In this document: in pieces, positions 1 through 64,000 of the stretch
Layout of the letters: the number at the start of each line of letters is the position of its first letter
How positions within the stretch are numbered: the stretch's first letter is position 1
IMG/VR virus record: IMGVR_UViG_3300045988_179859
Source: a virus
Direction: 5' to 3' (one strand)
Length of the DNA stretch: 64,000 nucleotides
Notes under the pieces: model-generated
Told to the model about the DNA's origin: nothing
Database searches by the model: none
What the model saw: the letters and a program-made list of their open reading frames with translations, nothing else
Program-made: the position numbers and the translations under genes

Positions 1-60
1 TATGATATTATATATTAAGCCTTTCTTTTGCAGAGAAGTGAAGTTAGTTACTATTTTAGT

Positions 61-86
61 CGAGTTTTGGCGAACTCGGCTTTTTA
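61..86 (+). terminator. rho-independent terminator
   Basis: hairpin cgagtt..aactcg followed by T-run. Confidence 0.5.
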
Positions 87-87
87 G

Positions 88-116
88 TTGATTTATTTTA
101 AAAATTGTGGTAGAAT
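88..116 (+). promoter_or_regulatory. sigma-A promoter (TTGATT-17-TGnTAGAAT)
   Basis: -35 at 88-93, 17-nt spacer, extended -10 at 109-116. Confidence 0.55.
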
Positions 117-135
117 AACTTAAATGAGTTGTTAG

Positions 136-243
136 CGGTGATGCGCTACCATTAAATGTGCGACAAAAAAGCAGTGATGCGCCACTATTGAGTGCGCGAT
201 AAAAATGCGGTAATGCTCGACCAATAAGTGGGCAACAAAACAG
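136..243. repeat. 3 tandem imperfect 36-bp direct repeats
   Basis: gcggtgatgcgctaccattaaatgtgcgacaaaaaa / gcagtgatgcgccactattgagtgcgcgataaaaat / gcggtaatgctcgaccaataagtgggcaacaaaaca. Confidence 0.7.
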
Positions 244-395
244 CAACTCGTTTACGAAATCCCACCACGAGAAATTTTCCCTCGATTTCGCAATAACCTT
301 ATGGAAGATTAGTCGACGAGGACGGAACAGGCAGCCGTCGCACCCTAGCGGTTTTAAAGAGATGTGGGAGGGTCATCCCACCGGGGCTAATCGAA

Positions 396-424
396 ACAGA
401 CGGCATCGCTCGTCTGTTTTTTAT
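396..424 (+). terminator. rho-independent terminator
   Basis: acagacg-N8-cgtctgt followed by TTTTTT. Confidence 0.65.
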
Positions 425-453
425 TTGACAAAAATCTTTAGAAATGTTAGACT
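425..453 (+). promoter_or_regulatory. sigma-A promoter (TTGACA-17-TGnTAGACT)
   Basis: perfect -35, 17-nt spacer, TGn plus TAGACT; sits directly after terminator 396-424. Confidence 0.6.
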
Positions 454-459
454 ATATTT

Positions 460-657
460 AGTCGAGGGATAGAATCGATGTGGAATATAATATAATAAAA
501 ATTTACACTATTGCGGGCTCGTGGATATAGCTTGCACCCGCCTGTGGGCTCATCTGAGTAAAACAATAACAGGACTACCCGCCTGAGGATTAGACGGTCA
601 TATCCAGCGCGAGGTGAAACTCAATGCGTGAAAACGAACTATCGGTTCGTTTTTTTT
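460..657 (+). ncRNA. candidate about 200-nt structured RNA
   Basis: runs from promoter 425-453 to terminator 632-658; GC-rich segment 500-625 with long-range complementarity (ggatat/atatcc, gcggg/cccgc). Confidence 0.3.
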
Positions 658-658
658 A
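632..658 (+). terminator. rho-independent terminator
   Basis: aacgaac-N5-gttcgtt followed by T8. Confidence 0.65.
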
Positions 659-750
659 TTTGGTAAGCGACGGACTATTATTTTCAAATTTTTGAAAATA
701 ATCGAAGAAATTAGCAAGTGTTTCTAAAAATTTGAAGATAGTCTTTGATG

Positions 751-779
751 TTGATTTTGTTTTCGAACTGTGATAGAAT
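751..779 (+). promoter_or_regulatory. sigma-A promoter (TTGATT-17-TGnTAGAAT)
   Basis: -35 at 751-756, -10 at 774-779 with TG at 771-772. Confidence 0.55.
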
Positions 780-855
780 AGATTTACTAAATAAAAATTT
801 CGAATTTTTGACGGAGCAACGTTACGACGATGTTCTATTTTTTTTATTTTTTTTG

Positions 856-884
856 TTGACGTTTTTCGAGATTTGTGGTAGACT
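856..884 (+). promoter_or_regulatory. sigma-A promoter (TTGACG-17-TGnTAGACT)
   Basis: -35 at 856-861, -10 at 879-884, TG at 876-877. Confidence 0.55.
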
Positions 885-890
885 ATAGTT

Positions 891-1007
891 AGTCGAAAAT
901 GTAAAGGTGTTCGCCCACCTATTAAGCGGCGGCGATAACGATTTTGGAGATTCCGCGCCTTACTGGAAGTTTTAATTTTGAGTCGAGTCTTGTACTCGAT
1001 CTTTTTT
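891..1007 (+). ncRNA. candidate small RNA (about 115 nt)
   Basis: promoter 856-884, hairpin ggtg-ttcgc-ccacc, terminator 980-1008. Confidence 0.3.
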
Positions 1008-1008
1008 A
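980..1008 (+). terminator. rho-independent terminator
   Basis: tcgagt-N5-actcga followed by T6. Confidence 0.6.
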
Positions 1009-1037
1009 TTGCATTATTTTCGAATTTTTGATAGAAT
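1009..1037 (+). promoter_or_regulatory. sigma-A promoter (TTGCAT-17-TGnTAGAAT)
   Basis: -35 at 1009-1014, -10 at 1032-1037. Confidence 0.55.
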
Positions 1038-1043
1038 ACAATC

Positions 1044-1196
1044 AAAAGACATCGTTAAAATGACAGCCGTGACGGTTCTGACGGCTTTGCCAAATAAAAA
1101 TTGACCGAATTGATGATAGCTGTGACAGTTCTGACAGCTTAGACAACTAAAAAGTGACTGAAACGATGTAACGATGGAGTTTTCTCTATCGTTTTT
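1044..1196 (+). ncRNA. candidate small RNA with two covarying hairpins (or two micro-ORFs)
   Basis: hairpins 1065-1086 and 1118-1139 share the loop GAC(G/A)GTTCTG; their stems differ by compensatory changes. Confidence 0.35.
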
Positions 1197-1197
1197 C
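1168..1197 (+). terminator. rho-independent terminator
   Basis: acgatgg..ctatcgt followed by T5. Confidence 0.5.
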
Positions 1198-1198
1198 T

Positions 1199-1227
1199 TT
1201 GACAGTTTTCGTCATTTTTGATAGAAT
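1199..1227 (+). promoter_or_regulatory. sigma-A promoter (TTGACA-17-TGnTAGAAT)
   Basis: -35 at 1199-1204, -10 at 1222-1227, TG at 1219-1220. Confidence 0.6.
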
Positions 1228-1233
1228 ATAGTT

Positions 1234-1698
1234 ATGGAACCGGAAATTCCGTTAGATTGTTGAGGTGCATAGGTCGCTACGGATTTGTGTGCGTAGATCT
1301 GAAAATTGGTTTGCTTGGGATCCGAATCGTAGATAAAACAAGCCGTGGTTGTTTCGATACCATATAGTCGATACAGTCAAAGCTTATCAGAATTGTTCTG
1401 TAAAAAGTTATTTCGATTAGAATTAGTGACTCTAATCTATGTTCGAGAAATAACAAAAAATCATGATCGTTGGTGACAACAAAGGTTATGTGACGGTTAC
1501 GTTAGAGTAAGGTCAGATGTGTCGAAAGCTATCAGCAAGCGCCATGTTGGTAGTTGTACATCTTTGAATTGGGTTTTCGGTGAATACCGCGGGGCGTAAG
1601 AAAACCGAATGTGATTGCGAATTCGATTAAGATATGGCTTTTTCGAATTTAAAATTGCATATTTAGGAGGAACAGACGACCTTGATCGTCTGTTTTTT
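1234..1698 (+). ncRNA. candidate about 465-nt non-coding transcript
   Basis: runs from promoter 1199-1227 to terminator 1672-1699; no + strand ORF of 60 aa or more and no ORF preceded by an SD. Confidence 0.25.
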
Positions 1699-1699
1699 A
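1672..1699 (+). terminator. rho-independent terminator (duplicate of 396-424)
   Basis: acagacg-N9-cgtctgt followed by T6. Confidence 0.65.
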
Positions 1700-1700
1700 T

Positions 1701-1729
1701 TTGACATATCTTAAGAAATATGTTAGACT
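1701..1729 (+). promoter_or_regulatory. sigma-A promoter (TTGACA-17-TGnTAGACT), duplicate of 425-453
   Basis: same terminator-promoter module as 396-453. Confidence 0.6.
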
Positions 1730-1736
1730 GAAAATC

Positions 1737-1806
1737 TAGTGAAAAATCACTAGAAAAATAAACATAATAAGACACAAAATTGATCGAGAATTTCTCGATC
1801 TTTTTT
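1737..1806 (+). ncRNA. sRNA-like unit 1 of 4 tandem paralogues
   Basis: promoter, then 5' hairpin ctagtgaaaaatcactag, then terminator. Confidence 0.35.
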
Positions 1807-1807
1807 G
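1781..1807 (+). terminator. rho-independent terminator
   Basis: gatcgag-N5-ctcgatc followed by T6. Confidence 0.65.
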
Positions 1808-1836
1808 TTGACAAGTGCTTGATTTTTTGATATACT
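1808..1836 (+). promoter_or_regulatory. sigma-A promoter (TTGACA-17-TGnTATACT)
   Basis: -35 at 1808-1813, -10 at 1831-1836. Confidence 0.6.
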
Positions 1837-1842
1837 TAATAG

Positions 1843-1924
1843 TGCTTCTGAGTAGAAGCTCTCCAATATTTTTTTTGTTTTTATACTCCTGGAAAAGACT
1901 GAAGATAGTTCTTCGGTCTTTTTT
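1843..1924 (+). ncRNA. sRNA-like unit 2
   Basis: 5' hairpin gcttctgagtagaagc, then CTCCAATA motif, then terminator. Confidence 0.35.
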
Positions 1925-1925
1925 G
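1895..1925 (+). terminator. rho-independent terminator
   Basis: gactgaaga-N4-tcttcggtc followed by T6. Confidence 0.6.
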
Positions 1926-1926
1926 T

Positions 1927-1955
1927 TTGACAAAAATTCAATTTTATGCTATACT
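1927..1955 (+). promoter_or_regulatory. sigma-A promoter (TTGACA-17-TGnTATACT)
   Basis: -35 at 1927-1932, -10 at 1950-1955. Confidence 0.6.
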
Positions 1956-1961
1956 TAATAA

Positions 1962-2031
1962 TGTCCTCATAAAGAGGATCTCCTTAAATTTATTTCCGCG
2001 AAAAGCCGGAGGAAGAGTTCTTCGGTTTTTT
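1962..2031 (+). ncRNA. sRNA-like unit 3
   Basis: 5' hairpin gtcctcataaagaggatc, then CTCCTTAAAT, then terminator. Confidence 0.35.
2001..2031 (+). terminator. rho-independent terminator
   Basis: A-tract/GC stem then T6. Confidence 0.45.
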
Positions 2032-2034
2032 GTG

Positions 2035-2063
2035 TTGACAAAATATTCTTTTTATGATAAACT
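2035..2063 (+). promoter_or_regulatory. sigma-A promoter (TTGACA-17-TGnTAAACT)
   Basis: -35 at 2035-2040, -10 at 2058-2063. Confidence 0.55.
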
Positions 2064-2069
2064 TATAAG

Positions 2070-2150
2070 TGCTCGGTTAAGAAGCACCTCCAATAAATAT
2101 TTTGTGATTATGCCATAGGGAAAAGCGTCGAGAAGTCGGCGTTTTTCTTT
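2070..2150 (+). ncRNA. sRNA-like unit 4
   Basis: 5' hairpin gtgctcggttaagaagcac, then CTCCAATAAAT, then terminator. Confidence 0.35.
2124..2150 (+). terminator. rho-independent terminator
   Basis: gcgtcga-N4-tcggcgt followed by T5. Confidence 0.45.
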
Positions 2151-2178
2151 TGCGTAATTTTTAGGTGTGTGCTATAAT
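2150..2178 (+). promoter_or_regulatory. sigma-A promoter (TTGCGT-17-TGnTATAAT)
   Basis: -10 TATAAT at 2173-2178 with TGc. Confidence 0.55.
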
Positions 2179-2313
2179 GGAAACTGTAGAGAAAACTATC
2201 GCGAATGCGTAGCTAATGGATCAGATGTCGGTCTGCCAGGTTGATGATTCGTAAAAGGCTGAATCAGGTTTTGCATATTTGTCCGTAAGCAGATATCTTA
2301 ATAAATATGCCTC

Positions 2314-2340
2314 GGAGAGCTGTAAACAGGCTCTTTTTTG
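2314..2340 (+). terminator. rho-independent terminator
   Basis: gagagc..gctctt followed by T6. Confidence 0.5.
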
Positions 2341-2358
2341 TGTAATTAAAAAAAGCAC

Positions 2359-2387
2359 TTGACAGATGTTATTGATTGTGGTACTCT
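2359..2387 (+). promoter_or_regulatory. sigma-A promoter (TTGACA-17-TGnTACTCT)
   Basis: -35 at 2359-2364, -10 at 2382-2387. Confidence 0.5.
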
Positions 2388-2393
2388 ATAGTT

Positions 2394-2479
2394 GTCCTCG
2401 TAGGGATGGTATAAGGATTAGAGTCTGGGCAATGGGCTGTAGAAACACTGAAGAGAAGTCTCTTCAGTGTTTTTTTTTG
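2394..2479 (+). ncRNA. candidate small RNA (about 85 nt)
   Basis: promoter 2359-2387 followed by strong terminator 2445-2480. Confidence 0.3.
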
Positions 2480-2480
2480 C
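2445..2480 (+). terminator. rho-independent terminator
   Basis: 11-bp stem acactgaagag/ctcttcagtgt followed by T9. Confidence 0.7.
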
Positions 2481-2482
2481 GT

Positions 2483-2510
2483 AAAAAAAAGCAACTACTC
2501 AGTAGTTGCT
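2483..2510 (-). terminator. terminator for minus-strand micro-ORF
   Basis: A8 then gcaactact-c-agtagttgc; on the minus strand the hairpin is followed by T8. Confidence 0.5.
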
Positions 2511-2532
2511 TTCTGTTGGGTGGCGTTAACGA

Positions 2533-2634
2533 TTATTCGTCATCATCGTCATCGTCACCCCAACGCTCTTCAGCCCAATCCGGAATGTCATCGCCGAATC
2601 GTTCTTCGAGCCAATCTGGATAGTTGTTTGGCAT
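2533..2634 (-). CDS. 33-aa highly acidic peptide MPNNYPDWLEERFGDDIPDWAEERWGDDDDDDE
   Basis: GGTGAGGA Shine-Dalgarno 5 nt upstream of ATG; internal repeat PDW-EER-GDD; terminator downstream on the minus strand. Confidence 0.35.
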   Translation of the reverse strand: MPNNYPDWLEERFGDDIPDWAEERWGDDDDDDE

Positions 2635-2700
2635 GATCCTCACCACTTTTCTGTTTTTGTTACTTTTATTATATGTTTCTATTTATATTTTAGCAAGAGG

Positions 2701-2728
2701 TTGTTTTATTAGAAGAGAGTGCTATAAT
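2701..2728 (+). promoter_or_regulatory. sigma-A promoter (TTGTTT-16-TGnTATAAT) upstream of CDS 2764
   Basis: extended -10 TGCTATAAT at 2720-2728. Confidence 0.5.
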
Positions 2729-2763
2729 ATAAGTGAAATTATTTAGAAATCAGGTGAATTGTT

Positions 2764-3765
2764 ATGGACATGGTTGAGTTGATTGATATGTATCGAACTA
2801 AATTAGATAGTGATCCTTACAGTTGTTTGCTTTTCGCGTTACAGTTACCGAGTATTTGTTCACGAATAGAATATCCTAAAGATTCATCGTTCGATTTTGG
2901 TTTTTATAAAGGCGATAATCGTGTCGATGATGGAAGTTTATATAAAGTTTGGTTGTATAATCATATTGATTCTTTTAAATCTTTATTTTGTCCGCGGATT
3001 GATGTTAATTCGTTTATCAACGATATTTATAAATTGAGATGCAAATTAACGCATACGGGCATTTTATGTGATGATGATTGTCAAAGTGTTGATGCAGAAA
3101 CAACTTTTTATTTTGTTGACAGCCCATATCGAGAAGATGCTAAGTTTGAAAGGGAGGGTAGTTTATTCTTTTTACCATTACCGCAATTTTGTCGAACGAT
3201 GTATAATATTGCGGAAAATGTTATTTTTAGTAATACTATTCCTAACGTAACACCTTATTCTGATCTCTTATTATCGTCTGATGATTTTCATAGAATTCAA
3301 GCCGCGATTCATGTTAAGAATATTGCTGTTTCGGATGCAAGTGATTATGATGATAAAGATTGGTTACTTAAGAATATTTATGATAGATTGTTTGTTGCAA
3401 ATAATCCTTTTGAATTTAGATTAAAATTCATTAAAACAAAGAAGACGGCTAAGGACGCTGATCTTCGAGTATTAGGGTTTAATTCTAATACGAAAGAAGC
3501 TTTCGAAAAATTTTATGCTGAAAACCCTGGTGGTATTTATGAAATTTGGGATTTTTGTAATAAATATGATTGTGTTTTTGATGAAAATGAGTATTTTATT
3601 AAAAAGAAATATGATGAAGATAAATCGGAATTTTGTAAAAATTTCAAAAGATCTACAACTGTATTATGTTTATCTAAAAAAGATTATGATCGAATGTGCG
3701 AAGTTTGGTCTTCTCTTGATTATTTCGATAGACATTATTCTATGAGTTTGGATGATATTCTATAG
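2764..3765 (+). CDS. hypothetical protein, possible HEPN-like (Rx4H motif LRCKLTH)
   Basis: 333-aa ORF directly downstream of promoter 2701-2728; contains R-x4-H. Confidence 0.55.
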   Translation: MDMVELIDMYRTKLDSDPYSCLLFALQLPSICSRIEYPKDSSFDFGFYKGDNRVDDGSLYKVWLYNHIDSFKSLFCPRIDVNSFINDIYKLRCKLTHTGILCDDDCQSVDAETTFYFVDSPYREDAKFEREGSLFFLPLPQFCRTMYNIAENVIFSNTIPNVTPYSDLLLSSDDFHRIQAAIHVKNIAVSDASDYDDKDWLLKNIYDRLFVANNPFEFRLKFIKTKKTAKDADLRVLGFNSNTKEAFEKFYAENPGGIYEIWDFCNKYDCVFDENEYFIKKKYDEDKSEFCKNFKRSTTVLCLSKKDYDRMCEVWSSLDYFDRHYSMSLDDIL

Positions 3766-3782
3766 CGATTGTTCTAACAAAC

Positions 3783-3816
3783 AAAATAAAAGACACTCGT
3801 AAGAGTGTCTTTTTTA
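3783..3816. terminator. bidirectional terminator aaagacactc-gtaa-gagtgtcttt
   Basis: A-run, then 10-bp stem, then T-run; near-identical copy at 59603-59640. Confidence 0.65.
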
Positions 3817-4947
3817 GTTAAACATTTTATCGAAAATAGCGGCGAGAACATCAACAACGATGGCATTACCTGCTTGTTTGTAGAGTTGCGTGTCACTATT
3901 GACGGCTTTGGCTTTATAGAAGTCTTCATCGGTGCATCCCATCAAGCGCCAACATTCGAGAGGTGTCAATTTGCGAATTTTAAAATCAGGCATTTCTAAA
4001 ACGTAATTGTCTTTTTGAACAGAGGTGAGTGTATTAGAGACGCCGTTTTGATTTAATTCGAAATGTTGCTTGGTGATTGTTTTTGTCGGATCGTTAGGAT
4101 CTTTTTCGTAACGTCCACGACTGGCACCGATAACGAAATCTTTGATTTGATCTTCGGCTTCGCTGATAAAGGGTTGACGCGCACCACCTGTCATAGTTGT
4201 AAGAGTCGGTGCTATGCCATCTGTACTGTAGACGCGATATGGCGATGCATTCACACGATTGGGTCTATCGAGTTGTCCGATTTGTTTAATATCGGTCGAT
4301 GGTTTTAATTTAAAGGTTAATTTAGCGACTTGTTCTTGCGACAAGTAGTGACGGTCTTCAACGTCTTGTAAGAGTACGTCTTTTAGTGTTTTATCGAGAG
4401 GTTTCGCTTCAGGAAACTCGTAAGGTTTATGTTTACCGAAAATAGAAACAACGAAGACGCGTTCACGGTTTTGAGGTACGCCGTAGTCCTTACTGTTAAG
4501 AACTTTCCAGTAGTTTGTGTATCCTTTTGATTCTAGCCATTCTAGCCACAAATCGAAGTTGTGTTTATGTGTTTTTCCGACTAGATTCTTAACATTTTTC
4601 ATTAGGAGATATTTTGGACGTTTGATGTCGATAACTTTTTGACATTCCCACAAGAGACTACTGCGCGTACCACTATTCGGATCCAAACCGTGTTGTAATC
4701 CGGCAACTGAAATAGATTGACATGGGAAACTGTATGTGAAGAGATCGTGGTCAGGAATCGTTTTTGTATCAATTTGAGAGATGTCGCCTAAGTTGTTCAC
4801 CGAGCCGTGAATAGCTTCGTAAGAACGAATCGCATAAGAATCAATCTCTGAGATTGCGACAACGTCATGATCAATATTTGCACGGGAAAGCCCCATTGTT
4901 TGAGTACCAATTCCGCTGAATGCTTCAAAAACTCGTAATTTTGCCAT
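3814..4947 (-). CDS. DNA cytosine-5 methyltransferase
   Basis: FSGIG (motif I), FPCQ (motif IV catalytic Cys), ENV. Confidence 0.9.
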   Translation of the reverse strand: MAKLRVFEAFSGIGTQTMGLSRANIDHDVVAISEIDSYAIRSYEAIHGSVNNLGDISQIDTKTIPDHDLFTYSFPCQSISVAGLQHGLDPNSGTRSSLLWECQKVIDIKRPKYLLMKNVKNLVGKTHKHNFDLWLEWLESKGYTNYWKVLNSKDYGVPQNRERVFVVSIFGKHKPYEFPEAKPLDKTLKDVLLQDVEDRHYLSQEQVAKLTFKLKPSTDIKQIGQLDRPNRVNASPYRVYSTDGIAPTLTTMTGGARQPFISEAEDQIKDFVIGASRGRYEKDPNDPTKTITKQHFELNQNGVSNTLTSVQKDNYVLEMPDFKIRKLTPLECWRLMGCTDEDFYKAKAVNSDTQLYKQAGNAIVVDVLAAIFDKMFN

Positions 4948-5044
4948 TTATTAAAAATCCTTATAATTGTTGTTAATTCAGGATTAATTATAGCATATTT
5001 TAACGAATTTCGCAAAAGAAAAACCGTAGCAATGCTACGGTTAG

Positions 5045-5527
5045 TTATTCGTTTACTTCTAGTAAATCAATTAGTATTTGTTGACATTCTTCTTGGAAAG
5101 ATCCGTTGCCTGAACATGCACCGCTGATGTGTACAGTGTCTAGAGCTGTTGCGCAAAGTTTTTTCAATCCGAGAGTGTATTCGTACAAGTGTTCATCTAT
5201 GTAGAAAACGTCAGCGCCTTTGTCTTCTGAGTAGAATACAATGAGACCATTATCAATACTGTGATAGTAATCGGCAATTTCTTCTTGGCGATATGCGACT
5301 CGTAAACCTTTTTTATCGTCATTCATGTCGAGGATTTCAGCGTTTACTCGGAAGTTGTCTAGATATTTGGAACCTTTATCGAAATCAGCTACAATGAATG
5401 AATCCATATTGTTTTTCAGCATGTAGTTATAGAGTTTTTTCAAGTTAGGTTCTAGTTTCTTTCCAAATTTTTCGATTTTAATCATATTTTCTTCTAGATT
5501 TTTACGTTGGAAATCTGTGTATAGCAT
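5045..5527 (-). CDS. hypothetical protein (160 aa) upstream of the MTase
   Basis: ORF with coding-like composition; no recognisable motif. Confidence 0.55.
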   Translation of the reverse strand: MLYTDFQRKNLEENMIKIEKFGKKLEPNLKKLYNYMLKNNMDSFIVADFDKGSKYLDNFRVNAEILDMNDDKKGLRVAYRQEEIADYYHSIDNGLIVFYSEDKGADVFYIDEHLYEYTLGLKKLCATALDTVHISGACSGNGSFQEECQQILIDLLEVNE

Positions 5528-5552
5528 AGTGTTCCTTCTTTTTTTATTTTTT

Positions 5553-7775
5553 TTATTCGTTCCAGATTTTATCGTTCAAGAAATCTTTCAACGTTGGTAA
5601 CGCTTTAGACGAACGCCAAATATCATATCGTTTTAATTGATCGTCTTTGAAATCTTTGCTCCATGATCCAATCATATAATTTGTAGGCGTTTTGTTCATA
5701 GACGGATCGCTTTCAACTTTTGTTTTAGAGCTCAATTGGAAATTCGCAAGCGAATTGTCCATATAGTTGAGTTCTGGGAATGTGACGGTCTTAATCGATG
5801 TTTTATCGAGTGGAATTTGATCGGCACTCAAACCAGAACCGATTTCTCTAACAGTGTCAGGTTTTGCGAAGTCTGATGTATCTTTTCCATCATTGAAGGC
5901 TTTCATAATAGCTACGAAGATGTCAGACCGTGTAGTTTGATCGGCGCTAATCCAATGGTCGGGCTCATTCGGTGAATCGTACCCTGTCCAGACACTAACG
6001 GCTGTATTCTTCGTACCACCACTCATCCACGAATCACTAGCTGATTGTTCAGGTCGAGGAACGCCGTCAGATTCATCATAAGCAACTGTACCTGTTTTGA
6101 CAAAGTAGCCTTTATATTCAGGAATTTTAGCGGATTTTGCGGAGCCGTCATCTTGAGGAACACCTTCAAGCATTTTCGCTAAGATGTACGCGGTTGATGC
6201 TTTCATTGCGCGTTTCTCATTCGGTTTGATCGTTTTAATGGATCCATCTGAAAACTCTAATTTATCGATATAATTAGGTTCGCGATAGATTCCGCCGTTA
6301 GCAATAGCACCGAAGCCTGCTGCGAAGTCAGCTGTTGACAAGTTCAATCCGAGAGCATCGGCACCGCCGTACGTTTCCTTGACATCCATATTGAGATTTT
6401 TCAAGAAGTTTTTAGCGAGATTCGATCCAGTAACTGTGTCGAGCATACGAATAGCCGGAGTATTAAGCGAAAGTCGTAAGGCTTTCTTCATATCAACAAC
6501 CCCGTACGTATATCCGCCGTAATTTTGTGCGACAATGTTCGTACCCGGATATTGGTACGGACTCGAATCCAATCTGTAATTAGATCCTAATTGTAGATAT
6601 TCGATACCCGGTGCATAATCGATAAACGGTTTAACGGTTGAACCGCTCGATCTGGTACGTTGCGTTGCACGGTTGTAACTGTACGGATTTTCTGATTTTT
6701 GATTTCGTGAACCAGACTGTGCGATAACAGCACCTGTTTGAGGGTTCGTTATCGTTACGGCGACTTGTTGTCCGTCGTTACGGTAGTATTTTGGATCGGA
6801 TACGATTGATTGAAGTTTTGAGTCTTCCGCTGAATCCATATTTGTGTAAATCTGAATCGGTGCCTTTTCAAGATCGTAACCGAGATCTTTTAATTGCTGA
6901 AGCGTCGATGTCACATAGGCGTTATGTTCAGAAACTTTAGAGAGTACTTCTTTATTGCGCCAATAACGTTCTTTTAAGCCATCAGTTACGTTGATCTTTT
7001 TAGCGGCTTCGTATTCTTTTTTTGTTAACAAATCATTCGAATAAGCCACGTAAAGAACAATGTTTTTTCTACGATTGGCTTCTTCAGGGTGATCGTAAGC
7101 GTTATATCCTGACGGGGCTTGTCCGAGCCCTGCGATATAGGCTAACCGAGCGATATTTTCCGGTGTTCGTTCAGACATTTGGTCTAACGATTTACCATAA
7201 TAGGTGATCGCTACAGTGTTTGCTCCGAATGACCCTTCACCCATAGCGATTTTGTTGACGTACCATTCAAGAATTTGTTTCTTATTCCAGTTTGTATCTA
7301 ACTGAAGTGCGAGCCAGAATTCTTTAATTTTACGTTCAACTGTTCTATCTTTAACATCACTAGAGAAGGCGACGTTCTTGATTAGCTGTTGTTCGATAGA
7401 AGAACCGCCACGACGTCCTCGTGAAAGAATAGCGTTTGCGAGACCTTTAATCGAAACACCTCGATCTTGGAAGAAGGTGTCGTCTTCTGTGTTTAACAGA
7501 AGTTTCACATACAAATCGGGCAATTTATCGTATTTGATGTAATTTCGACGGATGTCTGTTTGTGACCAAATAACATTGCCTTTTTTGTCGTACATGTTGG
7601 ATGTTGCTTCGCTACGGAGCATTTTTTCCGTAATGACAGGTGCTTTGTCGATAATGGTTTTCACCTTATAGGCTACAATAGGTGTGGCAATTAAGATTGT
7701 TACGCCTATTGTTATTGCGCTATATTTGAGAAACTTTTTTGCGAAAAAGCCTATTTTAGATAATACTGTTTTCAA
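5553..7775 (-). CDS. class A penicillin-binding protein (GT51 transglycosylase plus transpeptidase)
   Basis: N-terminal TM; GT51 motifs EDDTFFQDRG, GGSSIEQQLIKN and RKIKE; transpeptidase motifs STVK, SLN and KTGT. Confidence 0.9.
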   Translation of the reverse strand: MKTVLSKIGFFAKKFLKYSAITIGVTILIATPIVAYKVKTIIDKAPVITEKMLRSEATSNMYDKKGNVIWSQTDIRRNYIKYDKLPDLYVKLLLNTEDDTFFQDRGVSIKGLANAILSRGRRGGSSIEQQLIKNVAFSSDVKDRTVERKIKEFWLALQLDTNWNKKQILEWYVNKIAMGEGSFGANTVAITYYGKSLDQMSERTPENIARLAYIAGLGQAPSGYNAYDHPEEANRRKNIVLYVAYSNDLLTKKEYEAAKKINVTDGLKERYWRNKEVLSKVSEHNAYVTSTLQQLKDLGYDLEKAPIQIYTNMDSAEDSKLQSIVSDPKYYRNDGQQVAVTITNPQTGAVIAQSGSRNQKSENPYSYNRATQRTRSSGSTVKPFIDYAPGIEYLQLGSNYRLDSSPYQYPGTNIVAQNYGGYTYGVVDMKKALRLSLNTPAIRMLDTVTGSNLAKNFLKNLNMDVKETYGGADALGLNLSTADFAAGFGAIANGGIYREPNYIDKLEFSDGSIKTIKPNEKRAMKASTAYILAKMLEGVPQDDGSAKSAKIPEYKGYFVKTGTVAYDESDGVPRPEQSASDSWMSGGTKNTAVSVWTGYDSPNEPDHWISADQTTRSDIFVAIMKAFNDGKDTSDFAKPDTVREIGSGLSADQIPLDKTSIKTVTFPELNYMDNSLANFQLSSKTKVESDPSMNKTPTNYMIGSWSKDFKDDQLKRYDIWRSSKALPTLKDFLNDKIWNE

Positions 7776-7793
7776 ATCGTAATCACCTTCTTT

Positions 7794-9011
7794 CTATTGT
7801 GGAACGCCCGGTCTTGTGATAGACGGCGCGGTTGGTCTAACGTGTGTTTCACTAGATCGTGTTTCTGTTTCACGTGAAACACTCGATGACGGAGGTGTGT
7901 TTTCTGTAGATTCGCTCGATGACGGCGGTGTCGGTTGTACTTGTTTTTTAATATTAACCGTGACCGTCATTGTGGAACCTTTTACGATTTTCTCGTATTT
8001 ATTTTTAGCAGGAGTCTGTTCAAGAATCGTATCGTATGGTTTTGATGATACGTCTTTTTCGACAATCTTCAGAGTGATCTGATTTGCATCAGCCCATTGT
8101 TGAAGGTCTGATAATTTCTTATTAGTGAAGTCGGGCAAATCAATGATTAAACCTTTTAAGCGATCTTGTTCAGCTACGAATTGTTTTTCGAATTGTTCGA
8201 ATTCGGCTTTTGCTTCTTGATCGTTTAAGTAATTCTTATAGTTTTCAGTTGCGTGTTCGTTTGATTTGACAGCGCTTGAACTATTTTGAATAAGTGGTTT
8301 GATTTTATTTTCGATATAGTTCCATTTATAGTGTAATTTTGCAATCATTTGATTGAGATAATTTACGTGTTCTGAAACCATGTCTGTTTTTAATTTATAT
8401 TTATCTATTTGATAGTCTTTGTTGATTGCATCGAGAACAATTGCATATTGATTTGAATCAGATGCTAGTTGTTGGAGAGACGTGTAAATGTTTTCAGCGG
8501 CTTTGTGTCCGTCTTCTATGAGATACGGGTAAAGTACGTCGAAACTATTTTTAAGATAATCTTGAATCGACTTCAATGTTTCTTTTTCAGGGATGTGTCC
8601 GTCTTTTGTGAGAACGTTGAATTTATCAAGAACTTCGTATAGTTTGTTGATTTCATCGTAGTTTTTTAAAGACGCTTGATAACTCTTTGGGAGTTTTTTA
8701 TGGAGTGATCGCAATTCGTCCATGTTCGCCGACGACGGCGTTCCTTTAAAGTTGTGAGTATTGACATCCCATACGAGTGCTTCTTGCTTGTTATAGGCTT
8801 GAATGAGATCTTTTGTGTGATCATCAGCGGTTAATAATTCTGGCGTTAAATCAGCAAGAGGTGTCTTTGAAACACGTTTCCATGTTTTTGTCGTATCAAA
8901 ACGTTGGATAAGTGTATAAGCGATAACACCTGTTGTTGCAACACTTGCGGTTATCAACGCAAGACTACTAGCAAGAACGATTCGTTTTTTAATGTTCTTT
9001 CGTTTTTTCAC
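7794..9011 (-). CDS. membrane-anchored protein with C-terminal PASTA-like domain and a Pro/Ser/Thr-rich tail
   Basis: N-terminal TM; a PASTA-like beta3-alpha segment near the C terminus (…KPYDTILEQTPAKNKYEKIVKGSTMTVTVNIKK). Confidence 0.6.
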   Translation of the reverse strand: MKKRKNIKKRIVLASSLALITASVATTGVIAYTLIQRFDTTKTWKRVSKTPLADLTPELLTADDHTKDLIQAYNKQEALVWDVNTHNFKGTPSSANMDELRSLHKKLPKSYQASLKNYDEINKLYEVLDKFNVLTKDGHIPEKETLKSIQDYLKNSFDVLYPYLIEDGHKAAENIYTSLQQLASDSNQYAIVLDAINKDYQIDKYKLKTDMVSEHVNYLNQMIAKLHYKWNYIENKIKPLIQNSSSAVKSNEHATENYKNYLNDQEAKAEFEQFEKQFVAEQDRLKGLIIDLPDFTNKKLSDLQQWADANQITLKIVEKDVSSKPYDTILEQTPAKNKYEKIVKGSTMTVTVNIKKQVQPTPPSSSESTENTPPSSSVSRETETRSSETHVRPTAPSITRPGVPQ

Positions 9012-9115
9012 ATATGGAGTCCTTTCTGTTTAAGGTAAGGCTATTATATCATAAAAGTCTTTATTTGTCGTGTGTTTTGTGCAATTTGACGTAAAAAAAT
9101 AAGACCGTGCTGGTC

Positions 9116-9349
9116 TTATTTCTTGTAATGTTTGATAAGAGCGCGAACTTTATCTGGTTGGTTTCCGCTGAAATCACCGATTTCAGATTCAACGACAGGC
9201 GCTGCTTTCCAACCATGTTCTTTCAAGTATTCTTTATATTCGGGTTGTTCGTCAACGTTGATTTCTTGGAAATCGATGTTGTTTGTTGTCAATTGTTTCT
9301 TGACCATTTTACATTGGATGCAGTTGTTTTTTGAGTATATGGTAATCAT
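9116..9349 (-). CDS. nrdH: NrdH-like glutaredoxin
   Basis: 77 aa with an N-terminal CIQC redox motif. Confidence 0.85.
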   Translation of the reverse strand: MITIYSKNNCIQCKMVKKQLTTNNIDFQEINVDEQPEYKEYLKEHGWKAAPVVESEIGDFSGNQPDKVRALIKHYKK

Positions 9350-9406
9350 TTGAATTTCCTTTTCTAGTAATTTGTCAAAGTAATGCTTGACGGACAGACG
9401 TGTCCG

Positions 9407-9712
9407 CTAATAACGGAAGATGTTTTTAAAGAACAAGCTGAATTCGTTCAAGACCCACGGTACGTGTTGATCCCAAATGGCGGTTAATTGCGACCAAACA
9501 TGTTTTAACGGTTCGGTTTTAAACCATGCTTCTGGATCGTTGAGTAGAAGTGACATATCGCTAAAATAAGCGATAAGGAATACTCCAATCAGTGCGATCC
9601 CAACAATGCCAATGAGTGATTTTGTGGCTTTAAAGAGACGAATCGCTAAATATATTTGAAATAGAGATAGTCCGGTGATGCCCGACATATAAAGTAACCA
9701 TGAGAGAATCAT
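9407..9712 (-). CDS. small membrane protein (3 TM)
   Basis: hydrophobic 101-aa ORF. Confidence 0.45.
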   Translation of the reverse strand: MILSWLLYMSGITGLSLFQIYLAIRLFKATKSLIGIVGIALIGVFLIAYFSDMSLLLNDPEAWFKTEPLKHVWSQLTAIWDQHVPWVLNEFSLFFKNIFRY

Positions 9713-9855
9713 GTGTTGCCACCTTTCGATTGATATTTTCTATTATAGCACAATTCAAAAGAAAAAGAAACCACTCGCGAATGCGAATGGCTCTTTTTAG
9801 ATTTATTTTCGATTCAGAGGACGATAACTTTCTTAACAGTATCGCTTATAGGGTT

Positions 9856-10131
9856 TTATTTTACAACTTCTTTAAGTGCTTTACCAGCTTTGAATCCTGG
9901 AACTTTTGATGCAGGAATTACAAGTTCAGCACCTGTTTGAGGGTTACGCCCTTTACGTTCTGCACGTTCGCGAACATCGAAGCTACCAAATCCGATGATT
10001 TGTACTTTTTCACCGTTTGCAAGTGATTCAGAGATTGTATCAAAAACAGTGTTTACGACAAGAGCTGCTTGTTTCTTGCTCAATTCTGCTGTTTCAGCTA
10101 CTTTAGCGATCAAATCTTGTTTGTTTGCCAT
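9856..10131 (-). CDS. hup: HU-family DNA-binding protein
   Basis: 91 aa with the HU signature …RNPQTGAE…; close to Lactococcus/Streptococcus HU. Confidence 0.9.
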
Positions 10132-10260
10132 GTTATTATGTACTTCTCGACATTGAAGTCGAGCCTTTCTGTTATAAATGTTGTTATTTCAAGGTTTTTC
10201 TCAACCTTATGTGTCTATTATAGCACATCGTTTTTTAATGTCAAATAAAAAGTGCGATTT

Positions 10261-10608
10261 CTAAGCCTTTTTCGAATTTTTTTCAAGAATCGCGTCTGCG
10301 AGTGCGCTATTTTCGGCACTTTCAGGCTCTTCGTCAGCGATTTCGTCTAACCATTCTTTAAAGTGTGGATTGAGAACACCTTCGAAGTCGGCTTCTTTTA
10401 AGTATTTTCGGTAGAGCTTGTCTAAGACTTTTTGATCGTACACGTGATATTCCGCGACCATGAGCGCTTGCACGAAGCTCTTGATCGAATCTTCTTGCAA
10501 GTCAATCATGAACTTCGCACTGTCACGAGTTTCTTTACGTTTCACGGTTGCGAGTTTTTCTTCATAGTATTTCTCGCGCTCAGCTTTCGTTTGATACATG
10601 ACAGTCAC
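10261..10608 (-). CDS. hypothetical protein
   Basis: 115-aa ORF translationally coupled (ATGA overlap) to the kinase gene. Confidence 0.5.
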   Translation of the reverse strand: MTVMYQTKAEREKYYEEKLATVKRKETRDSAKFMIDLQEDSIKSFVQALMVAEYHVYDQKVLDKLYRKYLKEADFEGVLNPHFKEWLDEIADEEPESAENSALADAILEKNSKKA

Positions 10609-11252
10609 CCCGCAAGAATCCGTGCGACCATTTCATCGTCCGACAGGTCTGCCGTGATGATAATATCTGTATCATATTTTGGAATGTCGTCCAAAGCTGT
10701 TTCTGATACGTGTTCTTCGGCTTCAATTGACGGAACGAATCCGTCACGAGCTTCTAAACGTGCATGGCGAGTTTTTCTGTCAATATTCATATGAACGAGA
10801 ACTGCGCCGTGTTCGTGACAGGCTTCGTATTCGTTCGGGAACCGAACATCGGTAATGATGACCGTGTACGATTGTCTCGTAAGCGAAGCAACTTTATCGA
10901 AAGTCTTGCGAATGAAATATAACGGATCACTCGCACGACGAACGTCACCGTAAAACTGGAATAACTTACGAATTTCCGGTGTCTTTTTATATGCGGAAAC
11001 ATTTGTTAAGTTTTGCGGCAAGATTTCATTGAAAATGGAATCTATGACGTGTTTCGGTAAATCAAACTCGGCACTCAACTCGAGCAAGTCTTTACCTGAT
11101 CGTTTGTGTTTAATTAAACTGTCAATTTCTTCTTTTAAAGCGTCCGCAAAAGAGACGCATTTGACAGGTCCTTCTAAATGGGTAATCAGGAGTCGGGCTA
11201 GATAATCCTTGCCCGATCCCATTTTACCGTAAAGTCCATAGATTTTCGGCAT
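10605..11252 (-). CDS. P-loop kinase, dNMP-kinase-like
   Basis: N-terminal Walker A YGKMGSGKDY; resembles T4 gp1 dNMP kinase and the CoaE family. Confidence 0.65.
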   Translation of the reverse strand: MPKIYGLYGKMGSGKDYLARLLITHLEGPVKCVSFADALKEEIDSLIKHKRSGKDLLELSAEFDLPKHVIDSIFNEILPQNLTNVSAYKKTPEIRKLFQFYGDVRRASDPLYFIRKTFDKVASLTRQSYTVIITDVRFPNEYEACHEHGAVLVHMNIDRKTRHARLEARDGFVPSIEAEEHVSETALDDIPKYDTDIIITADLSDDEMVARILAG

Positions 11253-11263
11253 AATAGTCCTTT

Positions 11264-12919
11264 CTAGTTAGTCGGTGTAGTTTTTACGAAACCACGCACC
11301 GATGCAATGGCACTTCGATCGAAAGTTCGTTTAAGTTTTTCGTCTGCGCCCTTATAGGATGGATCCATAAAGTCTTTGATGTTGTATTTCGTAATTAAGG
11401 GTTCGTCTGCGTCCATCTGATTCGTAATTCGCACACGATCTGTTCGTTGAGATTTGTCTTCTAAGAGACCTGTTTCTTTACCCCAATCGCGAGTGTATTG
11501 TAAGAATTGATTACGACTGTATGTGATACTGTTCGCATTAAATTCCCGCATCCATTCTTTATAGACGGGATAAATAAGTTTAGTTGGAAGAACCGTCCAT
11601 TGAAATACGTCATACATATCGTCCCAGAATTCGAATACGTTGTTGTTTTCTGATTTATATTCAGTTAATAACGATTTTGTCGCTTGAGGAACGATAAAGG
11701 TGTCGAATTGATCCATCTCTAACGCTTTTGATAAAACGTATTCTTTAACAATGGGATCACAAATAAATTGACTTTTAATGTATTTCTTTTCGATACCCTC
11801 GAAAGTGTGATCGAACGGAACCATGACGAGACGACGATAAAAGGAATTCGTTTTATCTCGAAACTTGGGCATACCGTTGATCATTTGAATTGTTACGTGT
11901 TTGACGACAGCCGGATAAGAGTCTTTGTGTTTAGGTTCGATTGAGATATCATCACCTGTGACGGCTGCTTTAAAATCGTCAACGTTATCGATATAAACGC
12001 CAACAGGGTTTTCGTCTGCGATATTTACGACTTTACCAATAAGGTTTCGTTTTTCGAAACGTTTGCTGTAATCGTGAATTTTGAGAGACGAATAGTTTCC
12101 TTGTCCAACAATATTTTTGATGAGTTGTCCATAAGTACCTTTACCGTTGTTTCCTTCGCGTGATACAAACAGGATTGCCTTATTATAAGAATGTCCTGGG
12201 TTGAATGATGCGGCAAGAACTTGCCAGAGCAGTAGTTCTTTTTCTGGATCATGATCTGCGAGTTCACGAATCCATTCATCAACTGTCCAGTCAGAGCCAT
12301 CTGGTTCTTTTAAGACAGGCGTTGTTGTGACTGGTTTATAGTCAGTCTGGATTTTAGAAGTCGCGACAAAGTCAGGTCGAAACGGTTCTAAGGTTTTGGT
12401 TTCTTTATTGAAAATACCGTTATTGACGACAACGTGTGCAGAATCAAGTGATTCGTAAACGACAGGTGCCATCATGGTTACATACGAGAGAATGTTTTTA
12501 CGCATGTTCATTGATAGTGGTTGTTGCAATAGAGAAACGTGAAGTTCGATGAATTCATCACATTCTTCATATAAGCCTAAATTTTTACTATTTGGATCCG
12601 GATTGAACATATAGAGGTTCGTGTCCGTTTTTGAAGATAGCGCAGAGTAGGCAATACGGACGATCGGCAACGTAAATGTCAAAACAAGAGCTAATTCAAA
12701 GTCGGTTAATTTTGCCGGTTCTTTTGAATTGTTCATTGTTGCTAACATTTGTTTGTGAGCTAGGACACCTTTATAAGTATTTCGTAACTCTACGTCGATG
12801 TCGTTCATCGTAGTAATATTGAAGGTACGACTGTTATTGTTTAGATAATCTAGAATATCAGCTAACGTTGGATCTTCTGTCGTCAAACGGATTGGATTTG
12901 TTGATAGTTGCATTACCAA
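11264..12919 (-). CDS. phage/plasmid primase-helicase (P4/D5-family SF3 NTPase)
   Basis: Walker A VSREGNNGKGT, typical of the primase C-terminal/D5 helicase domain. Confidence 0.8.
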   Translation of the reverse strand: MVMQLSTNPIRLTTEDPTLADILDYLNNNSRTFNITTMNDIDVELRNTYKGVLAHKQMLATMNNSKEPAKLTDFELALVLTFTLPIVRIAYSALSSKTDTNLYMFNPDPNSKNLGLYEECDEFIELHVSLLQQPLSMNMRKNILSYVTMMAPVVYESLDSAHVVVNNGIFNKETKTLEPFRPDFVATSKIQTDYKPVTTTPVLKEPDGSDWTVDEWIRELADHDPEKELLLWQVLAASFNPGHSYNKAILFVSREGNNGKGTYGQLIKNIVGQGNYSSLKIHDYSKRFEKRNLIGKVVNIADENPVGVYIDNVDDFKAAVTGDDISIEPKHKDSYPAVVKHVTIQMINGMPKFRDKTNSFYRRLVMVPFDHTFEGIEKKYIKSQFICDPIVKEYVLSKALEMDQFDTFIVPQATKSLLTEYKSENNNVFEFWDDMYDVFQWTVLPTKLIYPVYKEWMREFNANSITYSRNQFLQYTRDWGKETGLLEDKSQRTDRVRITNQMDADEPLITKYNIKDFMDPSYKGADEKLKRTFDRSAIASVRGFVKTTPTN

Positions 12920-12946
12920 TACCTTGACGTTGATACGCCAGCCTTT

Positions 12947-13756
12947 CTATTCAGAGTCATTTTCATTTAATAAAGTAAGAATACTGTTTGCAATGACAGA
13001 TGCTTCGATGTCACCACTTTGACTAAAATCGTGAACAGCTTGAATTAAACGTTCACGTTCATCGCCATTATTTGGAAGCGTTTCGGCTTCAGGCATAAGT
13101 GTGATTGTGACGCCGTGCTGTTCACATAATTGTGAAATGATTTCGTATTCCGGTTTTGAAAATTGATTCGTGAATATAAGAACGAGTTCGTCAACTAAAT
13201 CCGCTTGAATTAAATGACAGAGACGCGTAAATTGTTCACTCTTAAAGGAATGAAGTGGTTCGTTGTTAATTAAGGTTTCGGTTACAACCTTTTTACCGAG
13301 ACGTCGTTCTAACAGGTAACGCGACAATTTAATAAAACCATTCGTAATAGGTATCGGAATTGGTTTGTTAATGATTTGTCCGTTTTCATCAAATTCGCGC
13401 ACGACCGATTGAATGTAAGCGACAATTCGGTGAATTTCCGCCTTACGACCTTTACGTCGACGCATACGATTGAATTCGCTAATTTGACTTAGAGTATATT
13501 TTCGCCAACCGTTTTCCGTGACAGTGCGAGGTGCGAAGTCACCTTCTTTTTCATAACGTTTCAAGGTTTGGATCGAAACCCCTACGAGGTCACCGAATTC
13601 TTTCGGCGATAATAACATTTCTTTTGTTTCTTCCATAGATTTTGAAGCCTGCTTTCTATTTTGTTTGGTAAGATGAGTATAGCAAAAAATTGAAATTTTG
13701 TCAATAGATTGGGGGGTAAAAACACGCAAATTAATTCTGATATTAATTTGATTCAT
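12947..13756 (-). CDS. excisionase/MerR-like HTH protein, possible replication regulator or initiator
   Basis: N-terminal HTH (LLSPKEFGDLVGVSIQTLKRYEKEG); no serine-recombinase YxRVSS motif. Confidence 0.55.
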   Translation of the reverse strand: MNQINIRINLRVFTPQSIDKISIFCYTHLTKQNRKQASKSMEETKEMLLSPKEFGDLVGVSIQTLKRYEKEGDFAPRTVTENGWRKYTLSQISEFNRMRRRKGRKAEIHRIVAYIQSVVREFDENGQIINKPIPIPITNGFIKLSRYLLERRLGKKVVTETLINNEPLHSFKSEQFTRLCHLIQADLVDELVLIFTNQFSKPEYEIISQLCEQHGVTITLMPEAETLPNNGDERERLIQAVHDFSQSGDIEASVIANSILTLLNENDSE

Positions 13757-13799
13757 AGATGTGACTCAATCTATATCAAATTATACACACCCTAATTTT

Positions 13800-13826
13800 C
13801 TTAATTAGAATGATTCTAATTAAGAC
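13800..13826. promoter_or_regulatory. 27-bp perfect palindrome tcttaattagaa-tga-ttctaattaaga (candidate operator)
   Basis: 12-bp arms; lies between the HTH gene start and the iterons. Confidence 0.5.
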
Positions 13827-13843
13827 GTTTTCGGGCAAATTCT

Positions 13844-14131
13844 GTTCCATTTTGTACCACTTTTTTGAATTTTGTGGAACGCTCGAAACGCAACTGGCAG
13901 TAGGTGTTTCGTTACACCCAAAAACACGTTCCACCTACGAGGGGGTCAAACTTTTTATTTATATTTTTTAATTTTTTGTATATTTTGTATATTACTCTTT
14001 TTAAATATATTATATATACACATAAAAAGTGGAACAAGTGGAATAAATCTCGATAGCTCTCACCACGTAAGGGTTTCGGATGTTCCACTTTTTAAAAAAT
14101 CAGTGGAACGCATGTGGAACAAGTGGAACAA
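13844..14131. repeat. candidate replication origin: 9 GTGGAAC/GTTCCAC iterons flanking an AT-rich unwinding element (13950-14025)
   Basis: copies at 13845, 13875, 13928, 14030, 14039, 14083, 14105, 14115 and 14125; three copies phased 10 bp apart. Confidence 0.6.
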
Positions 14132-14145
14132 AAAGATGTTTCAAA

Positions 14146-14409
14146 TTATTTGATTTTCAAAATATGTTTCACATCAATATTTGTTGCGTACTTTTTATTT
14201 TTCGCTGGTTCGTATGACACCTCTACGAGGTCGCCGTGTTTGAGTGTGTAAATAAAGTTCAACAAAGTTTCTTTGTCTTTTGGAATATACATCGAAGCAT
14301 TACAAAAATCGTTCGAGTTTACTCGATGCAAGCGAAGCGATAAGGAGTAGTCTTCTTTTTTATTTTTAATAATACGATTGACACGTACAATTTTAAATGT
14401 ATTTTTCAA
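14146..14409 (-). CDS. hypothetical protein (87 aa)
   Basis: ORF only. Confidence 0.4.
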   Translation of the reverse strand: MKNTFKIVRVNRIIKNKKEDYSLSLRLHRVNSNDFCNASMYIPKDKETLLNFIYTLKHGDLVEVSYEPAKNKKYATNIDVKHILKIK

Positions 14410-14421
14410 AACACTACCTCC

Positions 14422-15114
14422 TTATCGAATGAGAAAGATTCGAACGAGTAGGTTCAAAATAGTAGCAAGTCCAACGATGAGCGCCAGAGTTTCTAATCGT
14501 TTCATCCATTTATAGCGTCGAGTACCCGATTCGCCCGCGAGACGCATTAGGAAGTTTCTCGTATCGTGAGAACTCGGTCGCGAGGATTCTGTTTCTTTTT
14601 TTGTTGTGATGAATTTCGGCACGATTTTCTTTACTTGATTTTGCTTATCGCGTTTTTTAAGTTTTTCGTAAATTGGATCGTAAATCTTTTCTGCGGAGTT
14701 GGGGTCGATCGGATCACCATAAGTATCAAAGGCGAAGTATTTTTGTTTGTATACTTGAGCCGTCATATCAGGCAGTTCGTCTTTTGATCTGTCGATATTT
14801 ACAACGTTTGAATAAAATTGATGTTTGTCGGTGATGTTGTACACAGTTCCAACATCAAAAGTCATATCTGATACAATGGTGTCGGGTTGCGTTGCAGTAA
14901 TGATAGAATATTCGCCAACGTATGCTTCTTTAAAGAGAATAACGTTTTGGCTAATCCATGAGGTATCGGGTAACGAATCAATAGATTCGACCCAACCGCC
15001 AACTTGTCCGTCGAGAACCATATCTACTAAGTTAGACGGAATAGGTCCTTCTTGTACGATTTGTGTGACAGTTCTCCCGTCAACAATTCTTTTATTGTTT
15101 GTAAGTTTAATCAT
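14422..15114 (-). CDS. hypothetical protein with C-terminal TM (230 aa)
   Basis: ORF, hydrophobic C terminus. Confidence 0.5.
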   Translation of the reverse strand: MIKLTNNKRIVDGRTVTQIVQEGPIPSNLVDMVLDGQVGGWVESIDSLPDTSWISQNVILFKEAYVGEYSIITATQPDTIVSDMTFDVGTVYNITDKHQFYSNVVNIDRSKDELPDMTAQVYKQKYFAFDTYGDPIDPNSAEKIYDPIYEKLKKRDKQNQVKKIVPKFITTKKETESSRPSSHDTRNFLMRLAGESGTRRYKWMKRLETLALIVGLATILNLLVRIFLIR

Positions 15115-15342
15115 AATTTTTTACACTTCTTTCTGGATGTTATGTAATCACATCAGAAAACGACCGTGAGAAAATCACGGTCTGTAGTGAATTAACTTGG
15201 TCGTTCTGTAATTAATTATTGACTGATCTTTTATGCTATGCTATAATTATTCTATTAGAAGTCATCGAAGGTGCTATTCGTACAACTAGGTGGCCTTTTT
15301 TTGTAGCCGAATTGTCCTTAAATTTTGCACCTTTTCGATTTT

Positions 15343-15354
15343 TGTGATATAATA
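15343..15354 (+). promoter_or_regulatory. element consensus extended -10 TGTGATATAATA
   Basis: 40 nt upstream of CDS 15394. Confidence 0.5.
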
Positions 15355-15393
15355 AGGCTATCTAAAAATTAGTCACGAAAGGACTCTTATAAA

Positions 15394-16611
15394 ATGTTAG
15401 AATATATTGCCGGCATGGATGTCGGAAACGGATATTTAAAACTAGGTATTAACGATAAAGTAGAAGTATTTCCATCAATTGCTGTGAACCGTTACTCTGT
15501 TCACAATGATTTGAAATTGACGCTTGACGATAGCGCTTCGTTTGCGAATGACGCTTTTAATCAAATGGATGCGTCATTCTCAAGTCCTCTCGTAAACGAC
15601 ACAACGCGTCGTATCTTCGGTAGTCGTGCTCTTGCAAGTGGTGAACCATTAGAAGAATTTGACGTATTCTCGCGTAAGTCAAAAGCCGACGATGATCTGT
15701 CAGGGGTTCTCATTCTAGGGTCTCTTGCAAGTCGTGCTATTCACGATTACTACGCAGAACATAAAGCGTTGCCTACTGAGATTCTTCCCGTAGATGTATG
15801 GCTTTCGACAGCTCTTCCGATTGCCGAATATGAAAAACACCATGCAGATTACGCTCATAAATTGAAAAATAGTGGATCTGCACACCTTGTTACGATTCAT
15901 AATTTTGCGCAAACAATCACTATCGCAATTACTATCAAAGAAGTATATATTGCGAACGAAGGTGAGGCTGCCCAATACGGTTTGCGTCACGCGCAGTCTA
16001 ATTTCCTTGACTTGATCGAAGCTGATGCGAAGAAACGTGCGGTCAATGGTGAATTGGATGATGTGACGGGTTACGATTTGGTGCATGCGGAGAATACTCT
16101 CGGCATCGATATTGGTGAAGGGACTGTCGATTTCGCGGTATTCACTAACGGTAAATTCAACCAAGATGCGTCAACGTCATTCTTGAAAGGATACGGAAAC
16201 GTACTCGAGGCGGCACTTGATCGTTTGATCGAAGAAGGATATACTTACAAGACACGTAAAGAGCTCTCTGAGTTTATCAATAAAGAACCTAGCAAGTTGA
16301 GTCGTAACAAGTATACGCACGTAGCTGGTGTTGTAGACGAAGAATCATATCGTTTCGCACAGCAACTTCGTAATGAGATTTCTAAAATCTATACTCGTGT
16401 GGGTGCAACGAATGAAGTTATTTTCGTATACGGTGGTGGTTCAGGTGGTCTTGAACAACACCTCTATAACGAGATCGTGAATCTTTTGTCTGATTTCAAT
16501 AGCGGTGGAACTCCAATCATTTATTTGAACGCTGCATATTCACGTTTCTTGAACGAACACGGTTTGTATAGTCTTGCAAAAGGTCTATATAATATCGCGC
16601 ATAAAGACTAA
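15394..16611 (+). CDS. actin-like ATPase (ParM/Alp family)
   Basis: phosphate-1 motif GMDVGNGYLK and phosphate-2 motif GIDIGEGTVDF. Confidence 0.8.
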   Translation: MLEYIAGMDVGNGYLKLGINDKVEVFPSIAVNRYSVHNDLKLTLDDSASFANDAFNQMDASFSSPLVNDTTRRIFGSRALASGEPLEEFDVFSRKSKADDDLSGVLILGSLASRAIHDYYAEHKALPTEILPVDVWLSTALPIAEYEKHHADYAHKLKNSGSAHLVTIHNFAQTITIAITIKEVYIANEGEAAQYGLRHAQSNFLDLIEADAKKRAVNGELDDVTGYDLVHAENTLGIDIGEGTVDFAVFTNGKFNQDASTSFLKGYGNVLEAALDRLIEEGYTYKTRKELSEFINKEPSKLSRNKYTHVAGVVDEESYRFAQQLRNEISKIYTRVGATNEVIFVYGGGSGGLEQHLYNEIVNLLSDFNSGGTPIIYLNAAYSRFLNEHGLYSLAKGLYNIAHKD

Positions 16612-16620
16612 TAGGGGGCT

Positions 16621-17160
16621 TTGCATATGTCGGTTTACAAAACAATCGGCATTTGTCTAAACTTACTACTACAAATTGCCAGATGGTCGGCTATTTACGG
16701 ATTAATGTTATTAACCGGTCATCTATTAAGGCTCTCTACGAATTGGTCGCTTATGGATATCTATATAGGTATGGTTGTGTTCTGTATCGGTTTTACGGGT
16801 GATCGTTTATTGTTTGCGATACGCTCTGGATTTAACGTGAAGACGTGGGCACTATTAAGTGATTATGTGTGTCTCGCGTTATCGTATAAAATGATGTCAC
16901 TGTTAAGTGGAATCTCAAACGAAACATTTTGGCAGTATTTCGTACTTGCGACGGTATCGATGATCGGGTTAGATGTTCTTTTACAACGTTATATCGGATG
17001 GCTTTTCAAAAACAAGAGGTCACTCTTTAAATTGTTTAGCCACAATACGTTCGTAGTGGACGATCGTTTGATTCATGTCAGTGAATATGAGTTAGATGGA
17101 ACATTTTCAACCTATATGCAAATTTTGGAAACGAAAGCGGGTGTTTCAAATGAACTATAA
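16621..17160 (+). CDS. polytopic membrane protein (179 aa)
   Basis: 4-5 predicted TM segments. Confidence 0.5.
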   Translation: MHMSVYKTIGICLNLLLQIARWSAIYGLMLLTGHLLRLSTNWSLMDIYIGMVVFCIGFTGDRLLFAIRSGFNVKTWALLSDYVCLALSYKMMSLLSGISNETFWQYFVLATVSMIGLDVLLQRYIGWLFKNKRSLFKLFSHNTFVVDDRLIHVSEYELDGTFSTYMQILETKAGVSNEL

Positions 17161-17365
17161 TGCAGATGATATTCGAAATCAGGAATTCCATTTGTCTTTT
17201 CGTGGTTATAAGCCACAAGAAGTTGAGGGATTTCTCGATAAAATTGCAGAAGATTATGTAACCGTTTCTGATTATGAAGAATTGGTTCTTGAGAAGAAAG
17301 AATTAGAAGAAACGGTTGATAAGCTTCGTGAAAAAGTTCGATATTTGGAATCGACTTCGTTATAG
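17150..17365 (+). CDS. DivIVA/GpsB N-terminal domain protein (71 aa)
   Basis: DIRNQEFHLSFRGYKPQEVEGFLDKIAEDY matches the DivIVA/GpsB lipid- and PBP-binding domain; I chose the start at 17150 rather than 17096. Confidence 0.7.
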   Translation: MNYNADDIRNQEFHLSFRGYKPQEVEGFLDKIAEDYVTVSDYEELVLEKKELEETVDKLREKVRYLESTSL

Positions 17366-17373
17366 GTGACGAT

Positions 17374-18165
17374 ATGAATGTTTTAGAATATGTGATTGAT
17401 TTCCCGAAATCGTATGGCGAAGATCGTTTGGCTATCGGAAACGATGTCGTTTGCGCCATTGATGGGTCAAGCCCGATCAAACAAATAGCAGTACTACCTT
17501 TTCATTCTCAAGCTGAATGGTTGGCGTCAGCTGTAGCCGGTGCCGTGTCAGTGTGTGTGAATGGTACGATTCCTGAATATGCACAAATGGCTGTTGATTC
17601 TATTAAGTTTCGATATGCTGAAATGCTTGAAAATTTTCCAGATGAGATGAAACCTTGTGCTGTTTTAGCCGGCGTGCAAGTTATTGATGATAAATTACAC
17701 GCTTATGCGATTGGTGATTGTTCCGCAGTTATTGAAAAAATAGACGGTACGATTGAAATCGTAACGGATAATCGTATTCGTCGATTTTCAGATGTCACTA
17801 AAGCGATGCGTAATAAAGCAATCGCCTGTGGTGAAGATCCTGTTAAAGCCGTTCAAGAACAAATGACAAAAAACAGACATGTTATGAACACGCCTGATGG
17901 TTTTTGGACAGTTGCTTTAAAAGGTCATTTCGAAGACGAATTTGTGGAACGTATCTACGATGTAGATGATGTGAAACAATGCTTAGTCTTCTCGGATGGA
18001 TTTGAACGAGTATTTCTTCATGAGTTGGTTTCTATAGAAGCTGTACTCAATGGAAATGTTAGTTTGAATTCAGCATTAAAGGTTCTTCGAAAATGGGAAC
18101 GTAACGCTACAAACTTAGATGTCAAACGGCATGATGACGCTTGTGCGATTTTAATCGAACTATAA
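17374..18165 (+). CDS. possible PP2C-family (SpoIIE/RsbU-like) Ser/Thr phosphatase
   Basis: motifs AIDGSS, IGDCS, FSDGFE and terminal RHDDACAILI in PP2C order. Confidence 0.5.
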   Translation: MNVLEYVIDFPKSYGEDRLAIGNDVVCAIDGSSPIKQIAVLPFHSQAEWLASAVAGAVSVCVNGTIPEYAQMAVDSIKFRYAEMLENFPDEMKPCAVLAGVQVIDDKLHAYAIGDCSAVIEKIDGTIEIVTDNRIRRFSDVTKAMRNKAIACGEDPVKAVQEQMTKNRHVMNTPDGFWTVALKGHFEDEFVERIYDVDDVKQCLVFSDGFERVFLHELVSIEAVLNGNVSLNSALKVLRKWERNATNLDVKRHDDACAILIEL

Positions 18166-18193
18166 GAAAAAGGATAACTTTGTAGTTATCCTT

Positions 18194-18946
18194 TTATTGT
18201 TGCCAAATGTTATATTCTTGTTTAAAGGCGTCTTTGATTTTTTGATTGGCGTCTTTATAGGTTGTTTTCTTAACTAGACTTCCCTGAACGACAATTCGAC
18301 CACGAGCATAGTTATCGGTGCATGTAATCAATGTTACGAGTGGGTCAGAATTTGGTCCTGGTTCATCCAAAACACTTGTTTCGGTTGGTTCAATTTTGCG
18401 CACGGATATAATTGTGTATGTGTATACATACTCTTTATCGGTCATGTAGATTTGTTGACCTTCTTGTGCGTGTTCAAGTGGTGAGAATAATAAACTAGTC
18501 GCACCCCAGATTCCGAAGACGTGGTGGCTGGCAAGACCGTAGTTACCTTGACCCATGACTTGATTTTCTTTTGTTGTTCCCGCTCCGTAGTAGAGACTTT
18601 GATCGTCAACTCCTTTGAAGATTGGCATGTTGATTCCTAAGTCGGGAATTGCGATACCTGCAATAACAGGGAGATCTTCAGGTGCGGGTGGTGGTGAGCT
18701 AATAACGCGATCGGGGTCAAGAGGTTTGACTTCTTCCCAGTTGTAATTGGCTGGGGCTTCTTCTGCGTTTTTCTTAAGAGTTTCTTTCGGTACGTTTGCG
18801 ACAATGAGTTTATTCGTTCGCGATGCCATTTTCGAATGAGCTATCGGTTTGTTGAACATAAGTGCAAACGCAAGACCGACTGTAAGTGCTAAATTTATGA
18901 GGATTAAGGCGATAAGTATGAGTCGCCTTGATTTAGATACCGGCAT
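18194..18946 (-). CDS. sortase
   Basis: N-terminal TM; catalytic TLITCT motif; conserved His upstream. Confidence 0.85.
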   Translation of the reverse strand: MPVSKSRRLILIALILINLALTVGLAFALMFNKPIAHSKMASRTNKLIVANVPKETLKKNAEEAPANYNWEEVKPLDPDRVISSPPPAPEDLPVIAGIAIPDLGINMPIFKGVDDQSLYYGAGTTKENQVMGQGNYGLASHHVFGIWGATSLLFSPLEHAQEGQQIYMTDKEYVYTYTIISVRKIEPTETSVLDEPGPNSDPLVTLITCTDNYARGRIVVQGSLVKKTTYKDANQKIKDAFKQEYNIWQQ

Positions 18947-19049
18947 AGAATTGTCCTTTCTGTTTGATAAAAACAGTATACCACAAACTGTTGCTTTTGT
19001 ACACCAAATTTGTTATAATTAATAGAATTTAAACAGAAAGGGCTTTATT

Positions 19050-19565
19050 ATGCGAAAAGAAAATGATGCACGTCTTGCGATACGTGTACCAAAAGAAACT
19101 GCGGAATTTATTAAGTACCAAGCAGGTAAAGAAGGAATCTCTCAAAAAGATTATACGCTTCGAGCGATTAATTTCTATAATGACTTTCAATATATGGCTA
19201 AAGAGGGTTATGCTGACCCGTTAGCTCAAATGACCGCTATTCGTCATCGTTCGGAGAAAATCAGACAGTGGTGCCAAAAATTAGATATTGACATGGCTGA
19301 TTTCTATTTCGATGCTCTGAATTTTTATTTAGATGCATTGACGTTATCCGATGGTCAACCAGACACAATGAGTATGGTGACACTGAATACCTTGTTGCGT
19401 ACAATTTCGGCTCAGTTAGATTCTGTGGAAACGAAGATTGACACGCAAACAAATATCGCTATTAATGGATTTAGTTCATTTGCACGTATCAGTGCGGGTG
19501 CGTCTTATTTGATAGACGATGTGGATGATGGTGTGTTACCTGAAACGAAAGTAAATATGAGGTAA
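19050..19565 (+). CDS. hypothetical protein, possible RHH-type DNA-binding N terminus
   Basis: ORF with upstream TTGTTATAAT promoter. Confidence 0.5.
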   Translation: MRKENDARLAIRVPKETAEFIKYQAGKEGISQKDYTLRAINFYNDFQYMAKEGYADPLAQMTAIRHRSEKIRQWCQKLDIDMADFYFDALNFYLDALTLSDGQPDTMSMVTLNTLLRTISAQLDSVETKIDTQTNIAINGFSSFARISAGASYLIDDVDDGVLPETKVNMR

Positions 19566-19569
19566 GGAA

Positions 19570-20790
19570 ATGAGTTTAGCAACATTAGATGCTATCAATA
19601 AAGCAAAAGAAAAAGCTTTAAAAGAAAAACAAGAAGCTGAAAAGAAAGTTCTTGTTGAGCCAAAAGAGGAATCCGTTGAAAAGAAACCGAGTGTGGTCGT
19701 TGAGAAAAAACCGACGGAGACGGTTGATGCAAAACCTGTCGAGAAAGTTGCTGTTGAAAAACCTGTAGAAACGTCTACGGGATTGGTTGAAACGAAAGAT
19801 GATGTTGATTGGGAACATAAATACAAAGAACTTGAAGCAAAAATGAAACGTCAGGCGCAAGCTTCAGCAAAACAGTTAGACGATGTGCAAAAGAAAGCAG
19901 CGACTAGAGTTCTTGAACAGCAACGAATTAATGAATCACTTACAAAAGAAGTAGATCATTGGAAGAACCAAGTGAAAGAGCGTGACGCATTTGACTTCGG
20001 TTCGAATGATACATTTAATCATCAGTTTAAGTTTGTTGGTGCAAATACCATGTTTGGAAAAAACTGGAAAAATCCATTTAAAAACTTAGATCGCGAAGGC
20101 GCTCGGGTGGATATTCATTTGCGAGCATTACACCCTGCTTTTGATTTTATTGCTAGTTTAAAAGGGCGTGAAGTTCAAATTAGTAAGAATTTCAAAACGA
20201 AAATCTCCCCGGAGAATTCGTTCTATCGGGGGACTGGTGATCAGCCGAATAGACGGGCGCTTGTGTACTTTGTTATGATGACCTTCGCTTATCAATTCAA
20301 TTTAGATGATCTTGTGAAATATGCATGGTATTGGGTGAAGGCTGAACATACGGAATTGGCGTCAAAACCAGATGCTATTCGTGAATTAGTGCAAGGTAGT
20401 GAATCCAATGGATCGAAAGCTTTTGACTTTTATGTATTAGCTTTAGCTTATCGTGATGTGTGTGAGGAAAAACGACGCTATGAATTAAGTGAAAATGAGA
20501 TCAGTACGCAATTGTATGATCTTCGTGACATGATTGATAAACAAGCTGAATTATCACGAACTATTCGTGATGGTGTTTTGACAGATGAATTATTGACGGC
20601 GCTTCTTGTAGGTCGTGAATTAGGTATTCACAATCATGCTCTTCGAAGTGGTTTGAAACCGTCTGATTTGAAAGAATATTTAGCTGCACGTGTGCCTGAT
20701 ACCGAGACCGAAATTGCACGGACAATTATGCATGAAGCGAAGTCTTATGCGTCTGAAGTTGCTCGTCGTGACGCTAAAGCTGGAAAATAA
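19570..20790 (+). CDS. hypothetical protein with Lys/Glu-rich N terminus (406 aa)
   Basis: ORF only. Confidence 0.55.
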   Translation: MSLATLDAINKAKEKALKEKQEAEKKVLVEPKEESVEKKPSVVVEKKPTETVDAKPVEKVAVEKPVETSTGLVETKDDVDWEHKYKELEAKMKRQAQASAKQLDDVQKKAATRVLEQQRINESLTKEVDHWKNQVKERDAFDFGSNDTFNHQFKFVGANTMFGKNWKNPFKNLDREGARVDIHLRALHPAFDFIASLKGREVQISKNFKTKISPENSFYRGTGDQPNRRALVYFVMMTFAYQFNLDDLVKYAWYWVKAEHTELASKPDAIRELVQGSESNGSKAFDFYVLALAYRDVCEEKRRYELSENEISTQLYDLRDMIDKQAELSRTIRDGVLTDELLTALLVGRELGIHNHALRSGLKPSDLKEYLAARVPDTETEIARTIMHEAKSYASEVARRDAKAGK

Positions 20791-20846
20791 TTGGCGCGAT
20801 TGTTTAAATTATGATACAATAGAACTAATTAATATGAAAGGACTGT

Positions 20847-23345
20847 GTGATGTTACTCATTGTTACAGAAAAACCGAGCGCGTGTAAGAATTTCGCAAAA
20901 GCGCTTGGTGGTAATAAAGGTACGTTTAATGGTCAAGATTATGAATTGATTGCTCTTGCGGGACATACAATGGAGTATGTCGATCCGAAAGACATGGTTT
21001 CTAAGGAGAAATCTGAGCAATATAAATCTTGGGATATTAAATATTTACCTTGGAATTTAAAAGAAATGACTTTCGACCGTCAGGTCGCTAAGAATAAAGG
21101 TAAACTGATTGCTAATCTGAAATCAGCCGCGAAACGTGCGGATGCTCTTGTTATTGCAACCGATGTGGATCCTTCTGGTGAGGGTGAATTGATTGCGATG
21201 GAAGCCTTTCAAGAGATTGGATGGAAAGGTCCAATCAAACGAATGTATTTCGTAGATGAATCTGTTAAGCAAATTCAAAAAGCGTTTAAGTCTATGCGCG
21301 ATGTTTCTGATTCTAGTCGAAATGGTGATTATTTGAAGGCCGAGACGCGTTCTCGTTGGGATTTTGCCTCTATGCAGATTGTACGGGCGGCGACGAGTAT
21401 TGCGCGAAGATTGAAAATGAAGGTTGTTCTTAGAAATGGGCGATTGAAATCAGTTATCACGCGTCTTGTTTTCATGCAAGAAGAGGCTATTCGGAAGTAT
21501 AAACGTAAGCCTTACTATGAAGTACAATTTAAAGATGATAATGGTCATGTTTACAAGCGGAAATTCAATGAAGGTGATACATGGCGGTATGATTTAGAAG
21601 TGGATGTTCCGCTCGGTGATTATTCGAAGTCATCTGTTATGGAAGATGGTCGAACACGTAAGGAAACTAAACCTCCGAAATTGCTCGATTTAATGGGTCT
21701 CGCCGCGATTCTCGCACCGCGTGGATTTAATTCGAAGAAAGTCTTAGCTGTTTATCAGAAGATGTATGAAGCTAAAATCGTATCGTATCCTCGTACAGAA
21801 GATAAAGTGATTTCGGTTGAACAATTCAATGATATGTTGCCGTTGATTGACAACATTGCGAAGGTTGTTGGTGTTGATAATGGATTATTGACGCATAGGC
21901 AACTTCGTACGACTCACGTTAAAGACGGCGGTAGTCACGGGGCAAATCGTCCAGGTGAAGTTGTTCCAAAATCACTTGAATCTTTATCTGTATTTGATGA
22001 TGGAAGCAAAGGAATTGCTGCCGCTATCTATACTACTCTTGCGAAGAACTTTTTAGCGATGTTTGGTGAGAATTATGTTTATGACAGTGTGGCTGGTCAT
22101 GTTGTAGAACATCCTGATTTTAAAACAACGTTCTCGCTTCCAGTATCAAGTGGTTGGAAAGCAATCTATACGGATTCGGATAAAGATGATGAAGATGATG
22201 ATACTGCTACAAAGGGTATCGGTACATCGGCTGATCCGTTTGTTGCTGAGGGAGCTAATCCGAAACCTGCGACACCTACTATCAAGTGGCTCAAAGCGCA
22301 ACTTGAGAAATATGATGTCGGTACAGGGGCAACGCGTACGTCAACGATTGCTGAAATTACAAATGATGTGGCTGAACGTCGATTGATGGATGAGAAACGT
22401 GGTCGTTTGTCTATGACGCTTGTCGGTAAAGTAAATGCTGTGTTGTTGAAAGATACATGGATTGCGTCTCCTGAAATCACACAAGAACTTTTCCAAAATA
22501 TGGAAGCTGTTGGACAATTACAGAAATCTGTCGATGAAGTTGTTAATTCTGTAACGAAACTTGTAAAACACGATATCGAGGTTATGGAAAAGAACGAAGC
22601 GTTGGCTGGTCGTTATATTGATTCTGTTTTAGCGGATGGTGGTGCTGATGCGAAGACTTTTGCGAAGTTGAAAACAAAAGCACCTGTTCCAAAAGTAAAA
22701 GGCGTTTTCCAAGGAAAAGAAGTTGAATTCTATAATTCAGTGATGGGTGTTTATCAACCGACTGATGATGAAATGAAGACGGCTCTCAGTGGTGGTGAAT
22801 TCATTGTTAATTTGAAGAATAAGGCTGGAAAACCATATAAAGGTCGGATTGCGTTTGGCTATGACGATAAATATGGTTATGGTTATAAGTATCTCGGTCC
22901 AGTTCAAACAGGTCCTGCGAAAGTTAAGATTCAGTTCGAGGGGCAAGAGATTGAAATTAAACCGGTATTTGGCTCATACGAATTAAATCAAAGCGAATTG
23001 GACGCATTGAGTCGAAAAGAAGAAGTTCGAATTAATACGAAAACGTCCAAGGGAGACCCTTGGAACCCCTCATTGAAGATTGTTAATGATCCTAAGTGGG
23101 GTTGGATTGTCACGTTTGTGAAAGCAACTCCGAAAGGGAAACCTGAACGATCTGCGATGAAGCCAGAGTTTTCAGGATATAAGTTCTCTGAAGAAGAAAA
23201 GGATCACTTATATGCAGGTGGTTCAACGCCTGTTACTTTGAAATCGGGTAAAAAAGGTTTCGTGAAGTGGGGTCAAACGTCGTTTAAGAATAAGGAAGGA
23301 AAGACGGTCAAATACTACGGATATTACGTAGACGAATGGCTGTAA
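20847..23345 (+). CDS. type IA DNA topoisomerase (Topo III-like)
   Basis: TOPRIM motifs LLIVTEKPS and DVDPSGE; active-site Tyr in SYPRTE. Confidence 0.9.
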   Translation: MMLLIVTEKPSACKNFAKALGGNKGTFNGQDYELIALAGHTMEYVDPKDMVSKEKSEQYKSWDIKYLPWNLKEMTFDRQVAKNKGKLIANLKSAAKRADALVIATDVDPSGEGELIAMEAFQEIGWKGPIKRMYFVDESVKQIQKAFKSMRDVSDSSRNGDYLKAETRSRWDFASMQIVRAATSIARRLKMKVVLRNGRLKSVITRLVFMQEEAIRKYKRKPYYEVQFKDDNGHVYKRKFNEGDTWRYDLEVDVPLGDYSKSSVMEDGRTRKETKPPKLLDLMGLAAILAPRGFNSKKVLAVYQKMYEAKIVSYPRTEDKVISVEQFNDMLPLIDNIAKVVGVDNGLLTHRQLRTTHVKDGGSHGANRPGEVVPKSLESLSVFDDGSKGIAAAIYTTLAKNFLAMFGENYVYDSVAGHVVEHPDFKTTFSLPVSSGWKAIYTDSDKDDEDDDTATKGIGTSADPFVAEGANPKPATPTIKWLKAQLEKYDVGTGATRTSTIAEITNDVAERRLMDEKRGRLSMTLVGKVNAVLLKDTWIASPEITQELFQNMEAVGQLQKSVDEVVNSVTKLVKHDIEVMEKNEALAGRYIDSVLADGGADAKTFAKLKTKAPVPKVKGVFQGKEVEFYNSVMGVYQPTDDEMKTALSGGEFIVNLKNKAGKPYKGRIAFGYDDKYGYGYKYLGPVQTGPAKVKIQFEGQEIEIKPVFGSYELNQSELDALSRKEEVRINTKTSKGDPWNPSLKIVNDPKWGWIVTFVKATPKGKPERSAMKPEFSGYKFSEEEKDHLYAGGSTPVTLKSGKKGFVKWGQTSFKNKEGKTVKYYGYYVDEWL

Positions 23346-23357
23346 GAAGGTACTAAA

Positions 23358-24284
23358 GTGGCAAAACAAGTATATAGTATTCCGTTCGATTTGAATAAGA
23401 CGCAAATGGACCGTCAGTTCCAGTTGCAGTCTAAGAAAAACGGAATCAAATTTACGAAAAAGCCGATCACTATGATGACGCTTGTTATCTGGGTTGCGGC
23501 GATTATGATTTTGATGTATGTTGAAATGAATAGTTTTATTGGACAAGGTTCTATCTTTGGTGGGATTTTGTTTGCTATTGGTTTCATTGCATTTGCTTAT
23601 TTGATGGGTCGACAAGATGAAACGCATCGATATGGCTATCAAGTATTACCGCTTTATATTCAATATGTTTTGAAGAAGGCGCGTGAATTAACATTGATTC
23701 GAAATACACCTTTGACAAAAGCTCGTCGATTTTTCGGTCTTAAGTTTATTGAGAAAAAGGGTATTGAATCTGGTGTTATTCGAATGATTGATAATCGATG
23801 GGCTCGTATTTATCAAGTGGTTGGTAATGCGTCTCTCATGTTGTTCGATGAAGATGCGACTCATGTCTTGGATAAAACTGCTAAGTTTTACAAGAGTATT
23901 CCTGAGGGTGTCGATGTGATTTTTGATACGGCTTCTGAACCGCAACGTGTTGATGAACAGCTTGCCGAATGTGAATATCGTAGATCTTTGGTGTATGATG
24001 ATTTACTTGTTGCATTGTATGACGAGCAAGAGTTTCTTTTAAGAGAAGCTGTTGGTGGTTATAAAGATGAGCATGCAATGATTGTTGAAGATGCTGATAA
24101 GTCAGATGAAGGGCATATTGCAATTCACCAATATATGATGTTGATTGCTGATTCAAAACAAGATTTGTACGAGGCTGAAGGTTTGGCGTTTGATGATATG
24201 AATAGGTCAGGGTATATGTTTAAATATATCAAACCGCTTGATTACGAAGAAGTTGTCAAATACTATAAGAATCTCTATACGTAA
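23358..24284 (+). CDS. membrane protein (2 N-terminal TM plus cytosolic domain)
   Basis: ORF, hydrophobic N terminus. Confidence 0.55.
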   Translation: MAKQVYSIPFDLNKTQMDRQFQLQSKKNGIKFTKKPITMMTLVIWVAAIMILMYVEMNSFIGQGSIFGGILFAIGFIAFAYLMGRQDETHRYGYQVLPLYIQYVLKKARELTLIRNTPLTKARRFFGLKFIEKKGIESGVIRMIDNRWARIYQVVGNASLMLFDEDATHVLDKTAKFYKSIPEGVDVIFDTASEPQRVDEQLAECEYRRSLVYDDLLVALYDEQEFLLREAVGGYKDEHAMIVEDADKSDEGHIAIHQYMMLIADSKQDLYEAEGLAFDDMNRSGYMFKYIKPLDYEEVVKYYKNLYT

Positions 24285-24286
24285 AA

Positions 24287-24330
24287 ATGAAAATAAAAAA
24301 TGGAAAAGTTGTGCGCTTTTCCTTTTTTTA
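24287..24330 (+). terminator. rho-independent terminator
   Basis: ggaaaag-N7-cttttcc followed by T7. Confidence 0.6.
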
Positions 24331-24376
24331 TGTTATAATAAGTAAGATTAATCTATAAGAAAGGACCTATTTTAAA

Positions 24377-26344
24377 GTGGCTTTAAAAAAGAAGAAAAAG
24401 AAGCAGTCTGTGAAAAAGGTTGCCGAGAAAAAACCACAAGCGAGTGTCGAAGAGGCTCCTGAAACAAATAAGTTGATTCGTCATTCTGATTTTATGAGTA
24501 GGATCAAACCTAAGAATAATTATTATTTCTTTAGTGATTATTTTGTGATTGATGGTTCAACGTATGGGTCAGTTCTAACATTGTTGCATAATGATGGTGC
24601 TGATAATAAACTTCCAAAGTTCTGGGGCGTTTTGGTTTCGTTGAATAACTGGGCGAACGATGAAGAATTTAAGGATGTTCGAATTCGATTTATTAATCAG
24701 GCGCGTAAACGTGATGATAACTGGGTTCGAACCAAACAAGTTCAATCAGAACGGGTTGTTGTATCTGACCAAGTGGAATCAAGTGGATTCTCGCGGAGTG
24801 ATAAAGCAACTGTTGGTGATAATGCGGAAGCTCTCGATCGTGTAACAGAAGAAATTCGTACGGGTGCCGCTTATTTAGATGTGCGTATGCATTATTTAAT
24901 TAAAGCGCCGTCACTTGATGTATTGGATAAAGCAGTTCGTCGTTTGAATCGTAATTTGCGAGATCATTTCGATACAGTTGTGGCTCGAGCGAAGTCTGGG
25001 GCTCAACGTCATGATTTGAATATGTTGCTTCGATCAACTGTTATGAATGATGAACGACAATTCGGTTTTACATCAGAAGAGTATGCTGGTTTTTATAATC
25101 TAGTAACACATGGTATCGAAGATTTGACCGGTGAATATGTTGGTCAGATGCGTGGTGATATTAACGCTTCGGCTGTGTTGTTTGATATTGATAAGTATCG
25201 ACATCATGTTGTAGTAGCGTCTGCGAGGGAAGCTCGGACGATGTCATATACGCAGGAAGAGTTGTCGCCTTATAAACCGCTAAAAGGTGCTGATATGTGG
25301 GGCGTCAAGATTGGACAAAACGCATTGATGAATCGACATCGGGTTGTTCATTTCGTACTAAACGGATCCGATATTCAATCGGTGGGTCTTGATTTATCTC
25401 GATTGACGGCGGACGTTAATATGAGTAAAGGATCGTTGAACCCGTTTGAAGTATTCGGTGAAAAACATGATGAAATGAACTTGTTTGCGGCTCAAACTGA
25501 GAAGATTATCCTGATGGCTCTTATGATGGTCAGTGGTGATGTGAAAGATGAATCATTGATCCGTACTGAACTGAATGATCTCTTGGCTGATTTCTATATT
25601 GACCAAAACATGTGGGTTAAAGATGCGTCAGATGCTATTAACCGAACACAAGTTAAGTTGGTTGGATTGCCTCACTCGGAATATCCACGGTTGCCTGAGT
25701 TTATCGCGTATATCAAACAAGAGTATGAAACACTCGCGCAAGGTGAACGTAACGAACCAGCTCGTCAAGAGCGTCTGAAATTGTTGCACGGTATCTTTAA
25801 AGAGATGCTTGCAAATAATGGTGATATTTTCGATACGATCACGTCTGATCGAATTGATGATGCTGATTATGATTCTCGGGTTATTTATGATTTTTCAGCA
25901 TTGCGTACGCGTGGTGATAACGTCGCAATGGCACAATTCGTAAATGTGTTGTCTTATGCGGTTCGATCTCTTGGTAAAGACGATGTGGTTATTGTTCATG
26001 GAACCGAATTAATTATGGATGTATTGAAACCGTATGTTTCTCGTCAGTTTGATGAATTGTTCAACAAGGGTGTTCGTGTTGTATACTGTTACGGTGATAT
26101 TGACGCGGTTCTCGACGACAAAGACTTTAACGATCTAGATGAAGCCGATTATACTTTGTTTGGACGTATGAGTTTGAACGATATTGATCGCTATCAAGAA
26201 ATTCTAGGTCGAGAAATTCCGAAGAATTTGAATGATTTGATTACGGCCGACAAAGACGAAAGTTGGTATCTGCGACGATCTTTTGAAAACGTGGTGTTCG
26301 ACTGTGACTTAGGGCTCGGCCTTTCTGTAGAAAGCGAGGTCTAA
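24377..26344 (+). CDS. hypothetical protein (655 aa), no P-loop
   Basis: Lys-rich N terminus; no Walker A despite sitting where a VirB4 would be expected. Confidence 0.6.
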   Translation: MALKKKKKKQSVKKVAEKKPQASVEEAPETNKLIRHSDFMSRIKPKNNYYFFSDYFVIDGSTYGSVLTLLHNDGADNKLPKFWGVLVSLNNWANDEEFKDVRIRFINQARKRDDNWVRTKQVQSERVVVSDQVESSGFSRSDKATVGDNAEALDRVTEEIRTGAAYLDVRMHYLIKAPSLDVLDKAVRRLNRNLRDHFDTVVARAKSGAQRHDLNMLLRSTVMNDERQFGFTSEEYAGFYNLVTHGIEDLTGEYVGQMRGDINASAVLFDIDKYRHHVVVASAREARTMSYTQEELSPYKPLKGADMWGVKIGQNALMNRHRVVHFVLNGSDIQSVGLDLSRLTADVNMSKGSLNPFEVFGEKHDEMNLFAAQTEKIILMALMMVSGDVKDESLIRTELNDLLADFYIDQNMWVKDASDAINRTQVKLVGLPHSEYPRLPEFIAYIKQEYETLAQGERNEPARQERLKLLHGIFKEMLANNGDIFDTITSDRIDDADYDSRVIYDFSALRTRGDNVAMAQFVNVLSYAVRSLGKDDVVIVHGTELIMDVLKPYVSRQFDELFNKGVRVVYCYGDIDAVLDDKDFNDLDEADYTLFGRMSLNDIDRYQEILGREIPKNLNDLITADKDESWYLRRSFENVVFDCDLGLGLSVESEV

Positions 26345-26345
26345 T

Positions 26346-29300
26346 GTGAAGAAGTTTAAATGGTTTATTCCACTGTTGCTCGTTGGGTTGACAGTCTTCG
26401 GTGGGAATTTGATTCAAAGTATCTCTCCATCAGCGGGGTCTGTGTTTGTACAGACGGTATATGCCGCTGACGATGAGGATAAAGACAAAGACGCAATTGA
26501 CAGTTCGATTTATGCGAAAGCCAGTGATATCGCAAATGCTTTCAACCAAGGTCTTTCAGCATTAGGTTCTGATAAAGACGAAGATGTTGAAAAAGCGAAT
26601 AAATTGCTCGACTTGGTTCGTCAGAATCCAACTTCAGCAACGAACGTGGGTAATGCTGGTGGAGCTCTTGGTTACGCGGATAATCCGACAGGTTTTGTTA
26701 GTCTTGGTACGAAGTTGAAAAACTGGATTATTTCGAAAGTGTCTGCAAACTCTTCAGCTTATAGTTATAAAGGTCTTGCGAACGTAACACTGAGTCCAAA
26801 CAATGACGATAGAGGCAATAGCGTTAAGACATCTTCTTTTATTGGATATGCTTTATACGGTAAGGCTTTGACTGAAAACGGTTATATGAAGATGGGTGAT
26901 TCGACTATCATTGGTACTGTTATTCAGTTTGGTCGCGTTATTGGTGGTATGATTATCTTGGTTCTTTATATGATCAATTTAGTCATTCCTGTGTTGTTCG
27001 CTGTTGTTCTTAAATTGATGATGATCTTCAATCCATTTGTTTGGTTGGCTAAAGGGTCAGGCGTTGCAAATGCAGCGACAGGCGGTTTATTGAAGAGTGC
27101 TATTGATACAAATATTCCGGGGGCTGAGTTCTTCGGAAACATGGTTCAAAGTTTCAATGGTCTTTATGCCGCGTTGACTTCGGCAGGATTGCTGTCTATT
27201 GTATTCTTGTTGATGTTCTTGATTGCGGGTGTATTCATCTTTGGTAAAATTGGTGGTGTTAAATCACGATTTGTCAAAATTGTGTTGCGTTTATTGATTA
27301 TTGTTTTAGGTATTCCTCTAGTAGGTGGTACTTATACATCAACTCTTAAGTGGCTTCAAAAAGAAGCAGCTGATTCAGGGGCTTCTGGTTATGTGAATTA
27401 TATCATTGCGTCATCGTTTATCCGTGTTGATTCATGGGTTGAAAATACGCGTTTGGCGCCTCCAACAGCAAAAGGTACGCTTGCTACGAGTCCGGGTGCT
27501 TCATTGATTAAGTATAATCCGAAAGAGATGGTTGCGTCTCGTGATACGCAAGATTTACGTCGAGTTGCGGCCGCAATTAATGTTATTGCCGCTCAAGGCG
27601 ATCATGAAGGAACTGGTTCAAATGATTGGGCTCGTGTTCTTGGAAATAATTTAGCAAGTACTAGTTCTAATGCAAGTGATGGATTAAGTTCATATCAAAG
27701 TGCTTCAGGCTATGGTAAAGATCAAGCAACTCTTGATAGCGGTGATTCGTTTACCGCTGATTTGAAAACGGTAGCTAATTCGTCAGCTGTATCATGGGTT
27801 GTAGATACCTTGTTCAAATTTATGGGATCTACTAAATACACGGGCGCCAACTACGATTCATTTGTTAAAGGTACAATTCATTCCAAACCTGGTTTGAAAG
27901 CCGCTAATGGATTGCTTTCATTGAACTTTGAGATCTTAGACAACGTTGGCGATTGGAAGAAAGATACATCGGAGGGCGTCAACAAAGGTTCAACGGGGTA
28001 CATTCTTTATGATGGTACTGGTATTAAAGGGCTAGGTGAGTCTGACGGTGGTAAAGGTGAAGGTGATGCAGGACGAGCTTTTGCTAAAGGCTATACTGAT
28101 CGTAAGTATAACTTCTATAACAATGGTTTCTTATCGGTAACACCTACAGGTAACGGGTTCATGGATAGTGATCAGGTTTCATATTATTTGAAATCAGGTG
28201 GATCTATTGCAAATGGTTCATGGCAAACGTCGCATTTGGATACAGCCGCGAATAATACCGGTTTTGGTTTTTCTGATTTGGCTATGTATAACTTCTTGAA
28301 TACATCGTTTGAAGGATCAGGTATGGTTGTTTATTCACCATCTAATTCGACAAGTATCTTGTCACTTGGTCAATATCAAACAGTTGTTATGCCGGGTCGT
28401 GGATTCGATGTGTTTATGTTATGGCTTGAAACGGTTGTTATTCTCCTAGTATTCGTTATTGTAGGTATTTTGTTCTGGTACGAAATGATTACTAAAGTGT
28501 TCTTCAATTTCTTCGGATTGTTGACGAATATCTTCGGTTCAGCGCTTGGATCACTTAACTTCTTTATGAAGATGGTTCTTTATGCAGGTGCCGCATTGAT
28601 CCAATTAGTAACTGCAATGGTGGCTTATTTAATGATTACACAAATCCTTATGGGTGTTGTGACAATGGCTAGTAAGTTGGCTGCAAATGCGACAATCGTG
28701 TTGCCTCTTGGTGCGATGAATATCCAAGCGGGTGCAACTATTGGTTCAGCTCTCGCTCGTATTCTTTCAATTTTCTTATTGTTGGCTATCGCCTTTAGTG
28801 CTCGCTACGTGTATAAAAAGCACGTAGCCAGTGCTATTATGGAATTCTTCACTGAAATGATTACGAAGTTTACTCATCGTTTGGATCAAGCTCAAGGTGG
28901 AGATGGAACGGCTGGTCAAAAGCTTCAAGCTGCTGGTGAGCAACACAAGAAAGACATTGATAAGTCTGATTATCAAGATGCTCTCGCACAAGAGAAAGCT
29001 CTTGATATGGAAGATCGTCGTCAAGGTAAACAAGGTCGTTCAAATGCTGAACTTCGAGCAGCCGCTCGAGCGAAAGCTATGCAAACTAAAGCAGCTCGAC
29101 TTAATGATGTGGCGCATGGTCGTACAAGTGAACATGCATTGAGCTCTGAAAAAGAATTGCAAGAAAGTCGTAAAGACCAGTTGGCTCAGAAGAAAGACGA
29201 AACGAACGAATATCGTCGTAATGCTCGTGAAATCAAGCGTAATTCTAAATTGTTGGAATCACGTGACTCTGCAATTGCTCAAGAAGTTGCTAAATATAAC

Positions 29301-31109
29301 AAAGATGTCGAGGGTAAAGGCTTTACATCTTTGGATCAAGGTTACGGTGACGTTGATGGTGACGGTCATGATATGGATCCTAAAACGATTAGTGATGAGG
29401 ATGCGGCGGCAAAAGCTGGTATCGGTAACTATGATGATCTGTATAAAGCAAATACGGAATTGAATCACGCTGAAAGTCAAATTCGAGGACGTATGTCTAA
29501 GAAACAGGAAGCCCGCGCTGATTTGATGAAAACTCGTGAAGGCAAACGTGCGGAATTGGAGAGCGCTAAGCGAAATCAATCACAAGTCGAAGGTCGTTTA
29601 GCTAATGCTATGCAGGTTCGAGATAAAGCACAAGGTGCTTTGGATGAAGCCATGGCTGGTGGCAATCAACCAACAATTGATGCCGCACGAGCTCGTTTGG
29701 CTGATGCTAACAGCAATGTCGCTAAGTTTGAACAACAATCTCAAGACGCGCAAAGCGAAGTTAGTGCCGCTCAAAAAGGTGTTGATGATGTAGATGCGCA
29801 ATTGGATGCGAACAATGAAGCTATCGCGGCGGACGACGCTGAACTTGACACAATTCGAAGCAATCGCGTATTGGTTCGTCGTGCTGCGAAGCACTTAGCT
29901 CGTAAGAGCGGTTTCCAATCGAATGTCGCTGGCGAAGTGCAACAAGTAACTTTGGCTGATGGTTCAAGAGGTACTGCGAAAGTCTTTAAGGGTGATCCTG
30001 ATAGAGCATTTAGTGATTTGACTAAATTGCGAAATTCTATGATTGAAGGTCAAGCACTTGAATCGCAATACAAATCTATGAAAGAATCTGATCCGGTCGG
30101 TGCTCAAAGAATCTATCAACAGCTTCAACAAAATAATCAACAACGTGCTTCTTCTGTACAAAATCTCGCCCAAATGGGATTCGATGTACAAAATATGACA
30201 ACACTTGATCAAGTGAATGAGGTTGGACAAGCGTTCGAGCAAGAATTCAATACTGTATCGGGTGGTCAAGGAAGTGTTGTTGTATCAGGTAATACTCAAG
30301 CGCGTTCAATCACACCGTACGGTCGTACGGTTAAAGCTCCTGTCGAAGGTGTCAAACCTGAGTTGTATACACCTCAAAATCAGGCGCCTGCACCGTTTAT
30401 TAATGGTCGTCAACAGCAAGTGGCATCACTTTATGATAACGGTGGTCCTGGAAATGTCGTACAGATGCCGACACGGACAGTGACTGCAACAAGTGGTCCA
30501 CAAAGTAATGACACTCGACGTACGATTCGAGCTAAACAAGAAACTCGAATTGTCAGTGGTGATCCATCTGTGGGTGTTGATCATCTCGATGTTATTTCTG
30601 AAGAACATGTTACACATGAGTCTGTCGGTGGTGGTGGCCCACGTAGAACGATTGTGAATCAAGTCCAAGGTTCACGTGTGGTTCAAGGGCAACCTTCTGT
30701 ACAGAGTCAATCTCCGATTATGAATCCGGTGTCAGGTGGTGTTTTAGGTGGTGGATATTCCGGACCAGCGCCTATTCAATCACAAGCGTCAGGTCCTCGT
30801 AATTTGGGAACGACGACTCTCACAACAGATACAACAGAATTTGTTCAAGGTGCTTCTAACGATACTCGTCGAACAGTTCGTCGTAATAACAATGTACGAG
30901 TTCAAGAACGGGCTTCTCAAGCAACAGATACTATTGAGGTTCGCGATGAAGGATTTGTTCAATACGAACAATCTCAACCGCAATCTCGACGGAATGTTGT
31001 TCGTACTACGAAAGGACAACCGAAAAGTCCAGTACAGCGTCCGGGTGTGACTTATGGGCCTAATAATAAGGTTCAACCGGCACCATTATCGCGTAAACCT
31101 AAAAAGTGA
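26346..31109 (+). CDS. giant polytopic membrane protein (1587 aa), VirB6/TcpH/ConG-like candidate
   Basis: signal peptide, two clusters of TM helices, long coiled-coil/Gln-rich C-terminal half. Confidence 0.7.
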   Translation: MKKFKWFIPLLLVGLTVFGGNLIQSISPSAGSVFVQTVYAADDEDKDKDAIDSSIYAKASDIANAFNQGLSALGSDKDEDVEKANKLLDLVRQNPTSATNVGNAGGALGYADNPTGFVSLGTKLKNWIISKVSANSSAYSYKGLANVTLSPNNDDRGNSVKTSSFIGYALYGKALTENGYMKMGDSTIIGTVIQFGRVIGGMIILVLYMINLVIPVLFAVVLKLMMIFNPFVWLAKGSGVANAATGGLLKSAIDTNIPGAEFFGNMVQSFNGLYAALTSAGLLSIVFLLMFLIAGVFIFGKIGGVKSRFVKIVLRLLIIVLGIPLVGGTYTSTLKWLQKEAADSGASGYVNYIIASSFIRVDSWVENTRLAPPTAKGTLATSPGASLIKYNPKEMVASRDTQDLRRVAAAINVIAAQGDHEGTGSNDWARVLGNNLASTSSNASDGLSSYQSASGYGKDQATLDSGDSFTADLKTVANSSAVSWVVDTLFKFMGSTKYTGANYDSFVKGTIHSKPGLKAANGLLSLNFEILDNVGDWKKDTSEGVNKGSTGYILYDGTGIKGLGESDGGKGEGDAGRAFAKGYTDRKYNFYNNGFLSVTPTGNGFMDSDQVSYYLKSGGSIANGSWQTSHLDTAANNTGFGFSDLAMYNFLNTSFEGSGMVVYSPSNSTSILSLGQYQTVVMPGRGFDVFMLWLETVVILLVFVIVGILFWYEMITKVFFNFFGLLTNIFGSALGSLNFFMKMVLYAGAALIQLVTAMVAYLMITQILMGVVTMASKLAANATIVLPLGAMNIQAGATIGSALARILSIFLLLAIAFSARYVYKKHVASAIMEFFTEMITKFTHRLDQAQGGDGTAGQKLQAAGEQHKKDIDKSDYQDALAQEKALDMEDRRQGKQGRSNAELRAAARAKAMQTKAARLNDVAHGRTSEHALSSEKELQESRKDQLAQKKDETNEYRRNAREIKRNSKLLESRDSAIAQEVAKYNKDVEGKGFTSLDQGYGDVDGDGHDMDPKTISDEDAAAKAGIGNYDDLYKANTELNHAESQIRGRMSKKQEARADLMKTREGKRAELESAKRNQSQVEGRLANAMQVRDKAQGALDEAMAGGNQPTIDAARARLADANSNVAKFEQQSQDAQSEVSAAQKGVDDVDAQLDANNEAIAADDAELDTIRSNRVLVRRAAKHLARKSGFQSNVAGEVQQVTLADGSRGTAKVFKGDPDRAFSDLTKLRNSMIEGQALESQYKSMKESDPVGAQRIYQQLQQNNQQRASSVQNLAQMGFDVQNMTTLDQVNEVGQAFEQEFNTVSGGQGSVVVSGNTQARSITPYGRTVKAPVEGVKPELYTPQNQAPAPFINGRQQQVASLYDNGGPGNVVQMPTRTVTATSGPQSNDTRRTIRAKQETRIVSGDPSVGVDHLDVISEEHVTHESVGGGGPRRTIVNQVQGSRVVQGQPSVQSQSPIMNPVSGGVLGGGYSGPAPIQSQASGPRNLGTTTLTTDTTEFVQGASNDTRRTVRRNNNVRVQERASQATDTIEVRDEGFVQYEQSQPQSRRNVVRTTKGQPKSPVQRPGVTYGPNNKVQPAPLSRKPKK

Positions 31110-31134
31110 TGAAAATTTTCATCACTTTTTTTTC
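31100..31134 (+). terminator. rho-independent terminator
   Basis: agtgatgaaaattttcatcact followed by T8. Confidence 0.65.
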
Positions 31135-31142
31135 GCACCTCT

Positions 31143-31171
31143 TGACAAACGATTTCATATTTGCTAAACTT
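31143..31171 (+). promoter_or_regulatory. sigma-A promoter TTGACA-17-TGnTAAACT
   Basis: same architecture as the leader promoters. Confidence 0.5.
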
Positions 31172-31267
31172 ATTATTGTAAAAACTTGCCCAAAAATAAT
31201 TAACGAAGGAGAATATTATGGATCTCAATAGGAGGGCAGGCGAGATTCATGGTAGATCATTAGTCCA

Positions 31268-31654
31268 ATGAATTCATTATTGACTAGCATTTACACCGAG
31301 CTTCCTGTCGGTGCGTGGGATTTGACGTCATTCCTTACAAATGCCTATAAACAAGTTGGCGAATGGGGTAAACTTTTGCTAATGCTCTTGGGTATTATCT
31401 TGATCGTTGTATCAGGTGTTAAGATCTGGCGTAACTTCACAAGTGAAAGCGCACAACGTCAACCTCGTTGGGGTATGACTATTTGCGGATTGCTCGTAGG
31501 TGGTGCTCTCTCTATTTCATCAGGTTGGACACTCTTGAACGATATCGCTCAAGGTGGTCAAAAGACTATCCAAGATTTGGGTGGTGGTGCTATTGTATTC
31601 AGTAATATTGTGGCACATCCCGCTGAAGCTATTCGTGCTTTGATTAGCTTCTAA
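31268..31654 (+). CDS. small 2-TM membrane protein (VirB2/VirB3-like candidate)
   Basis: 128 aa with two hydrophobic helices. Confidence 0.5.
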   Translation: MNSLLTSIYTELPVGAWDLTSFLTNAYKQVGEWGKLLLMLLGIILIVVSGVKIWRNFTSESAQRQPRWGMTICGLLVGGALSISSGWTLLNDIAQGGQKTIQDLGGGAIVFSNIVAHPAEAIRALISF

Positions 31655-31765
31655 TAGTTAGTACGGGATTGAAAGGCTAGGTGAAGACCTAGTCTTTTTT
31701 TTTTGTTGTGAAGTTGAAATATTTGTGATATAATAAGTCTATGACAAAACAGAAAGGGTTTTAAT

Positions 31766-33190
31766 ATGGCTTTTTGGAATAAGGGTATGACCGATGGTGG
31801 TGAAGATACCCGTAAGAATAAGTTAGATAAAGAATTTGACAAAGAAGCTGCCCGTGAAGAACGATTACGTAAATTTAAGATGGGTCAGCACAATATTATT
31901 GAGCGACAACTTGTAACGTTGGGTCTTGCGTTAGGTATTACGATTGTGGGAATCTCTATTTCTGCAAATGGTATGATTAAGAAAAACAGCCAAACGTTAT
32001 CAACAAAAGCAATTTATACGGAGCAAGCGGAATATTCTAAGAACTCAGCTGTTAAGGCGAAGGTTGTATCTGTCAACCGTTCTAAAGATGGAAAAACGGC
32101 TTACTTGTTGTTTTATTTTGAACAACCTGACCAAGTTTCGCAGGATGCTCGAAATTATAAAGTGTTCCTCTCAGCTTTTAATGATCGATTAAAAACCACA
32201 CCTGTTGGAAATATGTTCGTATTTGGTTCAACTGGTTATATGGGTGTTCGAATTCATGATGAAGCCGGTATTCCGAACCAGGTGTTAGATATTACGATTC
32301 GTTCTGAGAAAGATGTGGCAACGTCTAAACAAGATAATGAAAAAGCAACTCTTGAGAACGGATATGGTGAAACGTTTAGAAAATACAATCAGATCCGTTT
32401 TTATGCGAACTTTGGTGCGAAGAAAGCAACTGTTGTGGATTTAGCAAACGATGCATCGCCGTCTGAAATGTATTATCAATTAGTTGGTAAAGAAGAAGAT
32501 AAGAAATTGTTGGCTGAGTATGACGAAGAAGTTGCTTCTATCAAGACACAATTGGCTCGTATTGAAGAATATCAAACACGTATTGCCGATCGCGGTTACG
32601 ATGTACCAGAGCTTCCAGAAGTGTTCCGCGATATGAAAGTTACAGCCGATGGTCTTGAAACAACAGCAGTTGTTCCAGGTGGTTATAATTTGAAAGCGGG
32701 TTCTACGCTTCGTGATGGTTATTTGAAACAGTTAATTACTGGCGATATTGATGAAGATGATATTTCTAATTTGTTGGCTGTCAAGTCAGCTGAAACGAGT
32801 GGTTCGTTAACGAAGCAAGTTCAAAAATCAGATGGTACGTATGAAACCGTTGAGGTCAATATTGATAAGTCTAAATTAAAAGGTTTAGCGACAGTTGGTA
32901 ACGACGTACAGTCTTCACTTCAAATCAGAACGTTGAAGAAAACAGGTAGTGACCAAACGCTTGAGCTGAGCGCTGTTCAATCGGATCTTAATTCATCTAC
33001 GGAAATGGCTGTGGCGAAAGATGCGGAACAGTTGAGTCAAGCGTATCAAGCGCTATTCCAATCGTTGCAAAAGGTTCAGGTTACAATTAACCGTAAGCGT
33101 GTTGCTTTGGATGAAGGAATGTTATCACAAAAAACCCTTTATACTCAAACATCAGGTGCGAAGACATTTAATGTTTGGCAACAAAAATAA
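31766..33190 (+). CDS. membrane-anchored extracytoplasmic protein (474 aa), VirB8/TcpC-like candidate
   Basis: single N-terminal TM then about 390 aa outside the membrane. Confidence 0.5.
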   Translation: MAFWNKGMTDGGEDTRKNKLDKEFDKEAAREERLRKFKMGQHNIIERQLVTLGLALGITIVGISISANGMIKKNSQTLSTKAIYTEQAEYSKNSAVKAKVVSVNRSKDGKTAYLLFYFEQPDQVSQDARNYKVFLSAFNDRLKTTPVGNMFVFGSTGYMGVRIHDEAGIPNQVLDITIRSEKDVATSKQDNEKATLENGYGETFRKYNQIRFYANFGAKKATVVDLANDASPSEMYYQLVGKEEDKKLLAEYDEEVASIKTQLARIEEYQTRIADRGYDVPELPEVFRDMKVTADGLETTAVVPGGYNLKAGSTLRDGYLKQLITGDIDEDDISNLLAVKSAETSGSLTKQVQKSDGTYETVEVNIDKSKLKGLATVGNDVQSSLQIRTLKKTGSDQTLELSAVQSDLNSSTEMAVAKDAEQLSQAYQALFQSLQKVQVTINRKRVALDEGMLSQKTLYTQTSGAKTFNVWQQK

Positions 33191-33278
33191 GAATAAGCCC
33201 GTCCAATTCGGGCTTTTTTGAGACTTTTTAGGGCTTTTGTGATATAATAGGCTTAGTTATTTGCAGAAAGGAATAGTC

Positions 33279-33986
33279 ATGGCGAAATTGTCAAAAGAAA
33301 AGAAACTAAAATATGGTGATCGTGATCACTTAGTTTCTATTAAAACAAAATCAGGTAAAGAGATAGGCGGTCGTTTTTTTGATTGGTTGTTGCCTAGATG
33401 GTCTGTAGTACCAGTTGTCGTCTGCGGTTTAATTGTTGGTGGTAGCGTTGTAGGCAATATTTTACAGAATAAAGTAGTTGAATCTCGTAATGAACAGCTT
33501 GTTGCTAAGATTAAAACAGCTAAAGCAGAATTAAAACGCGAAAAGAAATCAGTCAAACCGAGTGTGATTTATAAAGATGTGGCGGTTCAAACTCATAATG
33601 CTGGTGCTACGGGTAAAGCGGTTGCTGATAGTATGATGACTGTTACGAAGAAACAAGATGTTTCTACAAGGGCGTCTGTGTCGGATGATGATGCTGTTAA
33701 GGCTACGAATGTTTTGATGAAGTCTTTGGATAAGAGCGCGTCTGAGTGGTCTAAGGTTAAATCGTGGTTGAAGCGACCTGATTGGACGCTAACGTTTGAG
33801 TCAGATGTTCCTTTTGAGGGCACGGATGTTCAAACAATGTTTACGATTAAGGATGGTTCTGGAAAAACAGTAGGTTATGTTCTTGCGAAGTATGATGCTG
33901 TCGAAGATTTGTTTACGAATGTCAAAACTGTATACGTGAAAGATGTTCGTGATTTGAAATTGGATGGGGGAACTAAGCATGAATAA
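33279..33986 (+). CDS. membrane-anchored protein, paralogue A
   Basis: start chosen at the SD-preceded MAKLSK; N-terminal TM; C-terminal domain paralogous to 36683-37405. Confidence 0.6.
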   Translation: MAKLSKEKKLKYGDRDHLVSIKTKSGKEIGGRFFDWLLPRWSVVPVVVCGLIVGGSVVGNILQNKVVESRNEQLVAKIKTAKAELKREKKSVKPSVIYKDVAVQTHNAGATGKAVADSMMTVTKKQDVSTRASVSDDDAVKATNVLMKSLDKSASEWSKVKSWLKRPDWTLTFESDVPFEGTDVQTMFTIKDGSGKTVGYVLAKYDAVEDLFTNVKTVYVKDVRDLKLDGGTKHE

Positions 33987-34572
33987 GTATAAGAATTTGA
34001 TTAAGAACGTTCTGGTTACGATTGTTACAATGTTTGTTACGTGGATTTCCTTATTGCTGATTAGTGTGTTTTTAGCGGGTCCGTCGAAGTTGAATTCACA
34101 GTTGAAAGATATGTATGCGTCCGTGCGAAACCAGATTGTTGATGCGCGCGGTGTGTCGCATTCGAAAAAGACAGAGACTAAGAAAAATATTAAAGGTGTT
34201 TCGACTGATATTTTTGAAGATGATTCAAAACAAGCGGAAAAGGCGTTCAAGTCATATTTGGCAATTGATTCGGCTAAGGATTACACCGATGTTAAAAAAC
34301 TTGTAACGAATCAGTTTACATCCGAATCGAATTTTGTTAAAATGTTTTTTGAAAGCGATACATTTACGAATAAAATGTCGTTTAAATCATTGGATGTTAT
34401 TATGAAATCGTGGTCTGAAGACGGATCTGTTGCGTATAATGGTATTTTAAGCTATACTGTTAATGGTAAAGAGCATCGTCGATTGGTTACATTTACTATG
34501 TTTTATAACACGGATGATCGTACTAGTCGTGATTTGAAAGATGTTCAAGTAAATGATGCTGAATTTATGTAG
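33979..34572 (+). CDS. membrane-anchored protein, paralogue B
   Basis: start at the SD-preceded MNKYKN; paralogous to 37405-38064. Confidence 0.6.
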   Translation: MNKYKNLIKNVLVTIVTMFVTWISLLLISVFLAGPSKLNSQLKDMYASVRNQIVDARGVSHSKKTETKKNIKGVSTDIFEDDSKQAEKAFKSYLAIDSAKDYTDVKKLVTNQFTSESNFVKMFFESDTFTNKMSFKSLDVIMKSWSEDGSVAYNGILSYTVNGKEHRRLVTFTMFYNTDDRTSRDLKDVQVNDAEFM

Positions 34573-34585
34573 AAAGGCGTAGGGT

Positions 34586-36565
34586 ATGGCTGAAGATAAA
34601 GAATTGAAAGGATCTATTCAAGGAAATGAATCTCCGCAGAATCCGCCAAAAGAACCGAAGTCATCGATTGAAAAAGCAGGTGACGAATTAAAGGAGCAAG
34701 CGAAGTCGGATCCAAAATTAAAAGATCCGGGTGGTAAAGGTCTTGATAAAGATCAACCAGAACCACCTTCGTTGAAGGATGCGTTCAAGAAAAACTCAAA
34801 CGATGATGGTGGTAAAGGTCTTCTTGGTAAAGCTAAGGGTAGCGGAAAAGGTTCGAAAAATGATTCTCCCGAAGATGCTTTAAAAGGAAAACTGCAAGAT
34901 ACCGGTAAGAAGATAGCAAAAGAAGCGGCAAAACCTGCGGGTAAAGCGGGAGCTGCGACTCTCGGTGGTAATATCTTTATGGGTGCGATGAATCAAGCGG
35001 CTACAGCGTCGGTTGGTTTGTTCGCGGCTATTCTCGGATTTATTGTCGACATGGTTGTCGGTATCGTTGGTTTTGTTGGTGGTCTGATTATGGGACTTCT
35101 GACGTTTACTTGGCAGATGGTCGTTATGGCCGTGTCTGGGACAATTGCTATTATTAGTGTTGTTGTGATGATTATTGCACAGAGTAACCAGGTACAGCGG
35201 GCTCGTGCTGCTGATGAAGCGTTCAGATGTAATGATGCCAACGTGGAGAATCGCGCGAAACAAAAGATTTCGGCGGCCAAGAAAGGTGAACTTTCTGCTG
35301 AAGATCAAGCCCGTGTTGATGAAAACTCTAAGAAAACACTTTCTGTGTTGACGAAATACGGATTGGACGAAACGCAAATTGCGGCTGTTTTGGGAGCTTG
35401 GAATTCTGAATCAAGTATTCAACCGAAACGTTATGAAACGGACTATATTGTTAAAGAAAAATATGATCAATTGGATAAAGATGGTCCTACAGCCGAATCA
35501 TTAGTAGGTGGTTGGGGTGCGTTTCTTGCAATGTATAATGGTACTGGTCTTAATGAGAGTGGTTATCTTCATGAAGGTAAACATTATATCGGGGTAGGTC
35601 TTGGTCAATGGACAGGTCCTCGTGCGAAACAATTGTGGGACTTTTCTAAGTCGATTAAAAAATCGATGTTCGACATGGATACTCAGTTGGCGTTTATGAT
35701 CAGTGATAACGATAGTGGTAAATCTCGATTGGATGCGTATAAAGAAGCGTCTAAAGGTAAATCTGTGGATGAAGCTACTGCGTTGTTCTTAGCAATGTGG
35801 GAGGGTGTGCCTGGTAATAAATTAGCAGCCCGACAACAGGCCGCCGCTGAACGTTTGATTGCGATTAAGAAGATGGATAAAGATGAAGCATATGCCGCGT
35901 CAATCTTATCTCTTGCAAACGTTAAAGCCTCTGCGGCAAATAGTAAACAGTCTAAATTGAATGAAAAAGATGACTGTGGTGTTGCTCTTAAAGATAGTGG
36001 AGCTGTTGATTATGCCGAAGATGGTACTGGTGAATTTCCTGCGGGTATTACGGGATACGCTTGGAAACCAAAGGATCTACCAAAAGAACTCAAACCGTAT
36101 GTGAAAGATCCAGCAAAAGTTGGAATGTCGTATGGTTCACGTAAAGGTTGGGCTGAAGGATCTGGGCAGTGTGTTGACTTGACTGAATCATATGGTACGT
36201 GGATTTGGAAGGGTGCTGTTTCTGTTGTTCAAGGTAATGGTAATCAACAAGCAAACGCTTGGGCTAATATTTTCGGAACAAAAGTTTCAAAAGATCCTAT
36301 TAAAGCCGGTTCTATTTTCTCAACACCTGGTCCGAGCAGTGCGGGTCATACCGGTATTGTGGTTCATATTTTTAAGAATCGCGATATTATGGTTGTAGAG
36401 CAGAATTTTGATAAGTTTTCAGGTTCTGATTTCGCCGGGTTGCCTAATACGTGGAATTATCGTTATATCAAAAAAGCTCAGTATGAACAAGAAGGTATGA
36501 CTTTTGCGGCACCTAAAGATGGTAAGCCTGATTGGGACGGCAAGGGAAAAACTTCTAAGAAATAA
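34586..36565 (+). CDS. bifunctional peptidoglycan hydrolase (lysozyme/muramidase-like plus C-terminal CHAP), VirB1 analogue
   Basis: glycine-zipper TM region; CHAP Cys (GSGQCVD) and His (AGHTGIV); central GLGQWTGPRA lytic domain. Confidence 0.8.
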   Translation: MAEDKELKGSIQGNESPQNPPKEPKSSIEKAGDELKEQAKSDPKLKDPGGKGLDKDQPEPPSLKDAFKKNSNDDGGKGLLGKAKGSGKGSKNDSPEDALKGKLQDTGKKIAKEAAKPAGKAGAATLGGNIFMGAMNQAATASVGLFAAILGFIVDMVVGIVGFVGGLIMGLLTFTWQMVVMAVSGTIAIISVVVMIIAQSNQVQRARAADEAFRCNDANVENRAKQKISAAKKGELSAEDQARVDENSKKTLSVLTKYGLDETQIAAVLGAWNSESSIQPKRYETDYIVKEKYDQLDKDGPTAESLVGGWGAFLAMYNGTGLNESGYLHEGKHYIGVGLGQWTGPRAKQLWDFSKSIKKSMFDMDTQLAFMISDNDSGKSRLDAYKEASKGKSVDEATALFLAMWEGVPGNKLAARQQAAAERLIAIKKMDKDEAYAASILSLANVKASAANSKQSKLNEKDDCGVALKDSGAVDYAEDGTGEFPAGITGYAWKPKDLPKELKPYVKDPAKVGMSYGSRKGWAEGSGQCVDLTESYGTWIWKGAVSVVQGNGNQQANAWANIFGTKVSKDPIKAGSIFSTPGPSSAGHTGIVVHIFKNRDIMVVEQNFDKFSGSDFAGLPNTWNYRYIKKAQYEQEGMTFAAPKDGKPDWDGKGKTSKK

Positions 36566-36682
36566 TTCTTTTGCGAAAACCTGTAATTCTATTATAGGTT
36601 TTCTTTTAAAATGTTTTATTTTTGGCGTTTTTTAAGATATTGTGATATAATGTTAGTATGTTTTGATGAAAGGAAATATGTG

Positions 36683-37405
36683 ATGGTTAAACATAAAGAT
36701 AAAAAAGAAAAACCATCTTTCAAAGATGCTTTTGCTGAAGGACGTAATAAATTTACACCGCATACGAAAACAGGTGCTACGTATGGTGAAGCGTTGACGT
36801 CAAATTTGGCGAAGAATTGGTCTGTTATTCCAAGTTTGATTGCGTTGGTTGTAGCCGGAGCTGTTGCGTTGACAATGCAAAATAATATTCAGACAAGAAC
36901 TCAACAGATTACTCAAATCGAATCTAAGATTAAAGGTCTTCAAAATAAGTTGGATTTAGCAAAAAATAGTAGTAGCGAAAAAGTTGTTAAAAAAACAGTT
37001 GATGTTAAGATGCATAATGCAACAGATGCGGGAAATCGATTGATTAAGTATGAAACTGACTTAATGAGATTGATGGATATTACTATTGCGGGAGATACTC
37101 CGTCGAAAGAACATATCCAAGAAGCTTTTGATACACAAGATAAAATTCAAAAAATGACTGGTTTGAATGAAAGTGAAGCCGCTGCTACATGGATCAAAAT
37201 TCCATCTTGGACGATGGAATTCAAATCAGTTGTTTCTTATGAAGGTAATGAAATTCCGTCATTGTTTATTCTTAAAGATGATAAGGGTGATCTGATGGGT
37301 CTTGTTACGGCTGTGTATCATGCAGATACGGATTCGTTCTCAAATGTGAATGTAACATATACTACAGCGGGTGATGCTGTTAACTATAATCGGGGTGGTC
37401 GCTAA
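36683..37405 (+). CDS. membrane-anchored protein, paralogue A'
   Basis: start moved to the SD-preceded MVKHKD because the ORF's 5' end overlaps its own promoter. Confidence 0.6.
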   Translation: MVKHKDKKEKPSFKDAFAEGRNKFTPHTKTGATYGEALTSNLAKNWSVIPSLIALVVAGAVALTMQNNIQTRTQQITQIESKIKGLQNKLDLAKNSSSEKVVKKTVDVKMHNATDAGNRLIKYETDLMRLMDITIAGDTPSKEHIQEAFDTQDKIQKMTGLNESEAAATWIKIPSWTMEFKSVVSYEGNEIPSLFILKDDKGDLMGLVTAVYHADTDSFSNVNVTYTTAGDAVNYNRGGR

Positions 37406-38064
37406 TGAAAAGAAATACAATCAATACAATTATTTTGACTGGCGCGGCTGTTATTAGTGCTAGTTTGATCGGATTTTCTGTAGTAACTGCGTCGCAAATG
37501 GATACGAAATATAGTCGTTTACAATCCGAATATAAAACGATGCAGACTGAAATTGCACGTAATCGTAAAGAAAATGTAAAAGTTGTAACTGAGACCGAGA
37601 AAAATATTCAGGGTGTCTCTAATCAACAACTTAAAGAAGATAAACGTCAAGCGAGTATTTATTTTGCACCAGCGTTCACATGGACGTCTGGTAATGAATA
37701 TGATGCAACACGCAAATCTTATATTGATAAACTTGGAACTGATTCGCAATTTGTACAGAATTATTTGAAAGAAAATATTCGAATTGAAGTTGCGAATAAG
37801 AATCTTAAAAACAATGATATCGACATTCAAGGTTTGAAATCAAACTTTGAAGAAATGGTGCTTTATCCAACAACGTGGAAGCCAGATGGTACTATTACGT
37901 ATGTTGGTGTTATTAAGTATTATGTGTTTAAGAACGAATCTGATTTGAATGATAAAACAGGACTTCTTAAATCAAAAGCCGTTGTTGAATTTACTATGTC
38001 TGGTGCTAATGCGAAAGACCGTCAAATTTCTGACGTGAAAGCATACGCTGGATCTCTCGAATAA
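37405..38064 (+). CDS. membrane-anchored protein, paralogue B'
   Basis: TAATG coupling; N-terminal TM. Confidence 0.6.
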   Translation: MKRNTINTIILTGAAVISASLIGFSVVTASQMDTKYSRLQSEYKTMQTEIARNRKENVKVVTETEKNIQGVSNQQLKEDKRQASIYFAPAFTWTSGNEYDATRKSYIDKLGTDSQFVQNYLKENIRIEVANKNLKNNDIDIQGLKSNFEEMVLYPTTWKPDGTITYVGVIKYYVFKNESDLNDKTGLLKSKAVVEFTMSGANAKDRQISDVKAYAGSLE

Positions 38065-38090
38065 TAGAAAGGAAAGGGTCTTCAATATCT

Positions 38091-38399
38091 ATGAACGTGA
38101 CATTTTTTGACACACATCCACGAACTAAATTAATTTATTACACGCTTGCCTTCTTTACATCAATTATTGTTTGGATTGCTGCAATTTTCTCTATTAGTGC
38201 GTCTGCGTATGTACTTATTATTGGAACAGGTGGTAATGCCGTATTGATGTTGGGGCTTGGAATTGTTTCGCTATTGCCGTTGAGTTTATTGATGACGATG
38301 TTTGCATACAATGGTATTAAAAAGCGTGGTGATCGAATGGTTTCTGCTTATAAATTAGAATGGTCAGAATTTAGAAAACGTCGTGCTGAAAAAAAGTAA
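38091..38399 (+). CDS. small 3-TM membrane protein
   Basis: 102 aa, hydrophobic. Confidence 0.5.
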   Translation: MNVTFFDTHPRTKLIYYTLAFFTSIIVWIAAIFSISASAYVLIIGTGGNAVLMLGLGIVSLLPLSLLMTMFAYNGIKKRGDRMVSAYKLEWSEFRKRRAEKK

Positions 38400-38410
38400 A
38401 AATTGGGTCT

Positions 38411-38440
38411 TGACATTTTTAGTTGAAAAGATATACAATA
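38411..38440 (+). promoter_or_regulatory. sigma-A promoter TTGACA-16/17-TATACAAT
   Basis: followed by 10-bp-stem hairpin 38444-38467 and a second hairpin 38478-38495 in the leader. Confidence 0.5.
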
Positions 38441-38532
38441 ATAGCGTAGTGAATACTACGCTATTATTTCTTTGCCGGTTTAAAGGAAACCGTGCACGCG
38501 GCTTTTTCCAGTCGTAAATGAAAGGAAAACAA

Positions 38533-39114
38533 ATGGCAGATTTTCGTGGTAAATCCTATAAGGATGTTCGATTGTATGTGGTTGACAAGCCAATTTTTGA
38601 GATCAAAAAGCAAGGCGAACCGACAGGACGTTATTGGATGAATATTTCCGCAGCGAACGATAAGTTTGAAAACGAGAAAGATTTTATTGATCGTCCATCG
38701 CTCGGATATGGTCGTCCATATCAAGATAAAAACGGTGAAACGCAGTATGATCATTCTATGGCATACAGTAAATCACAACTCGATCGAATTGCATCCGCAG
38801 TTGGGCTAGATCCAGAGAACTATGATGTTCAAGAACTTCGTGGGAAAACCTTCCGTGGTGATTTGATGCAAGCGTCATCTAAATCTCAAAAAGGTTTGAT
38901 CGTGAACACTAGTAAAATGCTTAAAGCAGATGAACCTTTGGATAAAGCAGCTCATGATGCAAATACAGCTCGTGCTGCAGAATTGAGACCTGAACGTGAC
39001 GCAGAAATTAAAGCGAAAGCACAGGAAGCATCTGAAAAAGCACCAGCGCCCGAAGTACAACAAGAAGCTGAATCTCAAGGTCTTGAGATCTCTGATGATG
39101 ATCTTCCGTTCTAA
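38533..39114 (+). CDS. SSB-like protein with canonical acidic tip …DDDLPF
   Basis: the C-terminal tip matches the SSB-Ct motif; N-terminal segment VRLYVVDKP…GRYWMNISAAND resembles the SSB OB fold (VILVGN…VRYMPNG.AVANITLAT). Confidence 0.6.
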   Translation: MADFRGKSYKDVRLYVVDKPIFEIKKQGEPTGRYWMNISAANDKFENEKDFIDRPSLGYGRPYQDKNGETQYDHSMAYSKSQLDRIASAVGLDPENYDVQELRGKTFRGDLMQASSKSQKGLIVNTSKMLKADEPLDKAAHDANTARAAELRPERDAEIKAKAQEASEKAPAPEVQQEAESQGLEISDDDLPF

Positions 39115-39180
39115 GTTGTACGGTTTGCTATGAAGGCAGATGAAAATCTGCCTTTCTTTTTTAAGTAAAGGATTAAAATC

Positions 39181-41040
39181 ATGGTTTATTTGACACAAAG
39201 ACAAACAATGGTTCCGCAACGTATGTTTGTATCAAGTATTATTGCGGAAAAAGATGAAAACGGAAATGTAATTCCGGATATGTATCGTATGGAATTAACA
39301 ATGGCTAATGATTTAGAGGGTCGTGTTGTTAATCCTGTATTGAATTCAAATGTTGATGATTCTGCGTCAATTTATTCAAAAGATGAATTAGTTGAATTGG
39401 CTAAGAATTTGGGAATCGATTTCGATGGTTCGAATATTAATGATTTAGAAGAAGCTCTTTATCGTGATAACTATGTGTTTGACGCTGAATTGTTGACTGT
39501 TAGTGACCCGGCTAAAGGTCGCTTGTCTTATCATATTGATACGACTCGTGTAAAAGAATCTGAACAACCGTTTGATTATAATGCACATCTTAAAAATACG
39601 TCAGAGTTGAATCAAGAATATATGCGTATGACACAAGATCCAAATAGTGTTTTGTACGCTGTGAATAAGCTTCGGTTAAGTGATTATGTTTCGTCTAGTA
39701 AAGCGAACGATTTAGAATCTATCTTTTATGCTGAGCGTGCGTTTCGAGATGGTGATGCTACGTATGCTGATGCTCGACCGTTAGATGTAGTGAATCGGTT
39801 ATCTGACAAGATCACGGTTAAAAGTAGTGATTTCACAATGTTCCGTGTATTCTCGAGCAATGAAGCGAAACAAATTAATGAAAGTAAAGTTCCGTTTGAG
39901 AAAGCGCTCGAAGATGAAGGGATCACATTAACGGCGGCTGATTATGAACCTCCTGTTGAAGAACGGGAACATGATCCCTATTCTGTTGTCGATATTGATG
40001 ATCTTGAGATTCCTAAAATGGAATACTTGGAACCTGAAATTCCGTCAGATGAAGAAATGGCTCGCTTAGAAGGTCGTGAAGACGAAGAACTCGAACGAGA
40101 ACGCTTACATCACGAAGACGATGAAATCCCTGTAGCTTCAAAACAAGAAGTTTCTGAAGAAAAAGCTGAAGAAGAGGTCGAACAATTACCTCGTGATGAG
40201 GAAGGTTTGCTTAAAGAAACAGGTGATCTAGAACCGTTTGATCGTAAAGATAAACGTATGTTTATAGATGGTGTTCCCGTAAAAGTTGTAACGGGACAGT
40301 CTGGCGAAACTCGGTATAATATTCCGCTCACGATGGCGAACGATAAACATGATCCATTAACAGCTTATGTTAAACCAAAATTGAACACCGCTAATCAATG
40401 GTATGGTCAAAACGATATGGATCGTATTGCAAACGTTACACACGTTCCTGTTGATTATGTGATGGAGGATTTCGATAAGAAAGCATTATCGGCTGATGTT
40501 ATTCGTAATGAAAAAGGTGAGTATCGTATGAATACTCGTACGTTGAAGCATGTTGATGATTTTGATTATGATAAACATGTGAAAGTTACGAAAGAAACAC
40601 AATCATTGTACGAATTATGGAGTAATGCGCTTAATTCGACAGGTAAAGCGTTGAAAGCAACAGCTAAAGATGCAATGTTCCGGGCTTATCAATTGAAAGA
40701 GCGTTTTGGTGAATGGCGTCATAACATTAAAGATGAATATGATGAATGGTCTCTCCACCAAGAAGGACGTCAAAAGACAAAACTGAAAGACAAGGTTTTG
40801 AATTTGAAAGAAGATTTGAGTGCGTGGTCGCGTGGTCAAGATGAATCACAAGGTTTTAAAACTCGATCTGAGCGTTATAAACAAACGAAAATGACGTCTA
40901 AATTTATGTCTAAGCTTGAAGCCGCTTATTGGAATCGTGCGCAGGGTATTGCGAATAAGTTTGGTTTTTCTTCTAAAGAAATCAATACACCTGAACAAGC
41001 AAGTCCTACTAAACAGGATGATTATGGATTGGGTCGGTAA
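39181..41040 (+). CDS. protein with two tandem SSB/OB-like modules (619 aa)
   Basis: internal duplication …MYRMELTMANDLEG… / …RYNIPLTMANDKHD…. Confidence 0.55.
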   Translation: MVYLTQRQTMVPQRMFVSSIIAEKDENGNVIPDMYRMELTMANDLEGRVVNPVLNSNVDDSASIYSKDELVELAKNLGIDFDGSNINDLEEALYRDNYVFDAELLTVSDPAKGRLSYHIDTTRVKESEQPFDYNAHLKNTSELNQEYMRMTQDPNSVLYAVNKLRLSDYVSSSKANDLESIFYAERAFRDGDATYADARPLDVVNRLSDKITVKSSDFTMFRVFSSNEAKQINESKVPFEKALEDEGITLTAADYEPPVEEREHDPYSVVDIDDLEIPKMEYLEPEIPSDEEMARLEGREDEELERERLHHEDDEIPVASKQEVSEEKAEEEVEQLPRDEEGLLKETGDLEPFDRKDKRMFIDGVPVKVVTGQSGETRYNIPLTMANDKHDPLTAYVKPKLNTANQWYGQNDMDRIANVTHVPVDYVMEDFDKKALSADVIRNEKGEYRMNTRTLKHVDDFDYDKHVKVTKETQSLYELWSNALNSTGKALKATAKDAMFRAYQLKERFGEWRHNIKDEYDEWSLHQEGRQKTKLKDKVLNLKEDLSAWSRGQDESQGFKTRSERYKQTKMTSKFMSKLEAAYWNRAQGIANKFGFSSKEINTPEQASPTKQDDYGLGR

Positions 41041-41119
41041 TCGACTTAAAATGTTGTCATTTTAAGAAAAAAATGATATAATAGACCTGCTATTAAATAA
41101 GAACTATACGAGGTACTAA

Positions 41120-42118
41120 ATGGAAACACTTGGACATCACGTTAATACTTCAAAAGGACGTGAAATTTTACGAACATTTGGTGGTCTCTTAACCACTGAA
41201 CAAATTAAAACAGATACTGAATTTCAGGTGAAATCTACTAAGCTTCGAATTCCTGGTCAGAAAGACATGGACGGTCGTATTCGTCGCCCATATCTTGATA
41301 TGGATGTTGAAGTGACGGGTATGGTTGTTAATAACGAAGGCTCGTCAGATGCTGTTCATTTTCCGAAACAAGACCGTTCTAAAATGCGTTATCGTTACGA
41401 ATTAGATGATCATGAACTTCAAGATTTGATTAGTCGTGGAATGTATCGTGATCGTAGTTTCGAACGCGATTTGGCACACGTTTTCTATAATCAACCGTTT
41501 ATTGATCGTACAAATGTAACAGTTCATACTACTAAAGTTAATTATGACGGTATTGCTGTTCCGTATGTGTTGGTTGATAATGTGGACACGTTGCTTGTTG
41601 ATTATGCGGAAAGCCGTGAAAATCAACAAGTTCGATCTGGTTTTAGTGTTGCGTTTGACGATGCAATGTTAATGATTGATAAAGCGGATCAATTGGCTAT
41701 TACGACTGCTCATAATGCTAAAGCGTTTGATGGTGTAGATTCTGAATTCGAAAGTGATCGTACAGTTGCGTTGACTCAATTGCTTGATGGAACGGAAGAC
41801 TATGCCGATCAATACAATATTGAATCTACTGGTTTTGACGAAACACCTGAAGACGAAGTTGTTGAAGAGCAACCTGTTATTGAAGATCCTATTTTGGCAC
41901 AGGATGTTAATAAATTGAGTGAATCACTCGATCTTCCAGAAGAGCTTCCTGTTGAGGAACCTGTAGTGGAACAACCTAAAGAAGATGTTGTTGAAGATGC
42001 GGAACCTGAGCATAAGAAGACTTTGAAAGAGCGTTTGGCTGAAATGGAATCTGAGAAACAAGAAAATGTTTCACGTGAAACAGATGAAAATGTTCTTGAT
42101 GACGATTTTGAATTTTAG
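41120..42118 (+). CDS. acidic protein with SSB-tip-like C terminus …DDDFEF
   Basis: 332 aa with acidic C-terminal third. Confidence 0.55.
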   Translation: METLGHHVNTSKGREILRTFGGLLTTEQIKTDTEFQVKSTKLRIPGQKDMDGRIRRPYLDMDVEVTGMVVNNEGSSDAVHFPKQDRSKMRYRYELDDHELQDLISRGMYRDRSFERDLAHVFYNQPFIDRTNVTVHTTKVNYDGIAVPYVLVDNVDTLLVDYAESRENQQVRSGFSVAFDDAMLMIDKADQLAITTAHNAKAFDGVDSEFESDRTVALTQLLDGTEDYADQYNIESTGFDETPEDEVVEEQPVIEDPILAQDVNKLSESLDLPEELPVEEPVVEQPKEDVVEDAEPEHKKTLKERLAEMESEKQENVSRETDENVLDDDFEF

Positions 42119-42123
42119 TTAGA

Positions 42124-42152
42124 AAAGAACGATTAAGTTCGTTCTTTTTTTT
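42124..42152 (+). terminator. rho-independent terminator
   Basis: aagaacg-N8-cgttctt followed by T8. Confidence 0.6.
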
Positions 42153-42174
42153 AGAATAGAAAGGGCAACTTACT

Positions 42175-44367
42175 TTGAAACGAGATATTGTTATTTCCAA
42201 TCATTTCACGACAAAACGTTCTGATGGTACGGCTACGAGGGGTGCGACACCCGGTCAATTTGTAACTCGATATATGAGTCGTGATGAAAAAGGAGCGACT
42301 GAGCCATTAGCGCCGTTTATGCTCGATGCTGAAGATACGTATAACAAAGGTACAAAACGCTATTATGCTCGAGAAGAAGAGATCGAAGGTATTAAGGCGG
42401 AAACCTTGGATCATGACGGTTTAGAAATTAAACGACGTTTTAAAAAGATAGACGGTCTTGGCGGTCGTGCTTTTGGTTCTCGTAATTTATCCTTGTCGGA
42501 TAGAGAATTAAAAGAAGAGTCTAATAAGATTCAGCAAGCGTTTGATGAAAATCATGCTGTACAATTAATGGTGATTTCTTTTTCTGAGAAGTTTTTGCGC
42601 GAATATGATGTATTAGATGATGATTTTGTATATAAGGGGGATGGGTCTTATCGTAATAACTATGATCAGATGAAACTGCGAATGGCTATTACGAGAGGTG
42701 TGTCTGACATGACGGATGTCGGTGGTTATGCGAATCCAGTATGGGTCGGTACGCTTCAGGTAGATACGTCACATTTGCATTGCCATTTGGCTTTGTGTGA
42801 TACTGACTTTTCAGATGCTCGTACGCGAGAGGGTGGCGATGACCGTGGTAAGATTTGGGATGCTGAGAAATCGGCAATGAGACATGGTATTGCTCGTCAA
42901 TTGGATTTGATGCGAGGATATTCGTTTCATCACAAGGGTACGCAAAAAGATCAAGAAAACGTTTTAGCCTTTGTTAAAGATGTGGACTTCCACGAAGCAT
43001 CGTATAATAGAGAACTTCAGCTAGTCATGGGATCGTTGCCTGAAGATAAAACTTTATGGAACACTGAATCGACAGATACGTCTATGAAATACCCTAACGA
43101 AGTCGCGCGCGGTTTTGTACAGCGCCTCTATATTGATTATCCCGAACAGACAGGTTATCGCGAAGCTTATGACCGAATTGTTTCTATGGCGGACGATGAA
43201 TCTTTTGTTGAGAACGGTCGTAAGGAACTGATCGATCGTGGCGTGAATGCACTGTACAGACAAATTGCGCAAGTTGATGATGGAGAAGTTTCTGTTAAGA
43301 CGGATCTATTGCGAGTGCAATCTATGGACGACGATAGTTTGAAGCGTGCCATTGTGGCACGTGGCGATCGCTTTGAAGAATTCGATCCGTACGGATTCGA
43401 GCTTCGTACGCGAGCTTATACTGGACGGATTCGTAAGCATGTGCGTGAAGTAGAATCGCAAGCGAAGAACTTGATCGAGTATAATAATAGTGCGCACACG
43501 GAAGACGCATCTCGTATGGGCGTCTATTATGCAACTGAACTGAGATACCATGCCGAAACAGCTGATAAGTATCGCTCGTTCTTTGCCTGGAATGTGAAGC
43601 GTGATAAAGAAGTTCGTGATAAGTACAACGCAGTCGAAGATACGTATACGATGCTTCGTGAGCGAAACAACTTATACGACAGTCCTATCGAAAACGTTGT
43701 AGAGAAATACGGCTATGATTCTGTACAGATTGCGCGCAAGAATCAGGACGAATTTAACGCACGTGTGCAACTTGATACGAACGTGACAGATGCTTCTTTA
43801 TTGTTTACGACGTCCGGTCGACGTGTTTATCGGGAGCATACTCGTGAGTTGGCGCGTCAGTATCGCATGCAAAATCAAACGTACGCCGTTTCTGCCTATG
43901 CAGGCGGTCAGTTGTCGGCTCCGATGCTTGTCGAGACATTAAACAACGGAGACACAGCCCCTTATGCACCACAAGCAATGAGCGATATGTATTCTAAAGA
44001 GTATTTTAACGAAGTTAAGGCGCATGATTTGCATGATTTAGATGTGGATTATTATGGGCAGTCATCTGTTGGTTTTACGCGACAGGTGGTTGAGCAGTTT
44101 GCTGACCAGTACAATAGGCGCCTGGAATCGTACGTGGGTGCTCGCGATTACTTGGAAGAGACTGACCAAAGTCTTGAGAGTATTCGTACGACTGAGCGCG
44201 ATTTGTATCGTATGCGAGACACGGTGGAGAAACTCTATGACGGTGAGTTTGAAGTGCCCGAATTGGTATTCGATGAAGCGAAGAAAAAGAAGCAGTTGGA
44301 AGAGACTATTACGCTCGATACCAATATTCAAGTGCTAGAATCTTTACATGAAGAGCTTAGTTTGTAA
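42175..44367 (+). CDS. conjugative relaxase (histidine-triad type)
   Basis: 3-His motif DTSHLHCHLAL; TTG start with SD AAAGGG. Confidence 0.75.
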   Translation: MKRDIVISNHFTTKRSDGTATRGATPGQFVTRYMSRDEKGATEPLAPFMLDAEDTYNKGTKRYYAREEEIEGIKAETLDHDGLEIKRRFKKIDGLGGRAFGSRNLSLSDRELKEESNKIQQAFDENHAVQLMVISFSEKFLREYDVLDDDFVYKGDGSYRNNYDQMKLRMAITRGVSDMTDVGGYANPVWVGTLQVDTSHLHCHLALCDTDFSDARTREGGDDRGKIWDAEKSAMRHGIARQLDLMRGYSFHHKGTQKDQENVLAFVKDVDFHEASYNRELQLVMGSLPEDKTLWNTESTDTSMKYPNEVARGFVQRLYIDYPEQTGYREAYDRIVSMADDESFVENGRKELIDRGVNALYRQIAQVDDGEVSVKTDLLRVQSMDDDSLKRAIVARGDRFEEFDPYGFELRTRAYTGRIRKHVREVESQAKNLIEYNNSAHTEDASRMGVYYATELRYHAETADKYRSFFAWNVKRDKEVRDKYNAVEDTYTMLRERNNLYDSPIENVVEKYGYDSVQIARKNQDEFNARVQLDTNVTDASLLFTTSGRRVYREHTRELARQYRMQNQTYAVSAYAGGQLSAPMLVETLNNGDTAPYAPQAMSDMYSKEYFNEVKAHDLHDLDVDYYGQSSVGFTRQVVEQFADQYNRRLESYVGARDYLEETDQSLESIRTTERDLYRMRDTVEKLYDGEFEVPELVFDEAKKKKQLEETITLDTNIQVLESLHEELSL

Positions 44368-44383
44368 AAAATATTGTCAAATT

Positions 44384-44412
44384 AGCGAAAACTTTTGCGT
44401 TTTCGCTTTTTA
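44384..44412 (+). terminator. hairpin/terminator agcgaaaac-tttt-gttttcgct
   Basis: 9-bp perfect stem followed by T-run. Confidence 0.55.
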
Positions 44413-44463
44413 TTTGATATAATGGACACATAGATTAAAAATAAACAGAAGGGATCTCACTAA

Positions 44464-45120
44464 ATGAAATATAATCCCGCGGTTCGAAAGAATATTCTTT
44501 TGCAAGAAATGACCGCTTATACTAACCAAGAAAACGTTGCTTTTACTGAAGCGTTGGCGGCTGTAGAGCAACTTGACGATAACACAAATGATGAACTTGC
44601 ACAAGCACTTGTTGCATTTATGCGTTCACTTGTTCATGATAATATTGCTCGTTCAAACCAAGTACGTAATGCTTTGAACACGTTCTTTGATGAAACAGGT
44701 GAGTTTGATGAAGATACTTATCTTTTGTTCAAACCGTATGAAGTTGTTGAACCCAAAGAAGAGTCTGTGGTTGAAACACAAGAGCATGTTGTTGAAGAAA
44801 AAGAAGCACCTGTCGTTGAAGAAGACGAACCGGTTGCTGATGAAGAACCAGTGAGCGAATCTGAAGAACAAGTTCAAGACGAAGTTGTTGAGTCTGAAGA
44901 AGAAGTGGTTCCGACAGACGTTTCTGAAGAAGATGCTGAAGTCTTGGCTACTTTGCCAGAAGATGCTGAAGTCTTGGCTACTTTGCCAGAAGATGATGAG
45001 GCTGAAACCGAAGAAGTTGACGTAATTGGTGATGTTTTTGGTACGTCTGAAGAAGAATTGAAAACTCGTGATCGGGCTGAAGCATTGAGTGCTGAAATCG
45101 AATTACCAGATTCGTTGTAA
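44464..45120 (+). CDS. acidic protein with tandem repeat (218 aa)
   Basis: perfect 30-bp duplication at 44931-44990 encoding EDAEVLATLP twice. Confidence 0.6.
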   Translation: MKYNPAVRKNILLQEMTAYTNQENVAFTEALAAVEQLDDNTNDELAQALVAFMRSLVHDNIARSNQVRNALNTFFDETGEFDEDTYLLFKPYEVVEPKEESVVETQEHVVEEKEAPVVEEDEPVADEEPVSESEEQVQDEVVESEEEVVPTDVSEEDAEVLATLPEDAEVLATLPEDDEAETEEVDVIGDVFGTSEEELKTRDRAEALSAEIELPDSL

Positions 45121-45131
45121 AGGGTGGTGCT

Positions 45132-47138
45132 ATGGATCGTTTTGAATTAGAAGAACATCTATTAGGCCAGGAACAAACAGTTGAACGTGTATCGGACAAA
45201 GGAGAGCGTAAAACACAAACGGAATACGTTTTTCCTATGTTGCGTGACTATGCGAAACCATTGACACCGTTGACATTTCCTGTTGAGGGACGTGATCATG
45301 AAATCGGATTGATTCAAGAAACGTTTGCTCGCGCGTCTGTGTCAAATATCTTCTTACGAGGTCCAGCCGGGGTTGGTAAAACGACTTTGGTTCGGGCGAT
45401 GATTAAAGAAGATAAAAATCGTCTTTACTTTGAAGTGGATCTTCCAAAGATGACCGCTGTTGAATCAAGTGGTGAAGATGTAAACTCTGTTATTGCACGA
45501 CGTATGCAGGCGATGCTTGATGAAGTTAAAGAATTCGGTCGACGTGCTCGGGCGATTTTAGCGTCTGAGGGTGTTAAAGAGATGATTGATATTGTGTTGT
45601 TCATCGATGAATTTCACTTGCTATTTCAATTGTCACCAGCCGCGGTTGAAGCAATGAAACCTGACTTAGCGGATTCTGTTAAACGGAATATTCGTGTAGT
45701 TGGGGCGACAACGAATGATGAGTATTACAAGTATCGTATTGATGACAACTTGCCATTCATTGAACGTTTTGTTTCAATTCAATTGTTCCCACCTAATGAT
45801 ACTCAAGTTATTGAAATCTTGAAAGGTTCTGCAAATGACGCAATCGCTCGAGATTTTACGTTGAAAGATAAATTTAGAAACAAAGGTATCTATTCACAAA
45901 TTGTTGAGTATACAAACCGATATATTCCGGCTTCAAGTCAACCGCGTAAAGCATTGATGATGTTGGATTCACTTATCGGGGCAGCTCGTTATCGTAATAT
46001 TCCAGTTACCCGAAAATTATTAGCTGAAAAGATTTACGATTTAGTTGGTGTAAACGTTGCAATTAACGTTGATGGTCAACAAATCAAGTCACAATTATCT
46101 GATCGGGTATATGACCAGGATTTAGCGATTGATGCGATTGAGCGTTATCTTCAATTAGTCGTTGCCGACTTGTATGATAAGTCTCGACCTATGGCTTCGT
46201 TCTTATTTACGGGTGCCAGCGGGGTCGGTAAAACGGAATTAGCAAAAGCTTTAGCCTTTGTAATGTTCGGTAAAGATGATGCGATGATTCGTTTTAATAT
46301 GTCAGAGTACTCTGAAGAACATCGTGTAACGGCTTTACGTGAAGAACTAGCACGACAAATCGATATTAAGCCATTCTCAATTCTTCTACTGGACGAAATT
46401 GAGAAAGCTCATCCGTCTTGTACGCGTTTGTTGCTTCAAATTTTGGACGATGGTGAATTATCTGACCAAAACGGACGTTTGAAATCGTTTAAGAATACAA
46501 TTATTATTTCGACAACTAACGTCGGTGCTGATGTGTATTCTGAGATCGCTCCGTATTTGAAAGGTCGTGGATCATCTACAGCAATGGCTTTGTTGAAATA
46601 CAAACCGTTAATTTTGAAAGCGTTACGCGATAGCAAGTCGTTTCCGAATGAGTTGATTAACCGTTACAATGCGGTAATTCCATTTACGCCACTACAAAAT
46701 GAAACGAAATTGAAGATTGCTCATAAGAAATTAAAAGATCTTCGTCAAGATGTTTTCTATAAACATGGATATGACTTGCGTGTTGGTGCGGAAGTTGCTA
46801 CATGGCTCGTTTATCAAAAAGGTGGCGGTGTTGCTACAGAAGATGGTGGTGCTCGTGGTATTGTACGTGCACTGGATGATGATTTCAAAACAGCAATCGC
46901 TCGGGCTATTAATAATGGCGAAGCGTTAGAAGGCAAACTATATGCGGCTGTTGATCCTGAACCGGATCAACCAGATCCAGATCGTAAACGGGATATGGCA
47001 TTTACGGATGACTTCCATAAAGAAGATATCTCTAAAGTGTTTGTCGGTGATATGGTGTATGCTACGGCGCTTTCAGCGAAGAACAAAGACGCTATTGCAA
47101 GATGGCATGAAAAACAAAGAAACAATAAGTACAAATGA
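45132..47138 (+). CDS. Clp/Hsp100-family double AAA+ ATPase (ClpL-like size)
   Basis: D1 Walker A GPAGVGKT preceded by EGRDHEI; D2 GASGVGKTELAKALA and LLLDEIEKAHP…LLQILDDG. Confidence 0.85.
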   Translation: MDRFELEEHLLGQEQTVERVSDKGERKTQTEYVFPMLRDYAKPLTPLTFPVEGRDHEIGLIQETFARASVSNIFLRGPAGVGKTTLVRAMIKEDKNRLYFEVDLPKMTAVESSGEDVNSVIARRMQAMLDEVKEFGRRARAILASEGVKEMIDIVLFIDEFHLLFQLSPAAVEAMKPDLADSVKRNIRVVGATTNDEYYKYRIDDNLPFIERFVSIQLFPPNDTQVIEILKGSANDAIARDFTLKDKFRNKGIYSQIVEYTNRYIPASSQPRKALMMLDSLIGAARYRNIPVTRKLLAEKIYDLVGVNVAINVDGQQIKSQLSDRVYDQDLAIDAIERYLQLVVADLYDKSRPMASFLFTGASGVGKTELAKALAFVMFGKDDAMIRFNMSEYSEEHRVTALREELARQIDIKPFSILLLDEIEKAHPSCTRLLLQILDDGELSDQNGRLKSFKNTIIISTTNVGADVYSEIAPYLKGRGSSTAMALLKYKPLILKALRDSKSFPNELINRYNAVIPFTPLQNETKLKIAHKKLKDLRQDVFYKHGYDLRVGAEVATWLVYQKGGGVATEDGGARGIVRALDDDFKTAIARAINNGEALEGKLYAAVDPEPDQPDPDRKRDMAFTDDFHKEDISKVFVGDMVYATALSAKNKDAIARWHEKQRNNKYK

Positions 47139-47192
47139 AAGGAATAGATTTATCAATATCTGTATTGCATGAATCTTGGGTAAAAGAGACCA

Positions 47193-49499
47193 ATGGCGGT
47201 ATTTGGTAAGAAAAGTTTATTTGCGCAATTACAATTTAATGAAACGGTTGCGGAGACGGTATACGATAATATTAAGGAATTGTATAACGATTCCGATCAA
47301 CGAGGCGCAATTGTTGAATATACAGATGGTGATCATAAGAACTATGTCATCATCGCAATGTTAGCTGATGACTTAGAAGCAGCTTTCGGTAAGAAATATA
47401 AGAAAAATGAGGAAGTTGGTTCTTTCTCTGCTTCTATTAACGATGGACTGATTCAAGCGGTTCTTGTTGAAGGGGATTTCGAGTCAGGAACTTTGGCTTT
47501 GATTCCAACAACAGATACGTTGGCGGATATGACGGAATGGTCATTTATCGAAAAAACGCCAATGCACATCGCGGTCGTAACTCCTGATTTTAATGCTAAA
47601 GATGGTGTTATTCTTCTGTCTGATACGGTTACGTTGAACGAATTGACAAATATTCGTAACGGACATATGACCATTAAAATTAAAAACGATGAAAACGGTG
47701 AACCTGATGAAGCAGAAATCATCAATCTTCACGAAGTTAAAGATGAACCTGTTTCTCGTGTAGAAGAAACGGTTGAAGAATCTGATGATTTGGGTTATGA
47801 TCCTGACGCTGATCCAGATGTTGAATATGATCCTGATTCAGATTATGACGAAGTTGAATCCGTTGAAGAATATTCAGAAGATCCTGTGTATGAAGAATCT
47901 CAATACGAAGGCGAACCCGTGTATGAGGATCCGGTCGATTACAACGATACCGTTGATTATAATGAACCGGCTTACGAACAACCAATGTTTGATCCTGAGC
48001 AAGACTTTGACCCGCAAGCATCCGTTGTAGAACAAGTACCTGTTGTCCAACCAGACGTTGAAAACTTAGTGGATATTCAAGAAGAATTGATCAAACAATT
48101 GAATTCTGATTCACTCGATATTGAAGTGTCAGATGAAGAATTCTATAAAGTATTTGGTCAAGATAATCATTCTGTAGAGTTATTCAATGAACAGCCTAAT
48201 GATCCGAATAATCACTTGGATCAACACGTTGCGCAAATGGCGAGCGTTGCAAATACAAGAATTCTTCGTTATTTAGATGAACGCACAAATACGCTTGCAA
48301 GTGAATATGTGTTAGCGCTTCGTACGTACGCTGATAAGCTTACGAAAACACTTGACTATCATGATGGTAATACGGAAGCGGGTCAAAAGTATAATGACAT
48401 TAAAGCAGAACGTGACCGTATTATTCAAACCATTTATATGGAACACGAAGCTAAGAAAGACGAAATTCAACGTGAATACGATGCACGCAAAGATAAATTT
48501 ATTGAAGAACGTAAGCTTCAAGCAGAACGTGAATTCGATGATGAAAATCGTGCACAATTAGCTAAAGATCTTGAATTAGATACGGCTAAACTTGAACTTG
48601 AAGGTCAAGATTATGAGTCTAAAGGTCTTCGTGAATTGCATACTCGTCGTCGTGATGTGGCTCGTGTATTCATGGAACGTGCGACTACAAACTTGTTGAT
48701 GCACTATCGTGATGAAATGGCGAAAGTTTATAAAGGTGTGAAAGAGTTGGCGCTTAGTGAAAGCAACCACATCAATCGTTACATCGAACAAAACTTTGCG
48801 TCAGAAGTTATGCGTGCAAATGCGATTCAAAAACAATTGGATATGCAAGCTGACCTTACAGCGTTGCAAGATAAGTTTAGCGCACAATTGCTTGAAAAGA
48901 ATGCTGAAATTGAAGCAATTCGTGATAAAGCGGCTTCTGATTATAAAGCTCTTGAAGAAAAATCATCATTCAATCTTCGCGATCTTAAGAAAGAATTGCA
49001 GGCTGAACTCGATGCTGAACGTGTGGTTAATAAAGAACTTCGTGCATCACTTGATCGTATGACTGAGAAATTCGAAACTCTTGAAGAGAAGAAAGAAGAA
49101 GAATATCGTCATCGTCTTAAAGTATCAGACGACCGTGCTGAAGCTCTTGAACGTCGTATCGATGCTCGTGAAAAAGACATCATTGTTGCAAATCGTAACC
49201 GTTGGATTGTTGCGGCATTAGCAGCACTTGCAACCGCTATCGGTGGTGTGATGATTACAGCTTATGTAATGAATCAAGCACAAGCAACTACAAATCATTC
49301 AGTTGAAACGCAAATTACGCAATTGAAACGTGATTTGGAAGATGCGAAGAAAGATGCGCAAACTGCTAAGACTGAAGCGAATAATGCTAAAACTGAAAGC
49401 AATACGAAGCAAGCTCAAATTGATAGCTTGACAAAAGCTCTCGGTGATCGTGCAAATCAAGCACAACCAAATGGGCAAAATCAACCAGCCCAACCCTAA
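47193..49499 (+). CDS. acidic coiled-coil protein with C-terminal TM (768 aa)
   Basis: Asp/Glu/Pro/Tyr-rich low-complexity region, long coiled coil, TM near the C terminus. Confidence 0.6.
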   Translation: MAVFGKKSLFAQLQFNETVAETVYDNIKELYNDSDQRGAIVEYTDGDHKNYVIIAMLADDLEAAFGKKYKKNEEVGSFSASINDGLIQAVLVEGDFESGTLALIPTTDTLADMTEWSFIEKTPMHIAVVTPDFNAKDGVILLSDTVTLNELTNIRNGHMTIKIKNDENGEPDEAEIINLHEVKDEPVSRVEETVEESDDLGYDPDADPDVEYDPDSDYDEVESVEEYSEDPVYEESQYEGEPVYEDPVDYNDTVDYNEPAYEQPMFDPEQDFDPQASVVEQVPVVQPDVENLVDIQEELIKQLNSDSLDIEVSDEEFYKVFGQDNHSVELFNEQPNDPNNHLDQHVAQMASVANTRILRYLDERTNTLASEYVLALRTYADKLTKTLDYHDGNTEAGQKYNDIKAERDRIIQTIYMEHEAKKDEIQREYDARKDKFIEERKLQAEREFDDENRAQLAKDLELDTAKLELEGQDYESKGLRELHTRRRDVARVFMERATTNLLMHYRDEMAKVYKGVKELALSESNHINRYIEQNFASEVMRANAIQKQLDMQADLTALQDKFSAQLLEKNAEIEAIRDKAASDYKALEEKSSFNLRDLKKELQAELDAERVVNKELRASLDRMTEKFETLEEKKEEEYRHRLKVSDDRAEALERRIDAREKDIIVANRNRWIVAALAALATAIGGVMITAYVMNQAQATTNHSVETQITQLKRDLEDAKKDAQTAKTEANNAKTESNTKQAQIDSLTKALGDRANQAQPNGQNQPAQP

Positions 49500-49502
49500 T
49501 TC

Positions 49503-49583
49503 GAAAACACTACCCAAAACACTAGTTGGACGTAAAAAATAAGTTCAGAAAACACTAGCTATCTGGGTAGTGTTTTTTTTTTG
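49503..49583 (+). repeat. three AAAACACTA(C/G) direct repeats embedded in a long inverted repeat (cactaccc … gggtagtg) plus T-run
   Basis: repeat copies at 49504, 49516 and 49549; 8-bp outer stem; T10. Confidence 0.5.
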
Positions 49584-49600
49584 CAAGCAAAGGTCAAAAA

Positions 49601-49610
49601 TGATATAATA
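49601..49610 (+). promoter_or_regulatory. extended -10 TGATATAATA only 6 nt upstream of ATG 49616 (leaderless mRNA candidate)
   Basis: no SD; -10 ends 5 nt before the start codon. Confidence 0.45.
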
Positions 49611-49615
49611 GAACC

Positions 49616-51481
49616 ATGAAAAGAACGAATGAATATGTAAAAGTTCCAAATGGAACGATGTTTTTCCCTAAGGTCTATTTGACGCGAGACGAAATTACGA
49701 ATATGTACGTTTACGGACACGTGCGTCCAAGTTGGTTTAAGTTGGTGCTTGTTGACGATTCGGAACTCGATGAAATTATAGCCGTAAATAAGCCTCTGAG
49801 ATCGTCTAAGGTTGAGGCATATAATCAGCTTGTCGCTCTCTCAAACGCTCGCTATGACGAAATGAGAGCCGATTTAGAACGTTTTGCAGATGGTTCGTTA
49901 GACTTGATGGATTTGTCGGTGAAATATTGGACTTATTTTAAAGATACTCGTAAGTTGTTTAAAGATGTTTTGACGGATGTCGATGTTGATTTCTTTTGGA
50001 AACAGCATAAAAAGCACAGTCAAAAAGAAACAACGATGCGAATCTATGGCGTAGAGCACACGACGCAGTTGGAGTCTAATCAAGAACTACGCAAGCAAAC
50101 GACTCGTCAAAAATATGGCGTAGATAACGTTATGCAGTTGGATTCTATTAAGCAAAAACAAAAGGAAACAATGCTTGAGAAATACGGTGCTGATCACAAT
50201 TTTAAGTTATCGGATGCGGTACGATCATGGAATAAGCATGTTTATGAGATCTTAAAAGAAGAATGGGCTGATGTTTTTGAAAAGTTAGGTGTTATGTCGG
50301 CACAAGATATTGCGTCCGTTTTGAATTTAAAAAGACGATCTTTTGTTTTATACGGCGACGACGAAATGGCGCTGATCTCTTTGTTAGAAGCGTGGGCGAA
50401 GATTAAAGGCGAACCTGTCGTCTATCCAACTAATGCGATGTTTCGATTAAATATGACGTTTACGTGCCCATGGTTAACACTTTATAGTAAGCGTGGTTTA
50501 GTTTCTGTTCCAGATGCATTTTTGAATACGTCAGCGTCACGTTATGAACAGATGGTTGCGAATTACTTAGACGAACTTGGTGTCGATTACGTTGCGAATC
50601 ATCGTAAGCTATTAAACGGATTAGAACTTGATTTCTATATTCCGTCTAAGAATCTCGCAATCGAAGTCAATCCGAACTGCTCACATAATAGTAATCTTTA
50701 TGCGACAGAACCTGAGCGTGTCTGTTACGGACACGTGCAAGAGGCTTTTTACCACTATAACAAGTACAAGTCAGCCGCTAAGAAGGGCATTACTTTGATT
50801 CACTTGTATGGTTACGATTTAGATCCTGTGGTATTCAACACGCGCACGAAAACACGCATTAAGCAACTTGTGAGTGGCTATTCTGTCCGATTATTTGCGA
50901 GAAACACTGTGATTAAAAAGGCCACGAAGCAAGCGGACAAGAAAAAAGCACGCGAATTTCTTAATGAATATCACGTGCAAGGTGCGAGTAGAGCATCTGT
51001 TTATTATCTAGTTTATAATGATTCTAATTTAGTGGCGGTTGCGTCTTTTGATATGAATAATCGTAATTTTGAATCGGAATTGAAGCGTTTGTGCGTGAAA
51101 CCGGATGTACAAATTGTGGGGCTAACGTCGAAGATTATTGCTCGTTTCTTTAAAGATTACGATATAGAAGAACTTTACAGTTATTCTGATAATAATATCG
51201 GTAATGGTTTGTCTTATCAGAAAGCAGGTGGCGTTTTGGTCAAGGAAACTGGTCCGTCACTCTTATTTAGTTCCTGGACAGATCCGACAGATGTTTATTC
51301 GTGGCAGATTGCGACACCATGGGGCGCGCGCGAGGGATTACTGTCGAAGTACGGTCAATTTGATTCGCAAGAGAAGATTGACCTGTTTGTCGAGACAGAA
51401 TTGCCTCACCGGACAGACGATAAGAAGGGCTATGACAGAATCTATACAGCTGGTTCTAAGCTGTGGTTATTTAAAAGATGA
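49616..51481 (+). CDS. Vsr/DUF559-like nuclease-fold protein with triplicated KYGxxHxxQL module
   Basis: LELDFYIPSKNLAIEVNPNCSH resembles the Vsr/DUF559 core; C-terminal domain paralogous to 55508-57064. Confidence 0.6.
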   Translation: MKRTNEYVKVPNGTMFFPKVYLTRDEITNMYVYGHVRPSWFKLVLVDDSELDEIIAVNKPLRSSKVEAYNQLVALSNARYDEMRADLERFADGSLDLMDLSVKYWTYFKDTRKLFKDVLTDVDVDFFWKQHKKHSQKETTMRIYGVEHTTQLESNQELRKQTTRQKYGVDNVMQLDSIKQKQKETMLEKYGADHNFKLSDAVRSWNKHVYEILKEEWADVFEKLGVMSAQDIASVLNLKRRSFVLYGDDEMALISLLEAWAKIKGEPVVYPTNAMFRLNMTFTCPWLTLYSKRGLVSVPDAFLNTSASRYEQMVANYLDELGVDYVANHRKLLNGLELDFYIPSKNLAIEVNPNCSHNSNLYATEPERVCYGHVQEAFYHYNKYKSAAKKGITLIHLYGYDLDPVVFNTRTKTRIKQLVSGYSVRLFARNTVIKKATKQADKKKAREFLNEYHVQGASRASVYYLVYNDSNLVAVASFDMNNRNFESELKRLCVKPDVQIVGLTSKIIARFFKDYDIEELYSYSDNNIGNGLSYQKAGGVLVKETGPSLLFSSWTDPTDVYSWQIATPWGAREGLLSKYGQFDSQEKIDLFVETELPHRTDDKKGYDRIYTAGSKLWLFKR

Positions 51482-51570
51482 GTCTTTTGCGAGACTCGCA
51501 AAAGTGCATGTTTGTGCGAAATCGGTGACGAAACTCGCAGAAATTTGCACTTTTTTTTGTAATCGTTTTA

Positions 51571-51580
51571 TGATATAATA
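51571..51580 (+). promoter_or_regulatory. element consensus extended -10 TGATATAATA
   Basis: upstream of the coupling-protein gene. Confidence 0.5.
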
Positions 51581-51636
51581 AGTCTATTGGGCAGAAAAGA
51601 TTATTTTAATGCCATTAGACAGAAAGGAAAACTTCA

Positions 51637-54600
51637 ATGGGGAAATTTAAAAATCCATTAAAAGTGAAACCTCAAACAGGTTATCAAAAAATGAAAAGTC
51701 TCCCGGTCGATCAATATGGTAAATATCGAGATCGTATCAATAGCCAACAAGCAGCTCGTAAGATTCGAAATACGCAAGGCTACGATTCGTCAAAGGTGTT
51801 TGGTTTGGTTGGCGGAATCGGGACGTTTATTTCAGGCTTAGGCGCTACGTGGGTAGTTTCGGTCATGTATCGAGCGATCAACGGGATGATGAATGGTAAA
51901 GGTTCATCTGCATTATCATCGGCGTCCATGTCGTTACCCTGGTGGGCGTGGCCTGTCAATCTATTAGTAGGGACTATGGTCGGATTTATCGTTTACGATA
52001 AATTCAAGAGGAAACAGAGCACAGATCGTATTTTAGATGAAGATGGTCAACTGAACGATTATACGTCAGACGGTCACGTTATGTATAAAGAAGAAATTGT
52101 AGAACGTTTTCCAGTTTTTCCTGACCGTGGTGCTCATAGTAGTGTGAAGCCGTCAGCTATTTTAAGCCATGCGTTTTTATCGAATAAAGGTGTTCCCGCG
52201 GTTATGATGACAAAACGTTATACCGCTGACGTTATTGTTCCAAACGAGGATGATCCTGAAGATTTTGAGATTTTTTATGAAGGTGAAGAGGTTCTTGATA
52301 GTGAGGGGAACCCAATCCTTGAAAAGAAACCGATGATCGATATGGATAAGGGTGGCGAAGTTTTCGATAAAATTAGTATTTTCGAAGGCAACCCTCAACG
52401 TGTATTCGATCATGCAAAAGAATTAGTGTTCGATAGTGAAGGTAAGGCTAGAGGTGACGACCAATCAGCTCCGTATAAGTCATTGATCGATATGATGAAC
52501 AATGATTGGGAGATTCCAGCTTACGAACGACAACGTCCAACGGGTGTCTATTTCGTTGATACAGCGCCGGTAAACGTTATGATTCTCGCTATTACTAGGG
52601 CTGGTAAGGGACAGACATATATTGAAGCGCTTCTTGACATGTGGACTCGGGAAAAACGGCAATGGAATATCGTAAACAATGACCCTAAAGGAGAGCTTCT
52701 TGTTAAGTTCTATGTGCGGGCAACTATTCGTGGATATGACATTGTACAGTTTAACTTGATCAATCCTATGAAGACGGATATCTTCAATCCTCTTGGTTAT
52801 GCGGTAGAAGCTGCGCGTGAAGGACGTATGGAGAAAGTTGCCGAGTATTTGACCAACTTGTCTTCTGTATTCTTCCCGAAAGATGGTGGTGAGGATCCGG
52901 TATGGCCTCAATCTGCGTCAGCTGCATTTGAACGTACTTGTCTTGCGCTTATTGACTTCTATCGAGAAGAAGAAATGGAAATGCGTCGTCGGGCAGAACT
53001 CGATGGGCGTAACGTTCACTTGCTTGATGCTGAAATTAATAACATGTGGGGTAAAGTAACGCTTTATAATGTGTTTAAGATGTTTTCAAGTTTGGTTTCT
53101 AAGAAAGAAACTGACCCGATGAAAACATGGGTTAAAGAAGAAGACAAGCCACCGACGGTTATTAACGATGAGACTGGTGAAGAAGTTCTTGATCCATCTG
53201 TTAAGCCAACTGAAAAAGTGTTGCTTGATTTGTTCTTCGATGCGACAGAAGCGTTGCCGAAAAACCGTATGCGCGATCTTTTGGACTCATCTAATAAGAC
53301 CTTGAAATCGATGATGCAAAGTGAAAAAATGCTTAGTTCTGTATACGGAATCGCTACAGCATCAATGCGTTTCTTCACTGACCCAACGATTATTGCCTTG
53401 ACTTCAGGTACAGCTTCTCAGAACTTTGACATTGAGTCACTGTCATTCCCACGTCGGGTGGCCGTTCGATTCACATCTGAGTGGATGGCTCGTTATAAAT
53501 ACGCTGGTAAGTTGGTTCGTTGGTCTGCATGGACAGATGATACCTTTACAGAAGAACTAGATCCGAAACTTTTTGGACATTCATTTAATATCGGTCGTGA
53601 TGGTTGGGTTCATTACGCCTTTGATGGTAAATTCGAAGGACGTGATGGCTATATTAAGATGGAAATCGTCAACCCTGATAATAATGTTCCGATGAAGATT
53701 TTCTATTTTAAAGCACGTCTTGATTATCTGACACGACTTGATGGTAAGTCCTTCATTAAGAATCCTGTTACGAAAGAGAAGATTCTTCGAAATGGTACTT
53801 TGACCGAATTGCGTCCGGTTAAAGATAAAGAAGGTCGTCGTAAGTTTGTTCCTCGTAACACTATGATTAAGAAGACGGTTAAAGATTTCCGTAATTATAG
53901 CGAGGGCGGACGTAATTTACGAGATAAGGAAATTGAAGTTCATGCGTTTTCTGATTTGAAATTGCGTTATACGGACAAACCGAAATTTGTAAACTTTATT
54001 ACACCTCCGCACTTGACGGCTTATGCTCGTTTGATTTTGATCTTGATTAAACAGGTTACAGACTCTGCGTTTTCTAGTGCGTATTTGACGAAGGCGAATC
54101 AAAAACCGCTTTATGGTACGAACTACATGTTAGACGAGTTGGGTAACTTGCAGTCGGACGGTCATGGTATTAACGACTTGGAAACACTTCTTTCTATCGG
54201 TTTGTCTGCCGATCAACGTTTCCACTTGATTCTGCAAACACTCCAACAGCTTGAAGCGGTTTATGGTGGTGATAAGAATAAGATTATCTCTGGTAACTCG
54301 AACGATTTGATCTTCTTGAAATCTAATGACGTAACGATGATTGATGATTTGGTTGCTGTTGCAGGTAAACGTCACGTTGAACGTGTTAATAGCTTGACGG
54401 TTTCTGAAAATACTCAATCGCGTGTTCAAAAGACAGACGGTCGTATTTCGAAAACGAAAACTGTGCTTGAAGAAGATGTTATTTCTCGAAATGAATTCTT
54501 GCGATTGGATAAGTTTGGTGCGATTGTAATGCGTGCGGGTGATGATCCTATTTATAACTATGGAGCATCATCTCTGCCTCCAGTATTTGCAATGCAAAAC

Positions 54601-55485
54601 GATACGATTCAAGAGCCTGGTGTAGAATATACACTTCAAACCATTCCAACTATGTCTTCTGTGTTGGAATTTGACCCAGAAAAGAATCAGCCGAACTTTT
54701 ATGCGATGCTTGAGAAACGTTTGTCGCAAGCCCGTTTAGTTGAAGAAATGGAAAGTAAGTATCGTGGAGCATACGGTTATAGTCAGCATGATATTGATAT
54801 TATGGATGCTGATGAGTATGCGCGTGACATTATGGATGCAGTTAATGATGAGCTTTATGAAATTGAACAAGATTACTTAGCTCAACATGAATTAGATGAT
54901 GAAATGACGTCTTCTGGTAATGCATCTGTTATGTATGAAAATATTGCTCGTGAACGTGAAGCTTCGATTACGGTTAATGTTGATTACGAAAAAGCTGTGA
55001 CGAAAGCTGAAAAAGAATTGGTTCCAGATTATCGTGAAAAAATCTATGCTGGCGGAATGGTTAGTCGTGATATGTTGGTTAGTCAACACGGTAAAGGTTT
55101 GAGTGGCGGTACTGGTATGGATGCTGTTGTTATTGAAGCTGTACTCAAGACTAAATCACAATTCATGGGTGACACTAAATTCCGTTGGGATGATGATAAA
55201 CAAATCTTGTCAAATGTGGCTGGTGTTCGATTTGTAAGTTATGATCCATCGGTTAAAGAATACGAAAAGAGTGCTCAAGACCCTAATTCGAAAGTCTATA
55301 TGGAAGCAACTGATGGTCTTGCTCTTGAGGGATACCGCGTTGAACCGGAGTTTTACGAATATCTTGCAAAATTAGATTCTTGGGAGTCTATTGCGGGCGG
55401 TTCGTTCGATAAGACCGTTCGTGATATTTGTAATCGTCGTGAAAATACGATTGACACCGATGCTCCTGAAGACGAAGAATTCTAA
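51637..55485 (+). CDS. type IV coupling protein (VirD4/TraG family), 1282 aa
   Basis: 2 N-terminal TM; Walker A AITRAGKGQT (compare VirD4 APTRSGKGVG); YMLDELGNL box. Confidence 0.85.
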   Translation: MGKFKNPLKVKPQTGYQKMKSLPVDQYGKYRDRINSQQAARKIRNTQGYDSSKVFGLVGGIGTFISGLGATWVVSVMYRAINGMMNGKGSSALSSASMSLPWWAWPVNLLVGTMVGFIVYDKFKRKQSTDRILDEDGQLNDYTSDGHVMYKEEIVERFPVFPDRGAHSSVKPSAILSHAFLSNKGVPAVMMTKRYTADVIVPNEDDPEDFEIFYEGEEVLDSEGNPILEKKPMIDMDKGGEVFDKISIFEGNPQRVFDHAKELVFDSEGKARGDDQSAPYKSLIDMMNNDWEIPAYERQRPTGVYFVDTAPVNVMILAITRAGKGQTYIEALLDMWTREKRQWNIVNNDPKGELLVKFYVRATIRGYDIVQFNLINPMKTDIFNPLGYAVEAAREGRMEKVAEYLTNLSSVFFPKDGGEDPVWPQSASAAFERTCLALIDFYREEEMEMRRRAELDGRNVHLLDAEINNMWGKVTLYNVFKMFSSLVSKKETDPMKTWVKEEDKPPTVINDETGEEVLDPSVKPTEKVLLDLFFDATEALPKNRMRDLLDSSNKTLKSMMQSEKMLSSVYGIATASMRFFTDPTIIALTSGTASQNFDIESLSFPRRVAVRFTSEWMARYKYAGKLVRWSAWTDDTFTEELDPKLFGHSFNIGRDGWVHYAFDGKFEGRDGYIKMEIVNPDNNVPMKIFYFKARLDYLTRLDGKSFIKNPVTKEKILRNGTLTELRPVKDKEGRRKFVPRNTMIKKTVKDFRNYSEGGRNLRDKEIEVHAFSDLKLRYTDKPKFVNFITPPHLTAYARLILILIKQVTDSAFSSAYLTKANQKPLYGTNYMLDELGNLQSDGHGINDLETLLSIGLSADQRFHLILQTLQQLEAVYGGDKNKIISGNSNDLIFLKSNDVTMIDDLVAVAGKRHVERVNSLTVSENTQSRVQKTDGRISKTKTVLEEDVISRNEFLRLDKFGAIVMRAGDDPIYNYGASSLPPVFAMQNDTIQEPGVEYTLQTIPTMSSVLEFDPEKNQPNFYAMLEKRLSQARLVEEMESKYRGAYGYSQHDIDIMDADEYARDIMDAVNDELYEIEQDYLAQHELDDEMTSSGNASVMYENIAREREASITVNVDYEKAVTKAEKELVPDYREKIYAGGMVSRDMLVSQHGKGLSGGTGMDAVVIEAVLKTKSQFMGDTKFRWDDDKQILSNVAGVRFVSYDPSVKEYEKSAQDPNSKVYMEATDGLALEGYRVEPEFYEYLAKLDSWESIAGGSFDKTVRDICNRRENTIDTDAPEDEEF

Positions 55486-55521
55486 AAAGAAAAACTCTAG
55501 CGAAATGCTAGAGTTTTTTTA
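55486..55521. terminator. bidirectional terminator shared by convergent genes
   Basis: A7, then actctagc-N5-gctagagt, then T7. Confidence 0.65.
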
Positions 55522-57064
55522 TGTAGCGAAGACTTCCTGTGTCGTACACGCGATAGTAATTTCGACTGCGCATGATTTCAATTTCGCTTAAGTTGCTATC
55601 AAAACCTTCTCGCACGAGTTTCTTTTTCGTTGTCTCATAGCGAGTTTTGCAATCGAATGTGTTACGCTGAACCCATACGTAATTCGGTGGCGTTATTCCG
55701 TCTAGAATAAAACCAGAGCGTTCGTATATGTTGGACACTGTAAAGCGCTTATTGAGGTCCATGTATGTGACGAGCGTTTCACCGTTTGTTGTATAGTGTT
55801 TTGTGAAGTACATTAGTAGCTTATCAAAGGCACCGTGCACGATATAGTGTGGATTGACACAATATCGGTATAGTTCCCACGTATGAGATGTAAATCTCGA
55901 TTTTCCACAAGTGAGCACGGCTATCAACTCGTCACCATAATACATACCGAAACGGTGAAGTGCGCTTTGATCTGCACCTTGGAAATGATAACGATTCAGA
56001 AATTTTTGAGAGGTTTTCTTGTCAATTTCTTTAACGATGCACTTGCGAGCACCGATTTTGGGTTTGTTTTCGGTGAGTGTTTGGATTCGTGTTTCGAGCG
56101 CTTTTAGCTTTTGAGTGCTCTGTAAGTCAGAATCGTAAATGTGGACGAGTGCGATCTTGTCTTTTAGTGCTTGTTGAGATTTGGCTTGATGGTAGTTTTT
56201 ATCCGTGAAGCCCCTTTTTGGATCATCGATGGTATGCGTCGATATGGGATTTACTTCGATGCCGAGGTTGTGATCGGGAAGCCAAATATCGATTTCCTGC
56301 TTGTTGGTTAAGAGATCACGTCGATTTAGTTGGTACTTAATATTGTTATCTTGTAAGATTTTCAGTACCGTTGCAACTTGGTTGGATGTACTTGTGGGTT
56401 TTACGAGATGATTGAGCTCATACGTGTTGAAATACCAAGACACGGTCGCGGGCGCGATATGGAGGTACTGTGCGAGATTACTTTTCGACGGTACTTCTTG
56501 GTGTTCGTTTATGTAATCGCGAATAGCGTTTAGGTAGCGAAGTCTGGTGGATTTTGCTTTACCGTGTAACTTCTCAGCGTCGATAAAGGCTTGATCGAGT
56601 TCTGATAAGTCATCTGTGAATTGTTTTTGGTAATGATGTTTCACCATTAATCGCTTCAGATTTTCTATTCGGATGCCGTATTTGCTCGCGACAGTGACTT
56701 TTGCGATGCCTTTATCGAGGTCTGTCGCGATGCTCGGCCAAAGCTCATCGTGTTTTCTTTCAAAATGTTTATGGACGTTTTCGCCACGAGTCCATGTGAC
56801 GCCTTCTTTTGCGAGGATTCGTGAGATGGCGCCATGGCTAACTTGAAAGCGCTTCGCTATCTCGTTGATTGTATAGCCATCATGATAGAGGTTCTGTATG
56901 GCTTGTGGGTCGAGATTTAGTGGTTGTTTTTCGATACCTAAATCTTTCAAGTATCTCGATACAGTGGCTGTTGATAGCTTTGTTTCGCGAGCGATTTCTT
57001 TTAAGGTTTTCTTTTGCGCGCGTAGCTTGCGCAACTCGCTCGCGAGGTTCTCTGTAAGTGGCAT
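55508..57064 (-). CDS. Vsr/DUF559-like nuclease-fold protein with N-terminal tandem HTH modules
   Basis: QEIDIWLPDHNLGIEVNPISTH core; C-terminal domain paralogous to 49616-51481. Confidence 0.65.
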   Translation of the reverse strand: MPLTENLASELRKLRAQKKTLKEIARETKLSTATVSRYLKDLGIEKQPLNLDPQAIQNLYHDGYTINEIAKRFQVSHGAISRILAKEGVTWTRGENVHKHFERKHDELWPSIATDLDKGIAKVTVASKYGIRIENLKRLMVKHHYQKQFTDDLSELDQAFIDAEKLHGKAKSTRLRYLNAIRDYINEHQEVPSKSNLAQYLHIAPATVSWYFNTYELNHLVKPTSTSNQVATVLKILQDNNIKYQLNRRDLLTNKQEIDIWLPDHNLGIEVNPISTHTIDDPKRGFTDKNYHQAKSQQALKDKIALVHIYDSDLQSTQKLKALETRIQTLTENKPKIGARKCIVKEIDKKTSQKFLNRYHFQGADQSALHRFGMYYGDELIAVLTCGKSRFTSHTWELYRYCVNPHYIVHGAFDKLLMYFTKHYTTNGETLVTYMDLNKRFTVSNIYERSGFILDGITPPNYVWVQRNTFDCKTRYETTKKKLVREGFDSNLSEIEIMRSRNYYRVYDTGSLRYIKKL

Positions 57065-57170
57065 GTGATCGTCCTTTCTATATAGTTATTTTATCATAAA
57101 ATTCGTTCAAGTTCTATTATGGCACGAAACTTGTTCGTGCTTTTTTGGGTGTTGCGTTTGAGATGATTGT

Positions 57171-57180
57171 ATGGTATAAT
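57171..57180 (+). promoter_or_regulatory. extended -10 TGGTATAAT
   Basis: upstream of the adhesin gene. Confidence 0.45.
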
Positions 57181-57217
57181 TCTTTTATATTAGTCTTGAA
57201 AGGAATCTTTTAAAGTA

Positions 57218-59602
57218 ATGAAAAAAAATTTATTTAAAGTAACTACTTGTGCGATGCTCGCTACGACTGCATTCGGATTCGCTGCTCCTTTAGCGCAACC
57301 CTTGACTGTTTTCGCTGATGAGGTCGTTGCAAATGCTACGACTGTGAAATCTTATGCAGAACTCGTGAACAAGGCTCGTAAAGCGGGTATTCAAGTTACG
57401 GAACTGCCTGAAAAAGTCTTTACAAATAAAGCTGATTATGACAAGCATGTAAGTGAACAAATTAAAATTTTGGAAGATGCGATTGCGCGTCAAGGATCGG
57501 TTGATACTACGAATTCTAAAGCTAAAGAAGCATTAGAAAAATATAATGCGGAGTTAAAAGCTTATAATGAGCAAATGGACGCTCGTAAAAAAGCGATTGC
57601 TGAATATCCGACTAAGAAAAAAGATTATGAAGGTAAATCAGCAACATACGAGGCTGAGAAAAAAGCGTATGAAGCTAAATTAGCTGAATATAATAAGGCT
57701 TTAGATGAAGCTACTAAAAATGCTAAAAAAGATGGTTATTTGAGTCAACCTGAAAGTCAAGATTTGATTTTCAAACGTGAACCAAATGCTAAATTGTCTG
57801 TTTCAGGTAACACTATTTATTTGGATGCTGCTGATGCTGTAGGTGGTATGGGCGTTATTAATGCTTCAGCCGGACGCCATATTGCGGCTGGTCATCAACG
57901 CAATACGATTCAGTGGCAAACTGTAAATAACCCAGGTGCTGTTGGTGGTGGATCTGGTGAATCCGGTCAAACACAAGCAACGGTTCTAGGTTTAGAACAA
58001 GGTAAGACTACAACTGTTACTTATGATGGTCTTCAAAATTCAACGTTTAAAGGTCGTAAAATTTCTAAGGTTGTTTATGACTATACGCTTGAAAGCTCAC
58101 CTTCAAATGATAATACAGTGACAGCGGTTGTTTATCAAGACCCAACGATTACGATTTACTTTGGTACAAATCGTGATAAACAAGGTGTTGATACGAAGAT
58201 TCGTATGAAAGCCACATTCTATTATGAAGACGGTTCTAAAGTTAATTTAGCTGATGGTAGTGCTTTGTTTAGTTTTGCAAGTTTGAACTATACGAATCAA
58301 GGTTTTAATGAGCAAGAATATGTTGGTGTAACTGATTCAATTCAACCTATTCAAATTACAGGTTCATCTATTGTGTACAAAGATGGCAAACTTGGTGCTA
58401 CATCTTCTAATAACACGAAGAGCGAAGGATCTAAGTTTGAACGTGGTGAGTGGGATTCGACGGCTGATAATCCAAATTCTTACTATGGTGCGGGTGCCGC
58501 AAAAGCAACAGCTAAAGCGGCCGCTGGTTCTGTAGAATTTATTATTGGTAACCATCCAACAGCGAATCCTGCGCGTGGAACTCAACGTCAATGGTTCCAA
58601 TTTAATTCTGAAGTGCGTTCAAATACGTTACCGCCAAAACCGCAGGCTCCTGTTCCGTTTAATGGTGAAGTTCCACAAGATCCCTCTAAGACGCCAGAGC
58701 CTAAGAAACCAGAAGCACCAAAACCTGTTGATGGATCACCTTTGGCTGTTCAAGTAACACCGGGTCGTTTGCAAGAACCTGAAAAACCGGCTGATCCTGA
58801 AAAACCTGCTGAAAAAGTGATTACGAAACACATCGATATCACAACCGGAAAAGAAATTTCTAAACAAGAAGACGGTAAACAGCCTAAGAAAGATATTCCT
58901 GGTTATGAATTCGTTGAAACGAAAGACGAAGGTGGAAACACAATCCACTATTATAAGCCAGTCGAAAAACCTGCTGAAAAAGTGATTACGAAACATATCG
59001 ACATCACGACTGGAAAAGAAATCTCTAAACAAGAAGATGGTAAACAACCTAAGAAGGATATTCCAGGTTATGAATTCGTTGAAACGAAAGACGAAGGTGG
59101 AAACACAATCCACTATTATAAGCCAGTCGAAAAACCTGCTGAAAAAGTGATTACGAAACATATCGACATCACGACTGGAAAAGAAATCTCTAAACAAGAA
59201 GATGGTAAACAACCTAAGAAGGATATTCCAGGTTATGAATTCGTTGAAACGAAAGACGAAGGTGGAAACACAGTTCACTACTACAAACCTGTCGAAAAGC
59301 CTTCTGAGAAAGTAATTACGAAACACATCGATATCACAACCGGAAAAGAAATTTCTAAACAAGAAGATGGTAAACAACCTAAGAAAGATATTCCCGGTTA
59401 TGAATTCGTTGAAACGAAAGACGAAGGTGGAAATACGATCCACTATTATAAACCAGTCGAAAAGAAAGAAACACCTAAAGAATTGCCTAAGACTAGTGAG
59501 CAATCTAAACAACGTACAACTGCGGTTCTCGGATTGTTGTCAGTTGTAGGACTTGGTGGTTTAGTAACTTACTTTGACCTTCGTAAACGTGACGAAAACT
59601 AA
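57218..59602 (+). CDS. cell-surface adhesin-like protein with 4 tandem 62-aa repeats and an LPKTS-type sorting signal
   Basis: signal peptide; LPKTS, then hydrophobic stretch, then RKRDEN at the C terminus. Confidence 0.85.
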   Translation: MKKNLFKVTTCAMLATTAFGFAAPLAQPLTVFADEVVANATTVKSYAELVNKARKAGIQVTELPEKVFTNKADYDKHVSEQIKILEDAIARQGSVDTTNSKAKEALEKYNAELKAYNEQMDARKKAIAEYPTKKKDYEGKSATYEAEKKAYEAKLAEYNKALDEATKNAKKDGYLSQPESQDLIFKREPNAKLSVSGNTIYLDAADAVGGMGVINASAGRHIAAGHQRNTIQWQTVNNPGAVGGGSGESGQTQATVLGLEQGKTTTVTYDGLQNSTFKGRKISKVVYDYTLESSPSNDNTVTAVVYQDPTITIYFGTNRDKQGVDTKIRMKATFYYEDGSKVNLADGSALFSFASLNYTNQGFNEQEYVGVTDSIQPIQITGSSIVYKDGKLGATSSNNTKSEGSKFERGEWDSTADNPNSYYGAGAAKATAKAAAGSVEFIIGNHPTANPARGTQRQWFQFNSEVRSNTLPPKPQAPVPFNGEVPQDPSKTPEPKKPEAPKPVDGSPLAVQVTPGRLQEPEKPADPEKPAEKVITKHIDITTGKEISKQEDGKQPKKDIPGYEFVETKDEGGNTIHYYKPVEKPAEKVITKHIDITTGKEISKQEDGKQPKKDIPGYEFVETKDEGGNTIHYYKPVEKPAEKVITKHIDITTGKEISKQEDGKQPKKDIPGYEFVETKDEGGNTVHYYKPVEKPSEKVITKHIDITTGKEISKQEDGKQPKKDIPGYEFVETKDEGGNTIHYYKPVEKKETPKELPKTSEQSKQRTTAVLGLLSVVGLGGLVTYFDLRKRDEN
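58776..59475 (+). repeat. 4 tandem 186-bp repeats (copies 2 and 3 identical)
   Basis: PVEKPAEKVITKHIDITTGKEISKQEDGKQPKKDIPGYEFVETKDEGGNTIHYYK repeated four times. Confidence 0.85.
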
Positions 59603-59640
59603 AAAAAATAAAAGATACTCGTAAGAGTATCTTTTTTTTA
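59603..59640. terminator. bidirectional terminator aaagatactc-gtaa-gagtatcttt (copy of 3783-3816)
   Basis: A8, then stem, then T8. Confidence 0.7.
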
Positions 59641-59641
59641 A

Positions 59642-61096
59642 TTATTCGTGATCGAATGGCACGTCTGTGTTTTCGATAACGTCGGCTTGAGCTTTGCCCA
59701 TTGCGCGACCTGTGAGGGTTGCTTGGATGAGATCTTTGACATCGAGACCCATGCCGTTTGTGATTTGGTTCATTGACGTCATGATGTCGCCAACCATTTT
59801 TCCAGAATTGCCCTCACCGTACATCGTGATCTTATCAACGTTCGAAAGTGGAGCGGCAACGTTTTTAGCGATTTCAGGCAAGACGTTGACGAGCATTTCT
59901 GTGATAGCGGCTTCACCGTATTTCTTCATTGCTTCCGCTTTCTTGTCAAGACCTTCTGCTTCGGCATCGAGTTTCATGCGGATAGCTTCGGCTTCGGCTT
60001 TACCTTTAGCTTCGATCCCTTTTGCTTCTTCTTCAGCTTGACGACGATTTGCTTCAGCGCGACGTTCTTGAGCTTCAGCTTCTTTTTGAGTTTCGAAGAG
60101 TTCAGCTTCAGCTGCTTTTTGACGACGAATCAATTCAGCTTCGGCGTTACGTTCAGCTGCGTATTTTTGTGCATCAGCTTCCGCCTCAACGCTGGCGGCT
60201 AGAGCTTGACGTTTAACGGCAACTTCGCGTTCTTTGACTTTAGCTTCTTGTTCTTGACGGGCAATTTCTGCTTCAGCTGTTTCAATTTCGATTGATTTAC
60301 GTTGAATTTGTGCTTGAATGTTGTACGCGGCTTCGGCTTTAGCTCGTTCTGTGTCTGATTCAACTTTAAGAGCTGCTTGTCGTTTAGCTAATTCCGTGTT
60401 CTTTTCAGCGATTTCAAGTTCTGCTTTGACGCGAGCATCATTGGCGAGTTTATTTGAAACAGCTTGTTGTTCTTGAACTTCTTGGGTTGCTTTAGCTTTA
60501 GCGATAGCTGCATCTTTCTTGATAGTTTCGGTATTGTCTACACCGAGATTATCAATAACACCATTTGCATCAGAAAGTCCTTGGATGTTGAAGGCAACAA
60601 TTTCAAGACCCATTTCTTCAAGGTCTTTGGTTGCATTTGCTTGAACGTTTTCTGAGAATACAGCACGATTTGTGACGATATCTTCCAATTTCATTTGGCC
60701 GATGATAGCACGCAAGTGTCCTTCAAGAGTGTCGCGGACTTCATCTGCGATTTCAGATGTGTCTTTGTATAAGAAGTTACGAGTTGCTGCTTTAAAGAGT
60801 TCTTCTTTATCGATTCCGATACGAACTTTTACAGCCGCATCAACTTTGATGTTGATGTAGTTGTTTGTTGGTACGAAATCAGCAGTACGAACATCGACAG
60901 AGATCATTGAAGCTGTCATGACGTCTACGCGTTCAATTAATGGAATTTTCCATCCAGTTTTACCGTGAATCGTACGCTGACCCCACGGTCCAGATACGAC
61001 TTTGATTTGTCCGGGACTTGCTGATACAAATCCTGAAGCGATGATTGTTCCGATAATCAGAACGAGGATTCCGATTACGATCCATGTGATAGGCAT
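59642..61096 (-). CDS. flotillin/SPFH-domain protein (FloT/YuaG-like)
   Basis: N-terminal TM; SPFH core; Ala/Glu-rich coiled coil with EAEA repeats. Confidence 0.85.
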   Translation of the reverse strand: MPITWIVIGILVLIIGTIIASGFVSASPGQIKVVSGPWGQRTIHGKTGWKIPLIERVDVMTASMISVDVRTADFVPTNNYINIKVDAAVKVRIGIDKEELFKAATRNFLYKDTSEIADEVRDTLEGHLRAIIGQMKLEDIVTNRAVFSENVQANATKDLEEMGLEIVAFNIQGLSDANGVIDNLGVDNTETIKKDAAIAKAKATQEVQEQQAVSNKLANDARVKAELEIAEKNTELAKRQAALKVESDTERAKAEAAYNIQAQIQRKSIEIETAEAEIARQEQEAKVKEREVAVKRQALAASVEAEADAQKYAAERNAEAELIRRQKAAEAELFETQKEAEAQERRAEANRRQAEEEAKGIEAKGKAEAEAIRMKLDAEAEGLDKKAEAMKKYGEAAITEMLVNVLPEIAKNVAAPLSNVDKITMYGEGNSGKMVGDIMTSMNQITNGMGLDVKDLIQATLTGRAMGKAQADVIENTDVPFDHE

Positions 61097-61140
61097 AAGA
61101 ATATATTCCTTTCAAATAATAAATTTCTAATTAGTTTTTG

Positions 61141-61168
61141 TTCGTTGGCTAGGCCAACGAATTTTTTA
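61141..61168 (+). terminator. hairpin ttcgttggc-tag-gccaacgaa followed by T-run
   Basis: 9-bp perfect stem. Confidence 0.5.
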
Positions 61169-61190
61169 AGGCTTGTGTTTGTAATTTTAA

Positions 61191-61202
61191 TGTGATATAA
61201 TA
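61191..61202 (+). promoter_or_regulatory. element consensus extended -10 TGTGATATAATA
   Basis: 40 nt upstream of ATG 61243. Confidence 0.5.
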
Positions 61203-61242
61203 TGACTGTTAAGAAATTTTTAAGTAAAGGACTCAATATAAT

Positions 61243-64000
61243 ATGTTAAAAGAAACATTTAGTATGCGTAAAATTGGGAAACATTTGGTTAATGTTTCTA
61301 TGTTAGGTCTTGCTGTAGCGCCTATTGCCGGTTCAGCGTTGGCACCCGTTACTGTTTTGGCGGCTGAGCAAACTGGTCGAAAGGTTGAAAAGATTCCTTT
61401 TAAAACCGAAACTAAAGAAGATCCGACTCTTCCAAAAGGTGAAAAGAAAGTCATTCAAAAAGGTGTTGAGGGTGAAAAAGAAATTGTGACTACAACGCCA
61501 ACTGAATCACAATCTAGTCGTAAACCGGTTGATGTTATTGTTCCTTATGATGTTTCAGGGTCTACTTATGGCGGTACATCTGAACTTGATCATTTGGAAG
61601 CTGTTGCTAAACAAGGTGCGGATGATACTCGTTATTTGATTATTGGTTATGATGAAGGAAACACTCCTGATGGATTTGCTTTGCGCAAGGTTATTAAAGG
61701 TGATACTGATAGTCAAACTAAAACGACGGGAGCACGGATTTCCAAGGTTACACGGTTCTTGTCTAAACAAGAAATTTTGACATTTGTTAAGAAAGTTCGT
61801 GAATTGTTACCCGCTTCTCATCAGGATGGGTCTTGGTCTTGGGATAAAGCTATGAAAGCTTTGAAGTATTATGATCCGCAATACATGGAAGAAGATGGTA
61901 CTTCTAAAGATATTGGAACACCGTATGAAGAGATTTTTGAAAAAGGTCGTGATAAAAACAGAGCTGTTGGTATTTTATGGTTTACTGACGATTGGGAAGG
62001 TTGGGAGAAATATGATACTAGCTTTTTCGATTGGGCGCAAAAGAATCACGCTGATCAATTTTTAACGGTTGTTTATGGCGGTACTAATTCATTGTCATAT
62101 AACACGTTGACTAAGGCTGGTCAAAAAGCTATTTTGACTACGGCTGGAAAAGACCAAACCGCTCTTGCTAATGAGATCGCTGAGAAATTTACTAAACTTG
62201 TGACAATTACAACTCCGGGTAAACCAACGACTAGTGAAAAAGTTATTAAAGAACCCGTAAATGAAATTATTGCGATCGGTACTAAAGAAGCAGAACCTGT
62301 GAAACCAGCTGAGCCTACCAAACGAACTGAAGAAATTCCATTTAAGACTGAAACAAAAGAAGATCCAACTCTTCCAGAAGGTGAGAAGAAAGTCGTTCAA
62401 AAAGGGGAAAAGGGTCTTCGTGAGTTTACAACGACACCTGATGTTACTGGTAATGTGACTGGTAAAGTTGATTTTGATATTAAAGCGGGAACATCTACAT
62501 CAAAAGAGAGTACGCGTAAACCGGTCGATCTATTAGCAATTATTGATACTTCTAGTTCTATGGTTAATAATTTCGGTCGAGCTCTTGATTCAACATTAGC
62601 TCTTGTAAAATCTTTGAATGATGATGATCAAATTACATTTGCGCATTATGGTTTTAACAGCACCGATACTTATAACACGGGCAATCGTCCAGCGAATACA
62701 GGTGTTATCGGAGCTAGTAATAAGTCTTATCAGGGTGCTATGACACAACCTATGACTAAGAAAGACGCTATTGCTTATCTTGAAAAGGCTAAACAATTCA
62801 AAGTGACGGCCGCTGGTGTTCATTTAGATGAGTTTATCGCGGATATGAAAAAACAAGGTGTTAAATTCCGTGAGGATGAAAACAAGAACTATCAAGATAT
62901 CTATATGGAACATCATAAAGCGGACAGCACCGTTTCAGTCATTCAATTCACAGATGGTTGGATGGATACAGAAGATATCGATAAAGATTTTGCCGCATGG
63001 GCTACTAAAAATGCTAAAACATTTATGACTGTTTCGTATAAGAATGATGCAGGTGCTAATGGTGGACCAACTGATCAGTCTGTTCGTAAAATGACAGAAG
63101 CCGGTCATAAAAATATTTATGATGAGCGTAAAGAAGCAATTGATAATAATAAAATTATTAAACAATTTGAATCAACGGCCACTGAAAAGGTTACGGTAAC
63201 CAAGCAAGATGTCAATATTGATGTTACGTTAACTATTCCAAAAGATGCTAAATTGGAGTCAGCTGAATTGGTTACTCCAAACGGTCCTGTTAAAATGGAT
63301 ATTAAAGATAATGTAGCGGTATATTCTGGTAAGAAAGTTGCGGATGGTCATTATTCATTGACATATAAAGTATCTGGTGGAAATGGTGATGTAAAAGTTG
63401 TTGTTAATAAAGATGGTAAGGAATTGGTTTCTAAGTCTGATAAATTAACAACTACAAAAGGATCTTCCACAGATAAGATTATTAAACAACCTGTCAATGA
63501 AATTATTCATATTGGTACTAAAGGTTCTAAATCTGACGTAACTGAAAAGAAAGTACCTTTTGAAACAATTAAGAAAGATGATCCGACTCTTGAAGAAGGA
63601 CAAGAAAAAGTTGTCCAAGAAGGTGTTGAAGGTGTTATTAAAGTAACAACGACTTATGAAACTCAAAAGGGTGAAAAAGTTAAAGGTTCTGAAAAAGTAA
63701 CGGAAGAAAAAGTAACTGATAAGGTCGATAAAATTATCGCTGTCGGTACTAAAGGTTCTAAATCTGAAGTGACTGAGAAGAAAGTACCTTTCGAAACAAT
63801 CTATAAACAAGATCCAACACTTAAAAAAGGTGAAGAAAAAGTTCTTCAAGAAGGTGTTGAAGGTTTGATTAAGGTTACGACTATTTATGAAACTCAAAAA
63901 GGTAAAAAAGTAGATGGTTCTGAAAAAGTAACTGAAGAAGCAGTCACTGAAAAAGTTGATAAGATCGTGGCTCAAGGTACAATGGAAAAACGTAAAGTTC
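61243..64000 (+). CDS. large surface protein with vWA and G5 repeat domains (3' end outside the window)
   Basis: signal peptide; vWA MIDAS motifs YDVSGST and IIDTSSSM; G5 repeats …DPTLPKGEKKVIQKGVEGEKE…; no in-frame stop checked across the stretches translated by hand. Confidence 0.65.
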   Translation, partial: MLKETFSMRKIGKHLVNVSMLGLAVAPIAGSALAPVTVLAAEQTGRKVEKIPFKTETKEDPTLPKGEKKVIQKGVEGEKEIVTTTPTESQSSRKPVDVIVPYDVSGSTYGGTSELDHLEAVAKQGADDTRYLIIGYDEGNTPDGFALRKVIKGDTDSQTKTTGARISKVTRFLSKQEILTFVKKVRELLPASHQDGSWSWDKAMKALKYYDPQYMEEDGTSKDIGTPYEEIFEKGRDKNRAVGILWFTDDWEGWEKYDTSFFDWAQKNHADQFLTVVYGGTNSLSYNTLTKAGQKAILTTAGKDQTALANEIAEKFTKLVTITTPGKPTTSEKVIKEPVNEIIAIGTKEAEPVKPAEPTKRTEEIPFKTETKEDPTLPEGEKKVVQKGEKGLREFTTTPDVTGNVTGKVDFDIKAGTSTSKESTRKPVDLLAIIDTSSSMVNNFGRALDSTLALVKSLNDDDQITFAHYGFNSTDTYNTGNRPANTGVIGASNKSYQGAMTQPMTKKDAIAYLEKAKQFKVTAAGVHLDEFIADMKKQGVKFREDENKNYQDIYMEHHKADSTVSVIQFTDGWMDTEDIDKDFAAWATKNAKTFMTVSYKNDAGANGGPTDQSVRKMTEAGHKNIYDERKEAIDNNKIIKQFESTATEKVTVTKQDVNIDVTLTIPKDAKLESAELVTPNGPVKMDIKDNVAVYSGKKVADGHYSLTYKVSGGNGDVKVVVNKDGKELVSKSDKLTTTKGSSTDKIIKQPVNEIIHIGTKGSKSDVTEKKVPFETIKKDDPTLEEGQEKVVQEGVEGVIKVTTTYETQKGEKVKGSEKVTEEKVTDKVDKIIAVGTKGSKSEVTEKKVPFETIYKQDPTLKKGEEKVLQEGVEGLIKVTTIYETQKGKKVDGSEKVTEEAVTEKVDKIVAQGTMEKRKV
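63490..63960 (+). repeat. 2 near-identical tandem G5-domain repeats, about 235 bp each
   Basis: IGTKGSKSDVTEKKVPFETIKKDDPTL… versus VGTKGSKSEVTEKKVPFETIYKQDPTL…. Confidence 0.7.

Follow-up and report, generated by a model that had tools for sequence, protein, structure and literature searches.

A tandem array of small-RNA genes on a conjugative megaplasmid, with candidate orphan RNA antitoxins among its cassettes

Results

Organisation of the array

The window (the whole stretch of DNA analysed, 64,000 nucleotides) belongs to a large conjugative plasmid from human-associated bacteria, and positions 1–2480 contain 12 complete promoter-to-terminator units and a truncated one on the same strand, matching the 13 same-strand promoters of the original prediction. 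A strict promoter scan of the 64-kb window with both strands binned (-35 of at least 4/6, spacer of 16–18, TGnTAnnnT) identified nine plus-strand promoters at 88, 425, 751, 856, 1199, 1701, 1808, 1927 and 2035, and at most three per 3-kb strand-bin anywhere else. Three weaker promoters are located at 1008, 2149 and 2359, while an additional one is truncated by the window start, its -35 lying 17 nt before position 1. The units and the features bounding them are as follows.

1..87, plus strand: unit E, promoter cut by the window start with the -10 ending at about 11; sRNA of ~70 nt at about 18–87, terminator stem 58–81; homologue in L012
88..424, plus strand: unit F, promoter 88–116 (TTGATT-17-TGGTAGAAT), transcript about 123–424, terminator 393–420
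134..245, plus strand: ToxI-like repeats in unit F, 3.1 tandem copies of 36 nt (TRF, BLAST)
311..388, plus strand: skipping-rope RNA (RF02924) in unit F, 54.1 bits (gathering score 36.7)
425..662, plus strand: unit G, promoter 425–453, structured core (~125 nt) at about 510–629, terminator 630–654
751..855, plus strand: unit H, promoter 751–779, ~70-nt sRNA, terminator at about 812–836 with T-run
856..1007, plus strand: unit I, promoter 856–884, ~117-nt sRNA, terminator 982–1000
1008..1198, plus strand: unit J, weak -35 (TTGCAT) with TGATAGAAT; 1.9 tandem 53-nt pseudoknot repeats at 1060–1162 (TRF), terminator 1170–1193
1199..1700, plus strand: unit K, promoter 1199–1227, 467-nt RNA, structured core of ~370 nt at 1234–1600; the 3' ~109 nt (1592–1700) come from a lost cassette with a 75-aa gene, whose 3'UTR and terminator they are
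1701..1807, plus strand: unit N, promoter 1701–1729, 72-nt sRNA built of a 5' hairpin, an A-rich linker and a terminator (1782–1800), in all array variants
1808..2148, plus strand: units O, P and Q (promoters 1808, 1927, 2035), three sRNAs of similar build in which a 5' hairpin is followed by an anti-Shine-Dalgarno-like single-stranded tract, CUCC(A/U)(A/U)UAAAU, and then by a terminator
2149..2345, plus strand: unit R, promoter TTGCGT-17-TGCTATAAT, RNA of roughly 155 nt, terminator 2314–2336
2359..2480, plus strand: unit S, promoter TTGACA-17-TGGTACTCT, ~86-nt RNA, terminator 2441–2474
2533..2634, minus strand: 33-aa highly acidic ORF at the array boundary, outside the RNA array; promoter 2696–2668, terminator hairpin about 2484–2515

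Every promoter has an intrinsic-terminator hairpin and T-run downstream, as had been predicted, and a terminator scan of positions 1–6000 returned 16 terminator-like sites versus 4.1 ± 2.1 in shuffles, nearly all of them on the plus strand and within the array. The units are 64–467 nt long, and units O and P group together by BLAST. None of the units contains a Shine-Dalgarno (SD)-led ORF conserved in related arrays, which upholds the view that these are independent non-coding transcription units without a meaningful SD-led ORF, and the ORFs of the 467-nt unit (K) are not the same in the window and in L014. No tRNA genes are present in the plasmid array. As four more units sit upstream of the window (L001 6906–7237), the array totals about 16 units. 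The array described in the original prediction as a 2.7-kb leader is thus real, but it begins outside the window and ends at about 2480, where the region 2484–2760 contains a terminator, the 33-aa minus-strand ORF and the promoter of a 333-aa gene. The TTAGTCGA motif, claimed to start several transcripts, occurs four times in the 64 kb, always on the plus strand (56, 309, 458 and 889); two of the four copies do form transcript 5' ends, but their number across the window does not by itself exceed chance expectation.

ToxI-like repeats and skipping-rope RNA

Each 36-nt repeat of unit F terminates in an A-rich tract, and the best database match of the repeats (BLAST) is a ToxI array on Enterobacter plasmids that lies immediately before the gene of an annotated ToxN, a protein carrying PF13958. 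In gut metagenomes, ToxN genes with PF13958 likewise have closely similar 34-nt repeats in front of them. In each of the eight repeats compared, the two pseudoknot stems are paired, with five different stem-2 combinations, so that the stems are kept via compensatory changes, and the published ToxI architecture agrees with these pseudoknot repeats (PMC3401426). By homology and fold, the repeats at 134–245 are members of the ToxI family of type III antitoxins. The closest ToxI relatives are enterobacterial or come from unassigned gut contigs, and the module is found in this plasmid only among 19 array variants. The pairing of ToxI with ToxN is selective, and no plausible host was found to carry a cognate ToxN that matches in stem-2 sequence.

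The Rfam covariance search advised in the original prediction identified the skipping-rope RNA, which is here co-transcribed behind the ToxI-like repeats and followed by a terminator. It also occurs in L012, L020, L036 and L030, as well as inside the tRNA arrays of 949-group lactococcal phages.

Cassettes G, J, K and L

RNAalifold gives 31 pairs for the G RNA, 14 of them with compensatory changes, and RNAs of the G type are located upstream of a PBECR4-like nuclease gene on five other plasmids. The J repeats are pseudoknot-like and contain a covarying stem and a loop-to-3' pairing; at 10 other loci they are followed by a terminator, an SD and a 71–75-aa gene. Array variants carry one or two copies of J, and in L020, L021 and L011 its 75-aa partner is a separate cassette a few units away, so an array can separate the RNA from its partner. 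For the K RNA, an alignment including the phage-like homologue from L030 gives 114 pairs, 19 of them compensatory. Related arrays also contain an L cassette (1.9 tandem repeats of 54 nt), which matches repeats found in front of bona fide PBECR4 genes (72–79 bits) on plasmids of Macrococcoides and on 77 of Enterococcus.

Plasmid family and genomic context

The array is conserved across a family of uncatalogued conjugative megaplasmids, from which 19 variants were recovered; searches of PLSDB and of the GTDB representative genomes found no relatives. The comparison of homologous plasmids proposed earlier shows that unit order is kept while content varies by cassette-like gain and loss, and that promoters, terminators and RNA helices are maintained at 70–95% identity; compensatory substitutions are seen in four of the RNAs (G, J, K and ToxI-like). 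The units are no fragments of IS elements or prophages, which the original prediction had listed as grounds for rejecting it. The phage-like contig L030 contains, among tRNA genes and without toxins, a K-like RNA, three ToxI-like RNAs, two J RNAs, a skipping-rope RNA and a G-like RNA.

The array is adjoined by an orphan-looking C5 methyltransferase and by the gene of a 333-aa protein whose relatives are located among R-M and defence genes. A D5/P4-type primase-helicase gene (11264–12919) and a partition ATPase are encoded within 10–15 kb, and a MobL relaxase gene lies 40 kb away. Nothing places the array beside an origin or at a leading end, as was first suggested, given the distance of MobL and an oriT that was not located.

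Partner genes

In the bona fide loci examined, the RNA is always directly upstream of its protein gene with only a terminator between. No homologue of ToxN, PBECR4 or the 72-aa protein was found in 74 kb of this plasmid (142-kb source contig), the window included, or in the 10-kb flanks of five related plasmids, and a Pfam search found no partner proteins among about 40 window ORFs. No partner was identified for cassettes B–E, H, I, K, N, O–Q, R and S; about half or more of the array is without partner evidence.

Discussion

Interpretation of the array

The array may, with a probability of roughly 0.55 and judging from its sequence, be at least partly a modular battery of orphan RNA antitoxins or decoys on a conjugative megaplasmid. 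As several cassettes are toxin-less copies of RNAs that precede toxins, it probably disarms suicide-type defences or the addiction systems of rival plasmids. The approximately 16 small-RNA genes are probably transcribed independently and constitutively, where each antitoxin-type cassette would express its RNA from a near-consensus extended -10 promoter. Elsewhere, these RNAs are the cis-encoded partners of proteins (the ToxN endoribonuclease for ToxI, a PBECR4-like nuclease for G and a 72-aa protein for the J pseudoknot repeats), and those made here without toxin would bind and neutralise matching toxins from abortive-infection or toxin-antitoxin (TA) systems of the entered cell, from co-resident rival plasmids or from phages. 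The plasmid could then establish, or displace competitors, without setting off cell suicide. Cassettes may be swapped by recombination at shared promoter/terminator junctions, so that the repertoire would follow the toxins encountered.

Among the roles first proposed, that of anti-defence sRNAs or factor-titrating decoys is supported by three window cassettes homologous to toxin- or partner-linked RNAs whose partner is absent, while an RNA-polymerase sink is not needed, since the transcripts are conserved, covarying RNAs. Cassettes without a partner may be decoys for further systems or ordinary trans-acting sRNAs.

Alternative explanations

That the transcripts are ordinary trans-acting sRNAs base-pairing with host or plasmid mRNAs, siblings in the manner of LhrC1-5 and csRNAs, by which the plasmid on entry would reprogramme host competence, stress responses or surface properties, is possible, if somewhat doubtful. 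Units O, P and Q have the appearance of common regulatory sRNAs of the anti-SD type; they share one design with a CUCC tract complementary to Shine-Dalgarno regions and are kept in nearly all array variants, and many short units (B–E, H, I and N) come without evidence of a protein partner. However, the 64-kb window contains no convincing complementary target (the best being 11–13 nt and A/T-rich), and this explanation accounts neither for the cassettes whose homologues are arranged like type III TA loci (ToxI-like, J and G) nor for the presence of identical RNA families in phage tRNA arrays. It is compatible with the antitoxin reading and may apply to some of the cassettes. It is unlikely that the RNAs serve as antitoxins for the plasmid itself, in addiction or defence modules that stabilise it and are split so that the toxins are encoded on the 142-kb plasmid beyond the window and its flank. 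Of the source contig, about 77 kb lie beyond the sequence read, and the 75-aa partner does stand apart from J in three arrays, but the RNA directly adjoins its protein gene in every bona fide locus, the 74 kb and the flanks of the five relatives contain no homologue of the three proteins, and the phage-like contig has identical RNA families without toxins.

Decay, in which TA loci or small-gene cassettes ('morons') lost their protein genes and left functionless RNAs, their promoters perhaps serving as a polymerase or sigma-factor sink, would account for the remnant of the 75-aa gene cassette at the end of unit K and for cassette gain and loss among relatives. It is nevertheless very unlikely, as functionless strong promoters are costly and expected to decay, whereas the 19 variants maintain promoters, terminators, covarying helices and cassette order. 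Control of replication, copy number or incompatibility by antisense or primer RNAs near an origin, as proposed in the original prediction, would fit the nearby primase-helicase and partition genes, but is highly improbable: all units share one strand and none has a partner that overlaps it or is antisense to it, the rest of the window yielded no sequence complementary to them, copy control would not be expected to use sixteen different RNAs that vary in presence and absence, and several of the RNAs are homologous to RNAs on unrelated plasmids or phages with different replicons.

Comparison with known systems

Units O, P and Q presumably resemble Listeria LhrC1-5 and the streptococcal csRNAs, which are tandem genes with their own promoter and terminator and C-rich anti-SD motifs. 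LhrC1-5 and csRNAs are chromosomal paralogues of one RNA with regulated promoters, whereas the array comprises about 16 mostly unrelated plasmid RNAs with constitutive-looking promoters, and no Rfam match to multicopy sibling sRNAs was obtained. The tRNA arrays of 949-group phages share with the plasmid array a skipping-rope RNA without partner protein, packed between short terminators, and those of L030 likewise share partner-less skipping-rope, ToxI-like, J, G-like and K-like RNAs; however, both have tRNAs and small ORFs interspersed and do not possess a near-consensus promoter before every unit. The RNA at 311–388 is a member of the skipping-rope motif and has a terminator after it; the reported association of this motif with one particular protein gene as its neighbour (Weinberg et al. 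2017, PMC5737381) is not evident in this window. Unit F shares with the ToxIN and AbiQ type III systems a layout in which a promoter is followed by tandem 36-nt repeats with an H-type pseudoknot fold and A-rich junctions, and these by a terminator (PMC3401426), and with enterobacterial ToxI the core GGTGAT..GCTACC..TAA, but no toxN follows the repeats or lies within 74 kb, the terminator being succeeded by an sRNA promoter.

The statement that such an array has no ordinary explanation was too strong, because antitoxin mimicry and anti-defence islands are already known. The Pectobacterium phage PhiTE evades ToxIN by expressing pseudo-ToxI, toxin-less tandem repeats resembling ToxI on a mobile element, which was experimentally demonstrated to neutralise ToxN by RNA mimicry and whose variable repeat number is gained through recombination (Blower et al. 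2012, PMC3475682). In PhiTE, a phage, a single locus acts on a single target, whereas the present carrier is a conjugative plasmid, on which the ToxI-like module, fused to a skipping-rope RNA, makes up one cassette among about 16 and is accompanied by at least two other orphan RNA families with different protein partners. Plasmid anti-defence islands, modular counter-defence clusters in the leading region of conjugative elements, are enriched in orphan methyltransferases and orphan protein antitoxins, the latter being proposed inhibitors of host or competitor TA systems (Samuel et al. 2024, PMC11541004). They consist of protein genes, often with ssDNA promoters, non-coding or small RNAs not being mentioned in that paper (PMC11541004), whereas the present array consists almost entirely of RNA genes under canonical double-stranded promoters. 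On the best reading, the array would be the RNA version of an anti-defence or anti-addiction island.

Organisation of the array

Promoter-to-terminator units, all on the same strand and ranging from 64 to 467 nt in length, fill the window's first 2.5 kb. A strict scan (-35 element with at least 4/6 matches, spacer of 16-18 nt, extended -10 element TGnTAnnnT) identifies nine plus-strand promoters, at 88, 425, 751, 856, 1199, 1701, 1808, 1927 and 2035, and elsewhere in the 64 kb at most three such promoters per 3-kb strand-bin. Together with three weaker promoters (1008, 2149 and 2359) and one cut at the window start, these account for all 13 promoters of the original prediction. Terminator-like hairpins are enriched four-fold (16 vs 4.1 +/- 2.1 in shuffles) and are located at the unit ends. 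The main features of the array and its boundary are as follows:

88-116, plus strand: promoter of the ToxI-like repeats
134-245, plus strand: ToxI-like repeats
311-388, plus strand: skipping-rope RNA
393-420, plus strand: Rho-independent terminator following the skipping-rope RNA
~510-629, plus strand: G RNA
663-750: spacer between units G and H
1060-1162, plus strand: J repeats
1234-1600, plus strand: K RNA
1808-2148, plus strand: units O, P and Q
2533-2634, minus strand: 33-aa extremely acidic ORF
2764-3765, plus strand: 333-aa protein with no Pfam family
3814-4947, minus strand: C5 DNA methyltransferase

The units had been described as non-coding, which agrees with the finding that in none of them does an SD-led ORF survive comparison with related arrays; a small-protein reading was rejected because the ORFs differ between the array variants. 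The motif TTAGTCGA, with which several transcripts were said to begin, has four copies, all of them plus-strand and in the first 900 nt; two of the four lie at transcript 5' ends. When the units were compared with Rfam, the skipping-rope RNA alone passed, the matches to MicF, sRNA71 and ctRNA being at noise level.

The source contig (L001, position 7238 of which corresponds to window position 1) was reached via the neighbouring 333-aa protein and adds four units upstream of the window, giving about 16 units in all. Two features on L001 precede them:

before the upstream units: DUF5684 ORF
4196-6500: intact IS200/605-type TnpA and 514-aa TnpB-like gene, bordering the array upstream

The TnpA-TnpB pair itself (L001 4196-6256) lies outside the array. 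The units themselves are without similarity to IS elements and their phage matches are only to non-coding RNAs, which speaks against an origin as debris of an IS element or prophage.

The G-H spacer, the sole inter-unit gap without an assigned transcript, contains a 30-nt palindrome (ACTATTATTTTCAAATTTTTGAAAATAATCG), perhaps an operator or the scar of a recombination event. The 33-aa acidic ORF at the array boundary (MPNNYPDWLEERFGDDIPDWAEERWGDDDDDDE) comes with an SD, a promoter and a terminator of its own, is missing from the related plasmid array L011, and may encode a small mimic-type protein.

ToxI-like repeats

The first listed module comprises 3.1 tandem copies of a 36-nt repeat behind its own promoter, the arrangement of the ToxI family (direct repeats of 31-46 nt, at least two copies, upstream promoter). 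With the published ToxI fold, in which two nested short stems form a pseudoknot (PMC3401426), as template, both stems pair in all eight repeats compared (three from the window, three from the phage-like contig L030, and those of Enterobacter and Pectobacterium). The stems are of 3-4 bp, with five combinations for stem 2 and two for stem 1, and the compensatory pairs are GGU/ACC to AGU/ACU, and GCGC/GCGC, GCUC/GGGC, UCGC/GCGA and UCAC/GUGA. The short-query BLAST match to Enterobacter plasmid repeats (78% identity over 61 nt), which by itself has E = 0.09, coincides exactly with a ToxI array of 3.9 x 37 nt located 5' of an annotated ToxN carrying PF13958, and very similar 34-nt repeats are present in two gut-metagenome ToxN loci (L070 and L073). 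The A-rich junctions between the window repeats (ACAAAAAA, ATAAAAAT and ACAAAACA) are putative sites of processing by a ToxN, which the repeats would neutralise.

No toxin gene lies directly 3' of the window repeats and their terminator, after which the promoter of a further sRNA comes next; the ToxN/AbiQ, CptN or TenpN gene of a complete type III toxin-antitoxin system is missing at this place. Among 66 ToxN homologues there is no streptococcal ToxN with a cognate ToxI. A search of genome contigs for the tandem pattern gave a single match, a low-complexity repeat in a Bacteroidaceae MAG that was discarded as spurious, and pattern scans of viral contigs for G, J and ToxI gave none.

Skipping-rope RNA

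The skipping-rope RNA is a full-length match to RF02924 (54.1 bits against a gathering threshold of 36.7). PMC5737381 describes the motif as terminator-ended, not a ribozyme and linked to a particular neighbouring protein. Only two loci were recovered by the corresponding scan of viral contigs, and the neighbours on two viral contigs are unrelated; in lactococcal phages of the 949 group the motif sits between tRNA genes. The array offers a testable function for a motif that has been unexplained since 2017.

G RNA, cassette L and PBECR4

The G RNA (~125 nt) has 31 consensus pairs, 14 of them with double compensatory changes among 11 sequences. On other plasmids, from L. lactis, L. garvieae, Lactobacillus sp., S. 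salivarius and S. equinus, it always stands ahead of an ORF of 211-218 aa, with its own terminator and an SD in between, at these loci:

L004 5001-5799, L005 6001-6828, L067, L068 and L069: G RNA and 211-218-aa ORF

The encoded protein has no match in NCBIfam or PADLOC and is a putative divergent BECR-fold (PBECR4-like) RNase. The pair may constitute a second RNA-controlled toxin family, or else a leader-regulated gene. The window copy has no PBECR4-like ORF downstream; a terminator, the spacer and the next sRNA promoter follow.

Cassette L, which is confined to related arrays, matches repeats 5' of bona fide PBECR4 genes (PF18813, 72-79 bits). These repeats, whose stems covary, are located on one plasmid of Macrococcoides and on 77 megaplasmids of Enterococcus:

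L023 2990-3840: Macrococcoides bohemicum p19Msa0383-1
L024 2990-3754: E. faecium pNB2354_1, with 76 more Enterococcus plasmids

Both loci consist of a promoter, a 5' hairpin, two ~54-nt repeats with covarying stems, a terminator, an SD and the PBECR4 nuclease gene. This combination is a candidate for an undescribed type-III-like toxin-antitoxin family; no description of the layout was found in the literature searched, where "PBECR4" is named in a single, unrelated paper.

J repeats, K RNA and units O, P and Q

Both the hairpin of the J repeats (1.9 x 53 nt) and their loop-to-3' pairing covary, and together they make a pseudoknot. At ten other metagenome loci a gene for a conserved 71-75-aa protein comes after the repeats, behind a terminator and an SD, and is itself often followed by a 157-aa ORF:

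L027, L028, L029, L034, L038, L043, L045, L052, L059 and L062: J repeat pairs, hairpin and 71-75-aa gene

This protein is 60% identical to that of cassette M, a unit of related arrays, and in some arrays has a cassette to itself (L011 104-331). For the K RNA (~370 nt), 114 pairs are predicted, of which 19 show compensatory changes; it matches no Rfam family, has a homologue with 69% identity in the phage-like contig (L030 4086-3765, minus strand), and carries at its 3' end a 3'UTR left over from cassette M. The K RNA, like the layout of RNA plus 72-aa protein, seems not to have been described before.

Units O, P and Q are built alike: after a 5' hairpin comes a conserved CUCC tract of anti-SD type. 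O and P group by BLAST, with Q apart. Some cassettes, these three especially, may be ordinary base-pairing regulators, a role to which the anti-SD-like tract would be suited; no convincing mRNA target of O, P, Q or N was found within the window.

Related arrays and cassette turnover

Nineteen array versions on related backbones were recovered via homologues of the 333-aa protein and a unit-J pattern scan of metagenomes. They contain 6-21 promoters each, several versions ending at contig ends, and about 25 cassette types overall, whose order is kept and whose content varies between versions. The ToxI-like module is present on this plasmid only, units G, K, O, R and S are gained or lost, and the 53-nt J repeat has one or two copies depending on the version. 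The skipping-rope RNA has its own promoter in one related array (L020) and is fused behind other units elsewhere, and the cassettes missing here include the 54-nt tandem repeat of L and the 75-aa gene of M. Cassette junctions fall at the terminator T-run and the following -35 element.

A RAGATH-18 RNA inside another related array (64 bits, L032 9932-10032) is assigned not to a cassette but to a TnpB element inserted there, as its guide RNA. As RAGATH-18 is known as the guide-RNA scaffold of IS607 TnpB nucleases, a transposon insertion into the L032 array is likely.

Plasmid setting

The window is part of a large conjugative element, which was found on scaffolds of 119-142 kb from human metagenomes. 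Its proteins include a MobL relaxase (42175-44367), ~40 kb from the array, and a type IV coupling protein (51637-55485), as well as CHAP/lysozyme, topoisomerase, actin-like partition ATPase and D5/P4 primase-helicase proteins. No close plasmid relative was found in PLSDB by megablast or tblastn, nor any among GTDB representative genomes probed with the AAA ATPase. The G+C content of ~39% and the gene content suggest a host in the Lactobacillales, perhaps oral streptococci. The element also carries genes for a class A penicillin-binding protein, a PASTA-domain protein, a sortase and a GbpC/SSSPR-51 surface protein (5553-9011, minus strand; 18194-18946, minus strand; 57218-59602, plus strand), and such cell-wall and adhesion cargo is unusual on a conjugative plasmid.

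The array adjoins the 333-aa protein gene and the convergent C5 DNA methyltransferase gene, for which no restriction partner was recognised, and is grouped with an orphan-type methyltransferase as anti-defence islands are. Homologues of the 333-aa protein elsewhere sit among R-M and defence genes (EcoRI-type methylases, GmrSD_N, HNH, HEPN_AbiU2), and the related arrays L020 and L021 have the protein but no methylase. The 333-aa protein could act in defence or anti-defence, or be the nuclease of an R-M pair.

Orphan status and phage copies

The RNA cassettes lack partner genes within 74 kb of the 142-kb source scaffold. Homologues of ToxN, PBECR4-type and 72-aa proteins were not found by tblastn in the window, its 10-kb upstream flank or the flanks of five related plasmids, and a Pfam search of about 40 window ORFs gave no ToxN (PF13958) or other partner toxin. 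The designation "orphan" would fail chiefly if the RNAs belonged to toxins encoded on other parts of the plasmid.

Array-type RNAs also occur in the phage-like contig L030 (ODIA01000024.1, 102 kb), where positions 1-7322 hold seven tRNA genes and, scattered among them, a K-like RNA, three ToxI-like repeats, two J repeats, a skipping-rope RNA (59 bits) and a G-like RNA. The ToxI-like repeats directly follow tRNA-Leu, with no ToxN after them. This suggests that the "tRNA arrays" of Lactobacillales phages also carry antitoxin-like RNAs; the window itself has no tRNA gene.

Functional interpretation and comparison with known systems

The conjugative element, which has to establish itself in new cells, thus carries members of three or more unrelated RNA families, all of them without their protein gene. 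Toxin-less ToxI-like repeats have a sole experimentally characterised precedent, the RNA-mimicry counter-defence of phage PhiTE (PMC3475682), and plasmid anti-defence islands are enriched in orphan protein antitoxins and orphan methyltransferases (PMC11541004). Because of these stripped families and both precedents, the array is best explained as a battery of orphan antitoxin or decoy RNAs, to which we assign a probability of about 0.55. The cassette RNAs would then be expressed, bind their targets and benefit the plasmid. More tentatively, the array might be an RNA-only anti-defence or anti-addiction island of shuffling cassettes, in which each strong promoter would drive a decoy against a different RNA-controlled toxin.

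If so, the array contents would be a catalogue of RNA-controlled toxin systems, including at least two type-III-like families not found described (structured or tandem-repeat RNA with a PBECR4 nuclease, and a 72-aa protein with 53-nt pseudoknot repeats). They would likewise place skipping-rope and other orphan Rfam motifs, and the new ~370-nt structured RNA, in a functional context, and conjugative plasmids and large phages of Lactobacillales would draw on one RNA pool. The array may also serve as a discovery tool, each cassette pointing to an RNA-controlled toxin system in the host range; it has led to candidate type-III-like families on plasmids of Enterococcus faecium, Lactococcus and Streptococcus. 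Such arrays could affect the ability of plasmids to invade or coexist in streptococci and enterococci of the mouth and gut.

Taken one by one, the ideas are already known: the ToxI antitoxin, mimicry by pseudo-ToxI, and anti-defence islands. In the literature searched there was no multi-cassette, almost purely RNA array on a conjugative plasmid, and non-coding RNAs are absent from the anti-defence-island study (PMC11541004). If the battery reading is right, gene-based anti-defence surveys miss such arrays completely, and plasmids counter abortive-infection and addiction toxins with batteries of non-coding RNA, not with proteins alone.

Follow-up and report, generated by a model that had tools for sequence, protein, structure and literature searches.

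We describe here a small transcription unit in a 64,000-nt stretch of DNA, which was analysed as a whole and is hereafter called the window. The carrier is a giant conjugative plasmid-like element, not a phage, with a MobL relaxase and a coupling protein. The features relevant to this report are the following.

1–2480, + strand: array of promoter / short RNA / terminator cassettes, all on one strand, of which the RNA at 1044–1198 is the sixth in the window
1009–1037, + strand: extended −10 promoter (−35 TTGCAT 1009–1014, 17-nt spacer, TG 1029–1030, −10 TAGAAT 1032–1037)
1044–1198, + strand: predicted primary transcript, a structured non-coding RNA of about 155 nt, with limits set by the promoter and terminator
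1049–1056, + strand: 5' strand of the closing helix P1, ACAUCGUU, partner of 1162–1169
1060–1112, + strand: repeat unit 1 (53 nt), comprising hairpin 1, an A-rich linker (1087–1102) and GACCG (1103–1107), from TRF and covariation
1060–1104, + strand: micro-ORF 1 (MTAVTVLTALPNKN), judged not a gene
1065–1086: hairpin 1, read from the sequence (5' arm AGCCGT 1065–1070, loop GACGGTTCTG 1071–1080, 3' arm ACGGCT 1081–1086)
1113–1161, + strand: repeat unit 2, comprising hairpin 2, an A-rich linker (1140–1155) and GACUG (1156–1160)
1113–1142, + strand: micro-ORF 2 (MIAVTVLTA), judged not a gene
1118–1139: hairpin 2, read from the sequence (5' arm AGCTGT 1118–1123, loop GACAGTTCTG 1124–1133, 3' arm ACAGCT 1134–1139)
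1162–1169, + strand: 3' strand of P1, AACGAUGU, from covariation counts, RNAalifold and the single-sequence fold
1170–1198, + strand: intrinsic terminator from a terminator scan (hairpin 1170–1193, 10-bp stem AACGATGGAG/CTCTATCGTT, loop TTTT, T-run)

The promoter at 1009–1037 is a member of D1, a promoter family repeated along the array. Being of the sigma-70 extended −10 type, it would start transcription a few bases upstream of P1, and the predicted transcript (1044–1198) folds with a minimum free energy of −38.7 kcal/mol (z = −2.68 against dinucleotide shuffles). P1 and the terminator are contiguous in the window. The terminator stem retains its pairing through substitutions in relatives (G·U to A-U, and A-U to G·U), and 5 nt past it lies the −35 box of the next cassette, with no ORF there. 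The locus is thus very probably a free-standing RNA gene, with a structured non-coding product of approximately 150 nt that comprises P1 and two hairpins.

Both hairpins lie within a 53-nt tandem repeat (TRF: 1060–1162, 1.9 copies, 82% matches), and the hairpin pattern GTGACNGTTCTGACNGCT occurs exactly twice in the 64 kb with up to two mismatches permitted, where shuffles predict 0.00 occurrences. A sequence-only reading of this DNA had described the two tandem look-alike hairpins with the sequences given above, and had called their stem differences (C>T with G>A) compensatory; both observations stand, the second now backed by compensatory changes across homologues. Correct as to the hairpins themselves, it had missed the promoter, the terminator, the closing helix P1, the loop–linker pseudoknot, the 53-nt repeat unit and the cassette array. 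The units also differ by a loop G>A that is matched in the downstream linker by C>T (GACCG at 1103–1107, GACTG at 1156–1160), and this coordinated change is a second base-pairing, not a codon constraint: GACCG pairs with loop CGGUU (1073–1077) in unit 1, and GACUG with loop CAGUU (1126–1130) in unit 2. Inside the window, such "covariation" is a single duplication plus one or two later events; its significance comes from homologues only.

Approximately 30 homologous loci were found in metagenomes, and they form two diverged lineages with different promoters. Type A, to which the window belongs, keeps the promoter described above in all homologues; type B has another (TTGACA-17-TAYAAT with TG), placed at an equal distance from P1. 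The number of units varies among relatives between one, two, and two with one degraded: L030, L031, L055, L060 and L063 lack unit 2, and L049, L052 and L062 have lost its loop. A covariance model of the unit, run over 40 loci, found no additional, more diverged copies.

These homologues support the fold at several levels. Over the full-length set (15 distinct sequences), 97.8% of 450 cells are paired, compared with 20–45% once the register is slid; both partners have changed in eight of the pairs, and the covariation score was attained by 0 of 500 shuffles, the underlying events being few (perhaps 9–10) and the majority distinguishing only the two clades. The 8-bp helix P1 is paired in 98.3% of cells in the same 15 sequences, with both sides changed in half of its pairs (4/8: GC/AU, UA/GC, UA/AU, CG/UA). 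Among 28 distinct units, the 6-bp unit stem is 100% paired and three of its six pairs covary (GC/CG, CG/GC and UA/CG swaps), a count to be read alongside the homologue search pattern, which fixed part of one hairpin at each locus beforehand. RNAalifold, applied to an unbiased MAFFT alignment, independently recovered P1 and both hairpins with six covarying pairs, and P1 and the hairpins also appear in every single-sequence fold, whether of the window, of type B or of one-unit versions (z = −2.7 to −3.3). G·U pairs are tolerated on the + strand only, which is the promoter sense.

In each unit, GACNG follows the stem after 16 nt of A-rich linker, in which an AAAA is invariant, and pairs back to CNGUU in the loop. 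The core of this loop–linker pairing is 99.1% paired, and the case for a pseudoknot hangs on a single variable pair. That N:N pair is G:C in unit 1, A:U in unit 2 and U:A in unit 2 of L042; L056 and L057 break it (C·U) through an A>C that is synonymous in micro-ORF 2. The architecture is therefore probably one or two units of about 53 nt inside P1, each forming an H-type pseudoknot with an A-rich third loop, and the enclosure of both units by P1 suggests one compact folded RNA.

The family to which the RNA belongs is absent from Rfam. No Rfam 15 family matched it, with nothing at E ≤ 10 and a best score over the RNA of 14.9 bits, against a threshold of 38, for the archaeal C/D sRNA sR12. Strings resembling UGAUGA and CUGA boxes do exist, but the supposed guides are self-complementary and show the covariation of a stem, the scores are far below threshold, and a box C/D sRNA needs a host with fibrillarin, Nop5 and L7Ae, which the bacterial context here argues against. 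The linker was also compared with the tail of a Cas9 tracrRNA/sgRNA; the likeness was no better than background, and no Rfam tracrRNA matched.

Beyond the metagenomic loci, near and distant BLAST searches of curated plasmids and phages with the array, the cassette and the type B RNA returned nothing except cassette 3 of the array, which matched one Lactobacillus plasmid. In viral contigs, the hairpin pattern gave 16 chance matches, all in unrelated coding DNA, the tail pattern none, and a loose unit pattern a single chance match in high-GC coding DNA. With the neighbouring PBP-like protein as query, the genome collection yielded only chromosomal Jeotgalicoccus PBPs at 27–28% identity, so no isolate genome in that collection carries the element. 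In L039, an IMG/VR relative with 82% identity in the PBP-like protein, the array is missing from the equivalent position. Assignment to the published "Inocle" elements was considered on the basis of a common PBP-like protein with VirB4/VirD4, and type B loci match their 31–32% GC as well; the window, at 38–40% GC, is therefore of a related kind at most. We thus describe a new structured RNA family, closed by P1 and holding one or two H-type pseudoknots, that is common to two diverged groups of giant conjugative plasmid-like elements and found in metagenomes only.

The RNA does not stand alone. The array extends approximately 330 nt further upstream, beyond the window start, and comprises at least 16 RNA genes. 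Window positions 1–2800 hold 14 promoter-like sites where 8.2 are expected (sd 2.8) and 13 terminator-like sites where 2.0 are expected (sd 1.5); the strong sites of both kinds all lie on the + strand and alternate, as they do in the source contig L001, in which a 2.8-kb stretch dense in such cassettes contains no called protein gene. The only gathering-level Rfam match in the window is a skipping-rope RNA at 311–388 (54 bits), and RAGATH-18 is present in the array of a relative. Skipping-rope RNA has been reported as protein-associated (PMC5737381). Cassette 2 contains pseudoknot-like 36-nt repeats (3.1 copies by TRF); its candidacy as a ToxI was rejected, the best local score of 28 being not significant beside 27 and 26 elsewhere in the window.

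Cassette 3 has relatives in a different setting. The copy in the window lies at 460–654. In Lactobacillus, Streptococcus and Lactococcus, its RNA always occurs in the order promoter, RNA, terminator and Shine-Dalgarno sequence directly before a predicted RNase gene of the PBECR4 family (PF18813), a pairing that is a candidate new type III-like toxin–antitoxin family of Lactobacillales. No PBECR4 gene was found in the window or related loci, and cassette 3 is therefore an orphan copy. Cassette content varies between near-identical backbones. The array adjoins a hypervariable ORF whose homologues sit in restriction/HEPN/GmrSD islands; PADLOC, NCBIfam and PHROGs found no defence or RNA-binding partner among the neighbouring unknown ORFs, their only result being a TnpB-like gene that precedes the array. 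Type B loci carry, downstream of the RNA, a conserved 68-aa ORF with a Shine-Dalgarno sequence and then M78-like, YpsA-SLOG and helicase genes. Some type A arrays contain this ORF too, at a distance of two cassettes from the RNA, and the window lacks it, so its linkage to the RNA is not strict.

The explanation that accounts best for these observations, to which we give a probability of roughly 40%, is a stand-alone RNA gene whose product acts as an orphan antitoxin-like decoy within an RNA-only island. Taken separately, the idea that the RNA works in trans by binding a protein is about an even bet, and its identity as an antitoxin-like decoy specifically, which is argued by analogy, is possible and somewhat doubtful. 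Under this explanation the RNA would act through protein binding and not on a downstream gene; as an orphan TenpI/ToxI-like decoy it might act in the host or recipient cell by sequestering a toxin of ribonuclease type or an effector of abortive infection, and it would be one item of an RNA-only accessory island on a giant conjugative plasmid-like element. Type III antitoxins consist of tandem direct repeats of about 31–62 nt in about 2–5.6 copies (PMC3401426, Table 2), and tenpI repeats measure 39–57 nt in 1.9–3.0 copies (PMC3401426). Their repeats each form a pseudoknot, to which CptI and TenpI add A-rich tertiary contacts, and the cognate toxin both cuts the RNA into its units and is inhibited by it. 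The present RNA agrees in its 53-nt, 1.9-copy repeat (82% matches), in a pseudoknot per repeat with an invariant AAAA linker, and in its position between a promoter and a rho-independent terminator. Past the terminator, no locus has an endoribonuclease toxin gene (ToxN, CptN or TenpN), nor do the approximately 30 loci have any nuclease-like gene downstream of the RNA; ToxN-, TenpN- and PBECR-like proteins were likewise not found among the window ORFs scanned. Similarity to known antitoxins was sought in Rfam (E ≤ 10) and in the tenpI region of Streptococcus pyogenes prophage 315.6, upstream of the tenpN homologue NP_795708, and none was found; TRF detected no repeats in the latter.

A trans-acting RNA could also work by base-pairing, as an sRNA whose unpaired AUGAUAG junction, loops and A-rich linkers bind host or plasmid mRNAs. 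An independent promoter/terminator unit of sRNA size on a mobile element would suit such a role, for which prophage- and plasmid-borne sRNAs offer precedent, and several conserved nucleotides are unpaired in our model. Nearly all of the conserved sequence, however, lies in P1, the stems or the pseudoknot and varies in a compensatory manner, no seed-like conserved single-stranded stretch exists beyond the A-runs, and duplicated modules are unusual among seed-pairing sRNAs, so that we hold this account to be unlikely.

Rather improbable, too, is a leader that acts in cis, whether as riboswitch-like aptamer or as protein-dependent attenuator, with the terminator governing read-through. A terminator directly after P1, and within P1 an H-type pseudoknot whose third loop is A-rich, do look aptamer-like. 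The 3' strand of P1 (AACGAUGU) and the 5' arm of the terminator (AACGAUGG) are direct repeats in the window, so the 5' strand of P1 could alternatively pair with the terminator arm; in type B, moreover, RNA and terminator precede the 68-aa ORF with its Shine-Dalgarno sequence. However, at all type A loci the terminator is followed by a promoter and a non-coding cassette, with no ORF to be regulated, and the alternative pairing is not conserved: most relatives have a weaker version of it (AGCGAUAG), and type B, with about 70 nt between P1 and terminator, has none. No riboswitch family matches. Weinberg et al. likewise judged comparable motifs that end in a terminator not to be cis-regulatory (PMC5737381). 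A cis role is conceivable for the type B RNA ahead of the 68-aa ORF.

Alternatively, the RNA could be a ligand sponge, a highly expressed aptamer lacking an expression platform that absorbs a small molecule such as a defence second messenger. The strong promoter, the one or two aptamer-like modules, the compactness of the pseudoknot fold, the invariance of nucleotides in its loop and linker, and the location in a variable accessory island beside likely defence or anti-defence genes would all fit. The resemblance is purely architectural, with no likeness to a known aptamer class, and we know of no precedent for RNA sponges of immune signals; we consider such a function improbable.

A role at the level of DNA, as iterons or another protein-binding repeat, or as hairpins in the transferred single strand (a priming site or single-strand promoter), is highly improbable. 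It draws on the conjugative nature of the carrier, on the recurrence of TGACNG about seven times in 110 nt with 9-nt spacing, and on the fact that covariation by itself does not separate RNA from single-stranded DNA. The TGACNG periodicity arises from the stem 3' arm, the loop and the pseudoknot partner. Duplex protein-binding sites conserve sequence and not complementarity, G·U (G·T) pairs occur on one strand only, and in both lineages, each with its own promoter, the element fits exactly between a canonical duplex promoter and a terminator.

The sequence-only reading had favoured a duplicated structured RNA over the alternative of two copies of a tiny hydrophobic peptide, for which a pheromone or leader-peptide role was imagined, and had proposed to see which of structure and peptide persists in relatives. 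Its ATG-initiated frames at 1060–1104 and 1113–1142 are real and, as it noted, have no Shine-Dalgarno sequence upstream of the ATGs at 1060 and 1113. In relatives, stems are kept by compensatory changes and peptides change or vanish, so that the RNA alternative survives and the peptide one fails. The ORF1 frame of type B has no in-frame start, and what stands there instead is M-K-L-stop, three codons in a different frame that begin with GTG, TTG or ATG; the type B ORF2 peptide differs in sequence and length (MIGVYGTDTFAK or MIRVSGTDTFAK). The pheromone and leader roles are unsupported. Within type A, substitutions in ORF1 are all non-synonymous or stops (T2I, A9V, L10S, L10stop), and ORF2 has T5I, L7P and a 3-codon deletion. 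The amino-acid conservation and mainly synonymous change expected of a translated small ORF were not seen, with one exception, the pseudoknot-breaking A>C of L056 and L057. The ORF2 start ATG is retained in both lineages, and the conserved AUGAUA there is an RNA junction motif. A pheromone, leader peptide or toxin is hardly credible, given that double changes preserving the stems alter the peptide and that 9–14 aa are too few for a membrane toxin; the micro-ORFs are an incidental by-product of the RNA.

The decoy reading of the 1044–1198 RNA can be extended to its surroundings. The whole island (window 1–2480 and the part upstream) might be an RNA-only anti-defence arsenal of at least 16 RNAs without partners, transcribed independently and strongly and each serving as decoy or antidote, a proposal that we regard as speculative and more probably wrong than right. 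Every RNA would then have its own target among the nuclease-type toxins and immune effectors of host or recipient; type III-like antitoxins, the PBECR4-associated RNA, skipping-rope and ToxI-like repeats are the candidates. An arms race would drive the exchange of cassettes between giant oral plasmid-like elements, and the double-pseudoknot RNA at 1044–1198 would be the antidote to a toxin family yet to be recognised. If these RNAs are decoys or antitoxins, mobile elements bear RNA-based anti-defence islands, which protein-centred surveys of leading regions and anti-defence loci would overlook, and a testable role would open up for several "orphan" Rfam motifs, skipping-rope and RAGATH-18 among them.

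Several known systems bear comparison with the RNA. The preQ1-I and SAM-II riboswitches are small H-type pseudoknot aptamers with an A-rich 3' tail, and the likeness is one of architecture: a hairpin, an A-rich strand and a short 3' segment returning to the loop. Stems and third loop (16 nt) are larger here, type A has neither an expression platform nor a regulated gene, and no covariance model matches. Skipping-rope, drum, DUF3800-I, FuFi-1 and RAGATH-18 (Weinberg et al. 2015/2017) are likewise structured, covarying and terminator-ended RNAs that are carried on mobile elements and rarely found in a 5' UTR, although their folds and sequences differ and they were described singly, not in multi-cassette arrays. 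The PBECR4-upstream non-coding RNA, represented by cassette 3, is an array neighbour with the same cassette design and no likeness in sequence or fold.

In TenpI, a promoter and a rho-independent terminator flank two repeats, which are longer and non-identical, fold as H-type pseudoknots and have a conserved A stretch (PMC12283969). The present RNA shares with TenpI, as with ToxI and CptI, about two non-identical repeats of about 50 nt between promoter and terminator on a mobile element, and with TenpI also an H-type pseudoknot per repeat and a conserved A stretch placed to contact stem 1; variable repeat copy number is a further trait in common with type III antitoxins. It differs from all three in having no toxin gene behind it, no sequence likeness, and a helix P1 that encloses the whole RNA. 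Type III antitoxin precursors are processed repeats, and to our knowledge a closing helix around both units has not been described for them. A conceptual parallel is the pseudo-ToxI of Pectobacterium phage phiTE, in which orphan antitoxin mimicry reportedly serves as counter-defence, with activity shown genetically. That RNA is a recognisable ToxI homologue, whereas ours has no recognisable homology to known antitoxins, a conjugative carrier and a putative activity; the concept would nonetheless be the same, namely a mobile element armed with a toxin-less, antitoxin-like RNA against an abortive-infection toxin of its host.

The double-hairpin element at the start of the window belongs to a new structured RNA family and lies within a remarkable array of RNA genes. 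Direct reading of the sequence locates both hairpins where the sequence-only reading had placed them, bracketed by a promoter and an intrinsic terminator that predict a transcript of ~155 nt (1044-1198, plus strand):

TTGCAT 1009-1014, 17-nt spacer, TG 1029-1030, TAGAAT 1032-1037, plus strand: near-consensus promoter
1049-1056 with 1162-1169, plus strand: 8-bp closing helix P1, ACAUCGUU paired with AACGAUGU
1060-1104, plus strand: micro-ORF 1 (ORF1)
1065-1070, 1071-1080, 1081-1086, plus strand: hairpin 1 (H1), AGCCGT, loop GACGGTTCTG, ACGGCT
1113-1142, plus strand: micro-ORF 2 (ORF2), MIAVTVLTA
1118-1123, 1124-1133, 1134-1139, plus strand: hairpin 2 (H2), AGCTGT, loop GACAGTTCTG, ACAGCT
1170-1193, plus strand: intrinsic terminator, 10-bp stem followed by a T-run

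The 64-kb window contains exactly two occurrences of the hairpin core pattern, with none expected by chance. Both hairpins are contained in a 53-nt unit present in 1.9 copies (1060-1162, 82% matches, Tandem Repeats Finder), and the pair is therefore one duplication. P1 emerges from the minimum free energy fold of 1044-1198 (z = -2.68), where it surrounds both hairpins and adjoins the terminator. The next promoter follows at 1199-1227, its -35 box 5 nt past the T-run, and the terminator is followed by no plausible ORF.

Five syntenic loci, found through neighbouring proteins and hence without bias towards the RNA, have the cassette at 88-97% identity, and a metagenome scan with AGCNGTGACNGTTCTGACNGYTT contributed 25 more; a covariance model of the unit found no further copies in 40 loci. 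The homologous loci sort into three groups. Type A has the promoter and P1 of the window and exists in two-unit, one-unit (loci L030, L031, L055, L060, L063) and unit-2-loop-deleted (L049, L052, L062) versions. Type B (nine loci, GC 31-32%) differs in its promoter (TTGACA-17-TAYAAT with TG) and in the sequence of P1 (GAACAUCAGAA/UUCUGAUGUUC), and its second hairpin has diverged (AGGUGU/ACACCU or ACGUGU/ACACGU). Locus L042 alone makes up type C; its two units lie co-linear with further RNA modules and with a skipping-rope RNA.

Fixed-register alignments comprised 15 distinct full-length sequences and 28 distinct units, with N padding so that MAFFT held the register. In the full-length set 97.8% of 450 cells were paired, compared with 20-45% when partners were slid by 1-3 columns; both sides had changed in 8 of 30 pairs, and the covariation score was reached by none of 500 shuffles. 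P1 reached 98.3% pairing, and four of its pairs changed on both sides; H1 and H2 were each 100% paired, and so was the unit stem across the 28 units, with GC/CG, CG/GC and UA/CG swaps. P1, H1, H2 and six covarying pairs were predicted independently by RNAalifold on an ordinary MAFFT alignment. The scan pattern pinned much of one hairpin per locus, so that the informative parts are its N positions, the second unit, P1 and the linker, and because most events split two clades we estimate only 9-10 independent compensatory events.

The alternative, that the region encodes two tiny peptides, starts from two ATG frames that do exist, both, as had been noted, without a Shine-Dalgarno sequence, and the ORF2 ATG is conserved in type B within an AUGAUA junction. 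Type B has no in-frame ORF1 start (a GTG, TTG or ATG shifted by one nucleotide leads to M-K-L-stop), and its ORF2 product is MIGVYGTDTFAK or MIRVSGTDTFAK, not the peptide of the window. Within type A, ORF1 carries T2I, A9V (turning a stem G-C into G.U), L10S and L10stop and no synonymous substitution; in ORF2 the changes are T5I, L7P, loss of three codons and a single synonymous one. The peptide reading is thus wrong, since homologues keep the paired stems and change the peptides, mostly non-synonymously within type A, which is the outcome that the sequence-only reading had itself set as its refutation. The RNA reading set beside it is right, and homologue covariation, P1, promoter and terminator extend it considerably.

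A loop change from GACGG to GACAG, counted earlier as a third coordinated change, has a partner in the linker, 16 nt beyond the stem, where GACCG (1103-1107) becomes GACUG (1156-1160). Pairing is possible between loop CNGU(U) and linker (G)ACNG. At the variable loop:linker position, 21 units have G:C, four have A:U, one has U:A (L042 unit 2) and one has G.U; a mismatch occurs in a single distinct unit (L056/L057). Across the four core loop-linker pairs, pairing is 99.1% versus 1-45% in slid registers, and the linker changes in step with the loop rather than the 5' arm, as in type B unit 1, where the arm reads CUGU, the loop CGGU and the linker ACCG. Each unit probably forms an H-type pseudoknot, whose third loop is 16 nt long and A-rich with an invariant AAAA; we rate it only probable because the evidence is a single variable pair.

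Positions 1-2480 of the window are an unbroken series of same-strand cassettes, each consisting of 60-450 nt of non-coding sequence between a promoter and a terminator. The array begins ~330 nt upstream of the window (6906-7237 of source contig L001, which was reached by way of the adjoining 333-aa ORF) and contains at least 16 consecutive cassettes, in each of which a strong promoter and an intrinsic terminator flank a short non-coding RNA, with no protein gene called in L001 across its ~2.8 kb. Window 1-2800 holds 14 promoter-like sites (8.2 +/- 2.8 expected) and 13 terminator-like sites (2.0 +/- 1.5 expected), the strong ones alternating on the plus strand. Near-identical backbones differ in cassette content by gain, loss, duplication and reordering. 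The cassettes considered here are:

promoter 88-116, terminator 393-420, plus strand: cassette 2 transcript, repeats (36 nt x 3.1) at 134-245, then skipping-rope RNA at 311-388
~460-654, plus strand: cassette 3 RNA, promoter 425-453, terminator 630-654
891-1005, plus strand: cassette 5 RNA, motif GGAGAUUCCSCGCC
1808-2150, plus strand: three consecutive paralogous cassettes of repeat family D2, each RNA ~70-80 nt, 60-73% identity over promoter and flanks

The skipping-rope RNA (RF02924, 54 bits) is the sole Rfam match in the array. Each cassette 2 repeat is able to fold into a small hairpin, with loop-to-downstream pairing and an A-rich tail; its period and part of its sequence are ToxI-like, at a sequence score that is not significant. 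In L042 (minus strand, ~1405-1545) the pseudoknot units are followed directly on their 3' side by three copies of a cassette-5-related module, so the two RNAs are neighbours in two different arrangements. L042 further carries seven tRNA genes and two weak YrlA-like matches beside its units and skipping-rope RNA (3600-7242), and in locus L043 a RAGATH-18 match (9932-10032, 64 bits) lies immediately upstream of the RNA.

Cassette 3, which has no Rfam family, matches a stretch of a Lactobacillus plasmid at 83% identity and shares conserved blocks with Streptococcus and Lactococcus RNAs in alignment (homologues at L067 3443-3650 and, in L069, L070 and L074, ~2255-2500). The order in all those loci is promoter, RNA, terminator, Shine-Dalgarno sequence and a 211-218-aa gene of the PBECR4 family by UniRef naming, of which member P0129 exceeds the Pfam threshold (PF18813, 32.7 bits versus 27). 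This ncRNA and the PBECR4-like predicted RNase are a candidate new type III-like toxin-antitoxin pair. No PBECR4-like gene was found in the window or related loci, and therefore at least one neighbour of the RNA under study, cassette 3, is demonstrably a partner-less copy of an ncRNA otherwise coupled to a predicted RNase gene.

The remainder of the window codes for a conjugative, plasmid-like element, with a MobL relaxase, type IV coupling protein, topoisomerase, D5-type primase, ParM/Alp-like actin, sortase, GbpC/SSSPR adhesin, PBP1A-like protein and C5 methylase; the adhesin hints at Streptococcus. Related contigs (110-300 kb) come from metagenomes only, and no close relatives were found in PLSDB, the phage collection or species-representative genomes. 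Type B loci (L045, L047, L051 and others), on contigs of up to 260-290 kb (L047, L051), resemble the published oral 'Inocle' giant elements in GC (31-32%) and contig size; these elements have a conserved transglycosylase-PBP protein, and the window has a similar PBP-like gene at 5553-7775. Window GC is 38-40% versus 31-32% in type B loci, and the window may represent a family of giant plasmid-like elements that is related but distinct.

A hypervariable 333-aa ORF (2764-3765) adjoins the array, its copies sharing ~35-37% protein identity between elements with ~90% identical flanking DNA. It has no match in Pfam, PADLOC or NCBIfam; other homologues sit among EcoRI-like methylase, restriction, HNH, GmrSD and HEPN-AbiU2 genes, and a defence or counter-defence role is likely. 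An IS200/IS605-type pair borders the array immediately before the window (L001 4196-6256), comprising a Y1 transposase and a 514-aa TnpB/Cas12f-like protein (PADLOC Cas12f, E 4e-13); in L021, a related locus, the TnpB-like gene is truncated to 300 aa. A conserved 68-75-aa protein follows every type B RNA examined and is the sole protein-coding cassette inside some type A arrays (L050 3061-3267; L041 3873-4082; L046 7285-7512; L062 10763-10945); the window lacks it. The 160-aa ORF at 5045-5527, which separates the methylase and PBP-like genes and has no family match in any library tried, is kept in all relatives.

A type A RNA is unable to regulate a downstream gene, so the RNA under study is taken to act in trans. 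An arms-race, decoy or anti-addiction role fits the skipping-rope RNA, which is reportedly protein-associated (PMC5737381), the pseudoknot-like 36-nt x 3.1 repeats of cassette 2, the variable cassette content on near-identical backbones and the adjoining hypervariable ORF. Against an antitoxin-like reading, no partner for the RNA under study was found, P1 suggests one compact fold and not processed repeats, and a conserved 68-aa ORF lies downstream of the type B RNA.

In its anatomy the RNA under study matches type III antitoxin RNAs. The tenpI repeats are 39-57 nt long in 1.9-3.0 copies (Blower et al., PMC3401426); according to a 2025 survey, which also reports TenpN in Streptococcus phages, TenpI has about two repeats that are longer and non-identical, form H-type pseudoknots with a conserved A stretch, and are located between a promoter and a rho-independent terminator (PMC12283969). 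Unlike in type III systems, the toxin gene, their defining feature, is missing at all loci of the RNA under study, and no similarity of its sequence to known antitoxins was found; we therefore do not file it as a member of a type III antitoxin family. The context of cassette 3 and the array strengthens the claim that it would work like an antitoxin, and the best, though unproven, hypothesis is that it is an orphan antitoxin-like decoy.

Follow-up and report, generated by a model that had tools for sequence, protein, structure and literature searches.

Small RNAs (sRNAs) that block Shine-Dalgarno sequences in low-GC Gram-positive bacteria share a signature consisting of a 5' hairpin, an unpaired C-rich motif and a terminator (PMC2790875, PMC4132741, PMC3091779). 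The sRNAs LhrC1-5 of Listeria monocytogenes are encoded by chromosomal, LisRK-induced sibling genes, each with its own promoter and terminator; the RNAs occlude Shine-Dalgarno sequences with unpaired CU-rich motifs (UCCC, three per RNA, including those in loops) and the copies act additively or redundantly (PMC4132741). The csRNAs of Streptococcus occur in several similar copies per genome, with at least one plasmid-borne example, and consist of two stem-loops around an unpaired tract that contains an anti-start codon (CAU in 53 of 61) plus an anti-Shine-Dalgarno sequence, while a CiaR repeat (NTTAAG-N5-TTTAAG) is located 10 bp upstream of their -10 box (PMC3091779). The Rsa class of Staphylococcus, including RsaE/RoxS, combines a 5' hairpin and a classical terminator with an unpaired, C-rich motif located where conservation is highest, which prevents formation of the initiation complex; RsaE has UCCC/CCCC motifs and, across Bacillales, sits at a conserved locus in the chromosome (PMC2790875). 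The type III antitoxin ToxI is processed from one transcript of tandem 34-45-nt direct repeats, behind which a terminator and the toxin gene follow. Phage-borne pseudo-ToxI shows that a mobile element can carry an antitoxin-like RNA on its own, against a host RNase toxin (PMC5086642). Packed small structured RNA genes are also found in the tRNA/skipping-rope region of Lactococcus phage 949.

The locus described here consists of four consecutive units (U1-U4) in a window of 64 kb, the whole stretch of DNA that was analysed. They resemble the LhrC system in being sibling genes with a promoter and terminator each and, for U2-U4, an unpaired motif that may occlude Shine-Dalgarno sequences. The lhrC1-4 genes are arranged in tandem. 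Unlike LhrC, the units lie on a giant plasmid-like element, their promoters look constitutive and their motif is CUCC, present twice in U2 and once each in U3 and U4; neither sequence nor covariance-model (Rfam) similarity to LhrC was found in U1-U4. With the csRNAs they share the likely host genus, the two stem-loops around a putative anti-Shine-Dalgarno tract and the occurrence in several similar copies, but they have a TTGACA -35 box. CAU does not occur in the unpaired tracts of U2 and U3 (U3 has a single CAU, which belongs to the loop of the hairpin and precedes CUCC by 9 nt), and the sole CAU of U4 lies in its unpaired tract, ~20 nt 3' of CUCC. A csRNA-type CiaR box was considered and rejected, the single CTTAAG in the U1 spacer being unrepeated and unconserved in relatives. 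The layout of the Rsa class recurs here, with CUCC in place of the RsaE motifs. The RsaE-type likeness proposed by the first-pass annotation did not hold, as no RsaE match was obtained even at E <= 10 for the 426-nt region or for positions 1-2700; nor did any Rfam family match U1-U4 at gathering thresholds or at E <= 10 in three nested regions, including these two. Whereas phage non-coding RNA clusters consist mostly of tRNAs, the window contains no tRNA and its RNA units are mainly hairpin-tail sRNAs and repeat RNAs, with a skipping-rope RNA in common with phage 949.

The host element is conjugative, giant and plasmid-like and resembles the Inocles, and its host is probably Streptococcus. It carries a PBP with Transgly and Transpeptidase domains, a glutaredoxin-like gene, a T4SS coupling protein and a MobL relaxase. 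Inocles are giant elements (mean size ~395 kb) of most human mouths, described in 2025 from oral metagenomes and absent from isolates; they encode NrdH, type IV secretion and a transglycosylase/transpeptidase that is bifunctional and conserved, and non-coding RNA is not mentioned for them (PMC12340149). In liquid culture Inocles are lost. The element has in common with them the oral origin, the absence from isolates (no match in GTDB representatives or PLSDB), the transglycosylase/transpeptidase, the glutaredoxin-like gene and the T4SS. The source scaffolds are from oral metagenomes labelled ZHAN15, which we take to be the rheumatoid-arthritis cohort PRJEB6997, also used in the Inocle paper. 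The Inocle marker InoC (~454 aa, N-terminal PF13814 domain; PMC12340149) is not among the ten open reading frames of 400-800 aa that were scanned in the window, which represents no more than 64 kb of a scaffold of 142 kb.

U1-U4 are the end of a larger RNA island, delineated by promoter and terminator scans, repeats and syntenic arrays. In total the island spans 2.8 kb with ~16 RNA genes, of which ~330 nt lie further upstream of the window (L001 6906-7237). Its features outside U1-U4 are as follows.

1..2480, plus strand: island of co-oriented promoter-RNA-terminator units
134-245: ToxI-like repeats (3 x 36 nt), whose sole PLSDB matches lie ~60 nt upstream of annotated ToxN genes
311-388: skipping-rope RNA, the only Rfam match, with no partner gene; in one unit (88-420) with the ToxI-like repeats
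505-640: orphan RNA that precedes a PBECR4 RNase gene in 10/10 other loci and is without such a gene here; belongs to unit 460-654
1671..1697, plus strand: terminator of the preceding ~460-nt RNA unit; forms direct repeat D5 (59 nt, 78%) with the U1 promoter

Syntenic arrays were found in the related loci L005, L007, L018, L019 and L020, and their unit content varies between relatives. U1-U4 are the most conserved block of the island and adjoin a gene for a 333-aa protein, for which we found nothing in GTDB genomes, PLSDB (tblastn), Pfam, PADLOC, NCBIfam or PDB sequences and for which the AlphaFold model is poor (pLDDT 48). An orphan C5 methyltransferase gene and a hypervariable gene adjoin the island. 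Two of the island RNAs, the ToxI-like repeats and the 505-640 RNA, appear from sequence comparison to be stand-alone copies of RNAs that elsewhere lie ahead of toxin-RNase genes; the window contains no ToxN homologue. A search of PLSDB for a toxin partner of another repeat (2 x 53 nt) gave no match.

The four promoter-RNA-terminator units announced by the first-pass annotation (1701-1807, 1808-1925, 1927-2031 and 2035-2150) are present at these positions, and so are its TTGACA boxes, which start at 1701, 1808, 1927 and 2035 and are each followed by a 17-nt spacer and one of the -10 variants TATACT, TAAACT or TAGACT. All four promoters have in addition an extended -10 TG. The annotated parts, all on the plus strand, are listed below.

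1701..1729, plus strand: U1 promoter, TTGACA, 17-nt spacer with TG, TAGACT; hexamers near-invariant, spacer pairwise diversity 0.33
1735..1807, plus strand: U1 RNA (predicted, ~72 nt; fold -22.5 kcal/mol, z = -6.65), with 5' hairpin 1736-1753, A-rich unpaired tract 1754-1781 and terminator 1782-1806
1808..1836, plus strand: U2 promoter, TTGACA, 17-nt spacer with TG, TATACT; diversity 0 in the hexamers vs 0.25 in the spacer
1842..1925, plus strand: U2 RNA (predicted from folding, ~84 nt), with 5' hairpin 1844-1859, unpaired CUCUCCAAUAUUUUUUUUG... tract 1860-1885, CUCC at 1861-1864, second CUCC at 1886-1889 and terminator 1891-1925
1927..1955, plus strand: U3 promoter, TTGACA, 17-nt spacer with TG, TATACT; spacer diversity 0.27
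1961..2033, plus strand: U3 RNA (predicted from folding, ~73 nt), with 5' hairpin 1963-1979, unpaired CUCCUUAAAUUUAUUUCCGC tract 1980-1999, CUCC at 1980-1983 and terminator 1998-2033
2035..2063, plus strand: U4 promoter (promoter scan), TTGACA, 17-nt spacer with TG, TAAACT
2069..2152, plus strand: U4 RNA (predicted from folding, ~84 nt), with 5' hairpin 2069-2087, unpaired CCUCCAAUAAAUAUUUUGUGAUUAUGCCAUAG tract 2087-2118, CUCC at 2088-2091 and terminator 2118-2150

The units are co-oriented and densely packed (105-119 nt each), the T-run of a terminator abutting the -35 box of the next unit. Such signals are concentrated at this end of the window: by strict criteria, seven promoters occur in the first 2.1 kb vs five on the plus and one on the minus strand in the other 62 kb, and the terminator scan returned 13 sites in positions 1-3000 vs 2.4 +/- 1.5 in shuffled sequences. 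There is no credible open reading frame in U1-U4 and no ATG-initiated one with a Shine-Dalgarno sequence on either strand of positions 1600-2760, which also led us to reject a local type I toxin-antitoxin pair, where a small hydrophobic toxin would be encoded next to the antisense RNA or overlapping it. A promoter and a Rho-independent terminator of its own around a short non-coding transcript, the general mark of an sRNA gene, can be predicted for each unit. We read U1-U4 as genuine, independently transcribed small RNA genes, whose products are most likely 70-85-nt non-coding RNAs, and their near-consensus sigma-70 promoters suggest that transcription would be constitutive.

In all four predicted transcripts a hairpin forms at the 5' end and a terminator hairpin with a U-tract at the 3' end; the folds have z-scores of -3.3 to -6.7 against shuffled sequences. 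The description of a 5' hairpin followed by CUCC in every unit fits U2, U3 and U4 but not U1, which has no CUCC. Base-pairing probabilities likewise qualify the claim that the CUCC is single-stranded: it is predicted to be unpaired in U3 (probability 0.87-1.0 in four of five variants and 0.64-0.78 in L007) and mostly so in U2, whereas in U4 part of it falls into a predicted weak alternative helix (probability of being unpaired 0.2-0.5).

The relationships between the units are also more limited than four paralogues would imply. U2 is a clear paralogue of U4, with similarity in the 5' half (z = 7.4), and is similar to U3 over the whole unit via the 3' half (z = 6.8), but the similarity between U3 and U4 is not significant and U1 shows no significant similarity to any of the others. 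We read U2, U3 and U4 as one family that arose via duplication and recombination; U1 is a separate RNA with an A-rich unpaired tract, outside the CUCC family. The duplicated terminator-promoter module that had been pointed out was recovered as a block at 395-453 with a second copy at 1671-1729 (59 nt, 78% identity); the stem of its terminator (1671..1697) shows compensatory variation in relatives. In these relatives, whole units are cleanly lost at terminator/promoter junctions and terminators have been swapped. Duplication and recombination of cassettes are visible, which supports the proposed amplification, but the four units are the tail of a ~16-unit array and not a free-standing cassette. 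The earlier observation is thus partly confirmed, being real but overstated, and its interpretation as an amplified paralogous regulatory RNA cassette with a Shine-Dalgarno-pairing CUCC is partly supported.

We compared the block with 10 divergent relatives from oral metagenomes, in which the units behave as expected of sRNA genes: the promoter spacers diverge, whereas hexamers and hairpin pairing are kept, and the unpaired CUCC/AU-rich tracts most of all. Variable columns make up 40/68 (59%) of the spacers, 10/48 (21%) of the -35/-10 hexamers, 19/70 (27%) of the 5' hairpins (some changes being compensatory), 33/104 of the terminators and only 9/105 (8.6%) of the unpaired tracts, which differ from the spacers with p = 8.5e-13 and from the hairpins with p = 0.0014 (Fisher). 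Pairwise diversity is ~12-fold lower in the tracts than in the spacers (0.019 vs 0.239). The U3 tract has 0/20 variable columns over 10 loci and the U4 tract 2/31, and ATAATAAGACACAAAATTGATCGAG of U1 is invariant, U1 being found in 10/10 relatives whose sequence spans the site. Backbone genes differ by 6-13% among the relatives, and the adjacent 333-aa protein has 35-88% identity. In these alignments the U1-U4 RNAs are more strongly conserved than the protein genes beside them, and the pattern shows that selection acts on the RNAs.

Pairing in hairpins and terminators is kept via compensatory or wobble changes, a covariation of few events in few sequences. Two pairs of the U2 hairpin are altered on both sides in L012 and L015, one pair of the U3 hairpin runs from UA through UG to CG across relatives, the U3 terminator stem is replaced in L005 and L007, and the hairpin and terminator of U4 retain pairing despite changes. 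U2 is missing from L005 and U3 from L012, and U4 is degenerate in L018, with its -35 box fused to the 3' part. U2, U3 and U4 have thus each been lost in a single lineage, and at least two of them are always retained. Loss of single copies with others kept is a possible behaviour of multicopy sRNAs.

The reading that we favour, with about even confidence, is that each of U1-U4 is an independent gene for a small non-coding RNA and that U2-U4 likely block translation initiation by pairing in trans. The function of U2-U4 would reside in the unpaired tract that starts with CUCC straight after the hairpin. This tract would pair with regions consisting of an AU-rich 5'UTR plus a GGAG ribosome-binding site and so block translation initiation, while the 5' hairpin would shield the RNA from 5' decay; the targets would lie on other parts of the element or in its streptococcal host. 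A conserved seed region that is predicted to be accessible, as in trans-encoded base-pairing sRNAs generally, is seen in U2-U4, and CUCC could plausibly act as a seed on Shine-Dalgarno sequences. By itself the motif is weak evidence because CUCC pairs with almost any Gram-positive Shine-Dalgarno sequence. The invariant tracts are 20-31 nt long, far longer than an anti-Shine-Dalgarno seed requires, and would be just as compatible with a protein-binding site or with an antisense partner of extended length.

A duplex scan of both strands of the 64-kb window revealed no Shine-Dalgarno or mRNA target, and a search of the window for 18-mer complements with three mismatches returned the self-antisense site only. 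The U seeds did not pair significantly with the other 15 island RNA segments (60 tests); the best pairing was that of U3 with unit h (z = -2.9), a segment that is deleted in L019. No homologue of U1-U4 was found in PLSDB, the phage collection, IMG/VR or GTDB representatives: blastn against PLSDB and the phage collection to E = 10 gave only promoter/terminator-like or AT-rich chance matches, exact pattern searches of IMG/VR gave two chance matches for the U4 core (a coding-looking region and the start of an apparent gene) and no match for the U3 core, and the invariant 25-mer of U1 had no match in GTDB genomes.

The neighbouring orphan partners of toxin RNases hint at a decoy or antitoxin role instead. 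U1-U4 would then be stand-alone RNAs directed against toxins or defence effectors of the recipient or of competing elements, acting by protein binding or as orphan type I-like antitoxins on the ribosome-binding site of a toxin mRNA, and would not tune ordinary gene expression. The ToxI-like repeats without ToxN in the window, the 505-640 RNA separated from the PBECR4 RNase gene found behind its copies elsewhere, and the partnerless skipping-rope RNA, whose family has been reported in association with specific proteins (PMC5737381), all point this way. The orphan antitoxin-like RNAs suggest a purpose of the island other than ordinary gene regulation and, together with the skipping-rope RNA, therefore make a toxin- or defence-neutralising role possible. 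The near-consensus promoters of the island, so that its RNA genes are probably unregulated, suggest the high expression that suits a neutralizer; the long invariant unpaired tracts are consistent with a specific partner, and the methyltransferase and the hypervariable gene lie beside the island. However, the argument is one of guilt by association: U1-U4 have no known partner toxin or protein, no homologue of them lies beside any gene in the four collections named above, and they are simple hairpin-tail RNAs, neither repeat arrays nor pseudoknot-like. A type III antitoxin was rejected for the same block, since U1-U4 are separate 105-119-nt units of differing sequence and no ToxN homologue was found. 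We regard a decoy or antitoxin role as tentative and rather unlikely.

An extension of this role, which we consider somewhat more doubtful, makes U1-U4 the conserved core of an RNA arsenal that neutralizes RNase toxins and other addiction or defence modules in the streptococcal recipient. ToxN/AbiQ-type toxins would be countered by the ToxI-like repeats and PBECR4 RNases by the 505-640 RNA, while U2-U4 would silence or divert further toxins, either in the manner of orphan type I-like antitoxins or by mimicking the 16S anti-Shine-Dalgarno tail.

That the array acts as DNA (an RNA polymerase sink, a transcriptional insulator or a replication/partition site) with the RNAs being irrelevant is very improbable. 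The dense packing, the co-orientation, the near-consensus promoters and the duplicated terminator-promoter modules would suit such a role, but conservation peaks in the transcribed unpaired tracts and not in spacers or iteron-like sequence, the compensatory changes that keep hairpins and terminators are relevant to RNA only, unit content differs among relatives, and the actin-like partition gene and primase are located 9-13 kb from the array. We likewise give little credence to neutral, recently amplified promoter-terminator junk, a reading that is disfavoured by the sequence comparisons: single units are lost in single lineages and modules recombine freely, yet the block is retained in 10 relatives although the flanking gene falls to 35% amino-acid identity, and its unpaired tracts are far less diverse than the promoter spacers. 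Least credible of all, and close to dismissal, are tiny peptides (from leaderless or short-leader mRNAs) or GGAG ribosome-binding sites for minus-strand genes. On both strands, mechanical open reading frames of 24-65 aa overlap the region, and some U2 variants start with AUG, but none of these frames combines an ATG start with a Shine-Dalgarno sequence, stop codons lie within four codons of the 5' end in U3 and U4, and indels in relatives (of 1-3 nt, plus a deletion of ~9 nt) break every reading frame across U1-U4 while the RNA features persist.

Returning to trans-acting sRNAs, the cluster offers a compact, testable set of four predicted RNAs (72-84 nt) whose promoters and seeds are defined. 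With the island as a whole it can be tested directly whether plasmids deploy stand-alone antitoxin RNAs against host toxin RNases in the way that phage TE does with pseudo-ToxI; an RNA-arsenal island, if true, would be the RNA-only equivalent of the protein-based anti-defence islands that plasmids carry. The island further directs attention to a module of an RNA plus PBECR4, undescribed and widespread in Lactobacillales. If the window belongs to an Inocle, no conserved non-coding RNA genes would, as far as we found, have been noted on such an element before U1-U4. The RNAs are more conserved than the backbone proteins and are therefore candidates for the self-control or protection of the element in Streptococcus.

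Credible open reading frames are almost lacking in window positions 1-2500. The space is taken by plus-strand units of a single design. A promoter close to consensus (TTGACA, a 17-nt spacer bearing a TG extended -10, TAnAnT) precedes a short transcribed stretch, which an intrinsic terminator closes, and the T-run of each unit's terminator abuts the -35 box of the next unit. The first 2.1 kb contains seven strict promoter matches versus five (plus strand) and one (minus strand) in the remaining 62 kb, and the terminator scan gave 13 sites in positions 1-3000 versus 2.4 ± 1.5 in shuffles. Four of these units, U1 to U4, had been singled out in the first-pass annotation, and a promoter scan places their -35 boxes as follows.

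1701, plus strand: -35 box of U1, predicted transcript of ~72 nt
1808, plus strand: -35 box of U2, predicted transcript of ~84 nt
1927, plus strand: -35 box of U3, predicted transcript of ~73 nt
2035, plus strand: -35 box of U4, predicted transcript of ~84 nt

Each predicted transcript folds as a hairpin at the 5' terminus, followed by an unpaired tract and then the terminator, with fold z-scores from -3.3 to -6.7. The terminator-promoter block at 395-453 is repeated at 1671-1729 (59 nt, 78%). The anatomy and coordinates of the first-pass annotation were correct, since the promoters, folds and duplicated block were all located. Its description of four paralogous CUCC units holds for U2, U3 and U4, which form a CUCC family, but not for U1, which lacks CUCC and does not significantly resemble any of them. 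In the functional 5' half U2 and U4 are clearly paralogous (z = 7.4; AGAAGC-TCTCCAATATTTTTTTTGTTTTTAT versus AGAAGCACCTCCAATAAATATTTTGTGATTAT), the whole-unit similarity of U2 and U3 (z = 6.8) is owed to their 3' halves and terminators, and U3 and U4 have the layout alone in common. Nor do the four units form a separate cassette. They belong to an array of ~16 units, the RNA island, which extends from position 6906 of L001 (the scaffold holding the window and its upstream DNA) to window position ~2480; the source scaffolds (142 and 119 kb), which were assembled from human oral metagenomes and match the window identically in this region, show four further units upstream of window position 1.

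Divergent syntenic relatives were recovered via a neighbouring 333-aa protein, which gave the U1-U4 block in ten distinct versions (L001, L004, L005, L007, L012, L013, L015, L018, L019, and L023).

Variable columns in the U1-U4 block across the ten versions
Promoter spacers: 40 of 68
-35/-10 hexamers: 10 of 48
5' hairpins: 19 of 70
Unpaired tracts: 9 of 105
Terminators: 33 of 104

The unpaired tracts differ in column variability from both the spacers (Fisher p = 8.5e-13) and the hairpins (Fisher p = 0.0014), and their pairwise diversity is 0.019, versus 0.239 for the spacers; the backbone genes (PBP, AAA ATPase, and primase) share 87-94% nucleotide identity. In the U2 hairpin, two pairs are altered on both sides in L012 and L015 with pairing kept, and one pair of the U3 hairpin goes from UA to UG to CG across relatives. 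The U3 terminator stem is wholly replaced in L005 and L007, while the U4 terminator shows G-U and compensatory changes; statistics for this covariation are weak because the events are few. Conserved hexamers, free spacers, paired stems and sequence-kept tracts together make up the pattern that would be expected of transcribed sRNA genes with a specific partner for the tract. DNA-level repeats or junk are at odds with stems conserved by pairing and unpaired tracts conserved by sequence. A coding reading fails as well: mechanical ORFs exist, none of them combines an ATG with a Shine-Dalgarno sequence, and their frames are disrupted by indels in relatives.

U2 is absent from L005 and U3 from L012, both losses being clean at terminator/promoter junctions, and U4 is degenerate in L018. 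U1 is present in every relative block and at least two CUCC units are retained in each, which suggests partial redundancy, as in multicopy sRNAs. The first-pass interpretation is thus supported in part: the units behave as real small-RNA genes, though U1 is not a member of the CUCC family.

Judged by the probability of being unpaired, P(unpaired), in the variants of U2-U4, CUCC does not lie inside a conserved stem, in line with the exposed motif proposed earlier. In U3 four variants score 0.87-1.0, and L007 scores 0.64-0.78. The two Cs of U2 reach 0.66-1.0, and, according to where transcription actually starts, its first CU may pair with the very 5' end. For the UCC of U4 the value is only 0.2-0.5, because of a weak, unsupported alternative helix.

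Rsa-class sRNAs (PMC2790875), streptococcal csRNAs (PMC3091779) and LhrC1-5 (PMC4132741) have a published signature: a hairpin at the 5' end, a classical terminator and, where conservation is highest, a C-rich motif left unpaired. The five LhrC copies act additively, and their CU-rich motifs occlude the lapB Shine-Dalgarno sequence. U2-U4 share the design of all three. Because of this shared published signature, the most likely mechanism would be that the unpaired tract pairs with AU-rich-UTR-plus-GGAG regions of mRNAs and blocks translation. CUCC pairs with nearly any Shine-Dalgarno sequence, so its specificity as evidence is limited, and the invariant tracts of U3 (20 nt) and U4 (31 nt) exceed the seed length requirement and would be equally compatible with extended antisense pairing or with protein binding. 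No site complementary to the tracts was found in the 64 kb, and no significant pairing with other island RNAs. In Rfam, no family reached its gathering score for U1-U4 (only far-sub-threshold matches to unrelated families), the RsaE, LhrC, and csRNA models gave no match even at E <= 10, and the units lack the CiaR repeat that defines csRNAs. Nor are they type III repeat arrays, and they have no local type I toxin ORF. We file U1-U4, by their putative mechanism, as new sRNA genes in a known class, the anti-SD-type sRNAs of low-GC Gram-positives.

The other units of the island are listed below.

134-245, plus strand: three 36-nt ToxI-like repeats in transcription unit 88-420
311-388: skipping-rope RNA (RF02924; Rfam, 54 bits)
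505-640: structured RNA in unit 425-654, with its own promoter and terminator
1060-1165, plus strand: tandem-repeat RNA of 2 x 53 nt, with its own promoter
L005 ~9402-9580 and L019 ~8896-9100: tandem-repeat RNAs of roughly 58 nt x 2, with their own promoter
L001 6906-7237 and window 1-87, 751-1003 and 2160-2480: small units a-d, g, h, o, and p, of promoter-RNA-terminator design

The presence of the small units varies among relatives, and the island is therefore modular. Several of them start with AGTCGA or have GAGTCGAG in the terminator. The 53-nt repeat has no match in PLSDB. An ORF-less unit of ~460 nt (1234-1697), with the strongest promoter (1199-1227; 11/12 matches) and a terminator at 1671-1697, shows partial conservation and a truncation in L019, and may represent a structured RNA of larger size.

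The repeats at 134-245 agree at 17 of 21 positions with the beginning of ToxI as a primer gives it. Their sequence is GGTGATGCGCTACCATTAA.., that in Enterobacter plasmids GGTGATACGCTACCATTAAGTGCGA. Their sole PLSDB matches are weak (E = 0.09) and located ~60 nt in front of genes annotated as ToxN. Neither the window nor the fetched flanks of relatives yielded a ToxN homologue, so the repeats are orphan. As no terminator intervenes, the repeats and the skipping-rope RNA apparently form one transcription unit. The skipping-rope motif also occurs within the tRNA cluster of Lactococcus phage 949-like phages.

Homologues of the 505-640 RNA, which shows eight covarying pairs, occur on Lactococcus, Lactobacillus, and Streptococcus plasmids and on streptococcal genome contigs, among them a complete chromosome. 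At 10 of 10 loci inspected (L008-L011, L028-L033) they directly precede a gene of ~212 aa belonging to PBECR4 (PF18813), a Barnase-EndoU-ColicinE5/D-RelE-like nuclease family; the chromosomal locus L032, which was read completely, has a terminator-like hairpin between the two. The arrangement is that of a type III toxin-antitoxin module, and we found no published description of it. No PBECR4 gene was found in the window, where the RNA is an orphan.

Phage TE escapes ToxIN by a pseudo-ToxI (PMC5086642). Given this precedent and the orphan antitoxin-like RNAs within the island, an RNA-based anti-toxin or anti-defence role of the island is a serious possibility. For U1-U4 themselves such a role would be guilt by association only, and translation blocking remains the top-rated mechanism.

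The element is a conjugative, plasmid-like replicon encoding a MobL relaxase, a T4SS coupling protein, an actin-like partition protein, a topoisomerase, a D5-type primase, an orphan C5 methyltransferase, a bifunctional PBP, and a GbpC/SSSPR adhesin. The genes around the island are as follows.

2533-2634, minus strand: 33-aa extremely acidic ORF (MPNNYPDWLEERFGDDIPDWAEERWGDDDDDDE) with a Shine-Dalgarno sequence and a bidirectional terminator
2764-3765, plus strand: 333-aa protein with conserved Cys and His residues
3814-4947, minus strand: orphan C5 cytosine methyltransferase, near the acidic ORF
L001 4196-6256, upstream of the window: IS200/IS605-type TnpA and a 514-aa TnpB-like RNA-guided nuclease

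The gene of the 333-aa protein always adjoins the island. The protein is hypervariable (35-88% amino-acid identity between elements with 87-94% identical backbone DNA), has no family match in Pfam, PADLOC, NCBIfam or PDB sequences, and gives a poor AlphaFold model (pLDDT 48). The acidic ORF might encode a DNA-mimic-like or anti-restriction peptide. The TnpA and TnpB-like pair lies immediately left of the island in the L001 element only, with a likely omega-RNA region at L001 6256-6500; L005 has TnpA and a shorter 300-aa ORF instead of TnpB, and L007 has neither.

No counterpart of the element was found in PLSDB or GTDB representative genomes. It looks like an 'Inocle,' one of the giant extrachromosomal elements of oral Streptococcus, with which it shares an oral metagenome origin, absence from isolates, a conserved PBP, an NrdH-like glutaredoxin, and a T4SS (PMC12340149); the InoC marker was not found in the window. 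Non-coding RNAs go unmentioned in the Inocle paper (PMC12340149). On the sequence evidence, U1-U4 are real RNA genes under selection, carried by a giant oral plasmid of a kind recognised only recently; more surprising still is the RNA island around them, with its orphan antitoxin-like RNAs.
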